A DNA stretch of 64,000 nucleotides, taken from positions 49,412 to 113,411 of the forward strand of contig CAWEHK010000039.1 of NCBI GenBank assembly GCA_963808625.1, written 5' to 3'. The notes under the pieces are model-generated. The model was not told the origin of the DNA, did not search any database, and worked only from the letters and a program-made list of their open reading frames with translations. The position numbers and the translations under genes were made by a program. Shown piece after piece: positions 1 to 64,000 of the stretch. Position 1 is the stretch's first letter. Each line of letters starts with the position of its first letter. The stretch is from an uncultured delta proteobacterium (lineage in GTDB: Bacteria; Desulfobacterota; Syntrophobacteria; Syntrophobacterales; Syntrophobacteraceae).

Positions 1-713
1 TTGACGTCGCTGCCGGCCTTGGCTTCCAGTTCCCGGTACGCGCCCATAATCGCCTGCTCGAGGTCCGGGGGAACGGCAGCCCGTATGATCAGTTGCTGAA
101 TGTCGGCGCTCAGGGAATAGAGCTGATCCAACTGATCAACCTCTGATGCCTGAAGACGGCGGTCGATTTCGGTCTGAAGGTCATTGTGTCCAAAGAAACG
201 CTGGTAGGCCAGGGAGGATATGACAAATCCAAGCGGGACCGGCAGCTCAAGGCGACTCATCACTTCTCCCAAGTTGGCCATTTTGCTCCCCACCTGGTCG
301 GCCATGTTCATGTCGATATCCTCGAAAGGGAGCGTCAGGCTTTCAGCCGTTGGCTGCTTTCGCTGGCTGAGCAAAGAAGTGATCCGATCCTGGATTTCTT
401 TGAACCGGTCATACAAGTCCCGGTATTTTCCGGGCGCAAGCTGGTCAAGATTTTTGATGATGCGGAAGACATTGACCGATACCGCGGTGCTGTTGGCTCG
501 CACGAAGGACATCCCAAAAGGCCGGTCGCCCCTCAGGGCCTCTTCGATTTCTGCCATGATTTCAAGTGCTTTGTTATTGGCAGCCAGAAGCACCTTGAAA
601 TTATGATAGCGGTCTTTGAACGCGGTGCGAAGTTCCTCAATGCGTGCCGGCGAGGATTCCTTTTTGCGGCCTTTGAGGCCGAATCGCCCAAGTATGTTTG
701 CGAACATTCCCAT
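1..713 (-). CDS. PEP/pyruvate-binding domain protein (PEP synthase/PPDK-like), 5' part; continues beyond window start
   Basis: Manual minus-strand translation from ATG 713 (not in ORF track): MGMFANILG...FKDRYHNFKVLLAANNKALEIMAE...MADQVGSKMANLGEV...VPLGFVI. The VGxKxANLGE and VPxGF motifs mark the PPDK N-terminal domain. Confidence 0.8.
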   Translation of the reverse strand, partial: MGMFANILGRFGLKGRKKESSPARIEELRTAFKDRYHNFKVLLAANNKALEIMAEIEEALRGDRPFGMSFVRANSTAVSVNVFRIIKNLDQLAPGKYRDLYDRFKEIQDRITSLLSQRKQPTAESLTLPFEDIDMNMADQVGSKMANLGEVMSRLELPVPLGFVISSLAYQRFFGHNDLQTEIDRRLQASEVDQLDQLYSLSADIQQLIIRAAVPPDLEQAIMGAYRELEAKAGSDV

Positions 714-724
714 GGAGCGATCAC

Positions 725-1153
725 TCAACCCTTCTTCGCCTCGGAAACCTCATCAACGGCGTGCCTGATGCGATCTGCATGAAGGGCCTTCTTCTTGTAA
801 GCGTCCTGGAGCTTATAAAGCAATTCATCTATGTCCATCGGCTTCATCAAATAGTCAAAAGCCCCAACCTCCATGCCCTCGATGGCCACTTCCATGCTGG
901 CATGTCCGGTCAACATGATCACCTCTACCAGGGGACAACGTTTCTTTATTTCCCGCAAAGTCTCGAGACCCCCCATTCCGGGCATCTTCACATCCAGCAC
1001 CACCACGTCCGCCGGGTCTTGAGCCAACATTTCAAGGGCCCTTTCGCCGCTGTTGACACCCGTTACGGACAAATTCCTCCTTCTCAGCCTCTTCACCAGG
1101 GTTTCCAGAAACTCCTCTTCATCATCCACCAGCAGCACCTTGAATGTGTCCAC
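725..1153 (-). CDS. Single-domain response regulator (receiver)
   Basis: VLLVDDE, VVLDVKMPGMGG (phospho-Asp), MLTGH, YLMKP. Confidence 0.92.
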   Translation of the reverse strand: MDTFKVLLVDDEEEFLETLVKRLRRRNLSVTGVNSGERALEMLAQDPADVVVLDVKMPGMGGLETLREIKKRCPLVEVIMLTGHASMEVAIEGMEVGAFDYLMKPMDIDELLYKLQDAYKKKALHADRIRHAVDEVSEAKKG

Positions 1154-1454
1154 CTTCGTTACCTCCTCGCTCTCAGGTCCTCCCCGATCTTGCCCACCTG
1201 GTCTTCGAAATCAAACAGCTTCACTATCCTTAAGCTTTCGACCAAAAATGGCAACCGTGAAATTGTGTTCGCAGAGAATTTGCGGGGCGTCATTGTTGGA
1301 AACCGGAAGAGCGACATGGCTTTGTCGCTTGGCCACTCGCAATTATCGCAAAATGGTCACAACACTGTTGATCGTCATTCATGCAAAGCAATCCGTTTAG
1401 TTTAGGCTTGCGTACGGGTATAAGTTGAGATGGTCATCCGTTGAGTCAGCATAA

Positions 1455-1527
1455 AGGGCGGGCATAGTGCCCGCCCCTCCAGCGATGAGATTTGTTTGTC
1501 CGTAGGCGGCGAGCTTTACCCCGCCCT
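1455..1527. repeat. Inverted pair of GTAG-type REP palindromes
   Basis: AGGGCGGGCA-TAG-TGCCCGCCC(CTCC) followed by GTAGGCGGCGAG...CCCGCCCT; same layout as at 32248 and 36437. Confidence 0.55.
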
Positions 1528-1586
1528 CGACAGGAGTGGCTCCGGCAGACGCTCCAGGCCGGGAACGCCCGCCTTTGGGCCGGGTC

Positions 1587-2036
1587 TTATTGCTCGACTG
1601 GCACTTTGACCAGATACACCGAGCAGGGGCTATGTTTAACCACCTGAGCGGCGACGCTACCGAGTTTAAACGTCGAGGATGGACTTAGACCGCGACTGCC
1701 CATGATGATCAGGTCGATCTTCTCGGTCTCGGCAAAATCAATGATGGCATCCGCAACCGCTACGGAAGTGACGATATTCTTCGTACAACTGGAAGTAACG
1801 TTCGCGGCATGCAGCACGTCACAGGCCTCTATGACGATTTCATCGGCGCGCTTTTTAAACGTCTCCATGTGGCGCTCTCTTCTGGCGGGAGAGATTTCAT
1901 GGTCGTCCATCCCTCCAATATATGGCACGACGCTGATCACCGAAATCTCGCAACCCTTTGTCTTGACAAAGTCGATTGCTACATTGAGCGCTTCGAGCGC
2001 ATATTTTGAGCCATCTACGGGCACTAATACCTTCAT
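1587..2036 (-). CDS. Universal stress protein (UspA family)
   Basis: VLVPVDGS start, DLIIMGSRG...LGSVAAQVVKHSPCSVYLVK. Confidence 0.93.
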   Translation of the reverse strand: MKVLVPVDGSKYALEALNVAIDFVKTKGCEISVISVVPYIGGMDDHEISPARRERHMETFKKRADEIVIEACDVLHAANVTSSCTKNIVTSVAVADAIIDFAETEKIDLIIMGSRGLSPSSTFKLGSVAAQVVKHSPCSVYLVKVPVEQ

Positions 2037-2046
2037 TTCTTCCCCC

Positions 2047-2760
2047 TTAGACTTCTTTTTTCACTCTTGCCTTCTTCATGCTCAACCCGATGCCGTCGAA
2101 CATATAGAAGATCGCATATCCCCACCACATGGTATAGAGCACATAAAAGACCAGCAGGCCGGTCAAGGTGAAGGCTTTGCCGGAAACCCTTTCAGCTTCG
2201 ATTCCAAAGAAATTATGAGCGGGCTCGATGGCCCTCTGCATGACCCTCATCACCATGTCTGATTCGTTAAGTTTCTTGTCCTTCTGGAACTCTTTGTTCA
2301 TCTTGTTCAGGACGCTCCACCAGAGCGCCATCACCTCCATCTCTTTCAAGCCGTAGCGGCTGGAGACTATGGTCCCATCATTCCTGAACATATCGTCGGA
2401 GTCTTGAATCGCATTCCCGAGCAGTTTGCCCAGGTCGCCACTGATCGCAAGCTGGGTCTCTTTTGCCGTCGCCTGGGCGCCTCCGGCAGCCAGAATCTTG
2501 ATCGCATTATCCACCTGTTCGGGCTTATCCAGTTTGATGGCCACCGAGAAGTTGGTCCCCATAAATTTCTCATTGGCTTTGGCCACTTCCGGGATGAAAT
2601 AAGAAGAACCTTTGGCGAGCTTATTGAACAGGTCATCAGCAAAATCCAGGCCGGTTTTCCCGCCCGGAAATATCGGCTGGAAGATCAGGAACAGCACTCC
2701 CAGGAAGGTTATCCCCAGGAGCAATCCAAGGTTAAACATCCTTGCATGTCTGATCAGCAT
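2047..2760 (-). CDS. Conserved membrane protein (N- and C-terminal TM helices, periplasmic middle), partner of TauE/SafE
   Basis: ATG 2760 lies immediately after the upstream stop; hydrophobic termini; GLDFADDLFNKLAKGSSYFIP and FYVLYTMWWGYAI. Confidence 0.8.
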   Translation of the reverse strand: MLIRHARMFNLGLLLGITFLGVLFLIFQPIFPGGKTGLDFADDLFNKLAKGSSYFIPEVAKANEKFMGTNFSVAIKLDKPEQVDNAIKILAAGGAQATAKETQLAISGDLGKLLGNAIQDSDDMFRNDGTIVSSRYGLKEMEVMALWWSVLNKMNKEFQKDKKLNESDMVMRVMQRAIEPAHNFFGIEAERVSGKAFTLTGLLVFYVLYTMWWGYAIFYMFDGIGLSMKKARVKKEV

Positions 2761-2762
2761 TT

Positions 2763-4016
2763 CTAGTCCTCCTCTCTCAACAGGCCGAGATTGGCGAAAA
2801 ACTTTCCGAAGATCCAAATCCCGAAGACGGCAACGACAATCCAGAAGAGGATGTTTCCGACCGTTTCTATGCCATCGCAGATGGGTTTAGGGATATTGAT
2901 CACCTCAAGTTCGGTAAACTTCTTGGGCAGGGTTGCCACACGATTTATAAAACCGGCAATAATGGACACCGCATAAAAGCCTCGGATGTGGATGCCTTTA
3001 ACCACCTTGGTCGTCAGGGCCCCAACCTGGATGCCCAACAGGGAACCGATGAGCATCCCCATCGCAAGGGTATAGAACACGTAGCCGTAAATCGCATACT
3101 GGCCGATGGCGGCAAGCCCCGCGGTGAAAATGATCTGGAGAATATCGGTGCCGACGGTGGTCATGGACGATACCCCAAAAATATAGACAAACATGGGGAA
3201 GGTGACGAAACCGCCGCCCACACCCATGATCGCAGCCAGAATTCCGACGACCACACCGCCCGCAGCGATGATGACTCCGGAAAGTTTCTTGCCACCGGGG
3301 ACGAAATCCTCATCGAAGGTGATCATCGGCGGAAGGTTCAAATTCTGCAATTTCGTGGCAATCGCCAGGGTCCCCGACGCGTCGCCGCCATGGGCGTCCG
3401 CAGAAGCCCCCGGGCCTTTTCGCGACCGCAGGTAGTCAGCCAGCGCATAAAACCCGAGAAACCCGAGCAAAATGGCGTAAGTCGCGCTGATAAAGGCCTC
3501 GCTCAGCAGCGGATCGGTGTTGTAAAGCCCTTTGTTGACGGCCCCGCCGATCACCGTCCCGAGACCCGAACCGACAAGAAACGCCACCGCAAGCTTGACC
3601 GAAACATTTCCCAGTTTCTTGTGAACCGTGGTGCCCATGATGGCCTTGGCGAAGATGTGGAAGAGGTCGGTGCCAACCGCGAGGATGCCTTTTACCCCTG
3701 CGGCCATGAGCGCGGGGGTGATGATGAACCCGCCCCCGGCGCCGATGCATCCGGTGATCAACCCTGCTGCCAGACCGACCGCAATGGAAACCAAAAAAAT
3801 GGTGGTCGTGTAGAATGCCGGTCCGTAGGCAGTTTTACCGCCAAGCCAGGGTGACGCTTCAAGAAAAGAGACGGCAAGGATCGGCAGGGCCAGGATGAAA
3901 AGCACCAGAAGTTTCTTCCGATTCTTCACGATCGACATCGAAACTTCGTAATCCCATTTTGCGTGTGCCACCGAAGCGGCCTTCAGGAATTCAAACACCT
4001 TTCGCCCACTACTCAT
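2763..4016 (-). CDS. Sulfite exporter TauE/SafE (DUF81) family membrane protein
   Basis: Two GxxGxGGG repeats (GCIGAGGG, IMGVGGG), AVGTD/TVGTD, many TM helices; AGGAGG RBS. Confidence 0.9.
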   Translation of the reverse strand: MSSGRKVFEFLKAASVAHAKWDYEVSMSIVKNRKKLLVLFILALPILAVSFLEASPWLGGKTAYGPAFYTTTIFLVSIAVGLAAGLITGCIGAGGGFIITPALMAAGVKGILAVGTDLFHIFAKAIMGTTVHKKLGNVSVKLAVAFLVGSGLGTVIGGAVNKGLYNTDPLLSEAFISATYAILLGFLGFYALADYLRSRKGPGASADAHGGDASGTLAIATKLQNLNLPPMITFDEDFVPGGKKLSGVIIAAGGVVVGILAAIMGVGGGFVTFPMFVYIFGVSSMTTVGTDILQIIFTAGLAAIGQYAIYGYVFYTLAMGMLIGSLLGIQVGALTTKVVKGIHIRGFYAVSIIAGFINRVATLPKKFTELEVINIPKPICDGIETVGNILFWIVVAVFGIWIFGKFFANLGLLREED

Positions 4017-4152
4017 CGAATACCTCCTTTTGCATCAACAACTCCTCAATTTAAATCGGACTCCAATTTAAGTTAAACCTTCAACCTCTTATCTGAAGCA
4101 CTCGAAACAGGGTGTAGGCCTCTATGGCTCACATGAGGCCGTGGCAAATGCA

Positions 4153-4169
4153 GGCAATGGAGGCACCAA
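4153..4169 (-). promoter_or_regulatory. Putative sigma54 (-24/-12) promoter for the tauE operon
   Basis: Minus strand TTGGTGCCTCCATTGCC, GG-N10-GC spacing with TTGC. Confidence 0.4.
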
Positions 4170-4344
4170 AATCCGGGACCAGACTGACTTTATCGGAGAG
4201 CGCATATCAGCAGGGAAGAGCGGGTCTGCACCAAGGCCTGTCATCTACAACCCGGAAGACTTTCCGTCAAGTTATTTCACACGTGAAAAAGCCGATCCGG
4301 CTGTTTTTTTGTGATTTGCGTTCTTTTAGATCCGGCTCAAACAG

Positions 4345-4374
4345 TTGACATCGCGCTGCCAGCTAGGATATTCT
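4345..4374 (+). promoter_or_regulatory. Putative sigma70 promoter upstream of the exosortase
   Basis: TTGACA-N18-TATTCT. Confidence 0.35.
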
Positions 4375-4480
4375 GCGTTGTGGTTCGGGGCAGGTTTAGA
4401 GCAGTAGTGAAAGGTCCTGACGGTAATTTAGGCTGTCCTTTTGTTAGTGGGTGCTCGATCGAATAAAAAAAGGTCTGCAG

Positions 4481-5044
4481 ATGGCAGTTAAGAACAGCAG
4501 CAAGCAGGATAGTCTCCGGACCTCTCTTCAATCCTACAGGAAAGAAATCAGGTTCCTTTTCCTCTTTGTCATCCTCTTGGCATTCTTCAATTTTATGTAT
4601 TTCCTTTGCGGGGGGACTTCGGTGGAGGATTTTGTTCTCTCCACTCTCACAGCTAAACCTGTCTATTTCGCGATCAAGTTCCTGACCCCATCCGAAGAGG
4701 TGGTGCTGAACGGTGCCCTCCTCACCTCACCGCACGTGAATTTTAAAATCGTGAGAGGATGCGATGGAATGGAAGGAATGCTGCTGATGATATCAGCAAT
4801 GTGTGCATTCAGTCTCGCCTGGAGCGATAAACTCAAGGGTATTCTTTATGGCGTGGTTTTCATCTATGTCTTTAATCTGTTGCGCATAATCGGCCTTTAT
4901 TATCTGGCGAGGTACTATACCTCAGCTTTCGATTTTGCTCACCTTTTTGTGGGGCAAAGTATTACCGTCATTCTCGTTTCGGTTTTTTTTATCTTATGGA
5001 TCTCTAAGAGCCTGAAAAAGAATGAAGAGAAATCTGCTGGTTAA
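4481..5044 (+). CDS. Exosortase/archaeosortase family protein (exosortase H-like, IPTL-CTERM-associated)
   Basis: Cys-Arg-His triad: IVRGCDGME, FNLLRII, DFAHLFVGQ; short multi-TM form; IPTL-CTERM protein about 6 kb away. Confidence 0.85.
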   Translation: MAVKNSSKQDSLRTSLQSYRKEIRFLFLFVILLAFFNFMYFLCGGTSVEDFVLSTLTAKPVYFAIKFLTPSEEVVLNGALLTSPHVNFKIVRGCDGMEGMLLMISAMCAFSLAWSDKLKGILYGVVFIYVFNLLRIIGLYYLARYYTSAFDFAHLFVGQSITVILVSVFFILWISKSLKKNEEKSAG

Positions 5045-5756
5045 GACCATCATTATTTTCTTGTCCTCGTACGTCATTCTCCTGCTTTTGTTCTCCCAGT
5101 TTGGGGCCTATTATTTTCAACTTTTTGAAGGGATTTTTCGCTGGGAGATCAACTTCTTTTTCCCCCAATTCGAGGTCTCTTCACTGCAGATGGAAACATA
5201 CGAGGGCCAGCAGATGGTTTCGCTCGCCGTCAAACTTACCGAAAACATCATCACGGATGATGGAACGGTGCTGCATACCATCGGCCGTCCCTACACATCC
5301 AAGACCATTTCCATAAATCAATACCTGCACCCGATCCTCATCTTCTCCATTCTTGCCGCCTGGCCGGCGATTACTTTGAAAGAACGGTTCATGGCGCTGT
5401 TACTCGTGCTGCCTTTCCTGCTCATCGTCGAGATGGTCGACGTCCCGGTGTTATTGGCAACCCGGACTGACGAGATGGTGCGAGCGAATCTTCTCAAAGA
5501 CCCCAACGCCGGCTACGGTCTCGCTTCCTACTGGGTCGCTTTCCTGCATACCGGGGGGCGGGCCGCCCTGTCCATCTTGGCTGCCGGGCTGGGCTTGAGT
5601 TGCCTCTACCTGGGCCGGTTCTGGCGTAACCGGATGGCCGAAACCGGCCACGTCCGCGCCGCAACGCCCAAACCGGCGCCGAGCAAGGTCGGTCGCAATG
5701 CCCCGTGTCCGTGCGGCAGTGGGAAGAAATACAAGAACTGCTGCGGGGAAAATTGA
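5022..5756 (+). CDS. Exosortase-associated membrane protein with C-terminal SEC-C zinc motif
   Basis: Overlaps the exosortase stop; about 4 TM segments; ends KVGRNAPCPCGSGKKYKNCCG. Confidence 0.8.
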   Translation: MKRNLLVKTIIIFLSSYVILLLLFSQFGAYYFQLFEGIFRWEINFFFPQFEVSSLQMETYEGQQMVSLAVKLTENIITDDGTVLHTIGRPYTSKTISINQYLHPILIFSILAAWPAITLKERFMALLLVLPFLLIVEMVDVPVLLATRTDEMVRANLLKDPNAGYGLASYWVAFLHTGGRAALSILAAGLGLSCLYLGRFWRNRMAETGHVRAATPKPAPSKVGRNAPCPCGSGKKYKNCCGEN

Positions 5757-5946
5757 GGCTGTGGGAAGGAGCGCCGGCAGTCAATGAGGAGAGGGTGAGG
5801 TCTCACCTCCTTCATGCCGGAGAGCTCTGTCCAATGAGGAGATGTGTACGCCAAGGGTGCCTATTAGTCAACCCACTTCCCTTGTACGCATTCCCGGTGC
5901 GTCCCCAACAACCACGCACCGGGAATGCGACCCGCCGGAAACCGAT

Positions 5947-8900
5947 CTACCGTATGGACCCGGCATTGATGACATCTATGAAAGGCATGACATTAGGGTC
6001 GTGCTCGTAAGCTCCCAGGTCGACCACTGCCCCCTCTCCATCACCGTCCATCAGCCTCGGGTTTGAGTGAAGGTCCCAGGCGGCAAGGCCCGTGTTGTCC
6101 CCTTTATCGATGCACGGAGAGGTCGGACCGAGGGCTAGAAGGCCTCGAGCCGCATCGACAAATTGGGGATCAGCGTCGATATTGCCCGGTCCTGGGTACC
6201 CACCTTCGAGGTCCGAGTAGGTTGCAGTGATTGTGCCGCCAAAGTTGTCCAGTTCGCTTGCCATGCCACCCACCGTATCACCCCAGAGAATCGAGTTGGT
6301 GATGGTGAGGCTGCTTCCCGCAGCATTGACGATGGCGCCGCCTGAATCCGTGGTCACTATTGCCCGAGAAGGTGCAGTTCCTGATTGTCACGGTGGCGCC
6401 ATCGTTGTACATGGCTCCTCCGTGGATGGCACTGTTGCCGAAGAAAGCACAGTTCTCGAAGGCCACCGTTGCACCAAGGTTGTAGACGGCCCCTCCCAGG
6501 TCTCCGTTGCTATTCAGGAACTGGTTGTTGGAAAAGGTGATACTTCCCTGGGTATTCAAGGCGCTGCCACCAAGGTTGTTATGGCAACGGGTCAGGACAA
6601 ACCCATCGATGATGGCGCTTGCGCTCACCTGCAGACAGGCTGTTGCCCCTTGCCCATCAAAGGTTGTAGGATAAACATACCAATTGCGCTGGTTGCGCTC
6701 GCTTTCGTCCCCGGCAAACCCGCCGTAGATGGCCACGGCCTTGTTCACCTGAACCGGGGCCGTCAGAGTGAGCGTGGAAGCCTCCACCCAGATCTCATCG
6801 CCATCCTCTGCCGCGTCAATCGCTTCCTGCAAGCCCTTGAACGCAGCTGCCCAACTCTTGCCGTCTCCGGGAGAAGCGGTGTTCTCGTCGACGTACCAGG
6901 TGACCTTCGGTCCGGTGTCGTTGCCGATGTCAGTGGTCGTCTGATCACTGCTGATCATGACCGTCTCCGATTTCGGGCTATTCCACCCGGCGACACTCTT
7001 GGAAGCCCCGGCGTGCGATCCAGCGGCGAGACCGGATACGGTCGCCCCGCTGTTCTCCGAGGAGCCGCCGTCCACTTGCGCTTGAGCCCCGGCGGATACG
7101 GCGCTGGCGGAGGCGGTGGCGCCCGTAAGAGAGCCAGTTTTGGATACAGAGCAGGTACGCGTGCAAAGGGCATATCCTTTGCTAACGACACTAGCGATGC
7201 TGGTGGAGCTATACTGGGGATCGATGTACACGGCGTACGTTCCTGCCGCGTAGCGAACGTTTCCCGTCGCGGACCAGAAACGTATTGGCAGGGAGGAAAC
7301 ATTGAAGACTTCCGAACTTAGAGACGGACTGTAGGTTGTATAATCAATGATCGTCTGCAACTCCGAAGCGCTGGGCAAACGCCAATCGGTGTAACCGTCC
7401 AGCGACAAGTTTTCACAATATGACTTGGCATCAGCCCAGGTGCGAAGGACGGAATCGTCTTTCCTTTGCCACATATTGTTGCGGTAAGTATCCGTGACCG
7501 TATTGGAAGAGGACACGGTCAGATGTTCAACAGGATCAAAGGACCAGAACGGTCCGCCGCGTACGCACCGGGTGAAGTAAACCGAAGTTTTAGAATACGT
7601 AAAGACGGTACCGTCGTAAAAGCCAACCAGCCAGCCTCGGCGCGTCGGGTCCATAGCCATGTTACTGCCCGACCAGAATTCCATACCCTTTAAAGCAGCG
7701 AAGGCCGGGTCAATCGTCGGGTAACGACTGTAATCCACAATGGTTGCAAGCTCATCGATCCTCGGCAAGCGCCAATCGGAATAGCCACCCAGGACGAGAT
7801 TTTGGCAATAAGTAGTCGCATTGGCCATGGACCGTGTCGTAGCATCCTCCGCCTTTTGCCAGATGAGTTGTGTGGTGTTGTCGGTAACCGTTCCATCGCC
7901 ATTGTCAATATAACGAGAATCCGTCTGCTGCACATAGGTGCCGCTCTCACTGGTGGTGACGCCACTGCTGATCGTGACGGTCTTGGCTGCCGGCGCAGTC
8001 CACCCGGAAATAGTCTTGAAGGTCAGGGTGTGTGGTCCTGCGGTAAGACCGGATACGGTCGCCCCGCTGTTCTGCCAGGAACCGCCGTCCACTTGCCAAT
8101 TGGCCCCGGCCGTCACCGCGCCGGCGGGGGTGATGGTCACCGTGAGGGCACCACCGTTCTGCTGCACATAGGTGCCGCTCTCACTGGTGGTGACGCCACT
8201 GCTGATCGTGACGGTCTTGGCTGCCGGCGTAGTCCACCCTGAAATAGTCTTGAAGGTCAGGGTGTGCGATCCCGCGGTAAGACCGGATACGGTCGCCCCG
8301 CTGTTCTGCCAGGAGCCGCCGTCCACTTGCCAATGAGCCCCGGCCGTCACCGCGGCGGCGGGGGTGATGGTCACCGTGAGGGAACCCGTCTGCTGCACAT
8401 AGGTGCCGCTCTCACTGGTGGTGACGCCACTGCTGATCGTGACGGTCTTGGCTGCCGGCGCAGTCCACCCGGAGATAGTCTTGAAGGTCAGGGTGTGTGA
8501 TCCCGCGGTAAGACCGGATACGGTCGCCCCGCTGCTCTGCCAGGAGCCGCCGTCCACTTGCCATTAGCCCCGGCCGTCACCGCGCGGCGGGGGTGATGGT
8601 CACCGTGAGGGAACCCGTCTGCTGCACATAAGTGCCGCTGTCACTGGTGGTGACGCCACTGCTGATCGTGACGGTCTTGGCGGCCGGCGTAGTCCACCCG
8701 GAGATAGTCTTGAAGGCCAGGGTGTGTGGTCCCGCGGTAAGACCGGATACGGTCGCCCCGCTGCTCTGCCAGGAGCCGCCGTCCACTTGCCAATTAGCCC
8801 CGGCTGTCACTGCAGCGGTGGGGGTGATGGTCACCGTGAGGGAACCCGTCTGCTGCACATAGGTGCCGCTCTCACTGGTGGTGACGCCACTGCTGATCGT

Positions 8901-10204
8901 GACGGTCTCGGCGGCGGGCGTAGTCCACCCGGAAATAGTCTTGAAGGTCAGGGTGTGTGGTCCCGCGGTAAGACCGGATACGGTCGCCCCGCTGTTCTGC
9001 CAGGAGCCGCCGTCCACTTGCCAATGAGCCCCGGCCGTCACTGCAGCGGCGGGGGTGATGGTCACCGTGAGGGAACCCGTCTGGGGCGTTCCCGTGAAAT
9101 CCTGTCCGGAGACTCCGCTGCCATTTATAATGATGGTTCGTGATTGCGGGCTGAAGGTATAGCTAGCTTTACTCGGGGTGACCGTGTAAGTCCCGTTGGC
9201 GGTCCCGGTGAACGTGTAGTTGCCGTTGGCATCGGTCGTCGCAGTACTCGTAGCGGTACCCGTCAACGCCAGGGTTGCTCCCGCCAGGGCAGCCCCGCTG
9301 CTGGTCTTGACCGTGCCCGAGATGGAATAGCTCGCTGGAGGAGATGTGCTCCTGAACGAACGCAAAGGACATATCCTTTACTGGCGACACTAGCGATGCT
9401 GGTGGAGCTATACTGGGGATCGATATACATGGCATACGTTCCTGCCGCGTAGCGAACATTTCCCGTCGCGGACCAGAAACGTATTGGCAGGGAGGTAACA
9501 TTGAAAACTTCCGTGCTTAGAGACGGACTGTAGGTTGCATAATCAATGATCGTCTGCAACTCCGAAGCGCTGGGCAATCGCCAATCGGTGTAACCGTCCA
9601 GCGACAAGTTTTCACAATATGACTTGGCATCTGCCCAGGTGCGAAGGACGGAATCGTCTTTCCTTTGCCACATATTGTTGCGGTAAGTATCCGTGACCGT
9701 ATTGGAAGAGGACACCGTCAGATGTTCAACAGGATCAAAGGACCAGAACGGTCCGCCGCGTACGCACCGGGTGTAATAAACCGAAGTTTTAGAATATGTG
9801 AAGACGGTGCCGTCGTAAAAGCCAACCAGCCAGCCTCGGCGCGTCGGGTCCATAGCCATGTTACTGCTTGACCAGAATTCCATACCCTTTAAAGCAGCGA
9901 AGGCCGGGTCAATCGTTGGGTAACGACTGTAATCCACAATGGTCGCAAGCTCATCGATTCTCGGCAAGCGCCAATCAGAATAGCCACCCAGGACGAGATT
10001 TTGGCAATAAGCAGTCGCATTGGCCATGGACCGTGTCGTACCATCCTCCGCCTTTTGCCAGATGAGTTTTGTGGTGTTGTCGGTAACCGTCCCATTCCCA
10101 TTATCAACATAAACCGCAAAAACAGGCATTGTGCCGGCTACTAGAACGCAGAACACAACCAGAAAACCCAAGCCGATGCGCCTCGAAAGCTTCATGATGC
10201 TCAC
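5947..10204 (-). CDS. Large secreted surface protein: signal peptide, 2x DUF1566/Lcl, carboxypeptidase-regulatory-like domain, five 77-aa beta-sandwich repeats, 2x DUF1566, decayed repeat, right-handed beta-helix, choice-of-anchor Q; split by indels
   Basis: ORFs 9263-10204, 8577-9365, 6278-8557 and 5947-6357 join into one architecture; DNGxGTVTD...WQK, DWRLP, RCVRGG; GNIDADPQF...SPCIDKG...DLGAYE. Confidence 0.8.
7160..10110 (-). repeat. Near-identical ~750-bp duplication of the DUF1566 pair (about 7160-7912 vs 9360-10110)
   Basis: Aligned by eye: colinear, with scattered substitutions, many at synonymous positions. Confidence 0.93.
7924..9082 (-). repeat. Intragenic tandem repeat, five units of ~231 bp (77 aa)
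   Basis: Anchor at the same position in each unit at 9071, 8840, 8609, 8380 and 8146 (periods 231, 231, 229, 234). Confidence 0.95.
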
Positions 10205-10363
10205 TCCTTTCTGTCCCGGTGCCGATTACCAACAAATTTGAGATCAAAGCAAGAAAAAAACGCAAATCAGAGCTATTGCGCCTCAACTTTCGAGCAGCAA
10301 ATCCTAATCCAAGCCTACGCTTCATCCTGTTTTTGCATGCTTATATTTATTTTTTTCTTAAAA

Positions 10364-10380
10364 AGCAATATCCTTGCCAA
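10364..10380 (-). promoter_or_regulatory. Sigma54 (-24/-12) promoter of the large surface-protein gene
   Basis: Minus strand TTGGCAAGGATATTGCT closely matches TGGC-N7-TTGCW; about 160 bp upstream of the start. Confidence 0.75.
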
Positions 10381-10850
10381 TGTGGTTAAGTTCGTCATCA
10401 CCCTTGACTGGTTTGGTCATGGAGCGCGTTCCCGCGGCGAGAGCCCGTACGCAGGAATCATGCGCTTGAAGGTACGGCTGCGTAGCGAGGCAACCCTCCT
10501 GTAGCCTTCGAAATTCGTTTCGGTCACAATTTTTCGAGTTGGTCCGGCCGTGTGATATGGAGCATTCGACCTTGTCGTTTTGGGACTTGGGGATGCAGGC
10601 GGAAGAAACCCATTAGAGGGAAGAAAAGTCTTGGAAGGTGCAAAAGACCCTTTAGTCTGCCGAAGCTTGTCAATTCCCGCACAAAAAACCGTCACTGCTG
10701 CAGCCCTTCATTCGATGACAAGAGAGGGTGGGAATGGGTCAATGCAACTGATGACAAAGTTTGGCAAAAGACATTGACAATTTGCGTCAAACCGTTTCTG
10801 CGCGGTAAAGAGACCGGAGATTGAGCAGATGATCACTCTCCGGTCCCCCG

Positions 10851-10880
10851 CAAACAAAAGGGGCGCCGAGCGCCCCTTCT
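10851..10880 (-). terminator. Rho-independent terminator after the IPTL-CTERM gene
   Basis: AAGGGGCGC-TCG-GCGCCCCTT followed by TTGTTT on the minus strand. Confidence 0.7.
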
Positions 10881-10914
10881 TAGACACTTATTCTTACTTC
10901 TTGGTGCATTAGAC

Positions 10915-12209
10915 TTAGCTAACTCTCCTCTTTCTCAGCAGCCATACTGCGGAAGCTGCCAGCAGCAGAGACAAGATGATGGCGCTCCACTCGTTCAGGC
11001 TGGGAACCGTACCTCCTTTTCGAAGGGTCACGTCGGCCTGACACACGTCAGGTGGAAAGTTAGCAGCGGCAGCAGCCTTTGCGAGATAGCTATTTGTCAG
11101 GGTCCCAGGAGCGTCCATTTTCAGATGCACTTTGAAGGTGAACACCAAGGTTTCGTTAATCCCCAATTGGCTGACACTGGTCCAACTGATGATTCCCGTC
11201 GAATTGGGCGCAGGATCTGGACCGAGATTGAAGCCCGCCGGGCTCACAACATTGACAGGGCCAAGGAAACTCATTCCAGGAGGCAGGATATCCTGAATAG
11301 TCACCTGCGTGGGGGCGGCAGGAATGGTAGGGCTGGAGGCATTGGTGACGGACAACTGCGCATACAAGTCTCCCTCCCAGCTCGAACCCTGGGGAAGGGT
11401 CAAATGCTCCATCATGGCTGCGGTCGTGAAACCCAACTTCTTCGGGCTTACACAATGGATATTGGGCTCATCGGGGAATTCAAGCACGGCCGTCACTTCC
11501 CTCAAGGCTGTATCCAGGGCGTCAGCATTAGTCATCCTGATCTTCTATCCCACAGAGATTGTTAATGTTTGCCGTACCCTGGAATTGTGCTTTAAGAATT
11601 TCTATATCACGCGCAGGAGTGTTCCCCGCCTGGGGAAACGAGTATGTGGAGCTGCCGCCACCGGGGCTGTGAAGTGTCACAGTCCAGGTCGTGTCCTGAT
11701 CATTGTACACGCTTCCAAGCTTCAGGCTGTAGAACTTATCCCAGGTGCAGGTGGTGCAATAGCCCACGGTATTTGGTTGTGGAAGGCCGCAACCCGAATC
11801 AGTTGTCGTGCCGTTCCAGATAATCCTTCCCCATCCGTTAGAACCGGTATCGTTGCTGACAACCCATGCCCTTAGGAGCGGATCGGTATTGCCATCGATG
11901 AAAGCCTTTCCAACTGCGGAGGCCGAGGTAACGATTGTGAGCTCCAAAACGCGGGCGGCTCCCAAGGACATTAGTCTGTAGCCAAAACTGGCGGGGGCTG
12001 AGAGACCTGCTGCTGAATATGCAGGGGTGGGATGGGTTGGTCATTGAACAGTGGCGGGTTGGCGCCATTGCCAAAGCGTATGGTACCATGTCATCGATTG
12101 TGACACAGAACGAGAAACCAGCCGCCTGGTTCGGCGCCAGCAGGCAGATCATCGCCACGCTCACAATCAACATCCCCAAAGTTAACAATAAACTTCTCTT
12201 CCTTTTCAT
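10915..12209 (-). CDS. IPTL-CTERM sorting-domain surface protein with DUF11-like domain; split by indels
   Basis: GAGGAGG RBS and signal peptide MKRKRSLLLTLGML...; VTIQDILPPGMSF and GTLTN (DUF11-like); C-terminus VPSLNEWSAIILSLLLAASAVWLLRKRR (motif, TM helix, basic tail). Confidence 0.8.
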
Positions 12210-12551
12210 GACTTCTCTCCTCCTCTTTGTTCTAAAAGAAATGCTAACGCTTGGTGAAAACCCCCATGAATACGCCAAATCTCTGGACCTCTTCACGCCC
12301 TTTCTCAATCCTCCATGCTTTGAGGAAAACTGAGTCAGAAAGCATACAGACCGAGACCTTCCGTGGAATACTAACCTTTCTGCACATGTTTCACCATCTG
12401 CTTAAGATATCCTATAAAGGCTAACAGATGCCTTTGTCAAGAAAAAAAAGACAAATGGACTCTTCGCTCCCGCCGGAAACAGTCCTGCAGGAGTCTGAGC
12501 ATCATGGGCAGTCGCTTCTTTATCGCTGGAAAAGCATTGGAAAATCAACCA

Positions 12552-12602
12552 ATGATGGTTGATGGTTGATAGTTGATGGTTGATGGTTTACGGTTGATGG
12601 TT
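12552..12602. repeat. Heptamer tandem array (TGATGGT)n
   Basis: atgatggttgatggttgatagttgatggttgatggtttacggttgatggtt. Confidence 0.85.
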
Positions 12603-12630
12603 AAGGGGGCAATCCTTCTTGTGGGGCCTA

Positions 12631-13830
12631 TCAGTGGAGCTCGTAGCCCTCCCGTTGCAGTTCCGCGATGACCTCTTCAACATGAGCGGGACCGCGTGTT
12701 TCCAGTTCGACTTCGACGCGACTGAGGTAGACGGGCAGGTTTTTGCCGCTGCGTTGATGGGTGATGTGGAGGACATTGGCCTTGAGCCGGGCGGTGATGG
12801 ATAACAACCGGGCCAGGGCATCGGGGATATCTTCCAGGCAGACGGAAAAGCGCATAATGCGGCCATTGCGAAAAAGCCCCTGGCGAATGACCCGCTCGAG
12901 CAGGGGGCTGTCCACATTGCCGCCGCTGATGACAAGGATCACTTTGCTTCCCTTCGGGATTTCGGTCGACCGGGCCAGAAGGGCCGCAAGGGGGACCGCT
13001 CCGGCCCCTTCGGAAAGCACTTTTTTCCGCTCGATAAGGGTGAGGATGGCGGCGGCAATCTGGTCCTCGTCAACCAGTACTACCCCATCCACCTTTTCCC
13101 GAATAATCGCAAAAGGAAGGTCTCCTATCTGTTTTACGGCGATGCCGTCAGCAATGGAGCGCTGGCTTTCGACGCGGCATACCTTGCCTTCCTTGAGGGC
13201 CTGATACGCGGATGGACATGCGGCCGCCTGCACCCCGATGACTCTGACCCGCGGGTCCAACGCCTTGACGCCGCTCGCAATCCCGCTGATGAGGCCGCCC
13301 CCGCCGATGGGCACCATGATCAGGTCGGGAGCGGCGCAATCCTGAAAAATCTCGAGGGCGATCGTGCCCTGGCCGGCAATGATGTCCGGATCGTCATAAG
13401 GGTGAATGAAAACCTTTCCTTCTTGAGCGAGCAACTTCGCTTTCTGGATGCACTCCCCGATATTTTGTCCCACCAGCAGCACTTCACCGCCGTAGTTGCG
13501 GGTCGCTTCCTGTTTGGAGAGGGATGCCGACTCAGGCATGACAATGGTCGCCCTGAGACCCGCCCGTTTTGCCGCCAGGGCCACCCCCTGGGCATGATTA
13601 CCGGCCGATGCCGCTACCACCCCTTCCGGACCGATCGTTCCCCGCAGGTTTTGGATCTTGTAAGAAGCCCCGCGCACCTTAAAGGAGCCGGTTTCCTGAA
13701 GGTTTTCGAGCTTGAGATAGACCTCCGCGCCACTCAGGTGACTGAAGGTGGGAGAATACACCAGCGGCGTGCGGATTACTCTGCCGCGAAGAAACTCCTC
13801 AGCCTTTTGAATGGTGGTGAGAGGGATCAT
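12631..13830 (-). CDS. ilvA: Threonine ammonia-lyase with C-terminal ACT domain
   Basis: LKLENLQETGSFKVRG, ASAGNHAQG, PIGGGGLI, SGGNVD; start MIPLTT at 13830. Confidence 0.93.
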   Translation of the reverse strand: MIPLTTIQKAEEFLRGRVIRTPLVYSPTFSHLSGAEVYLKLENLQETGSFKVRGASYKIQNLRGTIGPEGVVAASAGNHAQGVALAAKRAGLRATIVMPESASLSKQEATRNYGGEVLLVGQNIGECIQKAKLLAQEGKVFIHPYDDPDIIAGQGTIALEIFQDCAAPDLIMVPIGGGGLISGIASGVKALDPRVRVIGVQAAACPSAYQALKEGKVCRVESQRSIADGIAVKQIGDLPFAIIREKVDGVVLVDEDQIAAAILTLIERKKVLSEGAGAVPLAALLARSTEIPKGSKVILVISGGNVDSPLLERVIRQGLFRNGRIMRFSVCLEDIPDALARLLSITARLKANVLHITHQRSGKNLPVYLSRVEVELETRGPAHVEEVIAELQREGYELH

Positions 13831-13837
13831 GACGAAC

Positions 13838-15268
13838 TCATTCCGCGAACGACATCCCGGCCCGGCCGGTACCATATTGGCCGAGCTCGCACTCCCAGGG
13901 CAGCTCGAGCGCTCGGTGCATCTCGCTATCCAGGGGACTGCCATATCTCAAGGAGAGAATAATCTTGTTGGCCCTTTCCTCCACTTCGGGAAGGGCTTCG
14001 ACGAGCACTTTCAGGTACTTGAGCACCCTTTTCATCTGGTGTTTGTAAGGTACCGGCAGGGCGGGGTTTTCCAGGAACTGCAGGATTTCCTCCAGGACGA
14101 AGAGATTGTTGGAGGTACAGTAGACATAGGCGAGGCTGATCCATTTATCGCAGAGGTCCCGTGGCAGGTGATTGACGTTCCTGGCAAGGTCGAGGTTGAG
14201 ACCCACCCGCAGGGCTACCGCGAGACGGCCCAGAAGACTGTTGATTTCCTCCTCGTCCTCGTCCCAGGCGCGGAGTACGGTAAGCAGTTTCTTCCATTTA
14301 GGCTGGATCATGTTCTTGAGCCACTGTTCCCCCTGCGTCGGAAGGAGCGGCAGGACCGCCAGTTCCTCCTGTTCGGCCAGGAGGCTCGTGCTCAATTTAA
14401 TCCATTCGGGATTGCCCTTGAGGGCAGGCAAGCGCAGGATGATCAATTCTTTGAGCCGCTCCAGGATGGGGCCTTTCCATTCCAGGTCCGGGAAAGCTTT
14501 GCGGAGTTGAACCTCCCACTCCCCTCGCAGGATTCCGATCTCAGCGTTGATGGCAGAGAAAATGAAACCGAACTTGATGAGGGTGTTCCGCAGTTCATGG
14601 GCCAGAATCTCGCAGCTCTGTAAACGCTGTTGGGCAAATTCCTGTTGGGACCGGGAAAGGGTTTCCCGCAAATGAAGGGAGAGAAGTTCCGTGCCGAGGC
14701 TTCGGGAAAGCTCCTTGATAATCCTGGTGGAACGGTCTTCGCGATGCAGGCTGTGCGGCAGAAAATGAATCTTTACCACCGCCGCAACGATATAGTCCGA
14801 ATCCTGCCAGATGGGCCGGCCCTGCCAGTCCATCGGATATTCCATGGTTGCCAGACAGTTGCCGTAGAGATCAGTCTTCCTCACCAGCACGGGTTCCATA
14901 TGGTAGACGTCTTCCAGTTCGCCCCGCAACTGCTTGCGCACACTGCGTTTATCTTCCGCCGGGTTATCGGCGGTCCAACTTTGCTGCTTTTGCACGCACC
15001 ATCCCATCGCCTCCAAAGGGCGATCAGGGTGATCCCGGTATTCGTCCCAGCTCTTTCCCGGATAGTTGTAGTCAGAAATCGAAGGCAGTCCCCATTCGAT
15101 GTCGTCTCCGTCCTCCCTGCGGACCCCGGAGGTGACCCTTACCGCCTGGAGCTTCGGCATGGACCCGATGCGATAGATCGTACCTTTGGTCGCCACGTCG
15201 AGGCACGAGAGAATGGTTTTGATCATGTTCTTGCAGGCGTTTTCAAGGAGCTCATCGATGAGGTTCAT
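13838..15268 (-). CDS. Hypothetical protein with HisKA-like H-box but no evident HATPase domain
   Basis: 476-aa ORF with AGGAG RBS; coiled coil followed by ILAHELRNTL; no N/G1/F/G2 boxes seen. Confidence 0.75.
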   Translation of the reverse strand: MNLIDELLENACKNMIKTILSCLDVATKGTIYRIGSMPKLQAVRVTSGVRREDGDDIEWGLPSISDYNYPGKSWDEYRDHPDRPLEAMGWCVQKQQSWTADNPAEDKRSVRKQLRGELEDVYHMEPVLVRKTDLYGNCLATMEYPMDWQGRPIWQDSDYIVAAVVKIHFLPHSLHREDRSTRIIKELSRSLGTELLSLHLRETLSRSQQEFAQQRLQSCEILAHELRNTLIKFGFIFSAINAEIGILRGEWEVQLRKAFPDLEWKGPILERLKELIILRLPALKGNPEWIKLSTSLLAEQEELAVLPLLPTQGEQWLKNMIQPKWKKLLTVLRAWDEDEEEINSLLGRLAVALRVGLNLDLARNVNHLPRDLCDKWISLAYVYCTSNNLFVLEEILQFLENPALPVPYKHQMKRVLKYLKVLVEALPEVEERANKIILSLRYGSPLDSEMHRALELPWECELGQYGTGRAGMSFAE

Positions 15269-15323
15269 GCCATTCTCCTGAAGGATGCGCCGGACACAAA
15301 GAAACGGACCATGAGCTAACCGT

Positions 15324-15906
15324 CTACTTCCTTTTCAGGACGAAAATCTGCCGGACCGGAACGACACCAATAACCTCCGTCGCTTCCGACAGGGAGGTAG
15401 GATTGGATTCCAGTTCCTCCCAGGAAGCAAACAGCGCGGCGTCGCCATTATTCCTCATGATTACAGGAACGGTCCTCTTCGATGGTTTCTTGCCCTCGAA
15501 GACCAGGTTCCCGGGTTCTTCGGGCCGAACCAACTTCGATTCCACCTGAAAGGAATCGATCACTTGATAGAGGGTTGAAGTCGTATATTCTTCGGGAGAG
15601 AAGGGCTTGAGCTTGCCTTCCTCCAAGAGAAAAACCCTGCCATCGAGTTGTTCCTCGTCGCCCTTCACGTCCCTGTCAGGAGCTTCGTGCATCGTCTTCC
15701 AAGAAATGCTTCTCGACGTCAATGACATTTGCTTTTCTTTTCATCAAAAAACGCTCCCTGTATTTTCCAGATTTCAAAAGTATTTCCAGTGAGTTGTCGA
15801 GATCACCACAGCCCTTTTGGGCAACCTGGCAGTTGTCCTTGCAGAGTAAACATCTGAAGGCAGGGACTCGACGTTCTTCATTCTTACACCAAACAAACCG
15901 CGCCAT
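15324..15906 (-). CDS. Hypothetical protein with N-terminal Cys cluster (one gene split by an indel near 15690)
   Basis: MARFVWCK...RCLLCKDNC continues into ORF 15324-15728; operon-like spacing with the downstream gene. Confidence 0.6.
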
Positions 15907-16257
15907 GAAGGAAACAGTCCCTCGTTTCGGTTGAGCGCCAATCATCAGAACTGACCTCGAATGGACCTGAGCCTCATTAATTTACAGTCACACCTAAAAT
16001 GTCAAGAACTCTTAACAGGAAACGAAATGAAGGATGAAAATCGGGCAGGGGCAGGGAATAAGGGTGGAAAATAAGGGAAAGGAGCTATTCCCGGTAGGGT
16101 TACCGCAAATTCTGCCGGGCGCAGGCCGGCCCGGACCTTGTCTGGGTGTGCATGCGCCCCTGAAAAATCATAAGGTGCGGCCCAAACAGCAGTCCCCCAT
16201 TGGCGGTCAATTGGTGAGCGCATCGCTGCGAGCCTGAGCACAAACTCCTGGTGCTGA

Positions 16258-16479
16258 TCACTTTGCTGAATGCTGCTGACGCTCGCTGGTGTATTCGCTC
16301 TCGAGTGACTTCCCTCTCAGCTCGGAAGCCCATTTTCTGAGATGCGTGGCTTCATGGGCCCATCCACATTCCGCCAGCGTATTTGCCTGTTCTTCAATCC
16401 GCGCCGCAAACGTGCCCGCATCGACCGGCAGACCCTTCTTGCGGCCAGCCCCGACCATCGTCATGTTCATTTCTGCCAT
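16258..16479 (-). CDS. Small hypothetical protein
   Basis: 73 aa, GGAGG RBS upstream. Confidence 0.5.
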   Translation of the reverse strand: MAEMNMTMVGAGRKKGLPVDAGTFAARIEEQANTLAECGWAHEATHLRKWASELRGKSLESEYTSERQQHSAK

Positions 16480-16800
16480 CTGCAGTTCCTCCCCGTGAAA
16501 CGAGTTGGTTTATGAATCGCAGCTCTTGCTCAGGTCGCCTTCTTCTCACTCCCTTACATCCCATTCAAAATTAGTAATACTTTACATGTCGGGTTCTCTT
16601 TTTATCAATACTTTAATTGATGGAAACGGGAGCTTGAGGGCAGGGGAGGGTATGGGATGAGAATTCGACGCCCAAATATGGCTTGCTTGAAAGGGACACA
16701 TAAACGAGAATGTTTATTCGTTTCAACCGCGAAATGCATGACAATGCAAAGCCGTCGCTGCTCGTAGTCGATTGTTTCCGGTATTTCGTGGTGAAACAGG

Positions 16801-17292
16801 ATGAGTCATTCCTGGAGAATCCCTAACGATCTCAGGAGCGCCGTCAGGATGTGTTCAACCCCTTCGAAACGCTGGATGTTACTTTTCCTCTGGTTGGTTT
16901 GCCTCGTTGCCGGCCTGTCTTCTTCATGCACCATGCTGGGCGGCGGCCAGCGAAGCGATGATCAGGGACTGCTCCTTGCTGCCGAAAGTTTCAGTCGAGA
17001 CGTGCGCTGGGGAGACTACAAAGCGGCCCTGGCCTGGATTGCCCCCGAAGCCAAGGAGGAATTCATGGATCAGGCTGACAGGCTGCAGGGCCATGTTCAG
17101 ATCATGGAATATCAAATCATGGAGACCAGGATAAATGGGCTTTCGGGAAACGTGATTTTGCGCTATCGCTTCTACCAAAAACAAAACTCTCGGCTTCAAA
17201 CCAAAACGTTGCATCAGCAGTGGCTTTTCCTGGAACGGGAGCGCGTATGGCAGGTTGTGAGAAATGACCTGCAGAAGCTGATGCCGGAATAG
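16801..17292 (+). CDS. Putative lipoprotein (NTF2-like body)
   Basis: Hydrophobic stretch ending LSSSC; true start may be a downstream Met. Confidence 0.65.
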   Translation: MSHSWRIPNDLRSAVRMCSTPSKRWMLLFLWLVCLVAGLSSSCTMLGGGQRSDDQGLLLAAESFSRDVRWGDYKAALAWIAPEAKEEFMDQADRLQGHVQIMEYQIMETRINGLSGNVILRYRFYQKQNSRLQTKTLHQQWLFLERERVWQVVRNDLQKLMPE

Positions 17293-17579
17293 TGCCGAAT
17301 GCGCCCCCGTCTCGCAGGAACAAAAGGTTGCGCCCGAACATTTCAGAAGATCCGGAGCAACTCACGTCAAGCCATGAGGTTGGCAGGCGAAGAAAGATTG
17401 AGGCTTTTCCATTTATAAGGAATTTGGTATACAATCCGACGAAGAAGTCATTTGCAGACTATTCCGTGGTAGCCGAGATTTCCTGGAGAAACCCGGGTCA
17501 GAGAGGTTTTTTTGCATGATGCAGAGGACCGGGAGTCCTTTCATGCGACCCTATCGATTAGTTTAAGGAGGCTTTCGGA

Positions 17580-19448
17580 TTGAGTCCATTCTATAAGAAT
17601 CTGGCTTTGTGGTTGGTCATCAGCCTGATGGTGATTCTGCTCTTCAATATGTTTCACCAACCGCAACAATCAAGCCATGATGCGACCTACAGTCAATTTC
17701 TTGCCTCTGTTCAAAAAGGAGACGTGTCGCAAGTCACCATTCAGGGGGATCATATCCTTGGAACCTACAACGATGGGAGACATTTCCGTACTTTTGCTCC
17801 CCGGGACTCGGACCTCATCCGCACCCTGCGCGAGCGCGGAGTCGAGATCCAGGCGAAACCCGAAGACGACAATCCCTGGTATATGAACATGCTTATCAGC
17901 TGGTTTCCCATGCTGATCCTGATCGGGGTATGGATCTTTTTCATGCGCCAGATGCAGATGGGAGGGGGCAAGGCCATGAGCTTCGGTAAAAGCCGCGCCC
18001 GCTTGCTCAATGAAACCTCAAGAAAGGTCATGTTCGAGGACGTGGCAGGGGTCGACGAAGCCAAGGAAGAACTCCAGGAGATCGTGGAGTTTCTCAAAGA
18101 CCCCAAAAAATTCACCCGCCTCGGTGGGCGAATCCCGAAGGGGGTGTTGCTGGTGGGTGCTCCGGGCACGGGCAAGACACTTTTGGCGAGAGCGATTGCC
18201 GGAGAGGCCGGCGTTCCTTTCTTTACGATCAGCGGTTCGGATTTTGTGGAGATGTTTGTAGGCGTTGGGGCGTCTCGTGTCCGGGACCTCTTCTTGCAGG
18301 GCAAGAAGAACGCGCCATGCATCATCTTCATCGATGAAATCGATGCCGTGGGGCGGCATCGCGGAGCCGGTCTCGGCGGCGGCCACGATGAGCGGGAACA
18401 GACACTCAATCAGCTTCTGGTCGAGATGGATGGGTTTGAATCCAATGAAGGGGTAATCTTGATTGCCGCGACCAACCGCCCGGATGTGCTCGATCCTGCC
18501 TTGTTGCGTCCGGGCCGTTTTGACCGGCAAGTGGTCGTGCCGGTGCCGGATATTCGCGGACGGGATGGCATCCTGAAGGTCCATATTCGGCAGAAGCCCC
18601 TCGCTCCGGATGTGAATCTCCAGACCCTGGCCAAAGGGACGCCGGGGTTTTCCGGTGCGGACCTCGAAAATTTGGTCAATGAAGCGGCGCTGCTCGCGGC
18701 GAGAAGGAATAAGGACTTCATTGACATGGCTGATTTTGAAGAGGCCAAGGACAAAGTGATGATGGGCCTGGAGCGCAAGAGTATGATCCTGAGCGAGCAG
18801 GAGAAGCGCACCACCGCTTATCATGAGGGTGGGCATGCGCTCGTGGCGAGGTTTCTCCCCTGGGCTGATCCGCTCCACAAGGTGACGATCATTCCTCGAG
18901 GCCGGGCCCTTGGCCTGACCCAGCAACTTCCGGAGGATGACCGCCATACCTACTCGAAAGAGTACCTTTCGGACAGCATTGCCATCCTGATGGGCGGACG
19001 GGTGGCCGAAGAGCTTGTCTTCAATCAACTGACCACCGGGGCTTCCAATGACATCGAGCGGGCGACGCATCTTGCCCGCCGCATGGTATGTGAATGGGGG
19101 ATGAGCAAAGAGCTTGGGCCCCTCAGCTTCGGCCGAAAGGATGAACAGGTTTTCCTCGGTCGTGACATCGTCCAGCATCGCGATTACAGTGAGCATACAG
19201 CGATCTGCATTGACAAGGAAGTTCGGGGAATCGTCGAAGACAACTATCAACATGCCAAAGCGATTCTCACGGAACACCTCGATCTGCTCAACCGCGTTGC
19301 CGAGATGCTCCTTGAAAAGGAGACCCTGGATTTGAAAGATCTGGACCGGATTATTGCCGAAGTGAAACCGGAATTGTTGGCAAGGATCCAGAAACAAAAG
19401 GGGACGATGCCGGAGGAAGCCAAGGTCGAGAGCGAGGTCATGCCCTGA
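17580..19448 (+). CDS. ftsH: ATP-dependent zinc metalloprotease FtsH
   Basis: [47 protein letters not shown]. Confidence 0.98.
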
Positions 19449-20308
19449 TGGCCGTTTTTCCCCGGAAGCATTACCTCATGAACCTCAAGTCCGGGTCCCT
19501 GGAGATGGGCAGGCGCACCCTGGTCATGGGGGTCGTCAACGTTACGCCCGATTCCTTCTCCGATGGCGGCGAATGCTACGACACCCATGCCGCCGTTCAG
19601 CGCGCTTCGGAAATGATTGCCGCAGGAGCGGACCTGCTTGATATCGGAGGGGAATCGACGCGGCCTCTTGCCGCACCGCTTCCTGTTGATCTTGAATTGG
19701 AACGGGTTATTCCGGTGATCACGGCGATCCGCACGCAGAGTGACATCCCCATTTCCATCGATACCACCAAAGCCGAGGTCGCCGGGCACGCGCTGGCGGC
19801 AGGCGCCGACATCATCAACGATGTGAGTGCGCTGCACTTTGATCACCTGATGGTCGAGGTCGTCGCCAAAGCGGGGGTGCCGCTGATTCTCATGCACATG
19901 CAGGGCACTCCCCGAACCATGCAGCAAAACCCTTCTTATGCTTCGCTCTTCTCTGAGATTATCGCGTTCCTGGAAGAACGGATGCACTTCGCTGCAGCGC
20001 ATGGGATCGACCGTCAGCAGCTTATCGTTGATCCGGGGATCGGCTTTGGCAAGAATCTGGGCCATAATTTGTCGCTCATTCGCAATCTGGAACTTTTTCA
20101 CTGCCTGGATCGCCCGCTCCTGCTCGGGGCCTCACGCAAGCGGTTCATCGGTGCAGTGCTGGATCGTCCGGTCCAGGATCGGGAGGTCGGCACGGCGGTG
20201 GTGCACAGCTTCGCCATTGCCGCAGGGGTTCATATCATTCGCACTCACGATGTCGCGTTTCACCGGCAGGTTGCCCTGATGAGTGATGCCGTGAGAGAGC
20301 CGGTTTAG
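19448..20308 (+). CDS. folP: Dihydropteroate synthase
   Basis: NVTPDSFSDGG, DIGGESTRP, DPGIGFGK, SRKRF, RTHDV; directly after ftsH. Confidence 0.97.
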   Translation: MAVFPRKHYLMNLKSGSLEMGRRTLVMGVVNVTPDSFSDGGECYDTHAAVQRASEMIAAGADLLDIGGESTRPLAAPLPVDLELERVIPVITAIRTQSDIPISIDTTKAEVAGHALAAGADIINDVSALHFDHLMVEVVAKAGVPLILMHMQGTPRTMQQNPSYASLFSEIIAFLEERMHFAAAHGIDRQQLIVDPGIGFGKNLGHNLSLIRNLELFHCLDRPLLLGASRKRFIGAVLDRPVQDREVGTAVVHSFAIAAGVHIIRTHDVAFHRQVALMSDAVREPV

Positions 20309-20436
20309 AGGGAAGACCCCGTTCGAAGTTGAAGAGAGTGGGGGGCCATGGCTGAATCGATTGCCCGGGAAATGGCCTCCGGCATCCAAAAACCTAAGTG
20401 CAGGCTCACGCAATAAATTGATCATATACCTGGCGT

Positions 20437-20499
20437 GTCATTCCGGTGAAAACCGGAATCCAGAACAATTGCCTGGATACCGGCTTCCGCCGGTATGAC
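20437..20499. repeat. GTCATTCC palindromic element, copy 1
   Basis: GTCATTCCGGTGAAAACCGGAATCCAG...CTGGATACCGGCTTCCGCCGGTATGAC; the first 27 bp are identical at 30604 and 51885. Confidence 0.85.
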
Positions 20500-20537
20500 G
20501 AAATGACTTCGGATACTATTTATGCAGCGCGATACTA

Positions 20538-20668
20538 CAGGGGCGTCCAAAAACAAAAGGCCTTCTTTTACCACGAAGAACACGAAGGACACGAAGTGAT
20601 TTCTTCGTGTTCTTCGTGGTTCGAAAAAGGGCTGAAATGAGTGCAAGTTGTTTTTGGACAGTCTCTAA
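20538..20668. mobile_element. MITE-like element with terminal inverted repeats enclosing a CACGAAG palindrome
   Basis: GTCCAAAAACAA...TTGTTTTTGGAC (12-bp perfect IR); inner CCACGAAGAACACGAAG / CTTCGTGTTCTTCGTGG. Confidence 0.5.
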
Positions 20669-20704
20669 GACCAAATTGTTTAGACGGTGACAAGGGGACA
20701 GGGC

Positions 20705-21502
20705 ATGCTGCTGGCGATGGATATCGGCAATACGAATACCGTCATGGGCCTTTTTGCAGACGAGGAACTGGTCCATGATTGGCGCATCAGGACGGAAGTT
20801 GATGCCACCATTGATGAGTATGGAATTATCATTCGCAGCCTCTTCCAGGCCTCCGACTGCCCCATGGACAAAGTGAAGCATGTGATCATCTCCTGCGTGG
20901 TGCCACCGGTGCTCCATGCCGTCGAGCGGTTTTGCCGAAAATACTTCAGCGTGACCCCGCTGGTGGTCGGTCCGGGCATTCGCACGGGGATGCCGATCTT
21001 CTACGACAACCCGAAGGAGGTGGGAGCGGACCGCATCGTCAATGCCGTAGCGGCTTACGAGGCCCTGAAACAGGCGGCCATCGTCGTCGACTTCGGTACG
21101 GCGACCACCTTTGACTACATTTCTGACCGCGGCGAATACATGGGCGGAGTAATCAGTCCGGGGATCATGATTTCCTGCGAGGCCCTTTTCCATAAAGCGT
21201 CCAAGTTGCCGAGGGTGGAAATATTTGCGCATCCGGCATCGATTGTGGCCAAGAACACGATCTCTTCGATGAATGCGGGGATCGTTTTTGGCTATGCCGG
21301 CCTGGTGGAAGGGATCATTTCGAGGATGAAGAAAGAAGTGGGGGCGGATCTCAGAGTGGTCGCCACCGGCGGACTCGCCCCGCTGATTGCCAGCGAATGT
21401 TCGGTCATTGATCTGGTCGATGACTATTTGACCTTGAAGGGGCTCAGAATCATTCACGAGCGCAACCGAAAAGCCTATGATAAGCCCACTGCGACCGGGT
21501 GA
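20705..21502 (+). CDS. coaX: Type III pantothenate kinase
   Basis: MDIGNTN, VGADR, DFGTATT, GGVISPG, ATGG. Confidence 0.96.
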
Positions 21503-22399
21503 TTGCATTGCTCTGGTTGCCCCGTCGAGCCCGTTTGCACCGGAAAAATTCGAGATCGCCGGACGGGTTCTCGAAAGCCGGGGATACCGGCTGGCACCGG
21601 GTAAACATATTTTCCGGAAGCTGGGGTACCTGGCAGGCGCGGAAGCGGAGCGGGCGGAAGATCTCATCTACGCCTTCACCAACCCTGATGTCTCCGCCGT
21701 CATTTGTATCCGGGGCGGATTCGGCAGCAGCAGGCTCCTGCCCTGGCTTCCCTTCTCAGCGCTGCAAAAATCCCCCAAAATATTCATGGGCTATAGTGAT
21801 GCGACGTGTTTGCACCTGGCCCTTTGGGCGAGGACCCGCCAAGTCACCTTCCACGGGCCGAATCTGATTGACATGGCGGATTTTCCCGAATGCGTCGAGA
21901 ATATCGTGAGCGCGCTTTCGGGCCGTCACGAATTCTCCTGGAGGGTTGCGGAGGGCCAATCCTGCGGCATGGCATGGCCTCGGGGACGCTGCTCGGCGGC
22001 AATCTCACCTGTCTCTGTCAGCTCCTGGGAACGCCCTATTTTCCCGATTTGAAGAGGGCTCTGCTCCTCCTTGAAGATCGCGGAGAAGCCCTGTATCGGC
22101 TGGATCGACTGCTGACCCACCTCAAACTGGCGGGGGTGCTGGATCGGATAGGAGGGTTGATTCTCGGCCACTTCCACGAGTGCGATGACCCGGAGAAGGT
22201 GAGGGACTTGGTCATGGAGCAGACAAGAGGTTATTCTTTTCCGGTCGTTGCTGATCTTCCTTTCGGCCATGGCTCTCCTAACGAGGTCATTCCGCTGGGC
22301 GCTTCATTCCTCCTGAATACCTTCGAAGGAACTTTGAGGGTGATGTCGGATGTCGGATTTCGGATGTCGGATGTCGGATTTCGGATTTCGGATGGCTGA
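21477..22399 (+). CDS. ldcA: LD-carboxypeptidase (peptidase S66), indel near 21955
   Basis: VAPSS, RGGFG, GYSD, HGP, then GGNL, LEDRGE, FGHG in the next frame. Confidence 0.88.
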
Positions 22400-22840
22400 T
22401 GGCTGATGTCGGATTTCGGGTTTCGGATGTGAGATGTGGGATGTGGGATTTCGGGAATTCGGGTATCGGATTGGGGTTTATGGGTGGCGGGTCTAAGATG
22501 GTGAATTCAATTCGTGTGTCTTTGTTAGTCTTCGTGTGACTTCGTGGACAGCTTTTGGGGAGATTTCGGATTTCGGATGTCGGATGTCGGATTTCGGATG
22601 TCGGATGTCGGATTTCGGATGTCGGATGTCGGATTTCGGATGTGAGATGTGGGATTTCGGATTGTGGGATTTCGGATGTGAGATGTGGGATTTCGGATGT
22701 GAGATGTGGGATTTCGGATTTCGGATGTGGGAATTCTGGCATCGGATTGGGGTTTATGGGTAGCGGGTCTGAGATGGTGAATTCATTCGTGTGTCTTCGT
22801 GTGACTTCGTGGACAGCTTTTGACTGGGATGTCGGATTTC
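22341..22840. repeat. Composite heptamer array (GGATTTC/GGATGTC/GGATGTG)n with a duplicated ~95-bp cassette
   Basis: Array 22341-22455, cassette 22455-22560, array 22561-22730, cassette copy 22731-22822. Confidence 0.92.
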
Positions 22841-22850
22841 AAGAGTCGGA

Positions 22851-24062
22851 GTGAAAGAACCAAGTGATGCATGCGGAAGCGAGGGCAGCGCAAGGATCTC
22901 CGACGTGCTGCCTGCCACCTTTCAGCACAGGAAGTTTTCTCGTTTCTGTGGACCAGCTTTTTGTTCGGGCACTGACCGAGCAGATTTTTTCCGGGGCCAG
23001 CCTGCTCGTAGCCACACCCGAGATAGATTTTGTTCCATAAGACCTGGGGGTACACGCATGATGGCGGCAGCAGGGTTGACGAGCACACGCGCTTTGACCT
23101 GGCATCCCTCACCAAGCCTCTGATTACGGCACCCCTTTGCATGCGCGCGGTCTCCGAAAGAAAGTTCGGCCCTTGATGACGGGCTGCAGTCATTTTTCCC
23201 TGCCGGTCTTCTAACAGCGGCTGCGAAGAGCATCACGATCAGACAATTATTGAGCCACTCCTCGGGGCTTCCCGCCTACGAGCCATTTTATCGCGAGCTC
23301 ATTGCGCTGGAGCCGTCACAGCGTCAGGATGATCTGCTCGCGAAGGTCCTGCGCACACCAGTGATGGCGAGACCGGGAGCGGCATCCTGTTACAGCGATC
23401 TCGGGTTCATGCTGCTGACCAGGGTCCTGGAAAGCGTTTACGGCTCGCCGTTAGATCACCTTGCTTCACCATCCTTGGCTTCGGAAGGTGACGGCTCGTT
23501 AGGATTTTACCGTTTGCGGGTCCCCACCGATCCGACCCTTGCACCGGAGCGCCTGGTGCCGGTCACGGGGGCGGTCGCCGCTACGGAATACTGTCCGTGG
23601 CGAAAGCGCCTGCTGGTGGGCGAAGTGCACGACGAAAACGCCTACTGCCTGGGCGGTGTGGCCGGCCACGCCGGGCTCTTCGGGAACGCCCACGGGATTT
23701 ATCGACTGCTGGTATTCCTCTGGAAGGTGCAACGCGGCAGCATCGAGCATCCGTTCTGGGTGCCCGAGGTCGTGCGGGAATTTTGGCGGAAGCAGTCGGC
23801 ACTTCCCAACGGGACCTGGACGCTGGGATTCGATACCCCCAGCCCGCAGAATTCGAGCGCCGGCAACTATTTTTCGCCCCGGAGCATCGGCCATTTGGGT
23901 TTCACGGGGACGTCCTTCTGGTTTGATCTCGACCGGGAAATTCTGATCATCCTCTTGACCAATCGTGTCTACCCGACGAGAGAAAACGAGCGTTTGAAAA
24001 GCTTCCGCCCTTTGCTGCACAATCTCGTGATGGAGACTTATGATGGAGCCTCAAGATATTAA
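22851..24062 (+). CDS. Serine hydrolase (beta-lactamase/AmpC family), split by indels; start uncertain
   Basis: FDLASLTKP (SxxK) near 23093, LLSHSSGL, YSDLGF, GHAGLF, GHLGFTGT, LTNRV. Confidence 0.85.
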
Positions 24063-25530
24063 GACAATTTATATGATGGGTGTCGGCGGCATTGCGATGG
24101 GAACGCTGGCCTCGATGCTCAGGGAGAAGGGCTTTCAGGTAACCGGGTCCGACCAGAATCTCTACCCGCCCATGAGTACCCATCTCGAAGCCCTGGGCAT
24201 TCCGATATGCCTCGGATACAATGCGGCCAACCTGGCGCGATCATCCCCGGACATCGTCATTGTCGGGAACGTGATTCGCCGGGACAATCCCGAAGCGCAG
24301 GTTATTCTGCAAAACGGTGTGCCCTATCTGTCCATGCCCCAGGCGCTTGCCCGCTTTTTTCTGACGCACCATGAGAGCATTGTCATTGCCGGGACCCACG
24401 GCAAGAGTACCACGTCGTCGCTGCTGGCCTGGGTGCTCGCCCATGCGGGGATGAAGCCGAGCGCTTTTATCGGCGCCTTTGTGAAAAACTGGCATGCCAG
24501 CTATCGGCTTGGAACCGGGCGCTACATGGTCATTGAAGGGGATGAGTACGATACCGCCTTCTTTGACAAGGGCCCGAAGTTTCTTCATTATCGGCCTCAG
24601 TTTGGGGTAATCACGAGCGTTGAATACGATCATGCCGATATTTTCCGTGACTTCCAGTCGGTCTTCAAAGCGTTTGAAGAATTCGTGAAACTCATTCCGC
24701 CATCCGGATACCTTGTGGTGAATGCCGATGATCGGCATTGTCTTGCCCTGAGCCGGGCGTGCCGAGGCAAAGTCTTCACCTATGGAGCTTCTGACCGGGC
24801 CGACTGGCGCCTCCTTGAAGTGAACTACCTGCCTGGGGCCGTCCGTTTCCGGTGCCGAAACCCGCTCTCGGGCGCCGAGGAAGAGATTGTCTCCGGGCTC
24901 CCCGGTCGCCACAATCTCGGGAACACGCTGGCGGCAATGGCCGTTGCCTCGCTTGTCGGTTTGAGTCGGCAGCAGTTTCAGGAAGCCCTGCTGGCTTTCC
25001 AGGGGGTCAAGAGGAGACAGGACATCGTGGGGGAATCCAACGGGGTCCTCATCATCGACGACTTTGCCCATCATCCCACGGCGGTTCAGGAAACGCTCCA
25101 GGCCCTGCACCGCTTTTATCCTGGTAAACGCGTGATTGCGGCCTTTGAACCGCGAACCAATTCCAGCCGCCGCGCGGTATTCCAGGACGCCTACGCGGCC
25201 GCCTTCGATGAAGCCCACTGTACCTGCATCAAGGAACCTCCGGGTATGGAAGCCATTGCCGAGGGGGAGCGACTGAATGCCAGGCAACTGGTTGAGGACA
25301 TCAAGAAGCGCGGGAACGAAGCTTATTTTTTTCAAAGCACGGAAGACCTTTCCAGCTTTCTCAGAGGCTATTGCGCTCCCGGAGACATGGTCGTCTGCAT
25401 GAGTAACGGCAGTTTCGACGGCCTGCCTCATGACTTGCTGCGGGCGCTGGAGCAAGTAGGAAGTAGGCTAAGGAGTAGGCACACGGAGCAGCATTCAGGA
25501 GTTGGGAGTAAGAATAAGGAGAGGGAATAG
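24040..25530 (+). CDS. mpl: Murein tripeptide ligase Mpl
   Basis: GVGGIAMG, YPPMST, AGTHGKST, EGDEYDTAFFDK, DDFAHHPT, EPRTNS, MSNGSF. Confidence 0.93.
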   Translation: MMEPQDIKTIYMMGVGGIAMGTLASMLREKGFQVTGSDQNLYPPMSTHLEALGIPICLGYNAANLARSSPDIVIVGNVIRRDNPEAQVILQNGVPYLSMPQALARFFLTHHESIVIAGTHGKSTTSSLLAWVLAHAGMKPSAFIGAFVKNWHASYRLGTGRYMVIEGDEYDTAFFDKGPKFLHYRPQFGVITSVEYDHADIFRDFQSVFKAFEEFVKLIPPSGYLVVNADDRHCLALSRACRGKVFTYGASDRADWRLLEVNYLPGAVRFRCRNPLSGAEEEIVSGLPGRHNLGNTLAAMAVASLVGLSRQQFQEALLAFQGVKRRQDIVGESNGVLIIDDFAHHPTAVQETLQALHRFYPGKRVIAAFEPRTNSSRRAVFQDAYAAAFDEAHCTCIKEPPGMEAIAEGERLNARQLVEDIKKRGNEAYFFQSTEDLSSFLRGYCAPGDMVVCMSNGSFDGLPHDLLRALEQVGSRLRSRHTEQHSGVGSKNKERE

Positions 25531-25587
25531 AGGGGGCGAGTTCATCTCCTCCCCAGAGTATGCTGTTGAACCGTTAGGCAAAAGGTT

Positions 25588-26184
25588 TTGGTGAACATGC
25601 GGATCACTGTTAAGGGTCTAAAATTGCCAAAAATTCTCCTCCATACCTGCTGCGCACCCTGCACCATCTATCCTCTGGCACAACTCCGCGAAGCGGGATG
25701 GCAGGTCCACGGCTTCTTCTTTAACCCGCATATTCAGCCCTACCAGGAATTGCAGCAGCGCCTGACCACCCTGGAATCATTTGCCTTGCAGGAAGGGCTC
25801 GAGATCATCATCCGCGCCGACTATGAGCTCGAGCGTTTCCTCAGGCAGGTGGTGTTTCGCGAACATCAGCGCTGCCTCTATTGTTACGCGAGGCGGCTTG
25901 AAGCGGCGGCTCGCCTGGCGAAAAAGAGCCGGTTCGACGCCTTCACGACGACGCTGCTTTACAGCAGGAGGCAAAAACACGACCTGGTGCGTGACCTGGC
26001 AGAAGCGGTGTCCAGGCAATTTGGCATACCATTTTACTACGAGGATTTCCGCGAAGGCTGGAAAACGGGCCAGGAGCAGGCCCGCCTTGCAGGGATGTAT
26101 CGCCAGCAATACTGCGGGTGCATCTTCAGTGAAAAAGAACGCTACGTGAGCGGGAAACGGCGACGAGTAACACCGGCGGAATGA
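25588..26184 (+). CDS. queH: Epoxyqueuosine reductase QueH (DUF208)
   Basis: LLHTCCAPC, FNPHIQP, RCLYCY, FTTTL, YRQQYCGC; true start may be TTG near 25624. Confidence 0.92.
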   Translation: MVNMRITVKGLKLPKILLHTCCAPCTIYPLAQLREAGWQVHGFFFNPHIQPYQELQQRLTTLESFALQEGLEIIIRADYELERFLRQVVFREHQRCLYCYARRLEAAARLAKKSRFDAFTTTLLYSRRQKHDLVRDLAEAVSRQFGIPFYYEDFREGWKTGQEQARLAGMYRQQYCGCIFSEKERYVSGKRRRVTPAE

Positions 26185-26192
26185 CTGCGGCT

Positions 26193-26492
26193 TTAGCTTT
26201 CCTTTTCGTCCTCGACCATGCGGATAGCCTTGGTCGGGCATTCCTCGGCACAGATCCCACAGCCTTTGCAGTACTCGAGATCGATTTCAACCGGAATCGT
26301 GCGCTTCACCACCGCGTCCGGACAATAAAGCCAGCAGATGTAACATGAGGGACGCTTATTCCTGCTGGGAGTGCACTTGCCATGATCGATCTCCGGCCGC
26401 AGCGTGCGCCAGTCCCCGGTCCGACCACCTTCGCCTTTGCATAATTTGGAATGAGCGTGGGTAAAATCGTCTTTTTTATGTTTGCTATCCAT
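26193..26492 (-). CDS. porD: 2-oxoacid:ferredoxin oxidoreductase delta subunit (2x[4Fe-4S])
   Basis: TGDWRTLRP, CYICWLYCPD, DLEYCKGCGICAEECP. Confidence 0.88.
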   Translation of the reverse strand: MDSKHKKDDFTHAHSKLCKGEGGRTGDWRTLRPEIDHGKCTPSRNKRPSCYICWLYCPDAVVKRTIPVEIDLEYCKGCGICAEECPTKAIRMVEDEKES

Positions 26493-26637
26493 TGCGTTTT
26501 TCCGGAATTGTTAATGCATCCGTTATCAAATGAGCCATCCCAATCTTCGAGGTTGGGAGCTCTCACCGCCGCCGTGTCAACCCGGCTTTCTTTCCCCTAT
26601 CCACGATTCGCTTTACGAAATTCGATTGTGCAACCAA

Positions 26638-27231
26638 TCAGGCGCAAGCAAGCTGGCATTCATCCACGATCATGGTGCCTTCGTAAGCGAGCCAGGCACC
26701 CCGAATGTTCTTGTCTGCCGCTTGACCCGGAAAATGAAGGCGCAGGGCCTTTTCAATGCTATCCATGCTGATCAGGCCGGTGGCCCGTGAAAACCCCCCG
26801 AGAATGGTCGTATTGAAAAGCACTGCTCCCGACACAATCAGACCGGCTTCTTTCGCCCAGTCGGTAGCGTTGGTCGTGGCAATGTTGACGGCCGTGTTCA
26901 GCTGAATCGCTTCAGGCAGCTTACCGGTGTTGACGATCACGATTCCATCCGGACGGATGCCGGAGGCCACATTAACCACCTTCAGCAGGGTTTCATCCAA
27001 AACGACCACGATATCGGGATATTCCACCAGCGAAAAGGTTTTGACCGGTTCCCGGCCAAATCGGTTCGAAGCTATGACCGGGGCCCCTCGTCGTTCCGCC
27101 CCGAAAAAGGGGGCCGCGGTCACCCCTTTGTAGCCCTCGTAGTAGGCTGCTTCCGCCAGGATCATCGCTGCGGTGACAGCTCCCTGCCCGCCGCGTCCAT
27201 GCCATCTCACCTCGATATACTTTCGCTTCAT
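26638..27231 (-). CDS. porC: 2-oxoacid:ferredoxin oxidoreductase gamma subunit
   Basis: EVRWHGRGGQGAVTA, PFFGAERRGAPV, PDIVVVLD, NTTILG. Confidence 0.9.
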   Translation of the reverse strand: MKRKYIEVRWHGRGGQGAVTAAMILAEAAYYEGYKGVTAAPFFGAERRGAPVIASNRFGREPVKTFSLVEYPDIVVVLDETLLKVVNVASGIRPDGIVIVNTGKLPEAIQLNTAVNIATTNATDWAKEAGLIVSGAVLFNTTILGGFSRATGLISMDSIEKALRLHFPGQAADKNIRGAWLAYEGTMIVDECQLACA

Positions 27232-27506
27232 CTTGATTTGTTCCCGCCTGTTATCTTAGAATGACACAGTAACGATATCACGCCCGGCAATTCTCCTCTC
27301 ACGGGACATCCGGCCCTCGCCGTGGGGGCTTAAGCAAAAATTTTCTGCGAGGCCGGAATCGCTCTATTTGAACTGCGCTCACGTTTAATATCCGGTTGCC
27401 AAACTTGAGTCAACAGGAGAAAGCGCCTTGCCGGGCGACGAGCGAGGGAATGGCAGCCTGTTTTGGTTATTCCTCACCGGTGCGGCCGCTATTATGGAGT
27501 CACATC

Positions 27507-29345
27507 ATGTTCCGGATTAAAAGCCTGCAGCAACGCCTGGCGATCTTCCTTCTGCTTCCGGTGGCGTTGTTGCTCTTTGCCATGATTTCCCTTGGCTTCA
27601 GCTATGCGAGGGAGAACCTGCTCACAGAATGGCGACAGGTCGCTATTCTCCAGTTGGGGCGGGCGGCCCATGCCATTGACATGCGTTTGAGTCACCCCAA
27701 GGAATGGTTGCAGATGTACCTGTATATCGGCGGCGATGATTATTCGGAATCCGTGCGCGAGCGTTTGGTGGAAGGCCTGAGAGAGATGGATGGGGTGGCG
27801 CGTGTCAATGTGGTTTGGTTCGATCAAGGAATTCCTCCTCCTGAAGCGGGTGGCCGGGGCTTTTCCCGAGGTCAGGGAGGCCATGGCATGGGGATGGGGA
27901 GCAGCAGGGGAGGCATGCACTTCAGACGAACCGGGCCCATCGAGATTTCGTCTCCGCGTTACGATTCCCTCGTCGATCATGAGACGATTTCATTGACGGC
28001 GGACCTTACGAGAGAAGACGGGGAGATTTTTGGTAAGCTCGAAGTGGCCATTCGCTTTGACTATCTCGTTGAAGATGTCAAATCCTCAAAATGGTGGCAG
28101 AGCGGTAAAGCTTTTCTGGTTGATCAGACGGGGAAGGTGCTCTTCTGTAATGATCCTGAGCAGCGCAGACAACTGGGGAACTCCGACGATCCTCTGGAAC
28201 GGGCGACCCTGGAGGCCATGCAGCGAAGGCCTTTCGGCACGCTGTTCGGGCAAGGTCATCCACCGCATGAGGTGAGCGGTTTTTTTAAACTGAGAGAAGC
28301 CCCCTGGTCTATTGTTGTCATGGCACCCGGAAAGGAGCTCCTCGCTCCCATTCTTCGCTTTCGAAATTACTTCTTTGCCGGCGGCGCCGTTTTTTTCCTT
28401 TTCATCCTCCTGCTGATGCGGCTGATTACCGGGCACACGGTATCCTCCATTAAGGCGGTGGCCAGGGCCGCCGAAAAGATTGCCACCGGGGCCCCCACGC
28501 CGCACTTGCCGGTGAAGACACAGGACGAGGTGGGACAGTTGATCGAGAGCTTCAACACCATGGCCCTTCAGCTCGAAGAGCGCATCCGGTTGAAGGAGGC
28601 GCTGGACCTGGCAATGCAGGTGCAGCAGAGCCTCCTCCCGAAGGACGCTCCGCAAACCGAAGGCTTGGACATTGCCGGCAGGAGCATTTACTGCGACGAA
28701 ACGGGAGGCGACTATTACGATTTTCTGGAGTTTTCCGAGCTCGAAGGACGTCTTGGTGTGGTCGTGGGCGATGTCGCCGGCCACGGTATCGCCGCTGCCC
28801 TGATCATGGCCACGGTGCGGTCGCTCCTCCGCAGCCGGGTAACGCAACCGGGTACTCTTTCCGAGATAATCACGGACGTCAATCGCCTGCTCTGTCTGGA
28901 TACTTCCCAGACGGCAAGCTTCATGACCCTCTTTTTCATGCTGGCGGACCGTGTCAACCGCAAGATCAATTGGGTGCGGGCCGGTCACGACCCGGCAATC
29001 ATCTATGACACCGCGAGCGACCTCTTCAGCGAACTGCGTGGCAGCGGCATCGCCCTGGGGGTTGATGAAACCCTCGTTTTTCATGAATACGAATATGGTG
29101 GCTGGGCTGATGGTCAAATCATGGTCATCGGCACCGACGGCATTTGGGAAGCGGAGAACGATCACGGGGAGATGTTTGGAAAGGACCGCCTGCGCGAGCT
29201 CATGCGAGAACGCCGAGACGATTCCGCGCAGGAAATTCTGCAGACCATCACCGAAGCCCTTACCGAATTCCGTCGAACCGCACCGCAGCAGGACGACATA
29301 ACTCTGGTTGTGGTCAAAACTGAATCCTTGCCCAGGCACATCTGA
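27507..29345 (+). CDS. Membrane PP2C/SpoIIE (RsbU-like) phosphatase with Cache and HAMP domains
   Basis: 2 TM helices, DEVGQLIESFNTM, VQQSLLP, GGDYYD, GDVAGHG, RAGH, TDGIWE, DDIT. Confidence 0.92.
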   Translation: MFRIKSLQQRLAIFLLLPVALLLFAMISLGFSYARENLLTEWRQVAILQLGRAAHAIDMRLSHPKEWLQMYLYIGGDDYSESVRERLVEGLREMDGVARVNVVWFDQGIPPPEAGGRGFSRGQGGHGMGMGSSRGGMHFRRTGPIEISSPRYDSLVDHETISLTADLTREDGEIFGKLEVAIRFDYLVEDVKSSKWWQSGKAFLVDQTGKVLFCNDPEQRRQLGNSDDPLERATLEAMQRRPFGTLFGQGHPPHEVSGFFKLREAPWSIVVMAPGKELLAPILRFRNYFFAGGAVFFLFILLLMRLITGHTVSSIKAVARAAEKIATGAPTPHLPVKTQDEVGQLIESFNTMALQLEERIRLKEALDLAMQVQQSLLPKDAPQTEGLDIAGRSIYCDETGGDYYDFLEFSELEGRLGVVVGDVAGHGIAAALIMATVRSLLRSRVTQPGTLSEIITDVNRLLCLDTSQTASFMTLFFMLADRVNRKINWVRAGHDPAIIYDTASDLFSELRGSGIALGVDETLVFHEYEYGGWADGQIMVIGTDGIWEAENDHGEMFGKDRLRELMRERRDDSAQEILQTITEALTEFRRTAPQQDDITLVVVKTESLPRHI

Positions 29346-29490
29346 GCTCGAAGTCTCTCTGAGCTCGAGGTCTCAAAGTTCCCATTTGCTTTCGTGTGAA
29401 GATTATTATATTGTGTTCGAGTGTCTGAGGAAGACGGGCTTGATCTCAATATTTACGAATGTTAGCCAGAACTCGAGAGGAGAAGGGAAG

Positions 29491-29673
29491 ATGACGGAAA
29501 AAAGGGAAGTTTGTCACTGTGAAAAATGTGGTAACGAGGCAGAAATGACCGTAACGTGTGAGTTACTCGAGGTTGAAGTTGCGCCCAAAGTGGTCAAGAA
29601 GCAGGAAAAGCAGCATCGGGTGTGTTCGGTATGCGGCAATGAAGCCGATATGATCATCGACTTTGGCGAGTAG
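29491..29673 (+). CDS. 60-aa zinc-ribbon-like protein
   Basis: Purine-rich RBS (GAGGAGAAGGGAAG); CEKCGNEAEM and CSVCGNEADM internal repeat. Confidence 0.75.
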   Translation: MTEKREVCHCEKCGNEAEMTVTCELLEVEVAPKVVKKQEKQHRVCSVCGNEADMIIDFGE

Positions 29674-29924
29674 CGAAGCCTCTTTTCTGCCATCACTTTA
29701 TATTTTGGGCGTCGGAAGAGCAAACCCGGCGCCCAAAGTGTTTTATCAAAAGTCCATCCCCCCTGATAGGGCGGTCCTGCCTCGCTCATCGGTAATCCTG
29801 TAGACCTCAAAAGCCAGAAAGCGGTCTGTGCCTGCGGGTGCGGTGGTCAGCAATTCAAAGACCCGGACGGAGGGAGGAGTGAGCATATGGTGGCTCTCAA
29901 AGGGGCGATGCCAGGGTCTCCTGG

Positions 29925-30158
29925 TTAGGCTTGCTGCTCCGGTGTCTTTTTGCTTTTGCTTTTCTTGGTCGAGCTGGGCTTTTTTTCTTTCTTTGGTTTC
30001 GTGCTTTTCTTTGAGGTGCTTTTCTTTGCCGTGCTCTTTTTTGCCTGCCCCTCCTCGGTCATCTGCCCCGAGGTTCCCTGTGCTGAAACACTGATAGGAA
30101 CTACAAACGTACCTGCAGTAAACAGAATTGCAACCAACATCGATAACATTTTTTTCAT
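29925..30158 (-). CDS. Small secreted Lys-rich protein
   Basis: AGGAG RBS, signal peptide MKKMLSML...VSA, tail rich in KK/KS. Confidence 0.7.
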   Translation of the reverse strand: MKKMLSMLVAILFTAGTFVVPISVSAQGTSGQMTEEGQAKKSTAKKSTSKKSTKPKKEKKPSSTKKSKSKKTPEQQA

Positions 30159-30319
30159 CCCAAACTCCTTTTCTGTAATTCGTTAACCCTCGCCCCTTTG
30201 AGAGTGTAACGGAAATGGTTGGCTGCATACTTATTCTTGAGGCAAGCGTCTGTCTAGCCGGAAAACCCTGATTATCAGCGTCGAAATGCCTGATTCTGAC
30301 TTTCGGAAATCCTGACGGG

Positions 30320-30471
30320 GGATTTCGGATGTCGGATTTCGGATGTCGGATTTCGGATTTGGGATGTGGGATGTGGGATGTGGGATGTGGGATGTGGGAT
30401 TTCGGATGTCGGATGTCGGATGTGGGATGTGGGATGTCGGATGTCGGATTTCGGGTGTGTGATGTGGGATG
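30320..30471. repeat. Heptamer tandem array (GGATTTC/GGATGTC/GGATGTG)n
   Basis: About 21 units of the same family as 22341 and 34281. Confidence 0.92.
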
Positions 30472-30603
30472 GAAATTTGTGATGTTGCTTGTCGCAAACC
30501 CTGATGGAGACGAGCAGACCTGCGTCATCTCCAGAGAGCCTGAACGCAGGGTGGCAAAGTCCCTGGCAGGCTGTCGGAAATATCTCGCAAAGGCCCACTG
30601 TCC

Positions 30604-30672
30604 GTCATTCCGGTGAAAACCGGAATCCAGGCTCTGCAAGGCTCTCTGGACCCCGGCTTCTGCTGGGGTGAC
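30604..30672. repeat. GTCATTCC palindromic element, copy 2
   Basis: GTCATTCCGGTGAAAACCGGAATCCAGGCTCTGCAAGGCT...CTGGACCCCGGCTT...GGGGTGAC. Confidence 0.85.
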
Positions 30673-30699
30673 GTTGAAAGCGGGTATTTCAACACCCGG

Positions 30700-31101
30700 C
30701 TAAGGTTCGGTCGATTCACCGAAGTCCCTGGTCCACTGTTCGATTTCTTTGTAAATGGAGCCCTTCGGGTAGAAGTCAAGAGCGCCCATCTGCTTGATGC
30801 GGACCATGTCTTCGTCGGGCAGGAAGCCGCCGGCGGTGACCCGGATGTGGGAAACTCCATTTTCATCCAGCAGTTTGAAAAGCCGGGCGAAGTCTTCAAG
30901 GTTGGCTCCCGGCAGGGTGGTGATCCCGATATGATCAACGGCTTCCTGGATTGCCGAGGCGACGATCGCCCGGGGATCTTGAAGATCGGTGTAGACGACC
31001 TCAAAGCCGGCCTCGCTGCAGGCACCGGCAAGTTTGAGCATGGCGTTCTCATAACCGCTGCCGAACCTCGCAATCAAAACCCTGAGCTTTCTCCTGGCCA
31101 T
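30700..31101 (-). CDS. Cobalamin-binding domain protein (methylmalonyl-CoA mutase C-terminal-like), lacking DxHxxG
   Basis: AGFEVVYT, AIQEAVDHIG, GGFLPDED; ARFGSGYEN in place of AKPGLDGHD. Confidence 0.8.
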   Translation of the reverse strand: MARRKLRVLIARFGSGYENAMLKLAGACSEAGFEVVYTDLQDPRAIVASAIQEAVDHIGITTLPGANLEDFARLFKLLDENGVSHIRVTAGGFLPDEDMVRIKQMGALDFYPKGSIYKEIEQWTRDFGESTEP

Positions 31102-31248
31102 GAGCTGGTCCTTTCAAATTGATTGGGTAATGGGCTGGTCTGTTGACTGAGAAAAGGCGGTGCGCCAACGTTGCTATCAGGGTGAGAATTAGTCGCGGGA
31201 CGGGCAAAAGTCAAATATTTCCGCGCAGGAATTCCCGCACTTTCGAAT

Positions 31249-31287
31249 GTCACGCAAACTCACACCTGCCGTAACAAGACTGTAACA
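31249..31287 (+). promoter_or_regulatory. Pho-box-like array upstream of pstS
   Basis: GTCAC 31249, TCACA 31260, GTAAC 31271, GTAAC 31282 (11-bp period). Confidence 0.75.
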
Positions 31288-31393
31288 ATCGCCTTTTAAA
31301 CTCTTATCGAAAGTCGCGGTGCGCCGGGTTTTTGAGCAACATTTGGGAGCATGACAAATAGCAAACGAGAATGGAAAGGTATAGAGGAGTGGC

Positions 31394-32212
31394 ATGATGA
31401 GAGCGAAGTGGCTGGTTTTGGCTGCAGTATCTTTGGTATGTTTGATGGCAGGCGGCGCCTCGGCAGGGACGATCCGGATGGATGGGTCGACGACGGTGTT
31501 GCCGATCGCACAGAAGCTCGTGGAAGCTTACATGAAAGAACATCCCGAGGTGAACATCAGTGTCTCCGGAGGCGGCTCGGGGAACGGGATCAAAGCACTC
31601 ATTGACGGGACTACCAACATTGCCAATAGTTCCCGTTTTATGAAGGATGAGGAGGTCAAACTGGCCTTCGAAAAAGGGGTCTATCCGGTGCCTTTCGCCA
31701 TTGCCTATGACTGTATTGTTCCTGTGGTGCATCCCGATAATCCCCTTACCGATATTTCCATGGCCCAGCTCAAGGCGATCTACATGGGTGAGATCAAGAA
31801 CTGGAAGGAAGTGGGTGGTCCGGATAGAGAAATTGTCGTCATCTCACGGGATACTTCATCCGGTACCTATGAGGTGTGGGAAGAGAAAGTAATGAAGAAG
31901 GAACGCGTCTATGCGGGGGCTCTGCTGCAGGCTTCCAGCGGGGCGGTGGCGCAGGCCGTTTCCAAAAATAAGAATGCACTCGGCTACCTTGGCATCGGTT
32001 ACGTGGATAAGAGTGTGAAGGCGCTCACCGTGAATGGTATCCAGGGGAATGAGGAAACGGCGCTCAGCGGAAAATTTCCTGTCTCCCGTGCGCTCTTCAT
32101 GTTCACTCAGGGATGGCCGAGTGGAGACATCCTCAATTTTATCAACTACGTCCTCAATCCGCAGAAGGGGCAGAAATTCGTGCACGAGGCCGGATTCGTT
32201 CCGTTGTATTAA
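31394..32212 (+). CDS. pstS: Phosphate ABC transporter substrate-binding protein
   Basis: Signal peptide, DGSTTV, GGGSGNG, NSSR, SRDTSSGT. Confidence 0.95.
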   Translation: MMRAKWLVLAAVSLVCLMAGGASAGTIRMDGSTTVLPIAQKLVEAYMKEHPEVNISVSGGGSGNGIKALIDGTTNIANSSRFMKDEEVKLAFEKGVYPVPFAIAYDCIVPVVHPDNPLTDISMAQLKAIYMGEIKNWKEVGGPDREIVVISRDTSSGTYEVWEEKVMKKERVYAGALLQASSGAVAQAVSKNKNALGYLGIGYVDKSVKALTVNGIQGNEETALSGKFPVSRALFMFTQGWPSGDILNFINYVLNPQKGQKFVHEAGFVPLY

Positions 32213-32247
32213 CGCGATCAAAACGAGGATCGAAGGCGGAGAAAAAC

Positions 32248-32329
32248 GGGGGCGGGGATAAACCCCGCCGCTACAGGGTATGGGGATGGTGGTGGTCAGG
32301 CGCGTTAGGGGCGGACTTTAAGTCCGCCT
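32248..32329. repeat. GTAG-type REP pair between pstS and pstC
   Basis: GGCGGGG-ATAAA-CCCCGCC-GCTAC and TTAGGGGCGGAC-TTTAA-GTCCGCC. Confidence 0.65.
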
Positions 32330-32400
32330 GAGCAGGTTTGAATGACGGATACTGGCGGTTCTCTCGCATCATAGGGCAGGGAAGGCAGCGTGAAGGGTAA

Positions 32401-33297
32401 GTGAAGGTGAAAACGCACCAAACCGGAGACAAGCTCATTGGTCTGGGATTTTTGGTGATAGCGTCCATTTCTATTCTGGTGCTTTTCATGATCCTCGTAT
32501 TCCTCTTTGTGGAAGGCCTGCCCATACTCAAAAAAGTGTCCGTATGGGGTTTCATTTTTGGACAGGAATGGTATCCCACCTCGTCACCTCCCGACTTTGG
32601 CATATTTCCGTTGTTGGCAGCTTCTCTTGCGGTCACCTTCCTCTCCGCGCTCATGGCCATCCCCCTGGGAGTCATGACGGCCATCTATCTTGCTGAAATC
32701 GCTTCGGCCCGGATTCGTGAGATCATTAAGCCCGTCGTTGAGTTATTGGCGGCCTTGCCGTCAGTCGTCATCGGCTTTTTTGGCATGGTCGTGGTGGCTC
32801 CCTTCTTACAGGATACGCTTGATCTTGCGACCGGATTGAACCTTTTTAACGCCGCGTTGATGCTGGCTTTCATGTCGGTCCCCACGATCTGCAGCATCTC
32901 CGAGGATGCGATTTACAGCGTCCCGCGGGAACTGAAGGAAGCCTCGCTGGCGCTGGGGGCCACGCACTGGGAGACCATCCGCCGGGTCTTGGTTCCGGCC
33001 TCTTTATCGGGAATCAGTACGGCCGTTATCCTGGGGATGTCTCGCGCCATCGGTGAAACCATGGTCGTGCTGATGGTAGCAGGCGGGGCGGCGATGATCC
33101 CGACCTCCATATTCAAGCCGGTGCGGCCCATGCCGGCGAGTATCGCGGCGGAAATGGCCGAGGCCCCGTTTCGCGGAGATCACTATCATGCGTTGTTTGC
33201 GATCGGCATTGTGCTTTTCCTTTTTACCCTGTGTTTCAATCTGGTGGCGGATCACATTGCCCAGAAACACAAGCAGGTGGGGGCGGCTACCCTTTGA
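32401..33297 (+). CDS. pstC: Phosphate ABC transporter permease PstC
   Basis: ELLAALPSVVIG, EASLALGAT, RAIGETM. Confidence 0.95.
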   Translation: MKVKTHQTGDKLIGLGFLVIASISILVLFMILVFLFVEGLPILKKVSVWGFIFGQEWYPTSSPPDFGIFPLLAASLAVTFLSALMAIPLGVMTAIYLAEIASARIREIIKPVVELLAALPSVVIGFFGMVVVAPFLQDTLDLATGLNLFNAALMLAFMSVPTICSISEDAIYSVPRELKEASLALGATHWETIRRVLVPASLSGISTAVILGMSRAIGETMVVLMVAGGAAMIPTSIFKPVRPMPASIAAEMAEAPFRGDHYHALFAIGIVLFLFTLCFNLVADHIAQKHKQVGAATL

Positions 33298-33311
33298 CAA
33301 GGCTGGCAGAA

Positions 33312-34283
33312 ATGGCGCTCATGGACTCTCAGCCCGGCAGTGCTCACGGTGACCTTTCGCATGAAAGCGACAAGGCGGGCTCGCAAGGCAAACATGGCAG
33401 CAATGTCCTGGCGGCATCGCAGAGTGGATCTCTTACCCGCAATCGTCGCTGGGTCCAGGCCGGCTTTTTCAGCCTGTTCCGCATTGCGGCCATGATCAAC
33501 GGGCTGGCCCTTTTCATCGTCGTTGCTTTTCTGCTCGTGAATGGCTGGCGTGCCATCAACTGGACCTTTCTCAGCCAGATGCCCCTGGATTCCATGACCC
33601 GGGGAGGCATCTTCCCCTGTATCGTAGGCACCTTTTTCCTGAGCTTTGGAGCCATGATCGTGGCGTTTCCGTGGGGCGTGGCGTCGGCGATCTACCTCCA
33701 TGAATATGCACGGCCCGGAACGATATTGCGTGTGGTCCGCCTTGGGATCAATAATCTTGCGGGGGTGCCATCGATTGTGTTCGGCCTTTTCGGGCTGGCC
33801 TTTTTTGTGATCTGGTGCAATCTAAAGGTAAGTCTGCTGTCCGGCGCTCTGACGCTCGGGGCGCTTATCCTGCCGGTCATTATCGGCACGGCCGAGGAAG
33901 CTCTGCGGGCGGTTCCGGCAACCTACCGGGAAGCGTCTCTCGCCCTGGGGGCCACGAAGTGGCAGACCATCTACCGCGTGGTTTTGCCCGCGGCTTTTCC
34001 CGGGATGTTAACCGGATGTATCCTTGGCGTCAGCCGGGCAGCGGGAGAAACCGCGGCCATTATGTTCACCGCCGCCGTATTCTTCACGCGCCAATTGCCT
34101 TCCTCGTTCTTTGATCCGGTGATGGCGCTGCCGTATCACATTTACGTCCTCGCCACTGCGGGAACCCAAATTGAACTCACCCGCCCGCTCCAATACGGCA
34201 CGGCCCTGGTGCTCATCGCCCTGGTTTTCAGTATGAACCTGATTGCGATCTTCTTTCGCGCCCGCCTGCAACGAAGGTTTTGA
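33312..34283 (+). CDS. pstA: Phosphate ABC transporter permease PstA
   Basis: NLAGVPSIVFGLFG, EASLALGATKWQ, RAAGETA, ALPYHIY. Confidence 0.95.
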   Translation: MALMDSQPGSAHGDLSHESDKAGSQGKHGSNVLAASQSGSLTRNRRWVQAGFFSLFRIAAMINGLALFIVVAFLLVNGWRAINWTFLSQMPLDSMTRGGIFPCIVGTFFLSFGAMIVAFPWGVASAIYLHEYARPGTILRVVRLGINNLAGVPSIVFGLFGLAFFVIWCNLKVSLLSGALTLGALILPVIIGTAEEALRAVPATYREASLALGATKWQTIYRVVLPAAFPGMLTGCILGVSRAAGETAAIMFTAAVFFTRQLPSSFFDPVMALPYHIYVLATAGTQIELTRPLQYGTALVLIALVFSMNLIAIFFRARLQRRF

Positions 34284-34382
34284 TGTCGGATGTCGGATTT
34301 CGGATTTCGGATTTCGGATGTCGGATTTCGGATGTCGGATTTCGGATTTGGGATTTCGGATTTCGGATTTGAGATGTGGGAT
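34281..34382 (+). repeat. Heptamer array, left arm flanking the four-helix-bundle gene
   Basis: TGATGTC GGATGTC GGATTTC...; begins at the pstA stop codon. Confidence 0.92.
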
Positions 34383-34395
34383 TATTGAGGTTTCA

Positions 34396-34758
34396 TCATT
34401 GCTGAGGCTTGGGAGATTTGGTGCTTTTTCCGGTTGCAACAAAGATGGATAGCAATTCATCACACTCCTTTTGCATTGGCTCCAGGACATCATGAGCGAG
34501 CAAATCCATTTCGGCCAACAATTCCAGCCAGTACAAGGTCTCATCTGCTTCCTGTTCGACGATTCCGATCTTGGAAATGAAATCAGCTCGGGATCGAGCT
34601 CTGCAAGCTTCCCTGTAATTCGCTCCAATGCTTGTACCGGACTTCAAGAGCTGATAGCCGACTACGTCGGTTGTTCTGTTCTTCGGCAAAGAGGCTACCA
34701 GCTCGATAACCTTTATAGCGAACTCTTTAGTGCGCCTCCGAAGGTCCTCCCTATTCAT
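34396..34758 (-). CDS. Four helix bundle protein (23S rRNA IVP-like, TIGR02436-type)
   Basis: RTKEFA, QLLKSGTSIGANYREA, SRADFISK, EADETLYWLELL; AGGAG RBS. Confidence 0.93.
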   Translation of the reverse strand: MNREDLRRRTKEFAIKVIELVASLPKNRTTDVVGYQLLKSGTSIGANYREACRARSRADFISKIGIVEQEADETLYWLELLAEMDLLAHDVLEPMQKECDELLSIFVATGKSTKSPKPQQ

Positions 34759-34804
34759 GATCTGCTCCTAAACCTCCGTTCAAATTCCCCGTTTTCCATA
34801 CAGA

Positions 34805-34930
34805 AATCCAAAACCAATCTGACACATCCCACAGTTGCGACCCGATATCCAACATCCCACATCCTCCATCCGCAATCCGCAATCCACCATCCACCATCCC
34901 CAATCCGAAATCCGAAATCCGAAATCCCCA
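34805..34930 (-). repeat. Heptamer array, right arm (inverted relative to the left arm)
   Basis: ATCCCAC/ATCCGCA/ATCCACC/ATCCGAA units, the reverse complement of the GGAT heptamers; abuts the phoU stop. Confidence 0.88.
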
Positions 34931-34932
34931 AT

Positions 34933-35592
34933 TCATTCCTGGCAATGGTGCTTGATGTTGACTCCCTTGTTGATAAAGATGACACTCTCGGCAATGTTCG
35001 TCGCCTGATCGGCAACGCGCTCCAGGCAGCGGGCGGCGATGATCGTTTGCACTGACCTTTCCACGGCCGGGAGCTCTTCGACCATATACTCCAGGAGATC
35101 CTTAAGGACTCTGACATTCATATCATCGGCGGCATCGTCCATCTGGCAGACCTCCATTGCCTCCTCTGAGTTCTCATTAACAAAAGCGTGAATAACAGTG
35201 CGGAACATGTCGAGAGCAATCTGTCCCAGCTGTTCCATGGCCGGATTGGGGGGCAAGGGCGGTCTGCTGCTCAGGAATTGCGCTCGCTGCGCGATGTTGA
35301 CCGCCTGGTCTCCGGTCCGTTCCAGATCCACCGCAATCCTCATACACCCGACGATAAAGCGCAAGTCGCGGGCCATTGGCTGATCCAGGGCGAGGAGGCG
35401 CAGGGATTGCCTGTCGATGTTGACTTCTAACATGTTGATCTCCTGATCGCCCCCGACAACCTCATCGGCCAGTTGCATGTCACGTTCGAGAATGGCTCGA
35501 ATGGACTTCTCCAGAGCCCTTTCCGACAAAGCAGCCATCTGCAGTATCATCATTTTGAGCTCTTCCAATTCCTTATGAAAACGGCTATCCAT
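34933..35592 (-). CDS. phoU: Phosphate signalling protein PhoU
   Basis: QPMARDLR, DLERTGD, LERVADQATNIAE. Confidence 0.96.
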   Translation of the reverse strand: MDSRFHKELEELKMMILQMAALSERALEKSIRAILERDMQLADEVVGGDQEINMLEVNIDRQSLRLLALDQPMARDLRFIVGCMRIAVDLERTGDQAVNIAQRAQFLSSRPPLPPNPAMEQLGQIALDMFRTVIHAFVNENSEEAMEVCQMDDAADDMNVRVLKDLLEYMVEELPAVERSVQTIIAARCLERVADQATNIAESVIFINKGVNIKHHCQE

Positions 35593-35603
35593 TTGCTAGA
35601 CTC

Positions 35604-36366
35604 CTAACCGAAGCGGCCAGTGATATAATCTTCGGTCTGCCGAATCTTGGGTTTTGTGAAAAGGGTTTCGGTTGCATCCATCTCAATAAGCTTGCCCATG
35701 TAGAAAAAAGCCGTGTAATCGGATACTCGTGCAGCCTGCTGCATATTGTGCGTAACGATGACGATGGTGTAAGTCGCCTTAAGTTGATCAATCAACTCTT
35801 CAATTTTCTGGGAGGCGATGGGGTCAAGCGCCGAGGCGGGTTCATCCATGAGCAGGATTTCCGGTTCCACGGCGAGGGCGCGGGCGATACAGAGGCGCTG
35901 CTGCTGGCCCCCGGAAAGGCTAAGCGCAGAACCATGGAGCCGATCCTTGACCTCATCCCACAAGGCTGCCTGCCGCAGGCTCTGTTCCACGCGTTCGGCG
36001 ACGAACAGTCGATCCTTGACTCCGTTCACCCGCAAGCCGTAGGCTACGTTTTCAAAGTTGGTCTTCGGAAAAGGGTTCGGCTTTTGAAAGACCATGCCCA
36101 CCCGGCGCCGCAGGCTCACCACATCCACTTTCGGATCGTTGATGTTCTCGCCCATCCAAGATGATTTCGCCCTCCACCCGACTGGTTGGAACGAGATCAT
36201 TCATCCGGTTCAGGCAGCGCAGGAAGGTGCTCTTGCCGCAACCTGACGGGCCAATAAGAGCGGTCACCTGATTCTCATAGAAGTCGAGAGATATATCCTG
36301 CAATGCATGAAAATCACCATAATAAAAATCGAGGTGCTTTGCTGCGATCTTCACGAGCGTATTCAT
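35604..36366 (-). CDS. pstB: Phosphate ABC transporter ATPase PstB, indel near 36150
   Basis: GPSGCGKST...LNRMND in one frame; [27 protein letters not shown] in the next. Confidence 0.93.
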
Positions 36367-36436
36367 TTCCTTATCCTTAGTTTTAAAGCAGTGACCAGTG
36401 GCTAGTGCACACGGACATAAGTTCGTGCATGCCCCC

Positions 36437-36511
36437 GGTGGGCAAAAAAAACCTGCCCACCCTACGGAACCGGGAACACTGTAGGGTGGGCACAGGTTCT
36501 CCGTGCCCACC
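36437..36511. repeat. GTAG-type REP pair, itself flanked by inverted TAGCCAC/GTGGCTA heptamers
   Basis: GGTGGGCA..TGCCCACCCTAC and GTAGGGTGGGCAC..GTGCCCACC. Confidence 0.75.
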
Positions 36512-36560
36512 GGAACTGGCTACCGATTTCCGCCCAAGTGTACTAGCCACTAGCCACTAA

Positions 36561-38374
36561 TCACTGCTCCTCCGCGCTCACCAGAGTGAAGGTGAATGTC
36601 GCGCCATCGGTGTGACCGGGGTTAGGGCTCTGGACCCAAATCTGGCCCCCATGATTGAGGATGATGTGTCGGCATATAGCCAATCCAAGACCAGTATTTC
36701 CCAGATCGCTGCCGCGACTTTTCTCGATTCGGTAGAATCGTTCAAAGATTCTCTGCTGATGATATTTCGGAATGCCGGGTCCATCGTTGCTCACACTGAT
36801 CGTCACAGTGTTGCCTTCCGCGTAGCCATCCACGGTAATGGTCCCGCCTTCGGGGCTATAGCGGATTCCGTTTTCGAGCAAATTCCGAAAGACTCTGACG
36901 AGTTGGTCAAGGTCAGCCGAGACGTAAACCAGCTTTGCCGGTATATTGCTTGCCAGGCTTACGTGCTTGGCCTCAGCGAGGGGAAGGCAAGCCCTCCACG
37001 CAGCCATCAGGGCTTCCGTTGGGCTCACCGGGACCGGTTTGAGACCATCCCGCCCGGCTTCCATCCTGGCCAATTGGAGCAGGTCGTCCACGATGCGCAC
37101 CATGTGATTGGTGTTCTTGAGGATCACTTCCAGGAAAGAAGAGAGCACTTCGGCCTCCGGTTGAGGTTTTGCCAGCAGCGTCTCGGTATATCCTTTGATG
37201 GAAGTGAGGGGAGTGCGGAGCTCATGAGAAACATTGGCTACAAAATCCTGGCGCACCTTTTCGAGCTGTTTCAGGCGGCTCATGTCGTGAAAGACGACCA
37301 CTGCCCCGCCGTTCGCATCCTGGTCCGGCAAGCGAACGATGTTGACCTCAAAAGTGCGGTCGTTTCCGATGAGAATAAGCAGGTACTGAGGAGGATAAGA
37401 CTGCTGATACTGATCTTTTGAAGCCAAAATACGATCACAGGCTTCCTGAAGCTCCAGACTGAGAACAACTTCAAGAGGGCGACGCCCCAAGACCTTTCCT
37501 GTGCGCCCAGCAGCTCGGAAAGAGCGCGATTGACACCTTGGATCCTTCCTTTCGAATCCAACACCATCACCCCGTCCCGCATCGCATTGAAGACGGCATC
37601 GAGCTCTTGTCGCTGCGCTGTCAAGGCCAGAAACCGGCGTCCCGTGTTTTCTGCCATGCGGTTGATGGTGTCCGCCAAAGCATACAACTCTTCGCCGGGT
37701 GTGAAATGGATGTGCTGCCTGGTGTCCCCTTCGCCAATGCTCTCCACGGCCTGAGCCACTGAGCCGAGGTCTTTTTTGAGTCTGCGGATCAAAAAGTGAC
37801 TGAGCCATGCCGCCGCGACGAAAGCCAGAGGAACGATTAGAAAAAAGAGATTTCTCAAACGCTCAACGAGGCCTTGAATTTCAGCCACGGGGGCGGCAAC
37901 CCGGATGACACCGGCGGGAATTCCATCTCTTGGTTGGATGCTCCTCGCCGCAAAAACCTGCTCGCTCCCCGTAATCTTGCTGAAGCGAGTCATGAAGCCG
38001 ATCTCGTCATGCAGTGCCTGGGAGATTTCCGGGCGACCTGAAAAGTCCTCCAGGTCTTTGATCTGATCAAAGGGAACCATTGAATCGGCCAATACCTGCC
38101 CGTTGTAGGCGACGTAAGTCACGCGGAGGTTGAGGGGTTTGGCAATTGCCAGAATCCACTCCTGCAATTGTTCGGGATTTTGAAATTCCTCGTGCTGAGC
38201 CATCAAGGAACAAACGAGATTCAGTTGCTGGGTCAGGTTTTGTTTTACCTCGTTATGGATGCCATAGTGCAGCTTTGTATAGGCATACCATGAAGGGAAG
38301 ATGAGGGTGAGGGCCAGCAACCCCCAAAGCGAAAGGATGAGGATCGTTCTGAAAGAAACACTATCGCGCATCAC
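36561..38374 (-). CDS. phoR: Phosphate regulon sensor kinase PhoR (TM, HAMP, PAS, HisKA, HATPase), indel near 37480
   Basis: FVANVSHELRTPL, NLLENGIRY, NDGPGI, FERFYR, GLGLAI. Confidence 0.9.
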
Positions 38375-38449
38375 CCGGCCTCGTGAATTTCATGTGGGCA
38401 GACGCCCGCAAAGCATAAAGACGATCCCTCGGGTTCCAGAGCTCATACA

Positions 38450-38478
38450 CTCAGCACCCAGCACTCAGCACCCAGCAC
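38450..38478. repeat. Short heptamer array (CAGCACY)n
   Basis: ctcagcacccagcactcagcacccagcact. Confidence 0.75.
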
Positions 38479-39165
38479 TACTTCTTCCCTAAACGATAGC
38501 CGACACCGCGCACGGTCTCGACCCAGTGAGAGTAAGCGCCGAGCTTCTGGCGCAGGCGCCGCACGTGGGTGTCTACGGTTCGGGCATAACCTTCGAACTG
38601 ATATCCCCAGACTTTATCAAGCAGTTGCTCGCGGGTCTGCACTTTTCCCCGGCTGCGAACGAGTTCCACCAGCAGCTTGAATTCGGTCGCGGTAAGCAGG
38701 ATCTCTTCGCCATCAGTGCTCACTTGATGCCCTTCGAAGTCGATGCGAAGCCCTTCATTTTGCCAGACCGACTTCCGCCATCGGTTCTCCCGAGGAGCGG
38801 CGCAAAATGGCGCGGACACGCAGCATCAGCTCCCGAGGACTAAAGGGTTTGACCACATAGTCGTCGGCCCCCAGCTCCAAACCCACAATGCGGTCAACCT
38901 CTTCTCCCCTTGCGGTCAGCATGATCACCGGAATGTTCCGGGTTTCCGCGCTTCTTTTGAGTTCTTTGCAGACTTCAAAGCCGTCGAGCCCTGGAATCAT
39001 CAAATCGAGCAGGATCAGGTCGGGAAGGCGCTGCTTGGCCATGGTGAGGGCTGCGTAGCCTTCCTCGCAGGTCAGGACCTCGTATCCTGCAGCCCGAAGA
39101 TTATAAGCCAAGAGCCCGAGAATATCGTTATCGTCTTCCACAACCAGGATGCTGACTTTGGACAT
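38478..39165 (-). CDS. phoB: Phosphate regulon response regulator PhoB (OmpR family), indel near 38770
   Basis: [52 protein letters not shown]. Confidence 0.9.
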
Positions 39166-39210
39166 GCTCCACTCCCGATGAATTCAACCATGCAAAGGGA
39201 CCATGCCTCG

Positions 39211-39248
39211 ATGACGCATTCGTGACCGTAATGTTACAGCTCAGTTAC
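39211..39248 (-). promoter_or_regulatory. Pho-box-like array upstream of phoB (autoregulation)
   Basis: Minus strand GTAAC-N6-GTAAC-N6-GTCAC-N6-GTCAT, exact 11-bp period. Confidence 0.82.
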
Positions 39249-39286
39249 ATTGTCTTCTGATTCGGCAAAAAAGGCAATTCGTTCCT

Positions 39287-39324
39287 GTCACGAAAATACC
39301 TCGAAACCGAAACACTCCCGTCAA
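39287..39324 (+). promoter_or_regulatory. Weaker Pho-box-like array toward the methyltransferase operon
   Basis: GTCAC 39287, GAAAC 39309, GTCAA 39320 (in 11-bp phase). Confidence 0.45.
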
Positions 39325-39378
39325 AAGAGCGGTGTTAAAAGCAAGCGTGACACATTCCAATGAGCGAAGGACTTAACG

Positions 39379-40070
39379 ATGCAAACACTCAGTCTAAACA
39401 ACGACCTCTTGAAGGACATTTTCAAGTATGCGAAACCACTGGGGCATAACGAAAAGCCGGCCAATCTGAATCTTGGTTTTGGCTTCCTATACTATGGCCT
39501 GGTAAGGGCGCTGCGCCCCCGGCATGTCCTGGTGATCGGCTCCGGCTTTGGTTTCAGCCTGGTCTGCCTGGCCCTCGGGCTCAAGGACAATGACCAGGGC
39601 AGCTTACTTTCGTCGATCCCGCGTATTCCTTGTTGAAAGACGGACCGTTCAAGACCATCGGCGGCACCGGGAAATGGAGCGATCCTCAAAAGGTGCATGA
39701 CCATTTCAAGCTCTTTGAAGTTGAGGACTTCATCACCCACCACAAGCTGAGAAGTGATGAGTTCTTCCCGTCCTATGCAAGCCTTCGGCTTCCTGAAATT
39801 GATGTTGCGTTCATTGATGGCAGTCATGCTTATAAAGACGTCAAGTATGATTTCCTCAGGACCTTGGAGCATTCGCACAAAAACACCTACATCTTCTTAC
39901 ACGACACCCACATTTACATTCGCGAAATGCTGCACCATGCGGGTGTCAAACGTTGGCTGAAAATCCTGAAAAGGGAAGAGGAATTCTTTGAGGTCATCAA
40001 TTTTCCCTTCTCTTCAGGCGTGGCCCTGGTTCGAGTGATGCAAGACACCGTATGGAAGTATACGAAATAA
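39379..40070 (+). CDS. Class I SAM-dependent methyltransferase (Methyltransf_24-like), indel near 39610
   Basis: LVRALRPRHVLVIGSGFGFS, FIDGSHAY, LHDT. Confidence 0.8.
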
Positions 40071-40784
40071 GAGCTTTCGCAGGCATCTTCGTCGTTTCCG
40101 GACTGTTACTTGTTCTTGGTTTCGTTTATTGGCGTTACGTCTGGTTCTTTCGGAACCCCCCCAGAAATCCTCCCCCCGGAACGGGAATCCTGAGCCCGGC
40201 AGACGGCACGGTCGTCTACGCCAGGATTGTGGAACCCGAAGAGGACGTGATCACCGATCAAGCGGGGCGCCAGGGTTTCGGTCAACGACATCGTGCGCGA
40301 GCACCTCACCCTGAGGAAAGTCTTGATCGGGATCTTCATGAGTCCTTTCGACGTCCATTTCAATCGTGCGCCCCTCTCCGGGCAAATCCAGTTCATCCGT
40401 CATTATCCCGCCGTTAAGAAAAATGTCCACATGGGATCGATGCATTTGCGCACGGTCTTGAAACTCGCCCCCCTCTCCAAAAACAGTCTGCATATTGTGC
40501 AGAACGAGAGGACCATCACGAAAATTGACGGAGAGTTCAAGGGAGACGCCCTCTCCTGCTATGTGATCCAAATCGCCGGGGGGAGTGTCCGAGGGATCGA
40601 TAGTTACTTTCGGGAAGGGGAAAAAGTTGAACGAGGAGCGATCTTCGGGATGATCCGCATTGGCTCCCAGGTGGATCTTATCGTTCCTCTAAAGGAAGGA
40701 ATGAAAATGAGGGTGCATCCGGGGCAAAGGGTGCGCGCCGGGGAAACGGTGCTCATTGAATATGAAAAGGATACTAAACTATGA
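40052..40784 (+). CDS. psd: Phosphatidylserine decarboxylase family protein, indel near 40260
   Basis: N-terminal TM, FFRNP, LSPADG, IFMSPFDVHFNRAP, NER, GMIRIGSQVD (GS self-cleavage site). Confidence 0.85.
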
Positions 40785-43235
40785 AAGTCGATCTGCACGT
40801 CCACTCCAAGTACTCGAAGCGGCCCGCTGAGTGGATCCTTCAAAAGCTCGGCTGCCCTGAGAGTTTCACCGAACCTTTTCAGGTCTACGGATCGCCAAGG
40901 AAAAGGGGATGTCACTGGTCACGATTACCGATCACAATACCATTGCCGGCTGCCTGGAAATCGCCCATCTCCCCGATGTCTTCATCAGCGAAGAGGTGAC
41001 AACGTATTTCCCGCAGGACCGGTGCAAGGCTCACGTCCTGGTTTACAATATCGACGAAGAGATTCATCACGAGATCCAGAAGGTGCGGGAAAGCATCTTT
41101 GATCTCGTGGCTTACCTGCACGCCAAGGGGATCGTTCATGCGCTGGCGCACCCCCTCTTTGCCGTCAATGATCGCTTGACCATCGAGCATTTCGAACAGT
41201 TCCTGCTGCTGTTCCGGAACTTTGAACTGAACGGGGCGCGGCATGACGACCAGAACCGTCATTTGCAGTACATCCTGTCCGGTTTGACACCAGCCGATAT
41301 CGAGAGGCTGGCGAACAAACATGGCATATCGCCGCTTTTTGAAAGACCGTGGCAGAAGCACCTCACGGGAGGTTCCGACGATCACAGCTCGCTGAATATC
41401 GCCCGACAATATACGGACATAGCCATCACCGGCAACGCGGATGAGTTCCTGCGAGCGATTGAAACCGATCAGACAAGGATCGTTGGCCGCCCATCGACGG
41501 CGCAAACCATGGCCCACAATCTCTATGGCATTGCCTACCAATTCTACAAGAATAAATTCAACCTCGAGCGCCATGTGGATAAGGACATTTTCTTGAGGTT
41601 TCTCGATCGTTTTCTCCAGAACGATCAGCAGGAAAGCGGTCTGTTCACAAAGCTCTACTCGCTCTGGAATCACCGCAAACGGCCCAGGAACAATGGCGCG
41701 GCGCCGCACCGGGTGCAGGATGTGCTGCGTCATGAAACGCTGAGACTCATATGGGACGACCCGGAACTCATGGACATGGTCAAAAATGGTGGCAACGGCG
41801 GAGCTAACCCTGACAACAAATGGTTCCAGTTCGTCAACCAACTCTCAAACAAGGTGCTCGCCCATTTTGGTAATCATATACTGGACAACCTTTCCGGGGC
41901 GAACTTGTTCAAAATGTTCCATTCCCTCGGTTCCGCCGGCGCCCTCTACGCGGTCCTTGCCCCATACTTCGTGGCCTTCTCGATGTTCGCAAAAGAAAAA
42001 CAACTTTCTGAACAAATCCTGGAAAGATTCACGAGCGGGCGACTCACCGGGCAGGCGAAAAAGCGAAGGCGTCAGGGTGGCTCATTTCACGGACACCTAC
42101 TATGATGTAAACGGCGTTGCGCTTACCCTGCAACATCAGGTGCAAATGGCCCTGAAAACGAAGAAGAACCTGACGGTGATCACGTGCAACGCCGAACATC
42201 GGCCCCATGGCAAGGGAGTGCAGAATTTCCAGCCGGTCGGCGTGCAGGAGGTGCCCGAATATCCGGAACTCAAGCTCTTTCGTTCCCCCATTCCTGGAAA
42301 TACTCAATTATTGCTACGAACAAGGTTTCACCCAGATCCATGCGGCAACTCCCGGCCCCATCGGACTGGCGGCCCTGGCAATCGCACGCATTTTCAAGCT
42401 GCCCATTTGTGGGACCTACCACACGGCGTTGCCCCAATACGCTCAATATTTGACGGGCGACAATACGATTGAAGACCTCGTATGGCGATTCACCATGTGG
42501 TACTACGAACAGATGGATTACGTATATGTTCCTTCGAGGAGCACCGCTCAGGAGTTGATTCAGAAGGGGATCCGACCTGAGCGGATAAGGTTTTTCCCCC
42601 GCGGTGTCGATATCCGGCGTTTCCACCCGTCTAAACGAAACCCTCAGTTCCTTCGCGATCGCTTCCAGATCGGTGACGGGATGAAATTGCTCTATGTGGG
42701 CCGCATCTCCAAAGAAAAGGATCTTCCGCTCCTGGCAGAGGTCTTTAAAACGCTGTGGAAGGCGCATGAAGAATTGCAGCTTATCGTTGTTGGAGACGGA
42801 CCTTATCTCAACGAACTTCGGGAAAGCATGAAAGGCAGTCCTTGTGTATTCACCGGTTACCTGGAAGGGGAGGACCTTGCAACCGTCTACGCCTCCTGTG
42901 ACCTCTTTGTTTTCCCGAGCACCACGGATACCTTCGGCAATGTGGTCCTGGAGGCCCAGGCTTCAGGAATTCCAGTGGCCGTTACGGACTCGGGCGGGCC
43001 GCAGGAAAACGTTATCCCGGAAAAAACCGGTCTCGTAGTCGAAGCGCATAATGCCGAAAGTTTGCTGTATGCGATTCGCTGGTTCATCCGCAGTCCCCTC
43101 TGCCGGAAGCGGATGGGCGAGGCTGCCCGGCGCTATATGGAAGACCGCTCCTTCGAAAACGCTTTCGACGAAACCTGGGAAATGTATCAGACCGGGCACA
43201 TAGTCCCGGAATGCTCGCTGGATGAAGCCGTATGA
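40781..43235 (+). CDS. PHP-domain / GT4 glycosyltransferase fusion, three indels
   Basis: DLHVHS, TDHN, AHP, GGSDDH (PHP); FTDTYYDVNGVA, TPGPIG, YHT, YVGRISKEK, TDTFGNVVLEAQASG (GT4). Confidence 0.85.
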
Positions 43236-43286
43236 ACCGCTTACTCTCCTATTGCTCGCACTGACAATCATCACATTTATCACATC

Positions 43287-43325
43287 TGTCAACAAATCTT
43301 CACAGAGCCTTCAACTGATCTTCAT
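43287..43325 (+). promoter_or_regulatory. Pho-box-like array upstream of the leader and response regulator
   Basis: TGTCAA 43287, CTTCAC 43298, CTTCAA 43309, CTTCAT 43320. Confidence 0.6.
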
Positions 43326-43651
43326 AAATCACCTCTAGGATAACCATCCAGATGGGAACTCTTCTGAGCCTCACCCCTGAGGCTGAGTCGAGTGGGGGGA
43401 AGTCCGACGCACCAAAAGATCCCTCCCCCCTCTCGGCTCTCTTGTGGGAACGGCTCAAGGGAAGTTTTCGGCATACCAGATAGAAAGAGGAGGAAGGATC
43501 TGCATAGTATTGACAAGGGAATCACCACAAGTGATCGTGCGGGGGGCATGAATCCAACGTGGTGGGAGACTGAAGAGCTTATGCGATTCGTGCACGAGCA
43601 AGACTCAGTGGTAACTTTGATGCCTCAAGCACAACATTGGAGAGGGTGATC

Positions 43652-44119
43652 ATGGCGAAGATTCTGGTGGTGGATGATGAGAAGCATATTCGGGAATTGT
43701 ATTCCCTGGAGTTGGTGAGCGAGGGATATGTCGTTGAAACACGAGCATCTTGCGTCAACCTCCTCCGTGACATAGAGACTTCAAAGCCCAATTTGATCAT
43801 TTTGGATATCCGCCTGGTTGATGACGATGGGTTGGAGATGCTGCTGGAGATTCGTGAACACTATCCCGACGTGCCAGTCATTATGTGCAGTGCGTATGAC
43901 TCATACCGATACGATGCCAGGACCATTGCCGCAGACGCCTACGTGGTGAAGTCTTTTGATCTCAGCGAATTGAAAATGAAGATAAGACGAGCGCTCGAGG
44001 GAAAGCTTCCGGCGAGTTTGACCCTTATGACGCAGTTTGGTGAGGTCAGAAATGGCAAGGCGAAGGGGGCCGAAAGATTGGCGATCAGAAGGGGTACAGA
44101 ATGTACTGGATTGCAATAA
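43652..44119 (+). CDS. Single-domain response regulator
   Basis: ILVVDDE, ILDIRL, MCSAY, YVVKS. Confidence 0.88.
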   Translation: MAKILVVDDEKHIRELYSLELVSEGYVVETRASCVNLLRDIETSKPNLIILDIRLVDDDGLEMLLEIREHYPDVPVIMCSAYDSYRYDARTIAADAYVVKSFDLSELKMKIRRALEGKLPASLTLMTQFGEVRNGKAKGAERLAIRRGTECTGLQ

Positions 44120-44623
44120 TGGTCACGCTTGTCGGTGGGATCGTTGCAGTGGCGGCTATCGTGCATAGGTCAGCAAGGAGCTGCGATCTATACATGCCGG
44201 ATTTGGAAGATATCCTTTAGTCGAGCGTGCCCTGGTGGGGGTGTTGTCACCTCAACCGTGCCATCAGGATGGGGCTGAACTCGATACATCCGCCCATCTG
44301 TTTGCCTCCGGCAGCGCTGGGAATGACTTCCTTCCTGTCAAACTTGGAAATGGCTTCCAAACCGTGATTCTGAGGAGCCCTCCGCAGTGACTCCGCCAGC
44401 GATGGCAGGCGCGCGGTGGTTGCGACCCTCTGCATGCTGTCTATTTTTTTGTCACGTGCAATGATTTCGGAATACCCAAAAACGACACTCTCCTGAATAG
44501 AGTCGCTGGCGATTTTGGAAAGGCAGAACGGCTTTCCCCGCGCATGGCGATATGCTCACCTGCATTCTCCATCCCCCTCCTGGCTAATTGTCCGTGCCGG
44601 CAGTTTTGAGCCTCGGAGGCGCT

Positions 44624-44661
44624 GTCGTGAACTCTTCGCTTGAATGTCACGAGTTCGTAAC
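44624..44661 (+). promoter_or_regulatory. Pho-box-like array upstream of the dehydrogenase-phnX-phnW cluster
   Basis: GTCGT 44624, TTCGC 44635, GTCAC 44646, GTAAC 44657. Confidence 0.62.
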
Positions 44662-44730
44662 AGTTGCCCTCTATTCCCGTACAGACGCGCTCAAGGTGCA
44701 CATTCAAAACTGGAACAGAAGGAAGGAATC

Positions 44731-45915
44731 ATGAAGATCTTCTGTTTGGGTGGGGCTGGCAGAATCTGCCGGGAAGCCGCGCTCGATCTTGTGAAATTCG
44801 CTCGAGTCGATCGCCTGACGATCGGCGACCTTGATCAGGAAACAGGGCAGGGCGTGGTAAGATGGCTCAATGATGAGCGTGTTGACTTCAAGAGAATCGA
44901 TATCCTTGACCGTGCGAGTGCCATTGCAATCATGCGTGGCTATAACGTCGTCGTGGACGGCACGGCCATATCACTCAACGGCCGGTCTACTGCCTGCATC
45001 GCCGAGGCGGGAGCGCACGGCATCAATCTGAATGGTTTCGGGGAAGAGTACCAATTCGATCAAAGGTTTAAGGACAATGGTCGCATCTTTATCCCTGGTT
45101 TTGGCATGACCCCGGGAACGACGAACATGATGGCAAAATACGCCGCCAGTCGGATGGATACCGTAGAAACCGTCCGCATCAGCCACGGGGCCTTTCGACC
45201 AGTGGCCTTTTCCGCGTCTATCGCAGAAACGACAACTTATGAATATGATCCTGACCTTCCGGGCCGTGTGGTGTATGAAGATGGGCAATTCATCCAGGTT
45301 CCTCCTTTTGCACGACCCCTGGAGGTTGAGCTTCCCGAACCCTACGGCAAGCATGTTCAGTACATCATTCCCCATTCCGAAACGAAGACCCTGGCAACTT
45401 ACCTTGCCGACAAGAAGGTCAAACTCATCGAGGTGCGGGGCACCTGGCCCGCGAAGAATATGCAGTTGATCAAAGCGCTCTATGAGTGGGGATTTTTGCG
45501 CAACGACAAGGTGAAGATGGGTAACGCCGAATTTGGCATTATGGATGCCATTGCAGCTTATCTGATCCAGGCCCCCGAAGGGAGAACTGCCGAATTATGC
45601 GGATACGCCCTCCATGTGGAAGTGGTCGGAAGCAGGGACGGCCAAAAGATCAGGCATGTCCTGTGGCATACTCACCCGGCATCGGATGGTTCGGTGACCG
45701 GTTGGGAGGGTCTTCGCGCCTATACTCGCTGTGTCGGGATTCCTCTTGCCGTCGGGGCGCATTTGATCGCTCAAGGGAAAGCGCTGGGGTGTGGTGTGGT
45801 TATTCCAGAGTACGCTTTTGAACCAACTGCAGTATTTGAAGAACTTAGGAGGAGGGAGATTTTTATCCATGAGAGAACTGGCGCTTTTGATGCCCATGCG
45901 TCACGGCGGGAGTGA
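44731..45915 (+). CDS. Saccharopine dehydrogenase-like NAD(P)-dependent oxidoreductase
   Basis: LGGAGRIC Rossmann motif, GFGMTPGTTN, HSET, GVVIPE. Confidence 0.85.
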   Translation: MKIFCLGGAGRICREAALDLVKFARVDRLTIGDLDQETGQGVVRWLNDERVDFKRIDILDRASAIAIMRGYNVVVDGTAISLNGRSTACIAEAGAHGINLNGFGEEYQFDQRFKDNGRIFIPGFGMTPGTTNMMAKYAASRMDTVETVRISHGAFRPVAFSASIAETTTYEYDPDLPGRVVYEDGQFIQVPPFARPLEVELPEPYGKHVQYIIPHSETKTLATYLADKKVKLIEVRGTWPAKNMQLIKALYEWGFLRNDKVKMGNAEFGIMDAIAAYLIQAPEGRTAELCGYALHVEVVGSRDGQKIRHVLWHTHPASDGSVTGWEGLRAYTRCVGIPLAVGAHLIAQGKALGCGVVIPEYAFEPTAVFEELRRREIFIHERTGAFDAHASRRE

Positions 45916-46074
45916 CGACAGGTGAAGCATGGTTGATCAATCGCCCGACTCTGAAACGAGTCATCATGGTCATTTGTGCTGTGGCGCCGCGGCCGGGGGC
46001 CGGTGGCAAGCGACAGCAGCGTTGATTGGTATTTGTTGAGGACAGCATGAACGAGAAATTCAGGGAGCATTCCG

Positions 46075-46908
46075 ATGCCAGTTCTAAATCGCAACATACC
46101 CTATACAGGTCGCGTCCAGGCGGTCGTTCTTGATTGGGCTGGGACGGCTGTTGACTATGGCTGTGTTGGTCCGGTCGCCGTGTTTGTTGAGGTGTTCCAC
46201 GATTTTGGGGTCGAGATTACCATTGCGGAAGCAAGAGCGCCCATGGGATTGATGAAGAAGGACCATATCCGGGCGATCTGCGGCATGGAGACCGTTGCGG
46301 AAAGGTGGGAGAGGATCCGTGGACGCCAACCGGGGGAGGATGATGTCGAAGCGATGTATCGCCAGGTGGAACCGCTTATGGAGTCAATGGTCGCCCGATA
46401 TTCCGAGCCTATCCCCGGGCTGATCGAGGCCGTAGCAGCCTTCCGCCTCCAGGGGATCAAATTAGGCTCGACCACCGGCTACACGCGCTCCATGATGGAG
46501 GTGCTCGTTCCTCTTGCAGAAGCGAAAGGATACCGGCCTGATGCAACGGTCTGCCCATCGGACGTTCCCGCCGGGAGGCCTTACCCATGGATGTGCTACC
46601 GGAATGCTATAGATCTTGAAGTCTACCCCTTTGCGGCCATGGTCAAGATTGGAGACACGTTGCCGGACATCCAGGAAGGATTGAATGCCGGGATGTGGAC
46701 TATCGGGGTGACCAAAACGGGAAACGAAATTGGCCTGACCGAAAGGGAAATTTCGGTTTTGACTTCTGCGGCTCTCAAAGTGAGGCTTGAGAAGGTGGAG
46801 AAGCGGTTCCAGGACGCTGGTGCGCACTTCATTGTCGAGAGTATCGGGGAGTGCCCGGCCATCATTGAACAGATCAATGCATGCCTGGCCCGAGGCGAGA
46901 AACCTTAG
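46075..46908 (+). CDS. phnX: Phosphonoacetaldehyde hydrolase
   Basis: LDWAGTAVDYG, PMGLMKKDH (Schiff-base Lys), GRPYPWM, KIGDT, EGLNAGMW. Confidence 0.96.
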   Translation: MPVLNRNIPYTGRVQAVVLDWAGTAVDYGCVGPVAVFVEVFHDFGVEITIAEARAPMGLMKKDHIRAICGMETVAERWERIRGRQPGEDDVEAMYRQVEPLMESMVARYSEPIPGLIEAVAAFRLQGIKLGSTTGYTRSMMEVLVPLAEAKGYRPDATVCPSDVPAGRPYPWMCYRNAIDLEVYPFAAMVKIGDTLPDIQEGLNAGMWTIGVTKTGNEIGLTEREISVLTSAALKVRLEKVEKRFQDAGAHFIVESIGECPAIIEQINACLARGEKP

Positions 46909-46999
46909 AACGACAACGATACTTCGCTGCACTCCTTTCGGATGAGAGGAAACGCATTTTTGAGAACTCTTTTAGATCCTTCGTATGGGAGCATAACCT

Positions 47000-48250
47000 A
47001 TGAACACTGATGATTTGCCCGATAATCCCTATATTTTGCTCACTCCTGGACCCCTTTCAACGACCAAGGCGGTAAAAGCGGTCATGCTCCGCGACTGGTG
47101 TACCTGGGATGACGACTATAACAGTATTGTTCAGGCGATCAGACAGAAGCTTGTCAGCCTCGCAACGTCCGCCGAGGGATATACGTCGGTCCTGATTCAG
47201 GGCAGTGGGACGTTTGCGGTTGAGTCCGTGATCGGCACGGCCGTGCCCCCAGGTGGGAAACTGCTGGTTCTTGCTAATGGTGCGTACGGTCAGCGCATGG
47301 CTCAAATCGCGACCCGTCTGTGCATACCGGTAACGGTTCTCGATAGTGGTGAGTTGGACCCGCCCGGTCTGAACCTTCTGCGAGATATGCTGCAAGGCGA
47401 CAAAGAGATCACGCATGTTGCCGTGGTCCATTGTGAGACGACCACGGGCATGCTCAATCCTGTGGATCGAATCGGCGAGATCACAAAGTGTTTCGGAAAA
47501 GTCTATATTGTCGACGCGATGAGCAGTTTTGGGGGCATTCCCATTGAAATGGCCGATATCGGCGCCGATTTCTTGATCAGCAGCGCCAATAAGTGCATTC
47601 AGGGGGTGCCTGGCTTCGGCTTTGCTATCGCTCGCCACGACCAACTTGAGAAAACGAAGGGAAGGGCCAGGTCCTTGAGCCTGGATTTGTACGATCAATG
47701 GGACACCATGGAGAGATATGCCGGCAAGTGGCGCTTTACTTCTCCCACCCACGTTGTTCGCGCTTTTGCGGAGGCTTTGAAAGAACTCGATCGCGAAGGT
47801 GGAATAGAAGCGCGTTACACTCGCTACCGGCAAAACCAGAGTCTCCTTGTCGAAGGGATGCAGGAACTGGGCTTTCGTTGCCTCCTGCCCCGTGAACACC
47901 AGTCACCGATCATCACCTCTTTTCTCAGCCCTGAACATCCGGCCTATGATTTCAAGCGGTTCTATGAAGAGTTGAAAGCCGGAGGATTCGTTATCTATCC
48001 GGGCAAGGTGACATCAATGGACACTTTTCGGATCGGCAGCATTGGCAACATCGATGTCAAGGATATCGAACGCCTGTTTGTATCGCTGCGAGAATCAATG
48101 TATTGGACAAAGGGCTTCGCGCCTCGCGGGATTACGTCCGAAAGCCGGGGAATGGGAGAGAGGGAGTCCTTGAAGGCCTTGCCGGAGGAAAGTCCATCGG
48201 TAAATCATCTCGGGTCACACAAATATAACCCTTCCTTAACAACTCCGTAA
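47000..48250 (+). CDS. phnW: 2-aminoethylphosphonate-pyruvate transaminase
   Basis: [44 protein letters not shown]; the tail after MYW may be an artefact. Confidence 0.95.
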
Positions 48251-48251
48251 C
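48214..48251 (+). promoter_or_regulatory. Pho-box-like array upstream of the Zn-ribbon/HMA2 genes
   Basis: GTCAC 48214, ATAAC 48225, TTAAC 48236, GTAAC 48247; second pair GAAAC 48285 and GTAAC 48296. Confidence 0.7.
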
Positions 48252-48312
48252 AATCCAGCTTTACATAGCTACCTATGAGAACACGAAACAGACACGTAAC
48301 CCTCGATGAGCA

Positions 48313-48654
48313 TTGTTGAGGGAGGGGCGGCGCCGGAGAAGAAGAGGGGTACTGGCTGCGTTGAGCGATGACGAGGACAAAGGAGTCACATGCCCAGACT
48401 GCGGATCGGATGCTGTTTACCGTTATGGCATGACCAAGCATCGAAAAAGGCGTTTTCAATGCCTGGTGTGCAAGAGGCAGTTTTCCTTCAACAGCCTGAG
48501 GCGCAGTATTATGAATAACCCCATTTGTCCGCACTGCGATGAGCCAATGCACGTCTACAAGCGAGAGAGTCAAGGCATAAGATACCGTTGTTCCAACTAT
48601 CCTTATTGCAGAACGTATTTCAAGTCGACAAGGGCAGAGGAGGATCGAAATTGA
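48313..48654 (+). CDS. Double zinc-ribbon protein (IS1 InsA-like ribbon plus topoisomerase-type C4 finger)
   Basis: CPDCGSDAVYRYG...RFQCLVCKRQF; CPHC...RCSNYPYC; start may be TTG 48361. Confidence 0.72.
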   Translation: MLREGRRRRRRGVLAALSDDEDKGVTCPDCGSDAVYRYGMTKHRKRRFQCLVCKRQFSFNSLRRSIMNNPICPHCDEPMHVYKRESQGIRYRCSNYPYCRTYFKSTRAEEDRN

Positions 48655-49022
48655 GCTATTATGTGCACAGCACTCCCGGCAGGCTGCGCGTTAAGATCCC
48701 TTCCGTCAAAGGGAGCCCGAAATTTGCCAATGATGTGGAGGGGATTCTCATGACCATTGAAGGCATAGACTCAACCGCCGTGAACACGCTTACCGGCAGT
48801 GTCGTCATCAATTATGATAAAAAGATCGTCAGTTCCGAGGCGGTGCTCAGCATTCTCGAGAAGAAGGGATATTTCGAGATTCCCAAGGCAGTCCCCAATG
48901 ATCGCTATCTCGAGGAAGCGGTCTCCAAAGCGGGTAGTGTGGTCGGCAAGGCTGTTCTGGAGGTGCTGCTCGCAAAAGCGTTTGAGGGATCTGCGCTGTC
49001 GCTGTTGACGGTCCTCATTTGA
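48651..49022 (+). CDS. HMA2 domain protein
   Basis: YVHSTPGRLRVK...GIDSTAVNTLTGSVVINYD; GAGGAGG RBS before TTG 48651. Confidence 0.82.
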   Translation: MSYYVHSTPGRLRVKIPSVKGSPKFANDVEGILMTIEGIDSTAVNTLTGSVVINYDKKIVSSEAVLSILEKKGYFEIPKAVPNDRYLEEAVSKAGSVVGKAVLEVLLAKAFEGSALSLLTVLI

Positions 49023-49051
49023 TGTGAATCCTGAGATACCGAAGATCCACG

Positions 49052-49384
49052 ATGAAAAGTGATTACCTGCCGACGGAAGATATCATCGATACCGTCATCA
49101 ATTTGGCGCCTCACGCGGAAATCTGCCATCATATCCCGGGCAGGATTCGCCTGAAAATCACTCCTTCGGGTCTAGGCTTGATTGAAGGATCCGGGATTGT
49201 CCGGATCATTCGTTCAATTCCAGGGGTGATGAAGCAACGCATCAGTTTCCACTCCAGGTCAATTGTCATCGAATACGACCGCAAGCGAATACCTTATGAC
49301 CTGTGGGAATTACTGGGACAAATCAGAGATAAACCGGAGCTGGCGACGGTGGCAACTCATCTCATGCGGGTGTTATGGACTTGA
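49052..49384 (+). CDS. HMA2 domain protein
   Basis: HHIPGRIRLK...IPGV...SRSIVIEYD. Confidence 0.78.
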   Translation: MKSDYLPTEDIIDTVINLAPHAEICHHIPGRIRLKITPSGLGLIEGSGIVRIIRSIPGVMKQRISFHSRSIVIEYDRKRIPYDLWELLGQIRDKPELATVATHLMRVLWT

Positions 49385-49539
49385 ATAAGGGTGAGTCAAA
49401 CGGTTGTCCACAGCAAAGGAAACCTCTTTCCCGCCTCCTGAATCAATGGACACTCGGTGCGATTTGGCGTCTGTTTTGTGACGATTCAAACGACACTATT
49501 CCTGATTGGTCGGAGAACCAACCCCGGCGCACCGCCTTT

Positions 49540-49577
49540 TTCACCATCTCTTAACATCATCTACGCAAAACCGTCAT
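49540..49577 (+). promoter_or_regulatory. Pho-box-like array upstream of the OlsF-like gene
   Basis: TTCAC 49540, TTAAC 49551, GTCAT 49573. Confidence 0.55.
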
Positions 49578-49848
49578 TATCCGATGCTAGAAGCTTTAAC
49601 AGTTTGGGCACCGGGCCATAAACGCGCCTCAGAGGCGCCTTGCCAGTTGCTCTCGCACAGGGGGTGAAGGCTGGAACACTGGCCCGTCTGTGCACGCGGA
49701 GACAAACCCCGACCCTGCCCGCAGGCTGAGAGCCTCTCGTGGGGAAGGATCGCAAAGCTCTACCCCAACTGGGTGTCTGTGCCTGGGAATCAGTCAGAGT
49801 AAGGCCTCATGGGGACTTACATACCTGTGGTGGCCCGGGGTTCGGAAC

Positions 49849-51758
49849 ATGAAGACCGTGTTGCTTCAGTCGAAAGCGGAATTGATTTCTCACCTGTTCA
49901 CTTCGGATGATGGAGGGTGTAACTTGGATAGCAGAATTTCGCAGTCTATGGAGATGGAACTCAGCATTGATCCCGAACCTTCACGCTATCGAAAGATGTT
50001 TCGTTTTGCAGCGCAACCATTGAACCGCCTGCTTTGCCTTGAGCGGGCAAACAACTCTGTCATTCGTTTAACGGATGACAGTGGCCAACCCCTGGCCGAC
50101 AGGGTGCTGAGTCGCCTGGGGATATCCTATGGACTCCTCGATCTGGACCCCGCCGGATCCCAAAACCGGGCCACTGATTCGGTCGGGAAACACCCTTTCG
50201 GAGCTTGGCGGGCCTGGTTCTTGCTTCCATACTCCAATCCATAAGACCGGACACGAAAATCCTTGCCAACTATCTCCTCCGGCGAATAGACCTGCCGGGC
50301 TTTCGGGACATGTTTATTTTTGTTGATCCTTTCGAGGGACCCGGCCGGATCAGAAGGAATGTTGGGCCACTTAGAGCAGCCTTGCACTGGCTGCACACCG
50401 GTGGGGTGCTGGGCGTTTTCCCTTCCGATGAGGTATCCCACTTTCATTTGAGAAGGAGACAAATCACTGATCCAAGATGGAACCGTTCCTTGCAGGAATG
50501 GTGAGGCATAACAAAACTTCGGTGCTCCCTTTCTTATTCGAAGGGCGCAACAGCATCCTCTTTCAGCTCCTGGGACTGTTCCATTTCCTCACCTGAGGAC
50601 CGCAATGCTGGCGCGAGAAATGTTCAATAAAGGCGGCAAGGAGATCCGGGTTCGCATTGGAAAACCCGTTCCCTCCGAGAAACTCAGCAAGTTCAGGGAC
50701 GACGACGAAATTGTCGCATACTTGCGCATGAGAACCTATATGCTGGGCAATTACCGGGACGCGCCGCGCCGAATGGGCCTCCCGAAAGTGCTGAGACTCA
50801 TGAAAACGCAATTCTGTCGGGCAATTGCACCGCCGCGGGATCCAAATCTCGTGCCTGGTGAGGTGAAAGCCATCCCTCCGGGACAAGTACTGGTAGACAC
50901 AGGTTCATTTAAGGTCTTCCATGCAGAATCCAATCAAATCCCCCTCCTCTGCATAAATCGGGAGGCAGCGAGAAATCACCTTCCGTGAGGCAAATGAAGG
51001 CACCGGTAAAGCCATAGACCTTGATGAGTTCGATGGTCACTACACCCATCTCGTCTTGTGGAATAAGGATGCGAATGAACTCGTAGGCGCCTATCGCATC
51101 GGCCTGACTGATAGAATCCTGAGAATATATGGATGCCGTGGGCTTTACACGAGCAGCCTTTTCACCTTCGCTCCTCGCTTTCTACAGGAGATAAGTCCGG
51201 CAATGGAACTGGGCAGATCATTCTTGCGTAAGGAATACCAGAAAAGCTATCAGCCCCTCATGCTTCTGTGGCATGGAATAGGCAAGTACGTTTCATCCAG
51301 GCCACAGTACAAGATCCTCTTTGGACCTGTCAGCATAAGCAGTCATTATCAACGTATCTCCAGGGATCTAATTGTTGCTTTCTCGAAAAATCACCATCGA
51401 GGAGAGCTTGCTCAGTATGTCAAGGGCATGGTCCCGAGAAGAGCAATCTGCTCACGAAGCGGCTTGGGCTCAAATCCACCTCTGGGTTATCAACAACGTC
51501 CAGGATTTGTCGGAACTGATTTCGTGCCTTGAACCAAGCCATGGGGGCATACCCATCCTGCTCAAACACTACTTGAAGCTGGGCGGGAAGTTCTTGGGGT
51601 TCAGCATCGATCCGAGCTTCAGTAAAGTCATGGATGCATTGATCATGGTCGATCTTGCGCAGACCAACCGGACCCTGCTGGAGCGATATATGGGTAGAGA
51701 AGGGGCCGATTCCTTCCTGAGATTTCACAACCTGGTCTCCTATCGTGCCTGTGCTTGA
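49849..51758 (+). CDS. Lysophospholipid acyltransferase + GNAT bifunctional protein (OlsF-like ornithine lipid synthase), multiple indels; start uncertain
   Basis: HPFG, KILAN, VFPSDEVSH; EITFREANEGTGKAIDLDEFD, GAYRIG, ELGRSF, LLWHGIG, LFGPVSIS, IPILLKHYLKLGG. Confidence 0.8.
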
Positions 51759-51884
51759 GCAATTCTGGGGGGCATGGGGATGAATTGGTGGATCCGGGTC
51801 GTCGATAAATGTCGATCAATAGAGTGAGCTGCATGGGTGTTTTGAGTAAAAGCTCACACCATAGAGGGAGCATAATCTTCATGC

Positions 51885-51953
51885 GTCATTCCGGTGAAAA
51901 CCGGAATCCAGGCTCTGCAAGGCTTTCTGGACCCCGGCTTTCGCCGGGGTGAC
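51885..51953. repeat. GTCATTCC palindromic element, copy 3
   Basis: Nearly identical to 30604-30672. Confidence 0.85.
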
Positions 51954-52050
51954 GCGTTAAGATGGTTTTTCAATAGTCTGCTAAATGCAGACACCCCGTC
52001 GGTGTGGTGTTGCGCCAAGTGCTCGAACCCGCGGGCAAAGGAGAATAGAA

Positions 52051-52896
52051 ATGGTCGGTAAGAGCGACGCAAAGGTCATTCTGGTGGTCATTGAAGACCT
52101 GGATCCAAATGCCATTGAGGAGACTCGAACACCAAACCTGGAGGTCATGATAAAGGCAGGATCAGCAACCATGGAGGCGGAAGTGGAGAATCCTTCGCCC
52201 CGGATGCTTCCCTTCTTCAGCATTCTCACCGGCAAGAAACCGCCAAGGAGCGGGGCTGTTTCGAACGGAGCGGCGGTGATCTCCGAAGCCAAGTACAGCA
52301 TCGCCAATCTCGCTCACATGCAGGGTCGCTCGACTGCCGTCTATTACAATAGTGCGCAATTCTTTAAGTTTATCTACTACGGAGCATTCGATCACTTTTG
52401 CTCTCCAGGGCCTGGAGCCATCCGCGATGATGCTTACCGCATCGTTAAGTTGGCCGCTAATGACATTATCTCCTTCCAACCCGATCTCTGCCTTCTGCAT
52501 TTGGGGTGCGCCGGGCACGTTGGATACCGGGCGGAAATCATGAGTCCGGCAAACCTCGAGCATGTGGCTATGTCGGATACAGCGCTCGGTGTATTGCTGA
52601 ACTCGCTAAGCCTCTTTGGTCTCTTTGGCCAATACCACATAATCGTGACCGGCGATTTTCACGCAGGTCAAGCCGCTGAGGAAAACAACTTCCAAAAGAG
52701 CACCGTTCCCTGGGTCGCTTTTGGTCCCAAAATCAGGCGCGGGTGTTCCATCTCGCATAGGGTAAGTGTTCTTGATACGGCACCAACCATCGCCAAACTC
52801 ATGCATCTGCCACAACTCGTGTCATGGGAGGGGAAACTCGTCGAGGACATTATTCTCGACCAATTGGAGACAGCCGACCTGAAGGAAGTCGCTTGA
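52051..52896 (+). CDS. Alkaline phosphatase superfamily (NPP-like) protein with degenerate metal motifs
   Basis: KVILVVIEDL, TPNL, SILTG, VPWVAFGP, DTAPTIA. Confidence 0.75.
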   Translation: MVGKSDAKVILVVIEDLDPNAIEETRTPNLEVMIKAGSATMEAEVENPSPRMLPFFSILTGKKPPRSGAVSNGAAVISEAKYSIANLAHMQGRSTAVYYNSAQFFKFIYYGAFDHFCSPGPGAIRDDAYRIVKLAANDIISFQPDLCLLHLGCAGHVGYRAEIMSPANLEHVAMSDTALGVLLNSLSLFGLFGQYHIIVTGDFHAGQAAEENNFQKSTVPWVAFGPKIRRGCSISHRVSVLDTAPTIAKLMHLPQLVSWEGKLVEDIILDQLETADLKEVA

Positions 52897-53093
52897 AGAG
52901 AAGGCCGGCATGATGAAGGATGTTTGGAGAGGAGACTGACAACGGGCGGTCTTTCGAAAAGGCTTTTGACCAGACCTGGGGAATGCACCAGGCCAAGCAC
53001 GCGGAACCGGAGTGTTCGCTCGATGAGGCGATATGGGGTGATGAATTATACCCGGATGTCATGGGTAACAAACACCAGGGGAGGAGTCTGCGC

Positions 53094-54395
53094 ATGCCCA
53101 AAACCTATGTTTTGGATACCAATGTACTGCTGCACAACCCATCCGCACTGTTAGCCTTCGAGGAAAATGATGTTGTCATTCCGTTGGTAGTCATCGAGGA
53201 AATCGACAATCAAAAAAAGCGACAAGATGAAATTGGAAGAAATGCCCGGCTCGTTTCGAAAGAACTGGACAGCCTGCGGGGACAGGGGCGACTCTCCGCG
53301 GGCGTAAGGCTGGCATCCGGGGGGAAAGTTCGAATCGAAGTCAATCATCAGAATATGGTTAAGTTCCCCGGCGGTTTGGATGCCACGAAGTACGACAATC
53401 GAATTCTTGCCGTGGTCCTCAACCTTAAAAAGCAGAAGAAAGGTCCCGTCATTTTGGTCACGAAGGACCTGAATCTGCGCATAAAAGCCGATGTCATAGG
53501 CATCGCTGCGGAGGACTTCCACAATGACAAAGTTGATTATCATCACCTGTACACCGGTGTGGGTGAAATCCACGTCAGCACCAGTGAAATGGATGCCTTC
53601 TTTCGCAGCGGCCGGCTGAAGGCGAATGGAAGGTTCCAAGGACTGCCCCACCAGTTCTTTCTGCTCAAGAACCATGACAATCCGTCTCAGTCGGCGCTTG
53701 CCCGACACTTCGAGAACACCCTCTGGCCTCTGGTTCACGCCGATTCCGTCAACTGGGGCATTAAAGCGCACAACAAAGAACAAAGATTTGCCATGGAGCT
53801 CTTATTGAATGACCACATCAAGATTGTGTCCCTTGTTGGATGCGCCGGGACGGGAAAGACCCTCCTTGCCCTCGCCGTGGGGCTGGAAAAGGTCATCGAA
53901 GAGAATGCTTACAGCAGACTCCTTGTCACTCGTCCGGTAACGCCCATGGGCGATGATCTCGGCTACCTCCCCGGCACAAAGGAGGACAAACTGCGTCCCT
54001 GGATGCAACCCATTTACGATAATCTTGAGTTTCTCCTGCGAGATTGTCAGGATTCGCCCGACATGCTTCAGGACTGGACTCGACGGGGAATCCTGGAAAT
54101 GGAACCTTTGACCTATATTCGGGGACGCTCGATTCCCAAGCAGTTCGTGATCTGTGACGAAGCTCAAAATCTTTCTCCCCACATGGTTAAGACCCTCGTG
54201 ACTCGCGTCGGCGAGGGGACCAAGATCGTTTTCACCGGCGATCCGGAACAGATTGACCATCCCTACCTCGACGCAAGCAGCAACGGCTTGACCTATCTCG
54301 TTGAAAGGCTAAAGGGAGAAGGAATTGCCGGTCACGTCACCCTGGTCAAAGGTGAGCGCTCAAAAGTGGCGGAACTGGCAGCGAAATTGCTATGA
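53094..54395 (+). CDS. phoH: PhoH family protein with N-terminal PIN domain (PhoH2)
   Basis: VLDTNVLLH, DNRIL, TKDLNLR, GCAGTGKT, GYLPG, IRGRS, DEAQN, GDPEQID. Confidence 0.93.
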   Translation: MPKTYVLDTNVLLHNPSALLAFEENDVVIPLVVIEEIDNQKKRQDEIGRNARLVSKELDSLRGQGRLSAGVRLASGGKVRIEVNHQNMVKFPGGLDATKYDNRILAVVLNLKKQKKGPVILVTKDLNLRIKADVIGIAAEDFHNDKVDYHHLYTGVGEIHVSTSEMDAFFRSGRLKANGRFQGLPHQFFLLKNHDNPSQSALARHFENTLWPLVHADSVNWGIKAHNKEQRFAMELLLNDHIKIVSLVGCAGTGKTLLALAVGLEKVIEENAYSRLLVTRPVTPMGDDLGYLPGTKEDKLRPWMQPIYDNLEFLLRDCQDSPDMLQDWTRRGILEMEPLTYIRGRSIPKQFVICDEAQNLSPHMVKTLVTRVGEGTKIVFTGDPEQIDHPYLDASSNGLTYLVERLKGEGIAGHVTLVKGERSKVAELAAKLL

Positions 54396-54629
54396 GTCTT
54401 GCGCAAAAAACAGCCTTTGATTATTCCACGATCAACCTTTGGGCTTGTCTGAATGCGCTTACGGTCGATATAGTGATTGCGGCATCTTCCCTGTCTGGTT
54501 TGCCGCCCCTTCCAGATCCCACAATTTGGGCCTTGAGCTGATGATGAAGAGCGGGAAGGGTGCAAAGCCGCAACCAGCAAGAGCGAGGGGTGATCCTGGG
54601 CAGCGCTTGTGATTCATCTCTATCAGAAG

Positions 54630-54998
54630 TCACGCGACCTTTCGCCACTGTAGGGTTTCGGTCTTCCTCTTGCACTGAATGCATACGGTCGTCATGGGGT
54701 GAGCCTTCAATCGGGCAAGACCGATGCTTTCACCGCATTCCGCACAGATGCCGAAATCTCCCCTGCTGATCCGCTGCAGGGCAGTATTGATCTCAAATAC
54801 TGATTTGCGGCTCCGATGCTGCATTCGTATCATGGCCTCCCAGGCCGATCGGTTGGTGGTCGCATCGACCTCGTCCATAGGGTCCCTGTTATCACCCTTT
54901 TCGTCCAGGTTTGACAGCGCGATCACGATGCCACGTTCGACTTCAGTAAGGTGGGCATGTAAGATCTCTCTAAAGTATTCAAGTGTTCCTTCATCCAT
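54630..54998 (-). CDS. TraR/DksA family C4 zinc-finger protein
   Basis: DEVDAT coiled-coil tip, GICAECGESI..ARL...CIQCK; GGAGG RBS. Confidence 0.9.
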   Translation of the reverse strand: MDEGTLEYFREILHAHLTEVERGIVIALSNLDEKGDNRDPMDEVDATTNRSAWEAMIRMQHRSRKSVFEINTALQRISRGDFGICAECGESIGLARLKAHPMTTVCIQCKRKTETLQWRKVA

Positions 54999-55371
54999 GA
55001 AATCTCCTCCATTAACTGAAAGGGAAACAGTCAGACTGCTCTTGCCATAAGGCAAACAACCGTAGTGAGCATGGCGTAGTTGGGTTTCAGGAAAATGCCA
55101 AAAGTGTGAAGATTGTATGAACTCCGCAAGAGGTTAGGTTATCACGAAGGCAGAAACTGCTCGCCCCGCCCCCCTCAAGGCCAGAGTGCACCGAATGTTT
55201 TCTTCCCTGAAACAGGAATGCCATCTTCATGGCTTAGCCTTAAGATCGTCTTCTCCGTGATGACCGGGATGGAGCCGTTGGCACCGGGGTTGAATAACGG
55301 CTTGTGAATGATTAGAAGGCCTGACTGCATAGAAAGTTGATGCTTCTGGGTATTTGAGAAGGAGAAATCGT

Positions 55372-56457
55372 ATGAATGAAAATGTCAACCCAGAGGATCT
55401 CTTGCCGGAAGAATGTGCAAGGAAGATTCTCGAAATGAGCGGCGTCAAGTTTGAGCCTGAGATCGCCGCTGACCTGTGGGCAAAAATCCTTCAGCACAAG
55501 TGGCTCTTGTCGGAAAAGGTCGGAAGAGACGTCGGATTCCGGACCGCATGCATAGATTTTCTGGAAAACATGGAACAGGCCCTTGATGAATACATGACCT
55601 ACAAGCGGCGGGATATCCTCATTGAGATGGGGGCTCAAACGATGGGAAGAGAAGTCTGGGACACCATCTCTGACTCCCAACCGCCCAAACAGCTTGTTCA
55701 GCGAAGGATCATCCTGCCGCTGACGGAAGAGGACATTTCCAGAAAGCACGGGGTGACTCCTCCCAAGAGCATTATTTTCTTTGGTCCTCCGGGGACCGGG
55801 AAGACCCATTTCGTGAAGGCGATAGCAGGGATCCTGTCATGGTGGTACGTGGAGATTGCCCCCAGTATGCTTATGGAGGATGGCACGGAGAAGGTGGGCG
55901 CCAACCTCAGAAGAGTCATGGAAAAGGCGCGAAAACTTGAGGAGGCCGTTATTTTTATTGATGAGTTTGAAGAACTGGCGGCCTGTCGTGATCATGCGGA
56001 TCGCCTGGACAAGTCCATTACCAACGAATTTCTGAAACAGGTCCCGCTCTTCAAGAATGAAGCGAGCAAGGTGTTGCTCGTGTGCGCCACCAACTATATT
56101 CGACAGTTGGACCCCGCCTTGCTCCGACCGGGCAGGTTTGACTGTATCATTCCGGTCGGTGGCTTAAATGATGACGAGCGAAGAACTATTCTGGAATACT
56201 ATCTCTCCAGGTTGAATACGGGTGAAATCGATATCGATCGCATCGTTAAGGAAACCTCGAGGTTCACTCCTGCCGATATCCAGTACCTTTTTGAACAGGT
56301 GGCTCAGTTTGCCTTTGAACATGAAATCGCCAGGAAGGAGGACCACAAGGTCACCACCGAGACCATTTTTCAGATCATGCCCAAAGTCCGTCCTTCGTTG
56401 ACCGATGAAATCCTCGAGGAGTTTGAGCGAGACAGCCATACCTATGCCCGTGTTTGA
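55372..56457 (+). CDS. AAA+ ATPase with DUF4032-like N-terminal helix motif
   Basis: [43 protein letters not shown]. Confidence 0.88.
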   Translation: MNENVNPEDLLPEECARKILEMSGVKFEPEIAADLWAKILQHKWLLSEKVGRDVGFRTACIDFLENMEQALDEYMTYKRRDILIEMGAQTMGREVWDTISDSQPPKQLVQRRIILPLTEEDISRKHGVTPPKSIIFFGPPGTGKTHFVKAIAGILSWWYVEIAPSMLMEDGTEKVGANLRRVMEKARKLEEAVIFIDEFEELAACRDHADRLDKSITNEFLKQVPLFKNEASKVLLVCATNYIRQLDPALLRPGRFDCIIPVGGLNDDERRTILEYYLSRLNTGEIDIDRIVKETSRFTPADIQYLFEQVAQFAFEHEIARKEDHKVTTETIFQIMPKVRPSLTDEILEEFERDSHTYARV

Positions 56458-56492
56458 GGGACCATGCTGAGCGGCCGTCCAAAATCGCAGAC

Positions 56493-56633
56493 TCACTTAT
56501 GCCGGCCTTGCCTCAGTTCAAACGCTCCAACAACCATTGGGTTGCCCGTCGATAGTCTTTGGTGAGTGTTTACCGCAGACGTCGTTTTCCCGACACCCCC
56601 CTTGTGGTTGGCGAACGAAAGGATCCTCTTCAT
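56493..56633 (-). pseudogene. Truncated ParA/Soj-family ATPase remnant (46 aa)
   Basis: Manual translation MKRILSFANHKGGVGKTTSAVN followed by unrelated sequence and a stop; GGAGG RBS. Confidence 0.75.
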
Positions 56634-56705
56634 GCTGTTGCCTCCATGCCGTCGGCCTCTCTACGTGAAAGAATCACCGCCCTGCTTCAGGACGATACCT
56701 GAAGC

Positions 56706-57332
56706 TCACATGAGCTTCGGGAATGCTCCCTGGATGCCCCCGATGATGAACTGAATGCCGAGGGCCAGGGTGATGAGGCCGAAGATCTTCGACAGAACGT
56801 CCATGCCGGTTTCCCCCAGGAGCCGGATGATGGAGGTGGAGTAGCGGAAGGACAGATAGATGATGAATGTCATGCAGATGATGGCGCCGAAGAGGTTGAG
56901 TGCCAGCTTGCCGGAATGATGAAACTGCTGGGTAAAGAGGATGACCGTCGACATGGTTCCGGCTCCGGTGGTGAGGGGGATCGAAATCGGGATGACCGCC
57001 ATGGAAATCATTTTCGAGAAGGAGGATGGACCCGTGGCCACGATCACCTGTCGGGACGAGTTCATCATCGCCAGGCCCGTGTTGACGAGAAGGAGTCCTC
57101 CGGCGATCCGGAACGCGCTGATGCTGATTTCGAAAAAGTTCAGTATGGTCATTCCGGTCAACATGGCGGTGATCATGGTGATGAACGAGGTCATTGTAGC
57201 GATGAAGCAGAGCTTGTGCTGTTCCCGAGGATTCAGCCCCTCGCAGAGCTCCAGATAGAGAGGAATCGCGGGAATGTTGTTGGCGACGGCGATAAGACCA
57301 AGGAGATAATGTTGAAAGGAAAGCTCATTCAT
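56706..57332 (-). CDS. MarC family membrane protein
   Basis: ISISAFRIAGGLLL, IPISIPLTTGAG, LGETGMDVLSKIFGL. Confidence 0.9.
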   Translation of the reverse strand: MNELSFQHYLLGLIAVANNIPAIPLYLELCEGLNPREQHKLCFIATMTSFITMITAMLTGMTILNFFEISISAFRIAGGLLLVNTGLAMMNSSRQVIVATGPSSFSKMISMAVIPISIPLTTGAGTMSTVILFTQQFHHSGKLALNLFGAIICMTFIIYLSFRYSTSIIRLLGETGMDVLSKIFGLITLALGIQFIIGGIQGAFPKLM

Positions 57333-57669
57333 GAGGAACATCCTCCTCCAGTAAAGCATACGGAATGATCACCATCGCATCGCACTCCACTCAAGTTCCT
57401 GATAACAATAATACCGTTACTGTCCCCGGTTCACAATGCTTTTACAGTGCGGTCCTTCATTCTCTCCGGAAGCGTTGCTCGAAAACGGGCCTTGAGCGGT
57501 TAGGCCTTGGCTTTTGGCAGCGGGAGGAAATACCATGCCTGTGCTCGGAAGCGTGCTATGCTATTGTCGAGATGCCGCATTTCACGGATTGATGTTGCCT
57601 GAACCTGGCGGCTGACAGCTTATCGCCAACCGTTTTCGATTTCCATGCGAACCCTCAGGTGAGGCAACC

Positions 57670-60600
57670 ATGAAAACGGAAAGTTCCTCAACCATACGCG
57701 TCGTTCATCAGGTGCGGGGCCGCGCCCGGCTGGCCGTTCCCGGTTTGTACCGATCCGGAGCAGTGGCCGGGCATTTGAACCAGGTTCTCACCCGCTCCCT
57801 TGGAATCAAGCGTGTCTCACCAAACGCCGTAACAGGAAACTTGCTTGTCCTGTTTGAGGAACCCCACTCCATAGCCACAGTGCTTTCCCTGGTTGCCGGG
57901 GTGATGCGGGAATTTGAGAGTCCCCGGCCTCGCGATACGCTCCCGGGCCCGTCTGACCCGCTCAGTCCGTCGCCCGGTGAATCGCTGGAGAAGACGGAAG
58001 AGCTGCTCATTGCGGGGGAGAAGGAAGGCGCGCATCGATTTCCGGATGAACCCCTGCGCCCATGGCACTCCCTCGAGCCGACTCAGACGGCCTCGTACTT
58101 CGGCACCTCTCTTGAGTGCGGATTGACTCACGCTGCCGTCCGGAGCCGACAACTGCAGTATGGTTCGAATGCTCTGCCGGGAATGGCCGCCCGCTCATTT
58201 CTTGCCATTGCGAAGGCTCAGATGATCTCCCTGCCGATCCTGCTCACTGGAGCTGCAGCAGGCCTTGCCGTGGCCACCGGAAGGGTGGCCGGGGGACTGC
58301 TGGCTTTGGGGGTGGCTCTGGTGAACGCTGCCGTGGGTTGTATCACGGAATATCGAGCGGAAAGGTCACTCGAAGTGGTGAAGCAAGCGGTCCAATTGCA
58401 GGCCGTTGTTTTTCGCGAAGGCGAGCTCAAGACAGTTCCATTCGACGAAGTTGTCCCCGGCGAGGTGATCGACCTCCAGGTTGGCTCCCGCGTCCCCGCC
58501 GACGCCCGCGTCATTCACACCAACGGTCTGAGTGTCGATGAGTCGGCCCTTACCGGTGAGAGCGTCCCCGTCGTGAAATCCGCTGCGAAGCTGGAGACCG
58601 CAGACAGTGCCATGATCCAGCGGCGCAATATGGTCTATCGCGGGACGTTGGTGGTGGAAGGCAGTGGCCGCGCACTGGTGGTAGCCATCGGTGAAAATAC
58701 CGTTTTGGGAAAACTCCAGGGATTCCTGGGAGAAGTCTTTCCCCCCGAGGCCCTGGTTGCAAAGGACATGAGGCGGATTGCCCGGCACCTCATCGTGCTG
58801 GGATTCGGCACCTCTATCCTCAGCCTGGGCATTTGCCTGTTGCGCGGACTTGGTCTGCTGAGTGCTCTCCGCGAAAGCCTCTCCCTCTTTGCCGGAGCCC
58901 TCCCGTCGGGGCTTTCAACCCTTGCGATCAGCGCTTTTGCCCTGGGACATCGAGAAATCAGCCGCAACCGCGTGCTGGTTCGACGGCTTCGGGCCCTCGG
59001 AAGTCTGGCCTCGATACAGGTCGTCTGTTTTGACAAGACCGGCACCCTCACCCGGAACCGCATGACCGTGACCGAGCTTCATGTCGGCACCAGGCACGTC
59101 TGGGTGGAGGGTTCCGAGTTTTTCGGCGCGGACAGCAGACTGCAACCGCTTGCCGATCCCGATGTCGGATGGCTGATCACCCTCGGGGTGCTCTGCAATG
59201 AAGCAGCCCTCGTCGAAGAACGCGGGCATCGATCCATTGAGGGCTCATCCACGGAGCAATCCATCATCCGGTTGGCCTTGGATGCCGGCTTTGATCCGGT
59301 TGCATTGCGTTCCCGGTATCCGCTCACCGACATTGCCCATCGCACAGAGGAACATCATTTCATGGTCACCACTCACCGGTGGACGGAGCAGACCACCCTA
59401 CTGGCGGTGAAGGGAAGTCCCCTGGAGGTGATGGAGCGGTGCAGCCATATCTGTCGCGGGGGTGCCGTCGTCCCCCTTGAAGAGAGCGATCGTCATCGCA
59501 TCGAGATGGAAAACTCGATGATGGCCGGCGGCGGTTTGCGCGTGCTGGGGGCAGCCTGCCGCTGGGAAGAGGGAAATGCAATGCGGGCGACGCTCAATGA
59601 CGAGCCCGGACTGGCGTGGGTCGGGCTCTTCGGCTTGGAGGATCCACTCAGGGAAGAAGCGAAACCTCTCATCGAGTCCCTTCAGCGGGCAGGCATCAAA
59701 ACCGCCGTCATAACCGGCGACCAAAGCCTGACCGCCTATCACATCGGAGACAAGCTGGGGTTGAGTGGTGATGGGGCCTTAAGCATCCTGGATGCGACCG
59801 ATTTGAACCAGCTCAGCGCGGCAGGGTTGCGCAGTGTGGTAACCCGGGCCCATGTTTTTGCCCGCTTGAGTCCCGCCCAGAAGCTTCAAGTCATCCAGGC
59901 TTATCAGAGTGAAGGCTTGAGTGTCATGATGGTCGGTGACGGGTTCAATGACGTTTTGGCTTTGAAGGTTTCCGATGTGGGCGTTGCCATGGGCATAGAG
60001 GGAGCTGATCTCGCCAGGCAAAGCGCTGATTTGGTGCTGGAAGATGACGACCTCAGAGCCGTCATGGCAGCCATTGCCCAGGGCCGTTCCTTTTACCGCA
60101 ATTTACGGGGGAGTGTGCGCTATTTGCTCACCACCAGCCAGACCGATCTCCTTCTGGAACTATCGGCCAGGACCGGTTTCCTCAACCAGGGCGCCGGCCT
60201 CGGACATGCTTTCTGGACGAACCTGATGTGCCTTTCCCTGGCTCATGAACCCGCTCTGGAAGATGCCGGCCGACTGATGACCCCGGATGGTCGGGAGGGG
60301 TTGCTGCAGGGGCATGAGGTGGGAGATGCCCTGTGGGATTCCGCGGGCATCATTGCCTGCGCCGGCGCTGCGGGCGGTTACGGGATGCTGAGATATGGCG
60401 CCGGGGAAGATGCCGGCCGTTTGTTCATGCGCAGTGCCACCATCAATCAACACCTTTTCGCACGATCCTGTCGCGAAGGGCACGAAGGATACGGCCGGGG
60501 TGAAACCTTCCAACACCCTCCTGCATCTGATCGTCGGCACAGCCATCGGCACGCAGCTGGCAGCCATCCTGTTCCCCGGTCTCGGCGTGTCCCTGCGGAC

Positions 60601-60706
60601 ATTCGCTTCCTCCCTGGCCGACGCCGCTGTGTTGGGTCTGGCCGGTCTCTCCTCCAGAGCACTCCTCACCGCAGTGGAAAACAGGCGGAGACTAGAAGAG
60701 ATTTGA
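57670..60706 (+). CDS. P-type ATPase (P2-like) with N-terminal HMA2 domain and non-canonical ion site, indel near 60490
   Basis: VPADAR, LTGES, DKTGT, KGSP, DPLR, TGD, GDGFND; M4 reads LPSGL; C-terminal TMs in ORF 60395-60706. Confidence 0.88.
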
Positions 60707-60847
60707 CACATGGATGTCACGGAATGATCATGATTACGCAATGTTCCAACCCTAGAATGAATCCTGAATCGAATCCCGTAGCATTTGATTTCCTGAAAAA
60801 CTTGAAATCCGGTGAAGCCGAGAGGAGTGTTGACGCTGAAAAAGGGA

Positions 60848-61897
60848 ATGTCAGTTGCCAGAAATAAAGTGCTCCATTTTTCCAAACGAAATGGGCCGGT
60901 GGATGATGCCATAGACACGCTGATGGGACTGGTGGGGGATGTCCGGCATCCTGAGTTTGTGCGCGAGATGATCCTTACGGCCCTCAAGGCGGGACAAGAG
61001 GACCCCGGAAGGGCGGAACTCAAGCTGATGACGTCGACTCTCAAGGAGTTGCGCTATACCGCGAAAGTATTCAGCCGGTACCGGGGAGTGAAAAAAGTGA
61101 CCATGTTCGGTTCCGCCAGGGTCAAGCCCGACACCACCACCTACCGGATGGCTCGATTACTGGGCGAGAGGCTCGCACAGCAAGGGTACATGGTGATCAC
61201 CGGCGGGGGTGGGGGTATCATGCAGGCTGGAAACGAGGGGGCCGGGCCGGAGCACTCATTCGGGGTGAACATCTCCCTGCCTTTTGAAACAGAACCCAAT
61301 TACATCCTTCAAGGAAGTCCTCGAAGCATCACCTACAAATACTTTTTCAACCGGAAGGTGGCTTTTATTAAAGAAGCCGATGCCGTGGCTCTCTTTCCCG
61401 GCGGCTTCGGCACCCTGGATGAGGCCATGGAGGTGCTCACTCTGGTCCAAACCGGCAAGTGCCCTCCCATTCCTCTGGTGCTGGTGGATGAACCGGGCGG
61501 CACCTACTGGTCCCACTGGAAGCGCTATGTCGAGACGGAACTGGCGGCAAGAGGCTATATCAGCCGGGACGACTTCAGCCTGTTCGACCTGGTGCAATCG
61601 GTGGAGGATGCGGTTGCCATCATTGATCGCTTCTACCGACGCTACCACAGCCTGCGGTTGGTCGGGGAACGGCTGGTCATTCGACTGACTTCAATGCCGC
61701 CCGAGGAGAACGTCGCTAAATGGAGAGAAGCGTTTGAGGATATTCTGAAGCCATGCGGCGAGTTGTTCCTTTCTCAAGCCCTGCCCGAGGAGGCTGATGA
61801 GCCCGATATTGCCCATCTGCCGCGCCTGGTGATGGATTTCAACCGGAGGCATTACGGTCGCCTGCGGCAGCTGATTGATGCCGTCAACGCTGGGTAA
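60848..61897 (+). CDS. LOG family nucleotide monophosphate nucleosidase
   Basis: FGSAR, TGGGGGIM, FFNRK, PGGFGTLDE. Confidence 0.9.
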   Translation: MSVARNKVLHFSKRNGPVDDAIDTLMGLVGDVRHPEFVREMILTALKAGQEDPGRAELKLMTSTLKELRYTAKVFSRYRGVKKVTMFGSARVKPDTTTYRMARLLGERLAQQGYMVITGGGGGIMQAGNEGAGPEHSFGVNISLPFETEPNYILQGSPRSITYKYFFNRKVAFIKEADAVALFPGGFGTLDEAMEVLTLVQTGKCPPIPLVLVDEPGGTYWSHWKRYVETELAARGYISRDDFSLFDLVQSVEDAVAIIDRFYRRYHSLRLVGERLVIRLTSMPPEENVAKWREAFEDILKPCGELFLSQALPEEADEPDIAHLPRLVMDFNRRHYGRLRQLIDAVNAG

Positions 61898-62333
61898 AGG
61901 AGCCCGCCTCGCCCGATCATGACTTGCTTCCCGGGTTGATCGGGTCAGTCTCCGCCTTATTCTCGATGCCGTGCTTTTCATTGATATCCACTTCAATTGT
62001 TTCTCTTCTCCTATATTTCACTTTCCCGACACACTGCCGAAACCTGATTCGTGAAGGATAACTCCTGCTTCAATATCTCAAATGATCCACTAAGCCCGCG
62101 AAGGAGGTGATTTTCACTTGAGTGGTCCAGGATCAATCTCCTGCAAAGGGGAATGAGATGCCCAAGGGCATAAGAACGGGATTTGAAGTGCACCCCCGAA
62201 AAGGCCGCTTTCTTTGGGCGCCGCCGTGAGTTCTTTGCGGAAAAGGGGCGACCCGAGAGGTGGTTAGGTTTGGGACGCTTTTTTCAATCCACGCATGTCA
62301 AAACAGGAAAACAGAAGATGAAAGGAGAGTAAA

Positions 62334-63442
62334 GTGAAAATCATGCAGAAGTTCTGCAGCATTTTGGCAGTGTTGGCTATCTTCGGGTTGTGCGCTTTGC
62401 CGGTGTCGGCCGAGAGTCAACCCTCCACGGAGTCGTCGTTGAAGCTCCGGTTCCACAAGAACAAGCAGTTCAAGATCGTGCAATTCACGGACACACAGGA
62501 TGACCATGAAATCGACCCCAGAACGGTGGCTCTCATGGAGGCTGTTCTGGACGATCAGAAGCCGAACCTCGTGGTCTTCACGGGGGATAACATCAACGGC
62601 GGCCCCAAGGCCTCCGCCGATGTGGCTAAAGCCATCGAGAATATCATCAAACCGGTGGAAGACAGGGCCATCCCCTGGCTGGTCACTTTCGGCAATCATG
62701 ATGAAGACCATCTGGCATCGACCGGTGTAGACGAAGCTGCCATGCTCGATATTTACATGGCCTATCCGCACAACCTGAACCGGCCGAGCCCCAAGGGGTC
62801 GATGGCACGGGCAACATGAACGTTTTCATCAATTCGTCAAAAGGGAACAAACCGGCTTTCAACATCTGGGCTTTGGACTCCGGCCGTTACGCACCGGACA
62901 AAATCGCCGACCAGGTCCTCCAAGAAGATTTTCTCCTGGGATGGACCTGGATGCCTGACTGGGATTGGATCAAGCCCAGTCAGATCGCCTGGTACCGCCT
63001 CCGGTCGGCAAGCATCGAAAAGAACCAGGGCAAGAAGATACCTGGTCTCATGTTTTTTCACATCCCCCTTCAAGAATTCCGAACCATGTATGAAAACCAC
63101 CTCCATAAGGTCAACGCCGGCTTGGCGGATCAGCATGGAGTCATTGGTGAAAGACATGAAGACGAATGCCCCGGGCCTTTCAACAGCGGCCTGCTCTCAG
63201 CCATTCTCGAACGCGGTGATGTGAAGGGGGTGTTTGTCGGCCACGACCACGTAAACAACTATGTCGGGAACTATTTTGGAGTGGTTCTGGGATATTCGGC
63301 CAACACGGGATTCGGCACCTACGGGTTGGAAGGGACCGAGAAAGACCGTCTACGGGGAGCCCGCGTTTTCGTCCTGGACGAACGGAACCTCAGCACTTTT
63401 GATACCTATATGGTCTATGCCAAGGATTACGGCATCCAGTAG
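62334..63442 (+). CDS. Secreted calcineurin-like metallophosphoesterase (Dcr2-like), indel near 62795
   Basis: Signal peptide; FKIVQFTD, FTGDN, FGNHD, FFHIP, GHDHVN. Confidence 0.88.
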
Positions 63443-63566
63443 CAGCTACTTCACGACAGAGTGAAGACACACGTCCAGCGAACGGGTGAGGCGTGCCTCC
63501 GGCACCCTCACCCCGGGTTCAACACTTCTGCAACCCTCTCCCTTCGTCAACCACCTCACAGGAACC

Positions 63567-63604
63567 GTAACAGAACGTTCACTTGCTCTTAACATGATCG
63601 TAAC
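63567..63604 (+). promoter_or_regulatory. Pho-box-like array upstream of the second metallophosphoesterase
   Basis: GTAAC 63567, TTCAC 63578, TTAAC 63589, GTAAC 63600. Confidence 0.75.
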
Positions 63605-63704
63605 GATTTCCTGCAAACTTTGATCTACCTTGTGTTGCAAGCGTGTTCAGGAGACAAGCTTTTATTGTGGATTTCAGAAGTGAGCTTAAAGGAGACATTT
63701 TGCG

Positions 63705-64000
63705 ATGAAGAGTCTGTCAAAGTTAAGGTGTTATTCACAGTTACTGTTTTTGGGGTTGTTGTCGGTCGTGTTTTGGAGCGGCGTTCAGGCGGGCGATGCC
63801 GGCGCGGCGTACCTCGTCAAGCCTTTCACCATTGCCGTGCTGCCCGATACGCAGGTCTACTGCGAGGAAGAGGAAAATACCCATCTGTTCGAGCGGCAAG
63901 TTCAGTGGATTCTTGACAATGCAAAACAAAAGAACATCGTCTTCATGAGCCATCTGGGTGATGTGGTTGACAACGGCAGGGATGTTGATCAATGGAGTCG
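63705..64000 (+). CDS. Secreted metallophosphoesterase, 5' part (runs off the window)
   Basis: Manual translation MKSLSK...signal peptide...FTIAVLPDTQ...HLGDVVD; AAGGAG RBS. Confidence 0.82.
   Translation, partial: MKSLSKLRCYSQLLFLGLLSVVFWSGVQAGDAGAAYLVKPFTIAVLPDTQVYCEEEENTHLFERQVQWILDNAKQKNIVFMSHLGDVVDNGRDVDQWS

Follow-up and report, generated by a model that had tools for sequence, protein, structure and literature searches.

Anoxic settings poor in phosphate are rich in phosphorus-free lipids, according to the available text of two studies (PMC5193443; PMC8311935), and few of the genes responsible for these lipids are known in anaerobes. In Desulfovibrio alaskensis G20, a GT4 glycosyltransferase, Dde_3613 ("Agt"), is needed for both glycolipids formed under low phosphate, as established by knock-out. 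The supplement of the same study gives Dde_3613 the label of a PHP-domain protein, and the main text, as far as its available part extends, makes no mention of a PHP domain, a phospholipase, or PlcP (PMC5193443). A precedent for building an aminopropyl group comes from microcin C, for which MccD/MccE combine an aminocarboxypropyl (ACP) transferase of methyltransferase fold with a decarboxylase, as described in the accessible portion of the source (PMC10491745).

Here we analyze a window of 64,000 nucleotides (the whole stretch of DNA under study) from an uncultured delta proteobacterium of the Syntrophobacteraceae. It holds an operon that probably converts phospholipids into phosphorus-free lipids. 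Our main reading, to which we assign a probability of roughly 0.4, is that one product is an aminopropyl-ether lipid, made by ACP transfer from SAM to diacylglycerol (DAG) and subsequent decarboxylation.

Results

Organization of the locus and putative Pho control

The relevant features of the window, in order of position, are:

31394..36510, both strands: pstS-pstC-pstA (+) and pstB-phoU (-), context; Pho box at 31269
36561..38374, - strand: phoR-type kinase, in two ORFs through a split
38478..39165, - strand: response regulator of the phoB type, with a frameshift, reading divergently from the operon; start at 39165
39220..39250, - strand: strong array of Pho boxes (18.2 and 15.1 bits) directed at phoB; a 10.6-bit + strand site overlaps it
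39307..39324, + strand: weak direct repeat resembling a Pho box and oriented towards the operon; 8.8 bits with the trained matrix
39379..40070, + strand: SAM-dependent enzyme, Methyltransf_24 subfamily (PF13578), 230 residues; frameshift near 39601
40052..40784, + strand: PSD-like pyruvoyl decarboxylase paralog (PF02666) with an N-terminal membrane helix; frameshift near 40255
40781..43235, + strand: PHP phosphoesterase-GT4 fusion (GT4 Pfams, PHP motifs), about 820 residues in relatives; frameshifts near 40887, 42068, and 42276
50193..51758, + strand: olsF-like ornithine-lipid synthase, frameshifted, context; Pho-like site at 49538

A preliminary description of this DNA had recognized three overlapping genes divergent from phoB, which the coordinates (overlaps of 19 and 4 bases) and the Pfam matches of the gene pieces bear out: Methyltransf_24 with E 1e-10, as expected for the Methyltransf_24-like first gene, PS_Dcarbxylase with E 2.5e-29, and GT4 with E 6e-37. 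The intact GS cleavage site ascribed to the PSD is likewise present, in the motif RIGSQVD. A plasmid search of the locus gave no match. The olsF-like gene is a second phosphorus-free lipid gene of the same island.

A Pho-box matrix derived from the regions upstream of 10 pstS genes gave scores of at least 10 bits upstream of the first two genes (hereafter, the pair) in 23 of 78 cases, compared with 4 of 142 intergenic controls. The position equivalent to the weak site at 39307..39324 scores 11.6-16.1 bits in several relatives. This enrichment of Pho-box-like sites across the family points to putative control of the operon by PhoB.

The conserved unit is a pair

In 79 of 80 loci anchored on the PSD-like gene, the SAM enzyme is encoded upstream, the 80th locus being cut by a contig end; with the SAM enzyme as anchor, the PSD-like gene lies downstream in 76 of 80, and the remaining four loci are too short to tell. 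This two-gene module is present in more than 400 genome stretches from several phyla, its spread covering Desulfobacterota, Nitrospirota, and proteobacteria; Desulfoferrobacter suflitae is one of its cultured carriers. In a single genome (G237), the SAM enzyme is intact but the PSD-like gene is missing. The expected synteny of the trio is therefore found as an arrangement, but the conserved unit is the pair and not the trio, because proteobacterial copies adjoin plcP/agt in place of the PHP-GT4 gene. As judged by the set of gene labels used, lipid-remodelling or pst/pho genes lie near the pair in 62 of 80 loci, and the other 18 have no lipid or pho gene from that set. MetK neighbours were rejected as partners, occurring in too few loci (5/80) and being tied to a P-type ATPase. 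A literature search judged from titles and abstract openings, with subscription papers mostly outside its scope, found no paper that treats the pair, a lipid of the aminopropyl-DAG kind, or a lipid phosphoesterase of the PHP family.

Proposed release and glycosylation of diacylglycerol

We propose that the PHP domain strips the phosphate-bearing head from phospholipids, or dephosphorylates phosphatidic acid, and would thus yield DAG, which is the job of PlcP in proteobacteria. Its fusion to a GT4 had been noted before and is confirmed. The domain is divergent: among 21 intact relatives, 20 match PF02811, at a loose E-value only (4.9e-5 at best), and the first member scores 15 bits against a cut-off of 26.4. 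But the motifs HxH, DH, E, H, H, ExN, and SDDH, which comprise the metal ligands including DxH, are invariant in all 21. It is thus a PHP-type domain, not a calcineurin-like metallophosphoesterase as in PlcP; a search with it against the sequences of solved structures gave nothing significant.

The fusion has at least 2661 homologs. Among 50 genomes with the pair, 26 carry the fusion, 21 PlcP, one both, and two neither, so that 48 have one or the other. This near-complementary distribution fits the earlier idea that the PHP domain replaces PlcP and hands DAG to the GT4, but the split follows lineage and therefore does not represent many independent events. In a sample of 201 genomes from the phylum, the fusion (27) and PlcP (4) do not overlap, a result that chance would often give; all nine genomes with a close SAM enzyme in this sample carry the fusion, compared with the 27 of 201 overall. 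A PlcP query against the source genome returned nothing at E 1e-20, and the metallophosphoesterase at window position 62334, considered as a PlcP candidate, is not PlcP-like. On balance, the PHP domain is probably the DAG supplier.

The GT4 would glycosylate DAG to hexosyl- and glucuronosyl-DAG, an activity that is knock-out-based for the Desulfovibrio gene and inferred here. Its best NCBIfam match, GlcNAc-phosphatidylglycerol synthase, is far below the cut-off (144 of 480), and no cut-off is passed; it is about 30% identical to stand-alone GT4s beside plcP. A glycolipid-synthase type, as proposed earlier, would fit, with the comparison to Dde_3613 made by label, from the available text (PMC5193443).

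A proposed route to an aminopropyl lipid

In the main reading, the SAM enzyme moves the aminocarboxypropyl group from SAM onto DAG, and the membrane-anchored PSD paralog, matured to a pyruvoyl enzyme, would decarboxylate the resulting lipid alpha-amino acid. The predicted product is a cationic diacylglyceryl-3-aminopropyl ether, which may substitute for the amine of PE and pair with anionic glucuronosyl-DAG. The reverse order, in which SAM is decarboxylated first, would give the same product and is included here. The operon would then yield two kinds of phosphorus-free glycerolipid.

The preliminary description had instead suggested that the pair decarboxylates and methylates an amino-acid-modified headgroup. 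In such a scheme, which we consider rather unlikely, an unlinked enzyme would supply a phosphorus-free lipid with an amino-acid head; the PSD paralog would decarboxylate this lipid, and the SAM enzyme would methylate the resulting product on N or O. The Pho and paralog evidence fits this equally well, and so do the fold and family of the SAM enzyme: as judged from sequence and a structural model, its ancestry and fold are those of a metal-dependent O-methyltransferase. Its pieces are 83-85% identical to intact proteins of two relatives (L006/L132), PF13578 is matched by 40 of 40 members (65 bits, cut-off 26.3), and the fold is class I SAM and COMT/CCoAOMT-like (Z 17.5). A protein atlas search returned Methyltransf_24 clusters only, and hhalign gave 95.7% to other Methyltransf_24 proteins, 0.9% to NAS, and 0.04% to BtaA (two-sequence alignment). 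PF11899 (BtaA, DUF3419) had no match among the 40 members, MccD, NAS, and BtaA were not among the 50 fold matches listed, and the sequences of solved structures yielded nothing significant. None of the known ACP transferases is, as far as we are aware, a Methyltransf_24 protein.

Invariant residues of the SAM enzyme comprise GSG, D80, D147-G-x-H150, and H175-D176, of which D147, H150, and D176 fit what we take to be a metal-assisted methyl-transfer site, as in COMT-type enzymes. O-methyltransferases of the COMT kind usually bind vicinal diols, and DAG has none. Motif I reads VIGSG and has no acidic residue, whereas four of six other Methyltransf_24 proteins have ExG; it is likewise acid-free in the BtaA (TISSG), spermidine synthase (IIGGG), and NAS-type ACP transferase (FLGSG) sequences compared. 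Since the acid is also missing in nearly all distant homologs, some of them fused to glycan enzymes, and in two of the six control proteins, this is no marker of the pathway. Residues 187-200 form a basic amphipathic helix, suggestive of an ability to bind membranes.

The methylation scheme needs a third enzyme, however, and no amino-acid-adding gene recurs among the neighbour clusters of the 80 genome loci. BtaA was rejected as an upstream supplier, being full-length in only 2 of 50 pair genomes; it had no match in the source genome, where the controls were blank as well. A requirement for a third gene is difficult to reconcile with the spread of the pair across phyla as a two-gene unit. Ornithine lipid is unsuitable as a substrate, since its alpha-amine is acylated and so cannot form a Schiff base with the pyruvoyl group. 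The rarity of BtaA, and the lack of any gene for amino-acid donation that accompanies the pair, lead us to favour ACP transfer over methylation; as donor, the simplest candidate is the SAM enzyme. The BACys lipids of Desulfatibacillum alkenivorans were rejected as the product: the headgroup formula, as given in the available text (PMC11181052), is compatible with homoserine-cysteine as well, but a ligase is absent from the operon.

The same SAM and decarboxylase chemistry might alternatively act on a sugar hydroxyl of the GT4 glycolipid, or on another envelope glycan, to give an aminopropyl-glycosyl-DAG, which we regard as unlikely. With glucuronic acid, the product would be a zwitterionic mimic of PE. 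MeT1, CalS11, and SpnH are among the top fold matches of the SAM enzyme, and enzymes of this fold class target the hydroxyls of sugars and diols. GT17, GT9, mannosyltransferase, and GNAT domains occur as fusion partners of its distant homologs, and a GT4 adjoins the pair in most long loci. Several proteobacterial loci nevertheless have no GT4 nearby, and a close GT4 homolog was found in only 10 of 26 such genomes, with one of the two GT4 types as query.

An ordinary phospholipid route, in which a second PSD makes PE, the methyltransferase takes it towards PC, and the Pho link is incidental or serves phospholipid turnover, is quite improbable. It has in its favour that the fold and triad of the PSD are intact: H103 and G205-S206 are invariant and D52 is at least 90% conserved in a 40-row alignment, and the top Foldseek matches of the model (pLDDT 90.6) are E. 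coli PSD (E 2e-5, TM about 0.48). The protein is, however, a spare paralog beside a housekeeping psd. The separate psd-pssA that the preliminary description had proposed to look for is present elsewhere in the source genome, so the operon copy is not the sole psd, and 46 of the 50 pair genomes have a second PF02666 match or more. pssA adjoins 19 of 20 housekeeping copies but none of the 80 pair loci. In a quick tree the paralogs form a separate clade (SH-aLRT 100); they share two family-specific insertions, and 34 of 40 alignment rows have a hydrophobic N-terminal helix. The paralog falls below all NCBIfam PSD equivalog cut-offs (best 129, cut-off 183), whereas the housekeeping control passes (259, cut-off 225), and its comparison with the sequences of solved structures gave nothing significant. 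Three arginines present in every one of 20 housekeeping PSDs have given way to other residues in the 39 paralogs, one to G (38/39), one to I, V, or T, and one to Q (39/39), while the triad stays and K71 and R134 are gained as other invariant basic residues. At the position inferred to be equivalent to Tyr137 of E. coli PSD, which binds phosphate according to the available text (PMC7952604), the paralogs have Phe, as do short housekeeping PSDs; phosphate recognition in the short type has been described as unresolved (PMC9385802). Finally, at E 1e-5 the SAM enzyme had no match to any NCBIfam family, not even to PmtA, and the route would save no phosphorus.

State of the assembly

All three operon genes carry frameshifts in this assembly, five single-base events in total, and are intact in relatives. 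These are likely assembly or sequencing errors because phoB, phoR, pstB, olsF, the housekeeping psd, asd, and leuC are split too. Genuine decay of the locus in the source organism, to which five breaks across three genes and, in another genome (G199), a degenerate copy of the SAM enzyme lacking the PSD-like gene might point, is highly improbable, given that this assembly also breaks housekeeping genes, that the breaks near 39601, 40255, and 40887 are absent from near-identical contigs of other runs (42068 and 42276 lie outside their coverage), and that the pieces are 61-85% identical to intact relatives and keep every catalytic motif.

Discussion

The operon gives exact targets for lipidomics, with predicted 34:1 ions at m/z 696.577 and 652.588, and its PHP domain could be the DAG-releasing enzyme so far missing for Desulfobacterota. 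If the aminopropyl-ether reading is true, the lipid would be an undescribed phosphorus-free counterpart of PE and a new lipid class, the large methyltransferase family would gain a new reaction, and sediments and peat might offer a biomarker of phosphate stress. We tentatively suggest that the pair may comprise the first Methyltransf_24 ACP transferase and an enzyme of PSD fold re-purposed for a phosphate-free lipid. The PHP domain would then be a new class of phosphatidate phosphatase or phospholipase C that takes the place of PlcP in syntrophs and sulfate reducers.

Among known systems, PlcP-Agt (Pseudomonas aeruginosa PA3219/PA3218/PA0842, Phaeobacter, Sinorhizobium) resembles the operon in its Pho control, in a metal phosphoesterase that gives DAG, and in a GT4, which there makes glucosyl- or glucuronosyl-DAG. 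The operon differs from it, as far as the available text describes that system, by having a PHP-family phosphoesterase fused to the GT4 and the SAM enzyme and PSD-like pair in addition (PMC8528852). Dde_3613 is likened to the fusion by its automatic PHP label, not by sequence, and has no described SAM enzyme or PSD partner. The best fold matches of the SAM enzyme are cation-dependent O-methyltransferases (CCoAOMT/COMT, MeT1, TrmR, CalS11; Z 15-17.5), with which it shares acidic residues after strands 4 and 5, but identity is 13-19% and the motif I glutamate is replaced by valine. With the short PRK05305/Asd-type PSD (E. coli 7CNX, 6L06), the paralog shares the fold, the D-H-S triad, the GS cleavage site, and the membrane anchor, but it stands apart by its clade, its two insertions, the loss of the three arginines, its sub-cut-off scores, and never lying beside pssA; PsiD and fungal arginine decarboxylase, PSD-fold enzymes that act on phosphate-free amino acids, provide a precedent for it. 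MccD/MccE, in the accessible portion of the source, differ from the pair in their acceptor, a peptide-nucleotide phosphate, and in their PLP decarboxylase, with no evidence of homology to the pair (PMC10491745). BtaA/BtaB, which make the betaine lipid DGTS, share with the pair the purpose of coping with phosphate starvation and the proposed first step, transfer of ACP from SAM onto DAG; the SAM enzyme has no homology to BtaA, and the proposed second step is decarboxylation rather than N-trimethylation.

The operon beside phoB

The three overlapping genes reported in the preliminary description to diverge from phoB are present, coordinates and domain matches being in agreement. They face away from phoB-phoR, and pstSCAB-phoU lies near by.

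Genes of the window operon, from domain matches of their pieces
39379-40070, + strand, Methyltransf_24 (SAM enzyme) gene
40052-40784, + strand, PS_Dcarbxylase (PSD-like) gene
40781-43235, + strand, GT4-matching (PHP-GT4 fusion) gene

Five single-base frameshifts are spread across these genes, and we read them as assembly errors. The phoB-divergent operon is unbroken in close relatives (L006, L132, and L133; those with a name include Syntrophobacteraceae), the first three breaks are absent from near-identical contigs of other runs, whose coverage stops short of the last two, and splits also affect the housekeeping psd, asd, and leuC in this assembly (84.6% complete). We judge the operon genuine, conserved, and as yet undescribed in terms of its enzymes.

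A two-gene pair is conserved

Scanning with the PSD piece gave 418 relatives; among the best 80, the SAM enzyme gene is the immediate upstream neighbor in 79, and the remaining locus ends at a contig edge. When the scan was anchored on the SAM enzyme, 76 of the best 80 loci (out of 363) had a PSD-like gene as the next gene downstream, the other four contigs being too short; both sets are biased towards close relatives. In an even phylum sample of 201 genomes, the PSD-like gene occurs in 7, always behind the SAM enzyme, and a close SAM enzyme in 9; genomes with the SAM enzyme and no PSD-like gene are G237 (intact copy) and G199 (degenerate motifs). Among 251 genomes sampled from the order to which G015 belongs, four have both genes, two of these being in our set already, and one has a distant homolog only. 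Of the proposed trio, the first two genes stay together; the PHP-GT4 fusion follows immediately in 37/80 loci (anywhere in the locus in 41/80). The proteobacterial pair instead adjoins plcP, stand-alone GT4, dgkA, or PAP2 genes, often co-directional. The unit under conservation is the two-gene pair.

Degenerate relatives of the SAM enzyme, with motif I or DGxH residues lost, are encoded at L113:2363-3121 and represented by P0014, P0051, P0072, P0097, and P0139; the only one with known context lacks a PSD-like gene.

The PSD-like protein is a spare paralog

A separate, normal housekeeping psd-pssA pair was found among ilv/leu genes on C5 of the same genome. At least two PF02666 matches occur in 46 of 50 pair genomes examined (50 of the 80 loci). 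In a set that we picked, pssA stands beside 19/20 housekeeping psd copies; it is found in 0/80 pair loci. A quick tree places 39 paralogs in a clade separate from the 20 housekeeping copies. The paralogs retain D52, H103, and G205-S206, corresponding to the E. coli PSD maturation triad (PMC7952604); their predicted fold resembles that of E. coli PSD. Three arginines invariant in the 20 housekeeping PSDs are replaced, including the residue directly after the pyruvoyl serine, other basic residues are gained, and two insertions are new relative to the housekeeping set. We infer that the replaced arginines bind lipid phosphate; a review describes phosphate recognition in this short PSD type as unresolved (PMC9385802). 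The PSD-like protein fails the housekeeping-PSD tests.

Other PSD paralogs were also seen. A long type (about 350 aa) lies behind an 800-870 aa protein without Pfam match in several Desulfobacterota, near the pair or fusion at L078:3248-6755, L112:13545-17205, and L128:464-4547; this couple was not found in the window's genome. Five of the 80 loci (L023, L036, L064, L065, L083) carry, no more than 8 kb from the pair, a proteobacterial gene cluster that encodes a class III aminotransferase, an Mpo1-like protein, and one more PSD.

The PHP-GT4 fusion and its possible role in DAG supply

PHP metal motifs are invariant in 21/21 relatives, despite weak Pfam scores for the domain. A Dde_3613 mutant of Desulfovibrio alaskensis contains neither glycolipid when phosphate is low; the supplement labels Dde_3613 a PHP-domain protein, the main text never naming the domain (PMC5193443), and our likening of it to the fusion follows that label, not sequence. 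The proposal that PHP replaces PlcP finds a near-complementary split in the 50 pair genomes (fusion only 26, PlcP only 21, both 1, neither 2), but this split tracks lineage and is therefore statistically weak. The stronger point is that 48/50 own one candidate DAG supplier; in one of the two others, L064, a PAP2 phosphatase gene lies 4 kb away from the pair. The fusion is more widespread than the pair, occurring in 27/201 genomes of the even phylum sample, and is also partnered with other cassettes, for example, olsF or a radical SAM gene. The latter, possibly encoding a glycolipid-tailoring enzyme, lies directly 3' of the fusion, with or without the pair, at L026:11116-12420, L125, L126, L128, and L129.

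Probable Pho regulation and neighborhood

Scored with a matrix built from the regions upstream of 10 pstS genes, Pho-like sites of at least 10 bits precede the SAM enzyme in 23/78 loci, those whose upstream region is not shared with divergent pstS or phoB, versus 4/142 other intergenic regions. In the window, the strong Pho boxes point to phoB; the site directed at the operon scores a weak 8.8 bits, though its position is conserved. Neighbors of the pair include pst, phoBR, phoH, phoD, phoA, phoX, phn, ornithine-lipid, and MGDG synthase genes. Of the 80 loci, 62 contain at least one gene of our label set for lipid remodelling or pst/pho, and 18 contain none.

Elsewhere in the window (44644-48250), phnX and phnW are joined to a saccharopine-dehydrogenase-like gene that has a 16.2-bit Pho-box-like site before it and may pass N-substituted aminophosphonates to 2-AEP breakdown. 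Genes for Zn-ribbon, HMA_2, DUF5132, and P-type ATPase proteins are seen repeatedly in such Pho islands: in the window at 48313-49384 and 57670-60867, where Pho-like sites lie at 48234 and 49538, and in L007, L012, L031, and L118. The pstA and phoU genes are separated by a four-helix gene of the 23S rRNA IVP type, set among short low-complexity repeats (34290-34930, 30230-30400). A calcineurin-like phosphoesterase unrelated to PlcP spans two split ORFs (62334-63442); Pho-like sites lie close by, at 63565 and 63587.

Proposed product of the pair

The substrate of a pyruvoyl decarboxylase must have a free alpha-amino acid. No amino-acid-adding gene recurs among neighbor clusters of the pair loci, and BtaA is full-length in only 2/50 pair genomes, with partial or weak matches in 7 more. 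The sole constant partner of the PSD-like protein is a SAM-binding enzyme, and SAM itself can donate an amino acid. Our main reading, with a probability of roughly 0.4, is that the SAM enzyme would move the aminocarboxypropyl (ACP) group from SAM to DAG, and the paralog would then decarboxylate the ACP-bearing lipid; here, as in the alternatives, we infer each chemical step. There is precedent in BtaA, which transfers the ACP group of SAM to lipid, and in MccD/MccE, where decarboxylation is coupled with ACP transfer (PMC10491745). The SAM enzyme's motif I (VIGSG) has no acidic residue, a trait shared by the NAS-type, spermidine synthase, and BtaA proteins that we compared; against this reading, the same change is common to glycan-linked distant homologs and 2/6 control proteins.

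The ancestry and fold of the SAM enzyme are those of metal-dependent O-methyltransferases, which counts against ACP transfer and for methylation of an unlinked aminolipid, a doubtful but serious alternative. That the acceptor is a glycolipid seems slightly less probable still, and ordinary PE/PC chemistry is quite improbable.

Comparison with known systems

A literature search over titles and abstract openings, with subscription papers mostly outside its scope, turned up nothing that describes this pair or what it makes. By analogy, the operon may work like PlcP-Agt renovation (PMC8528852), with a proposed extra head-group branch; its proteins fall outside the PlcP and BtaA families.
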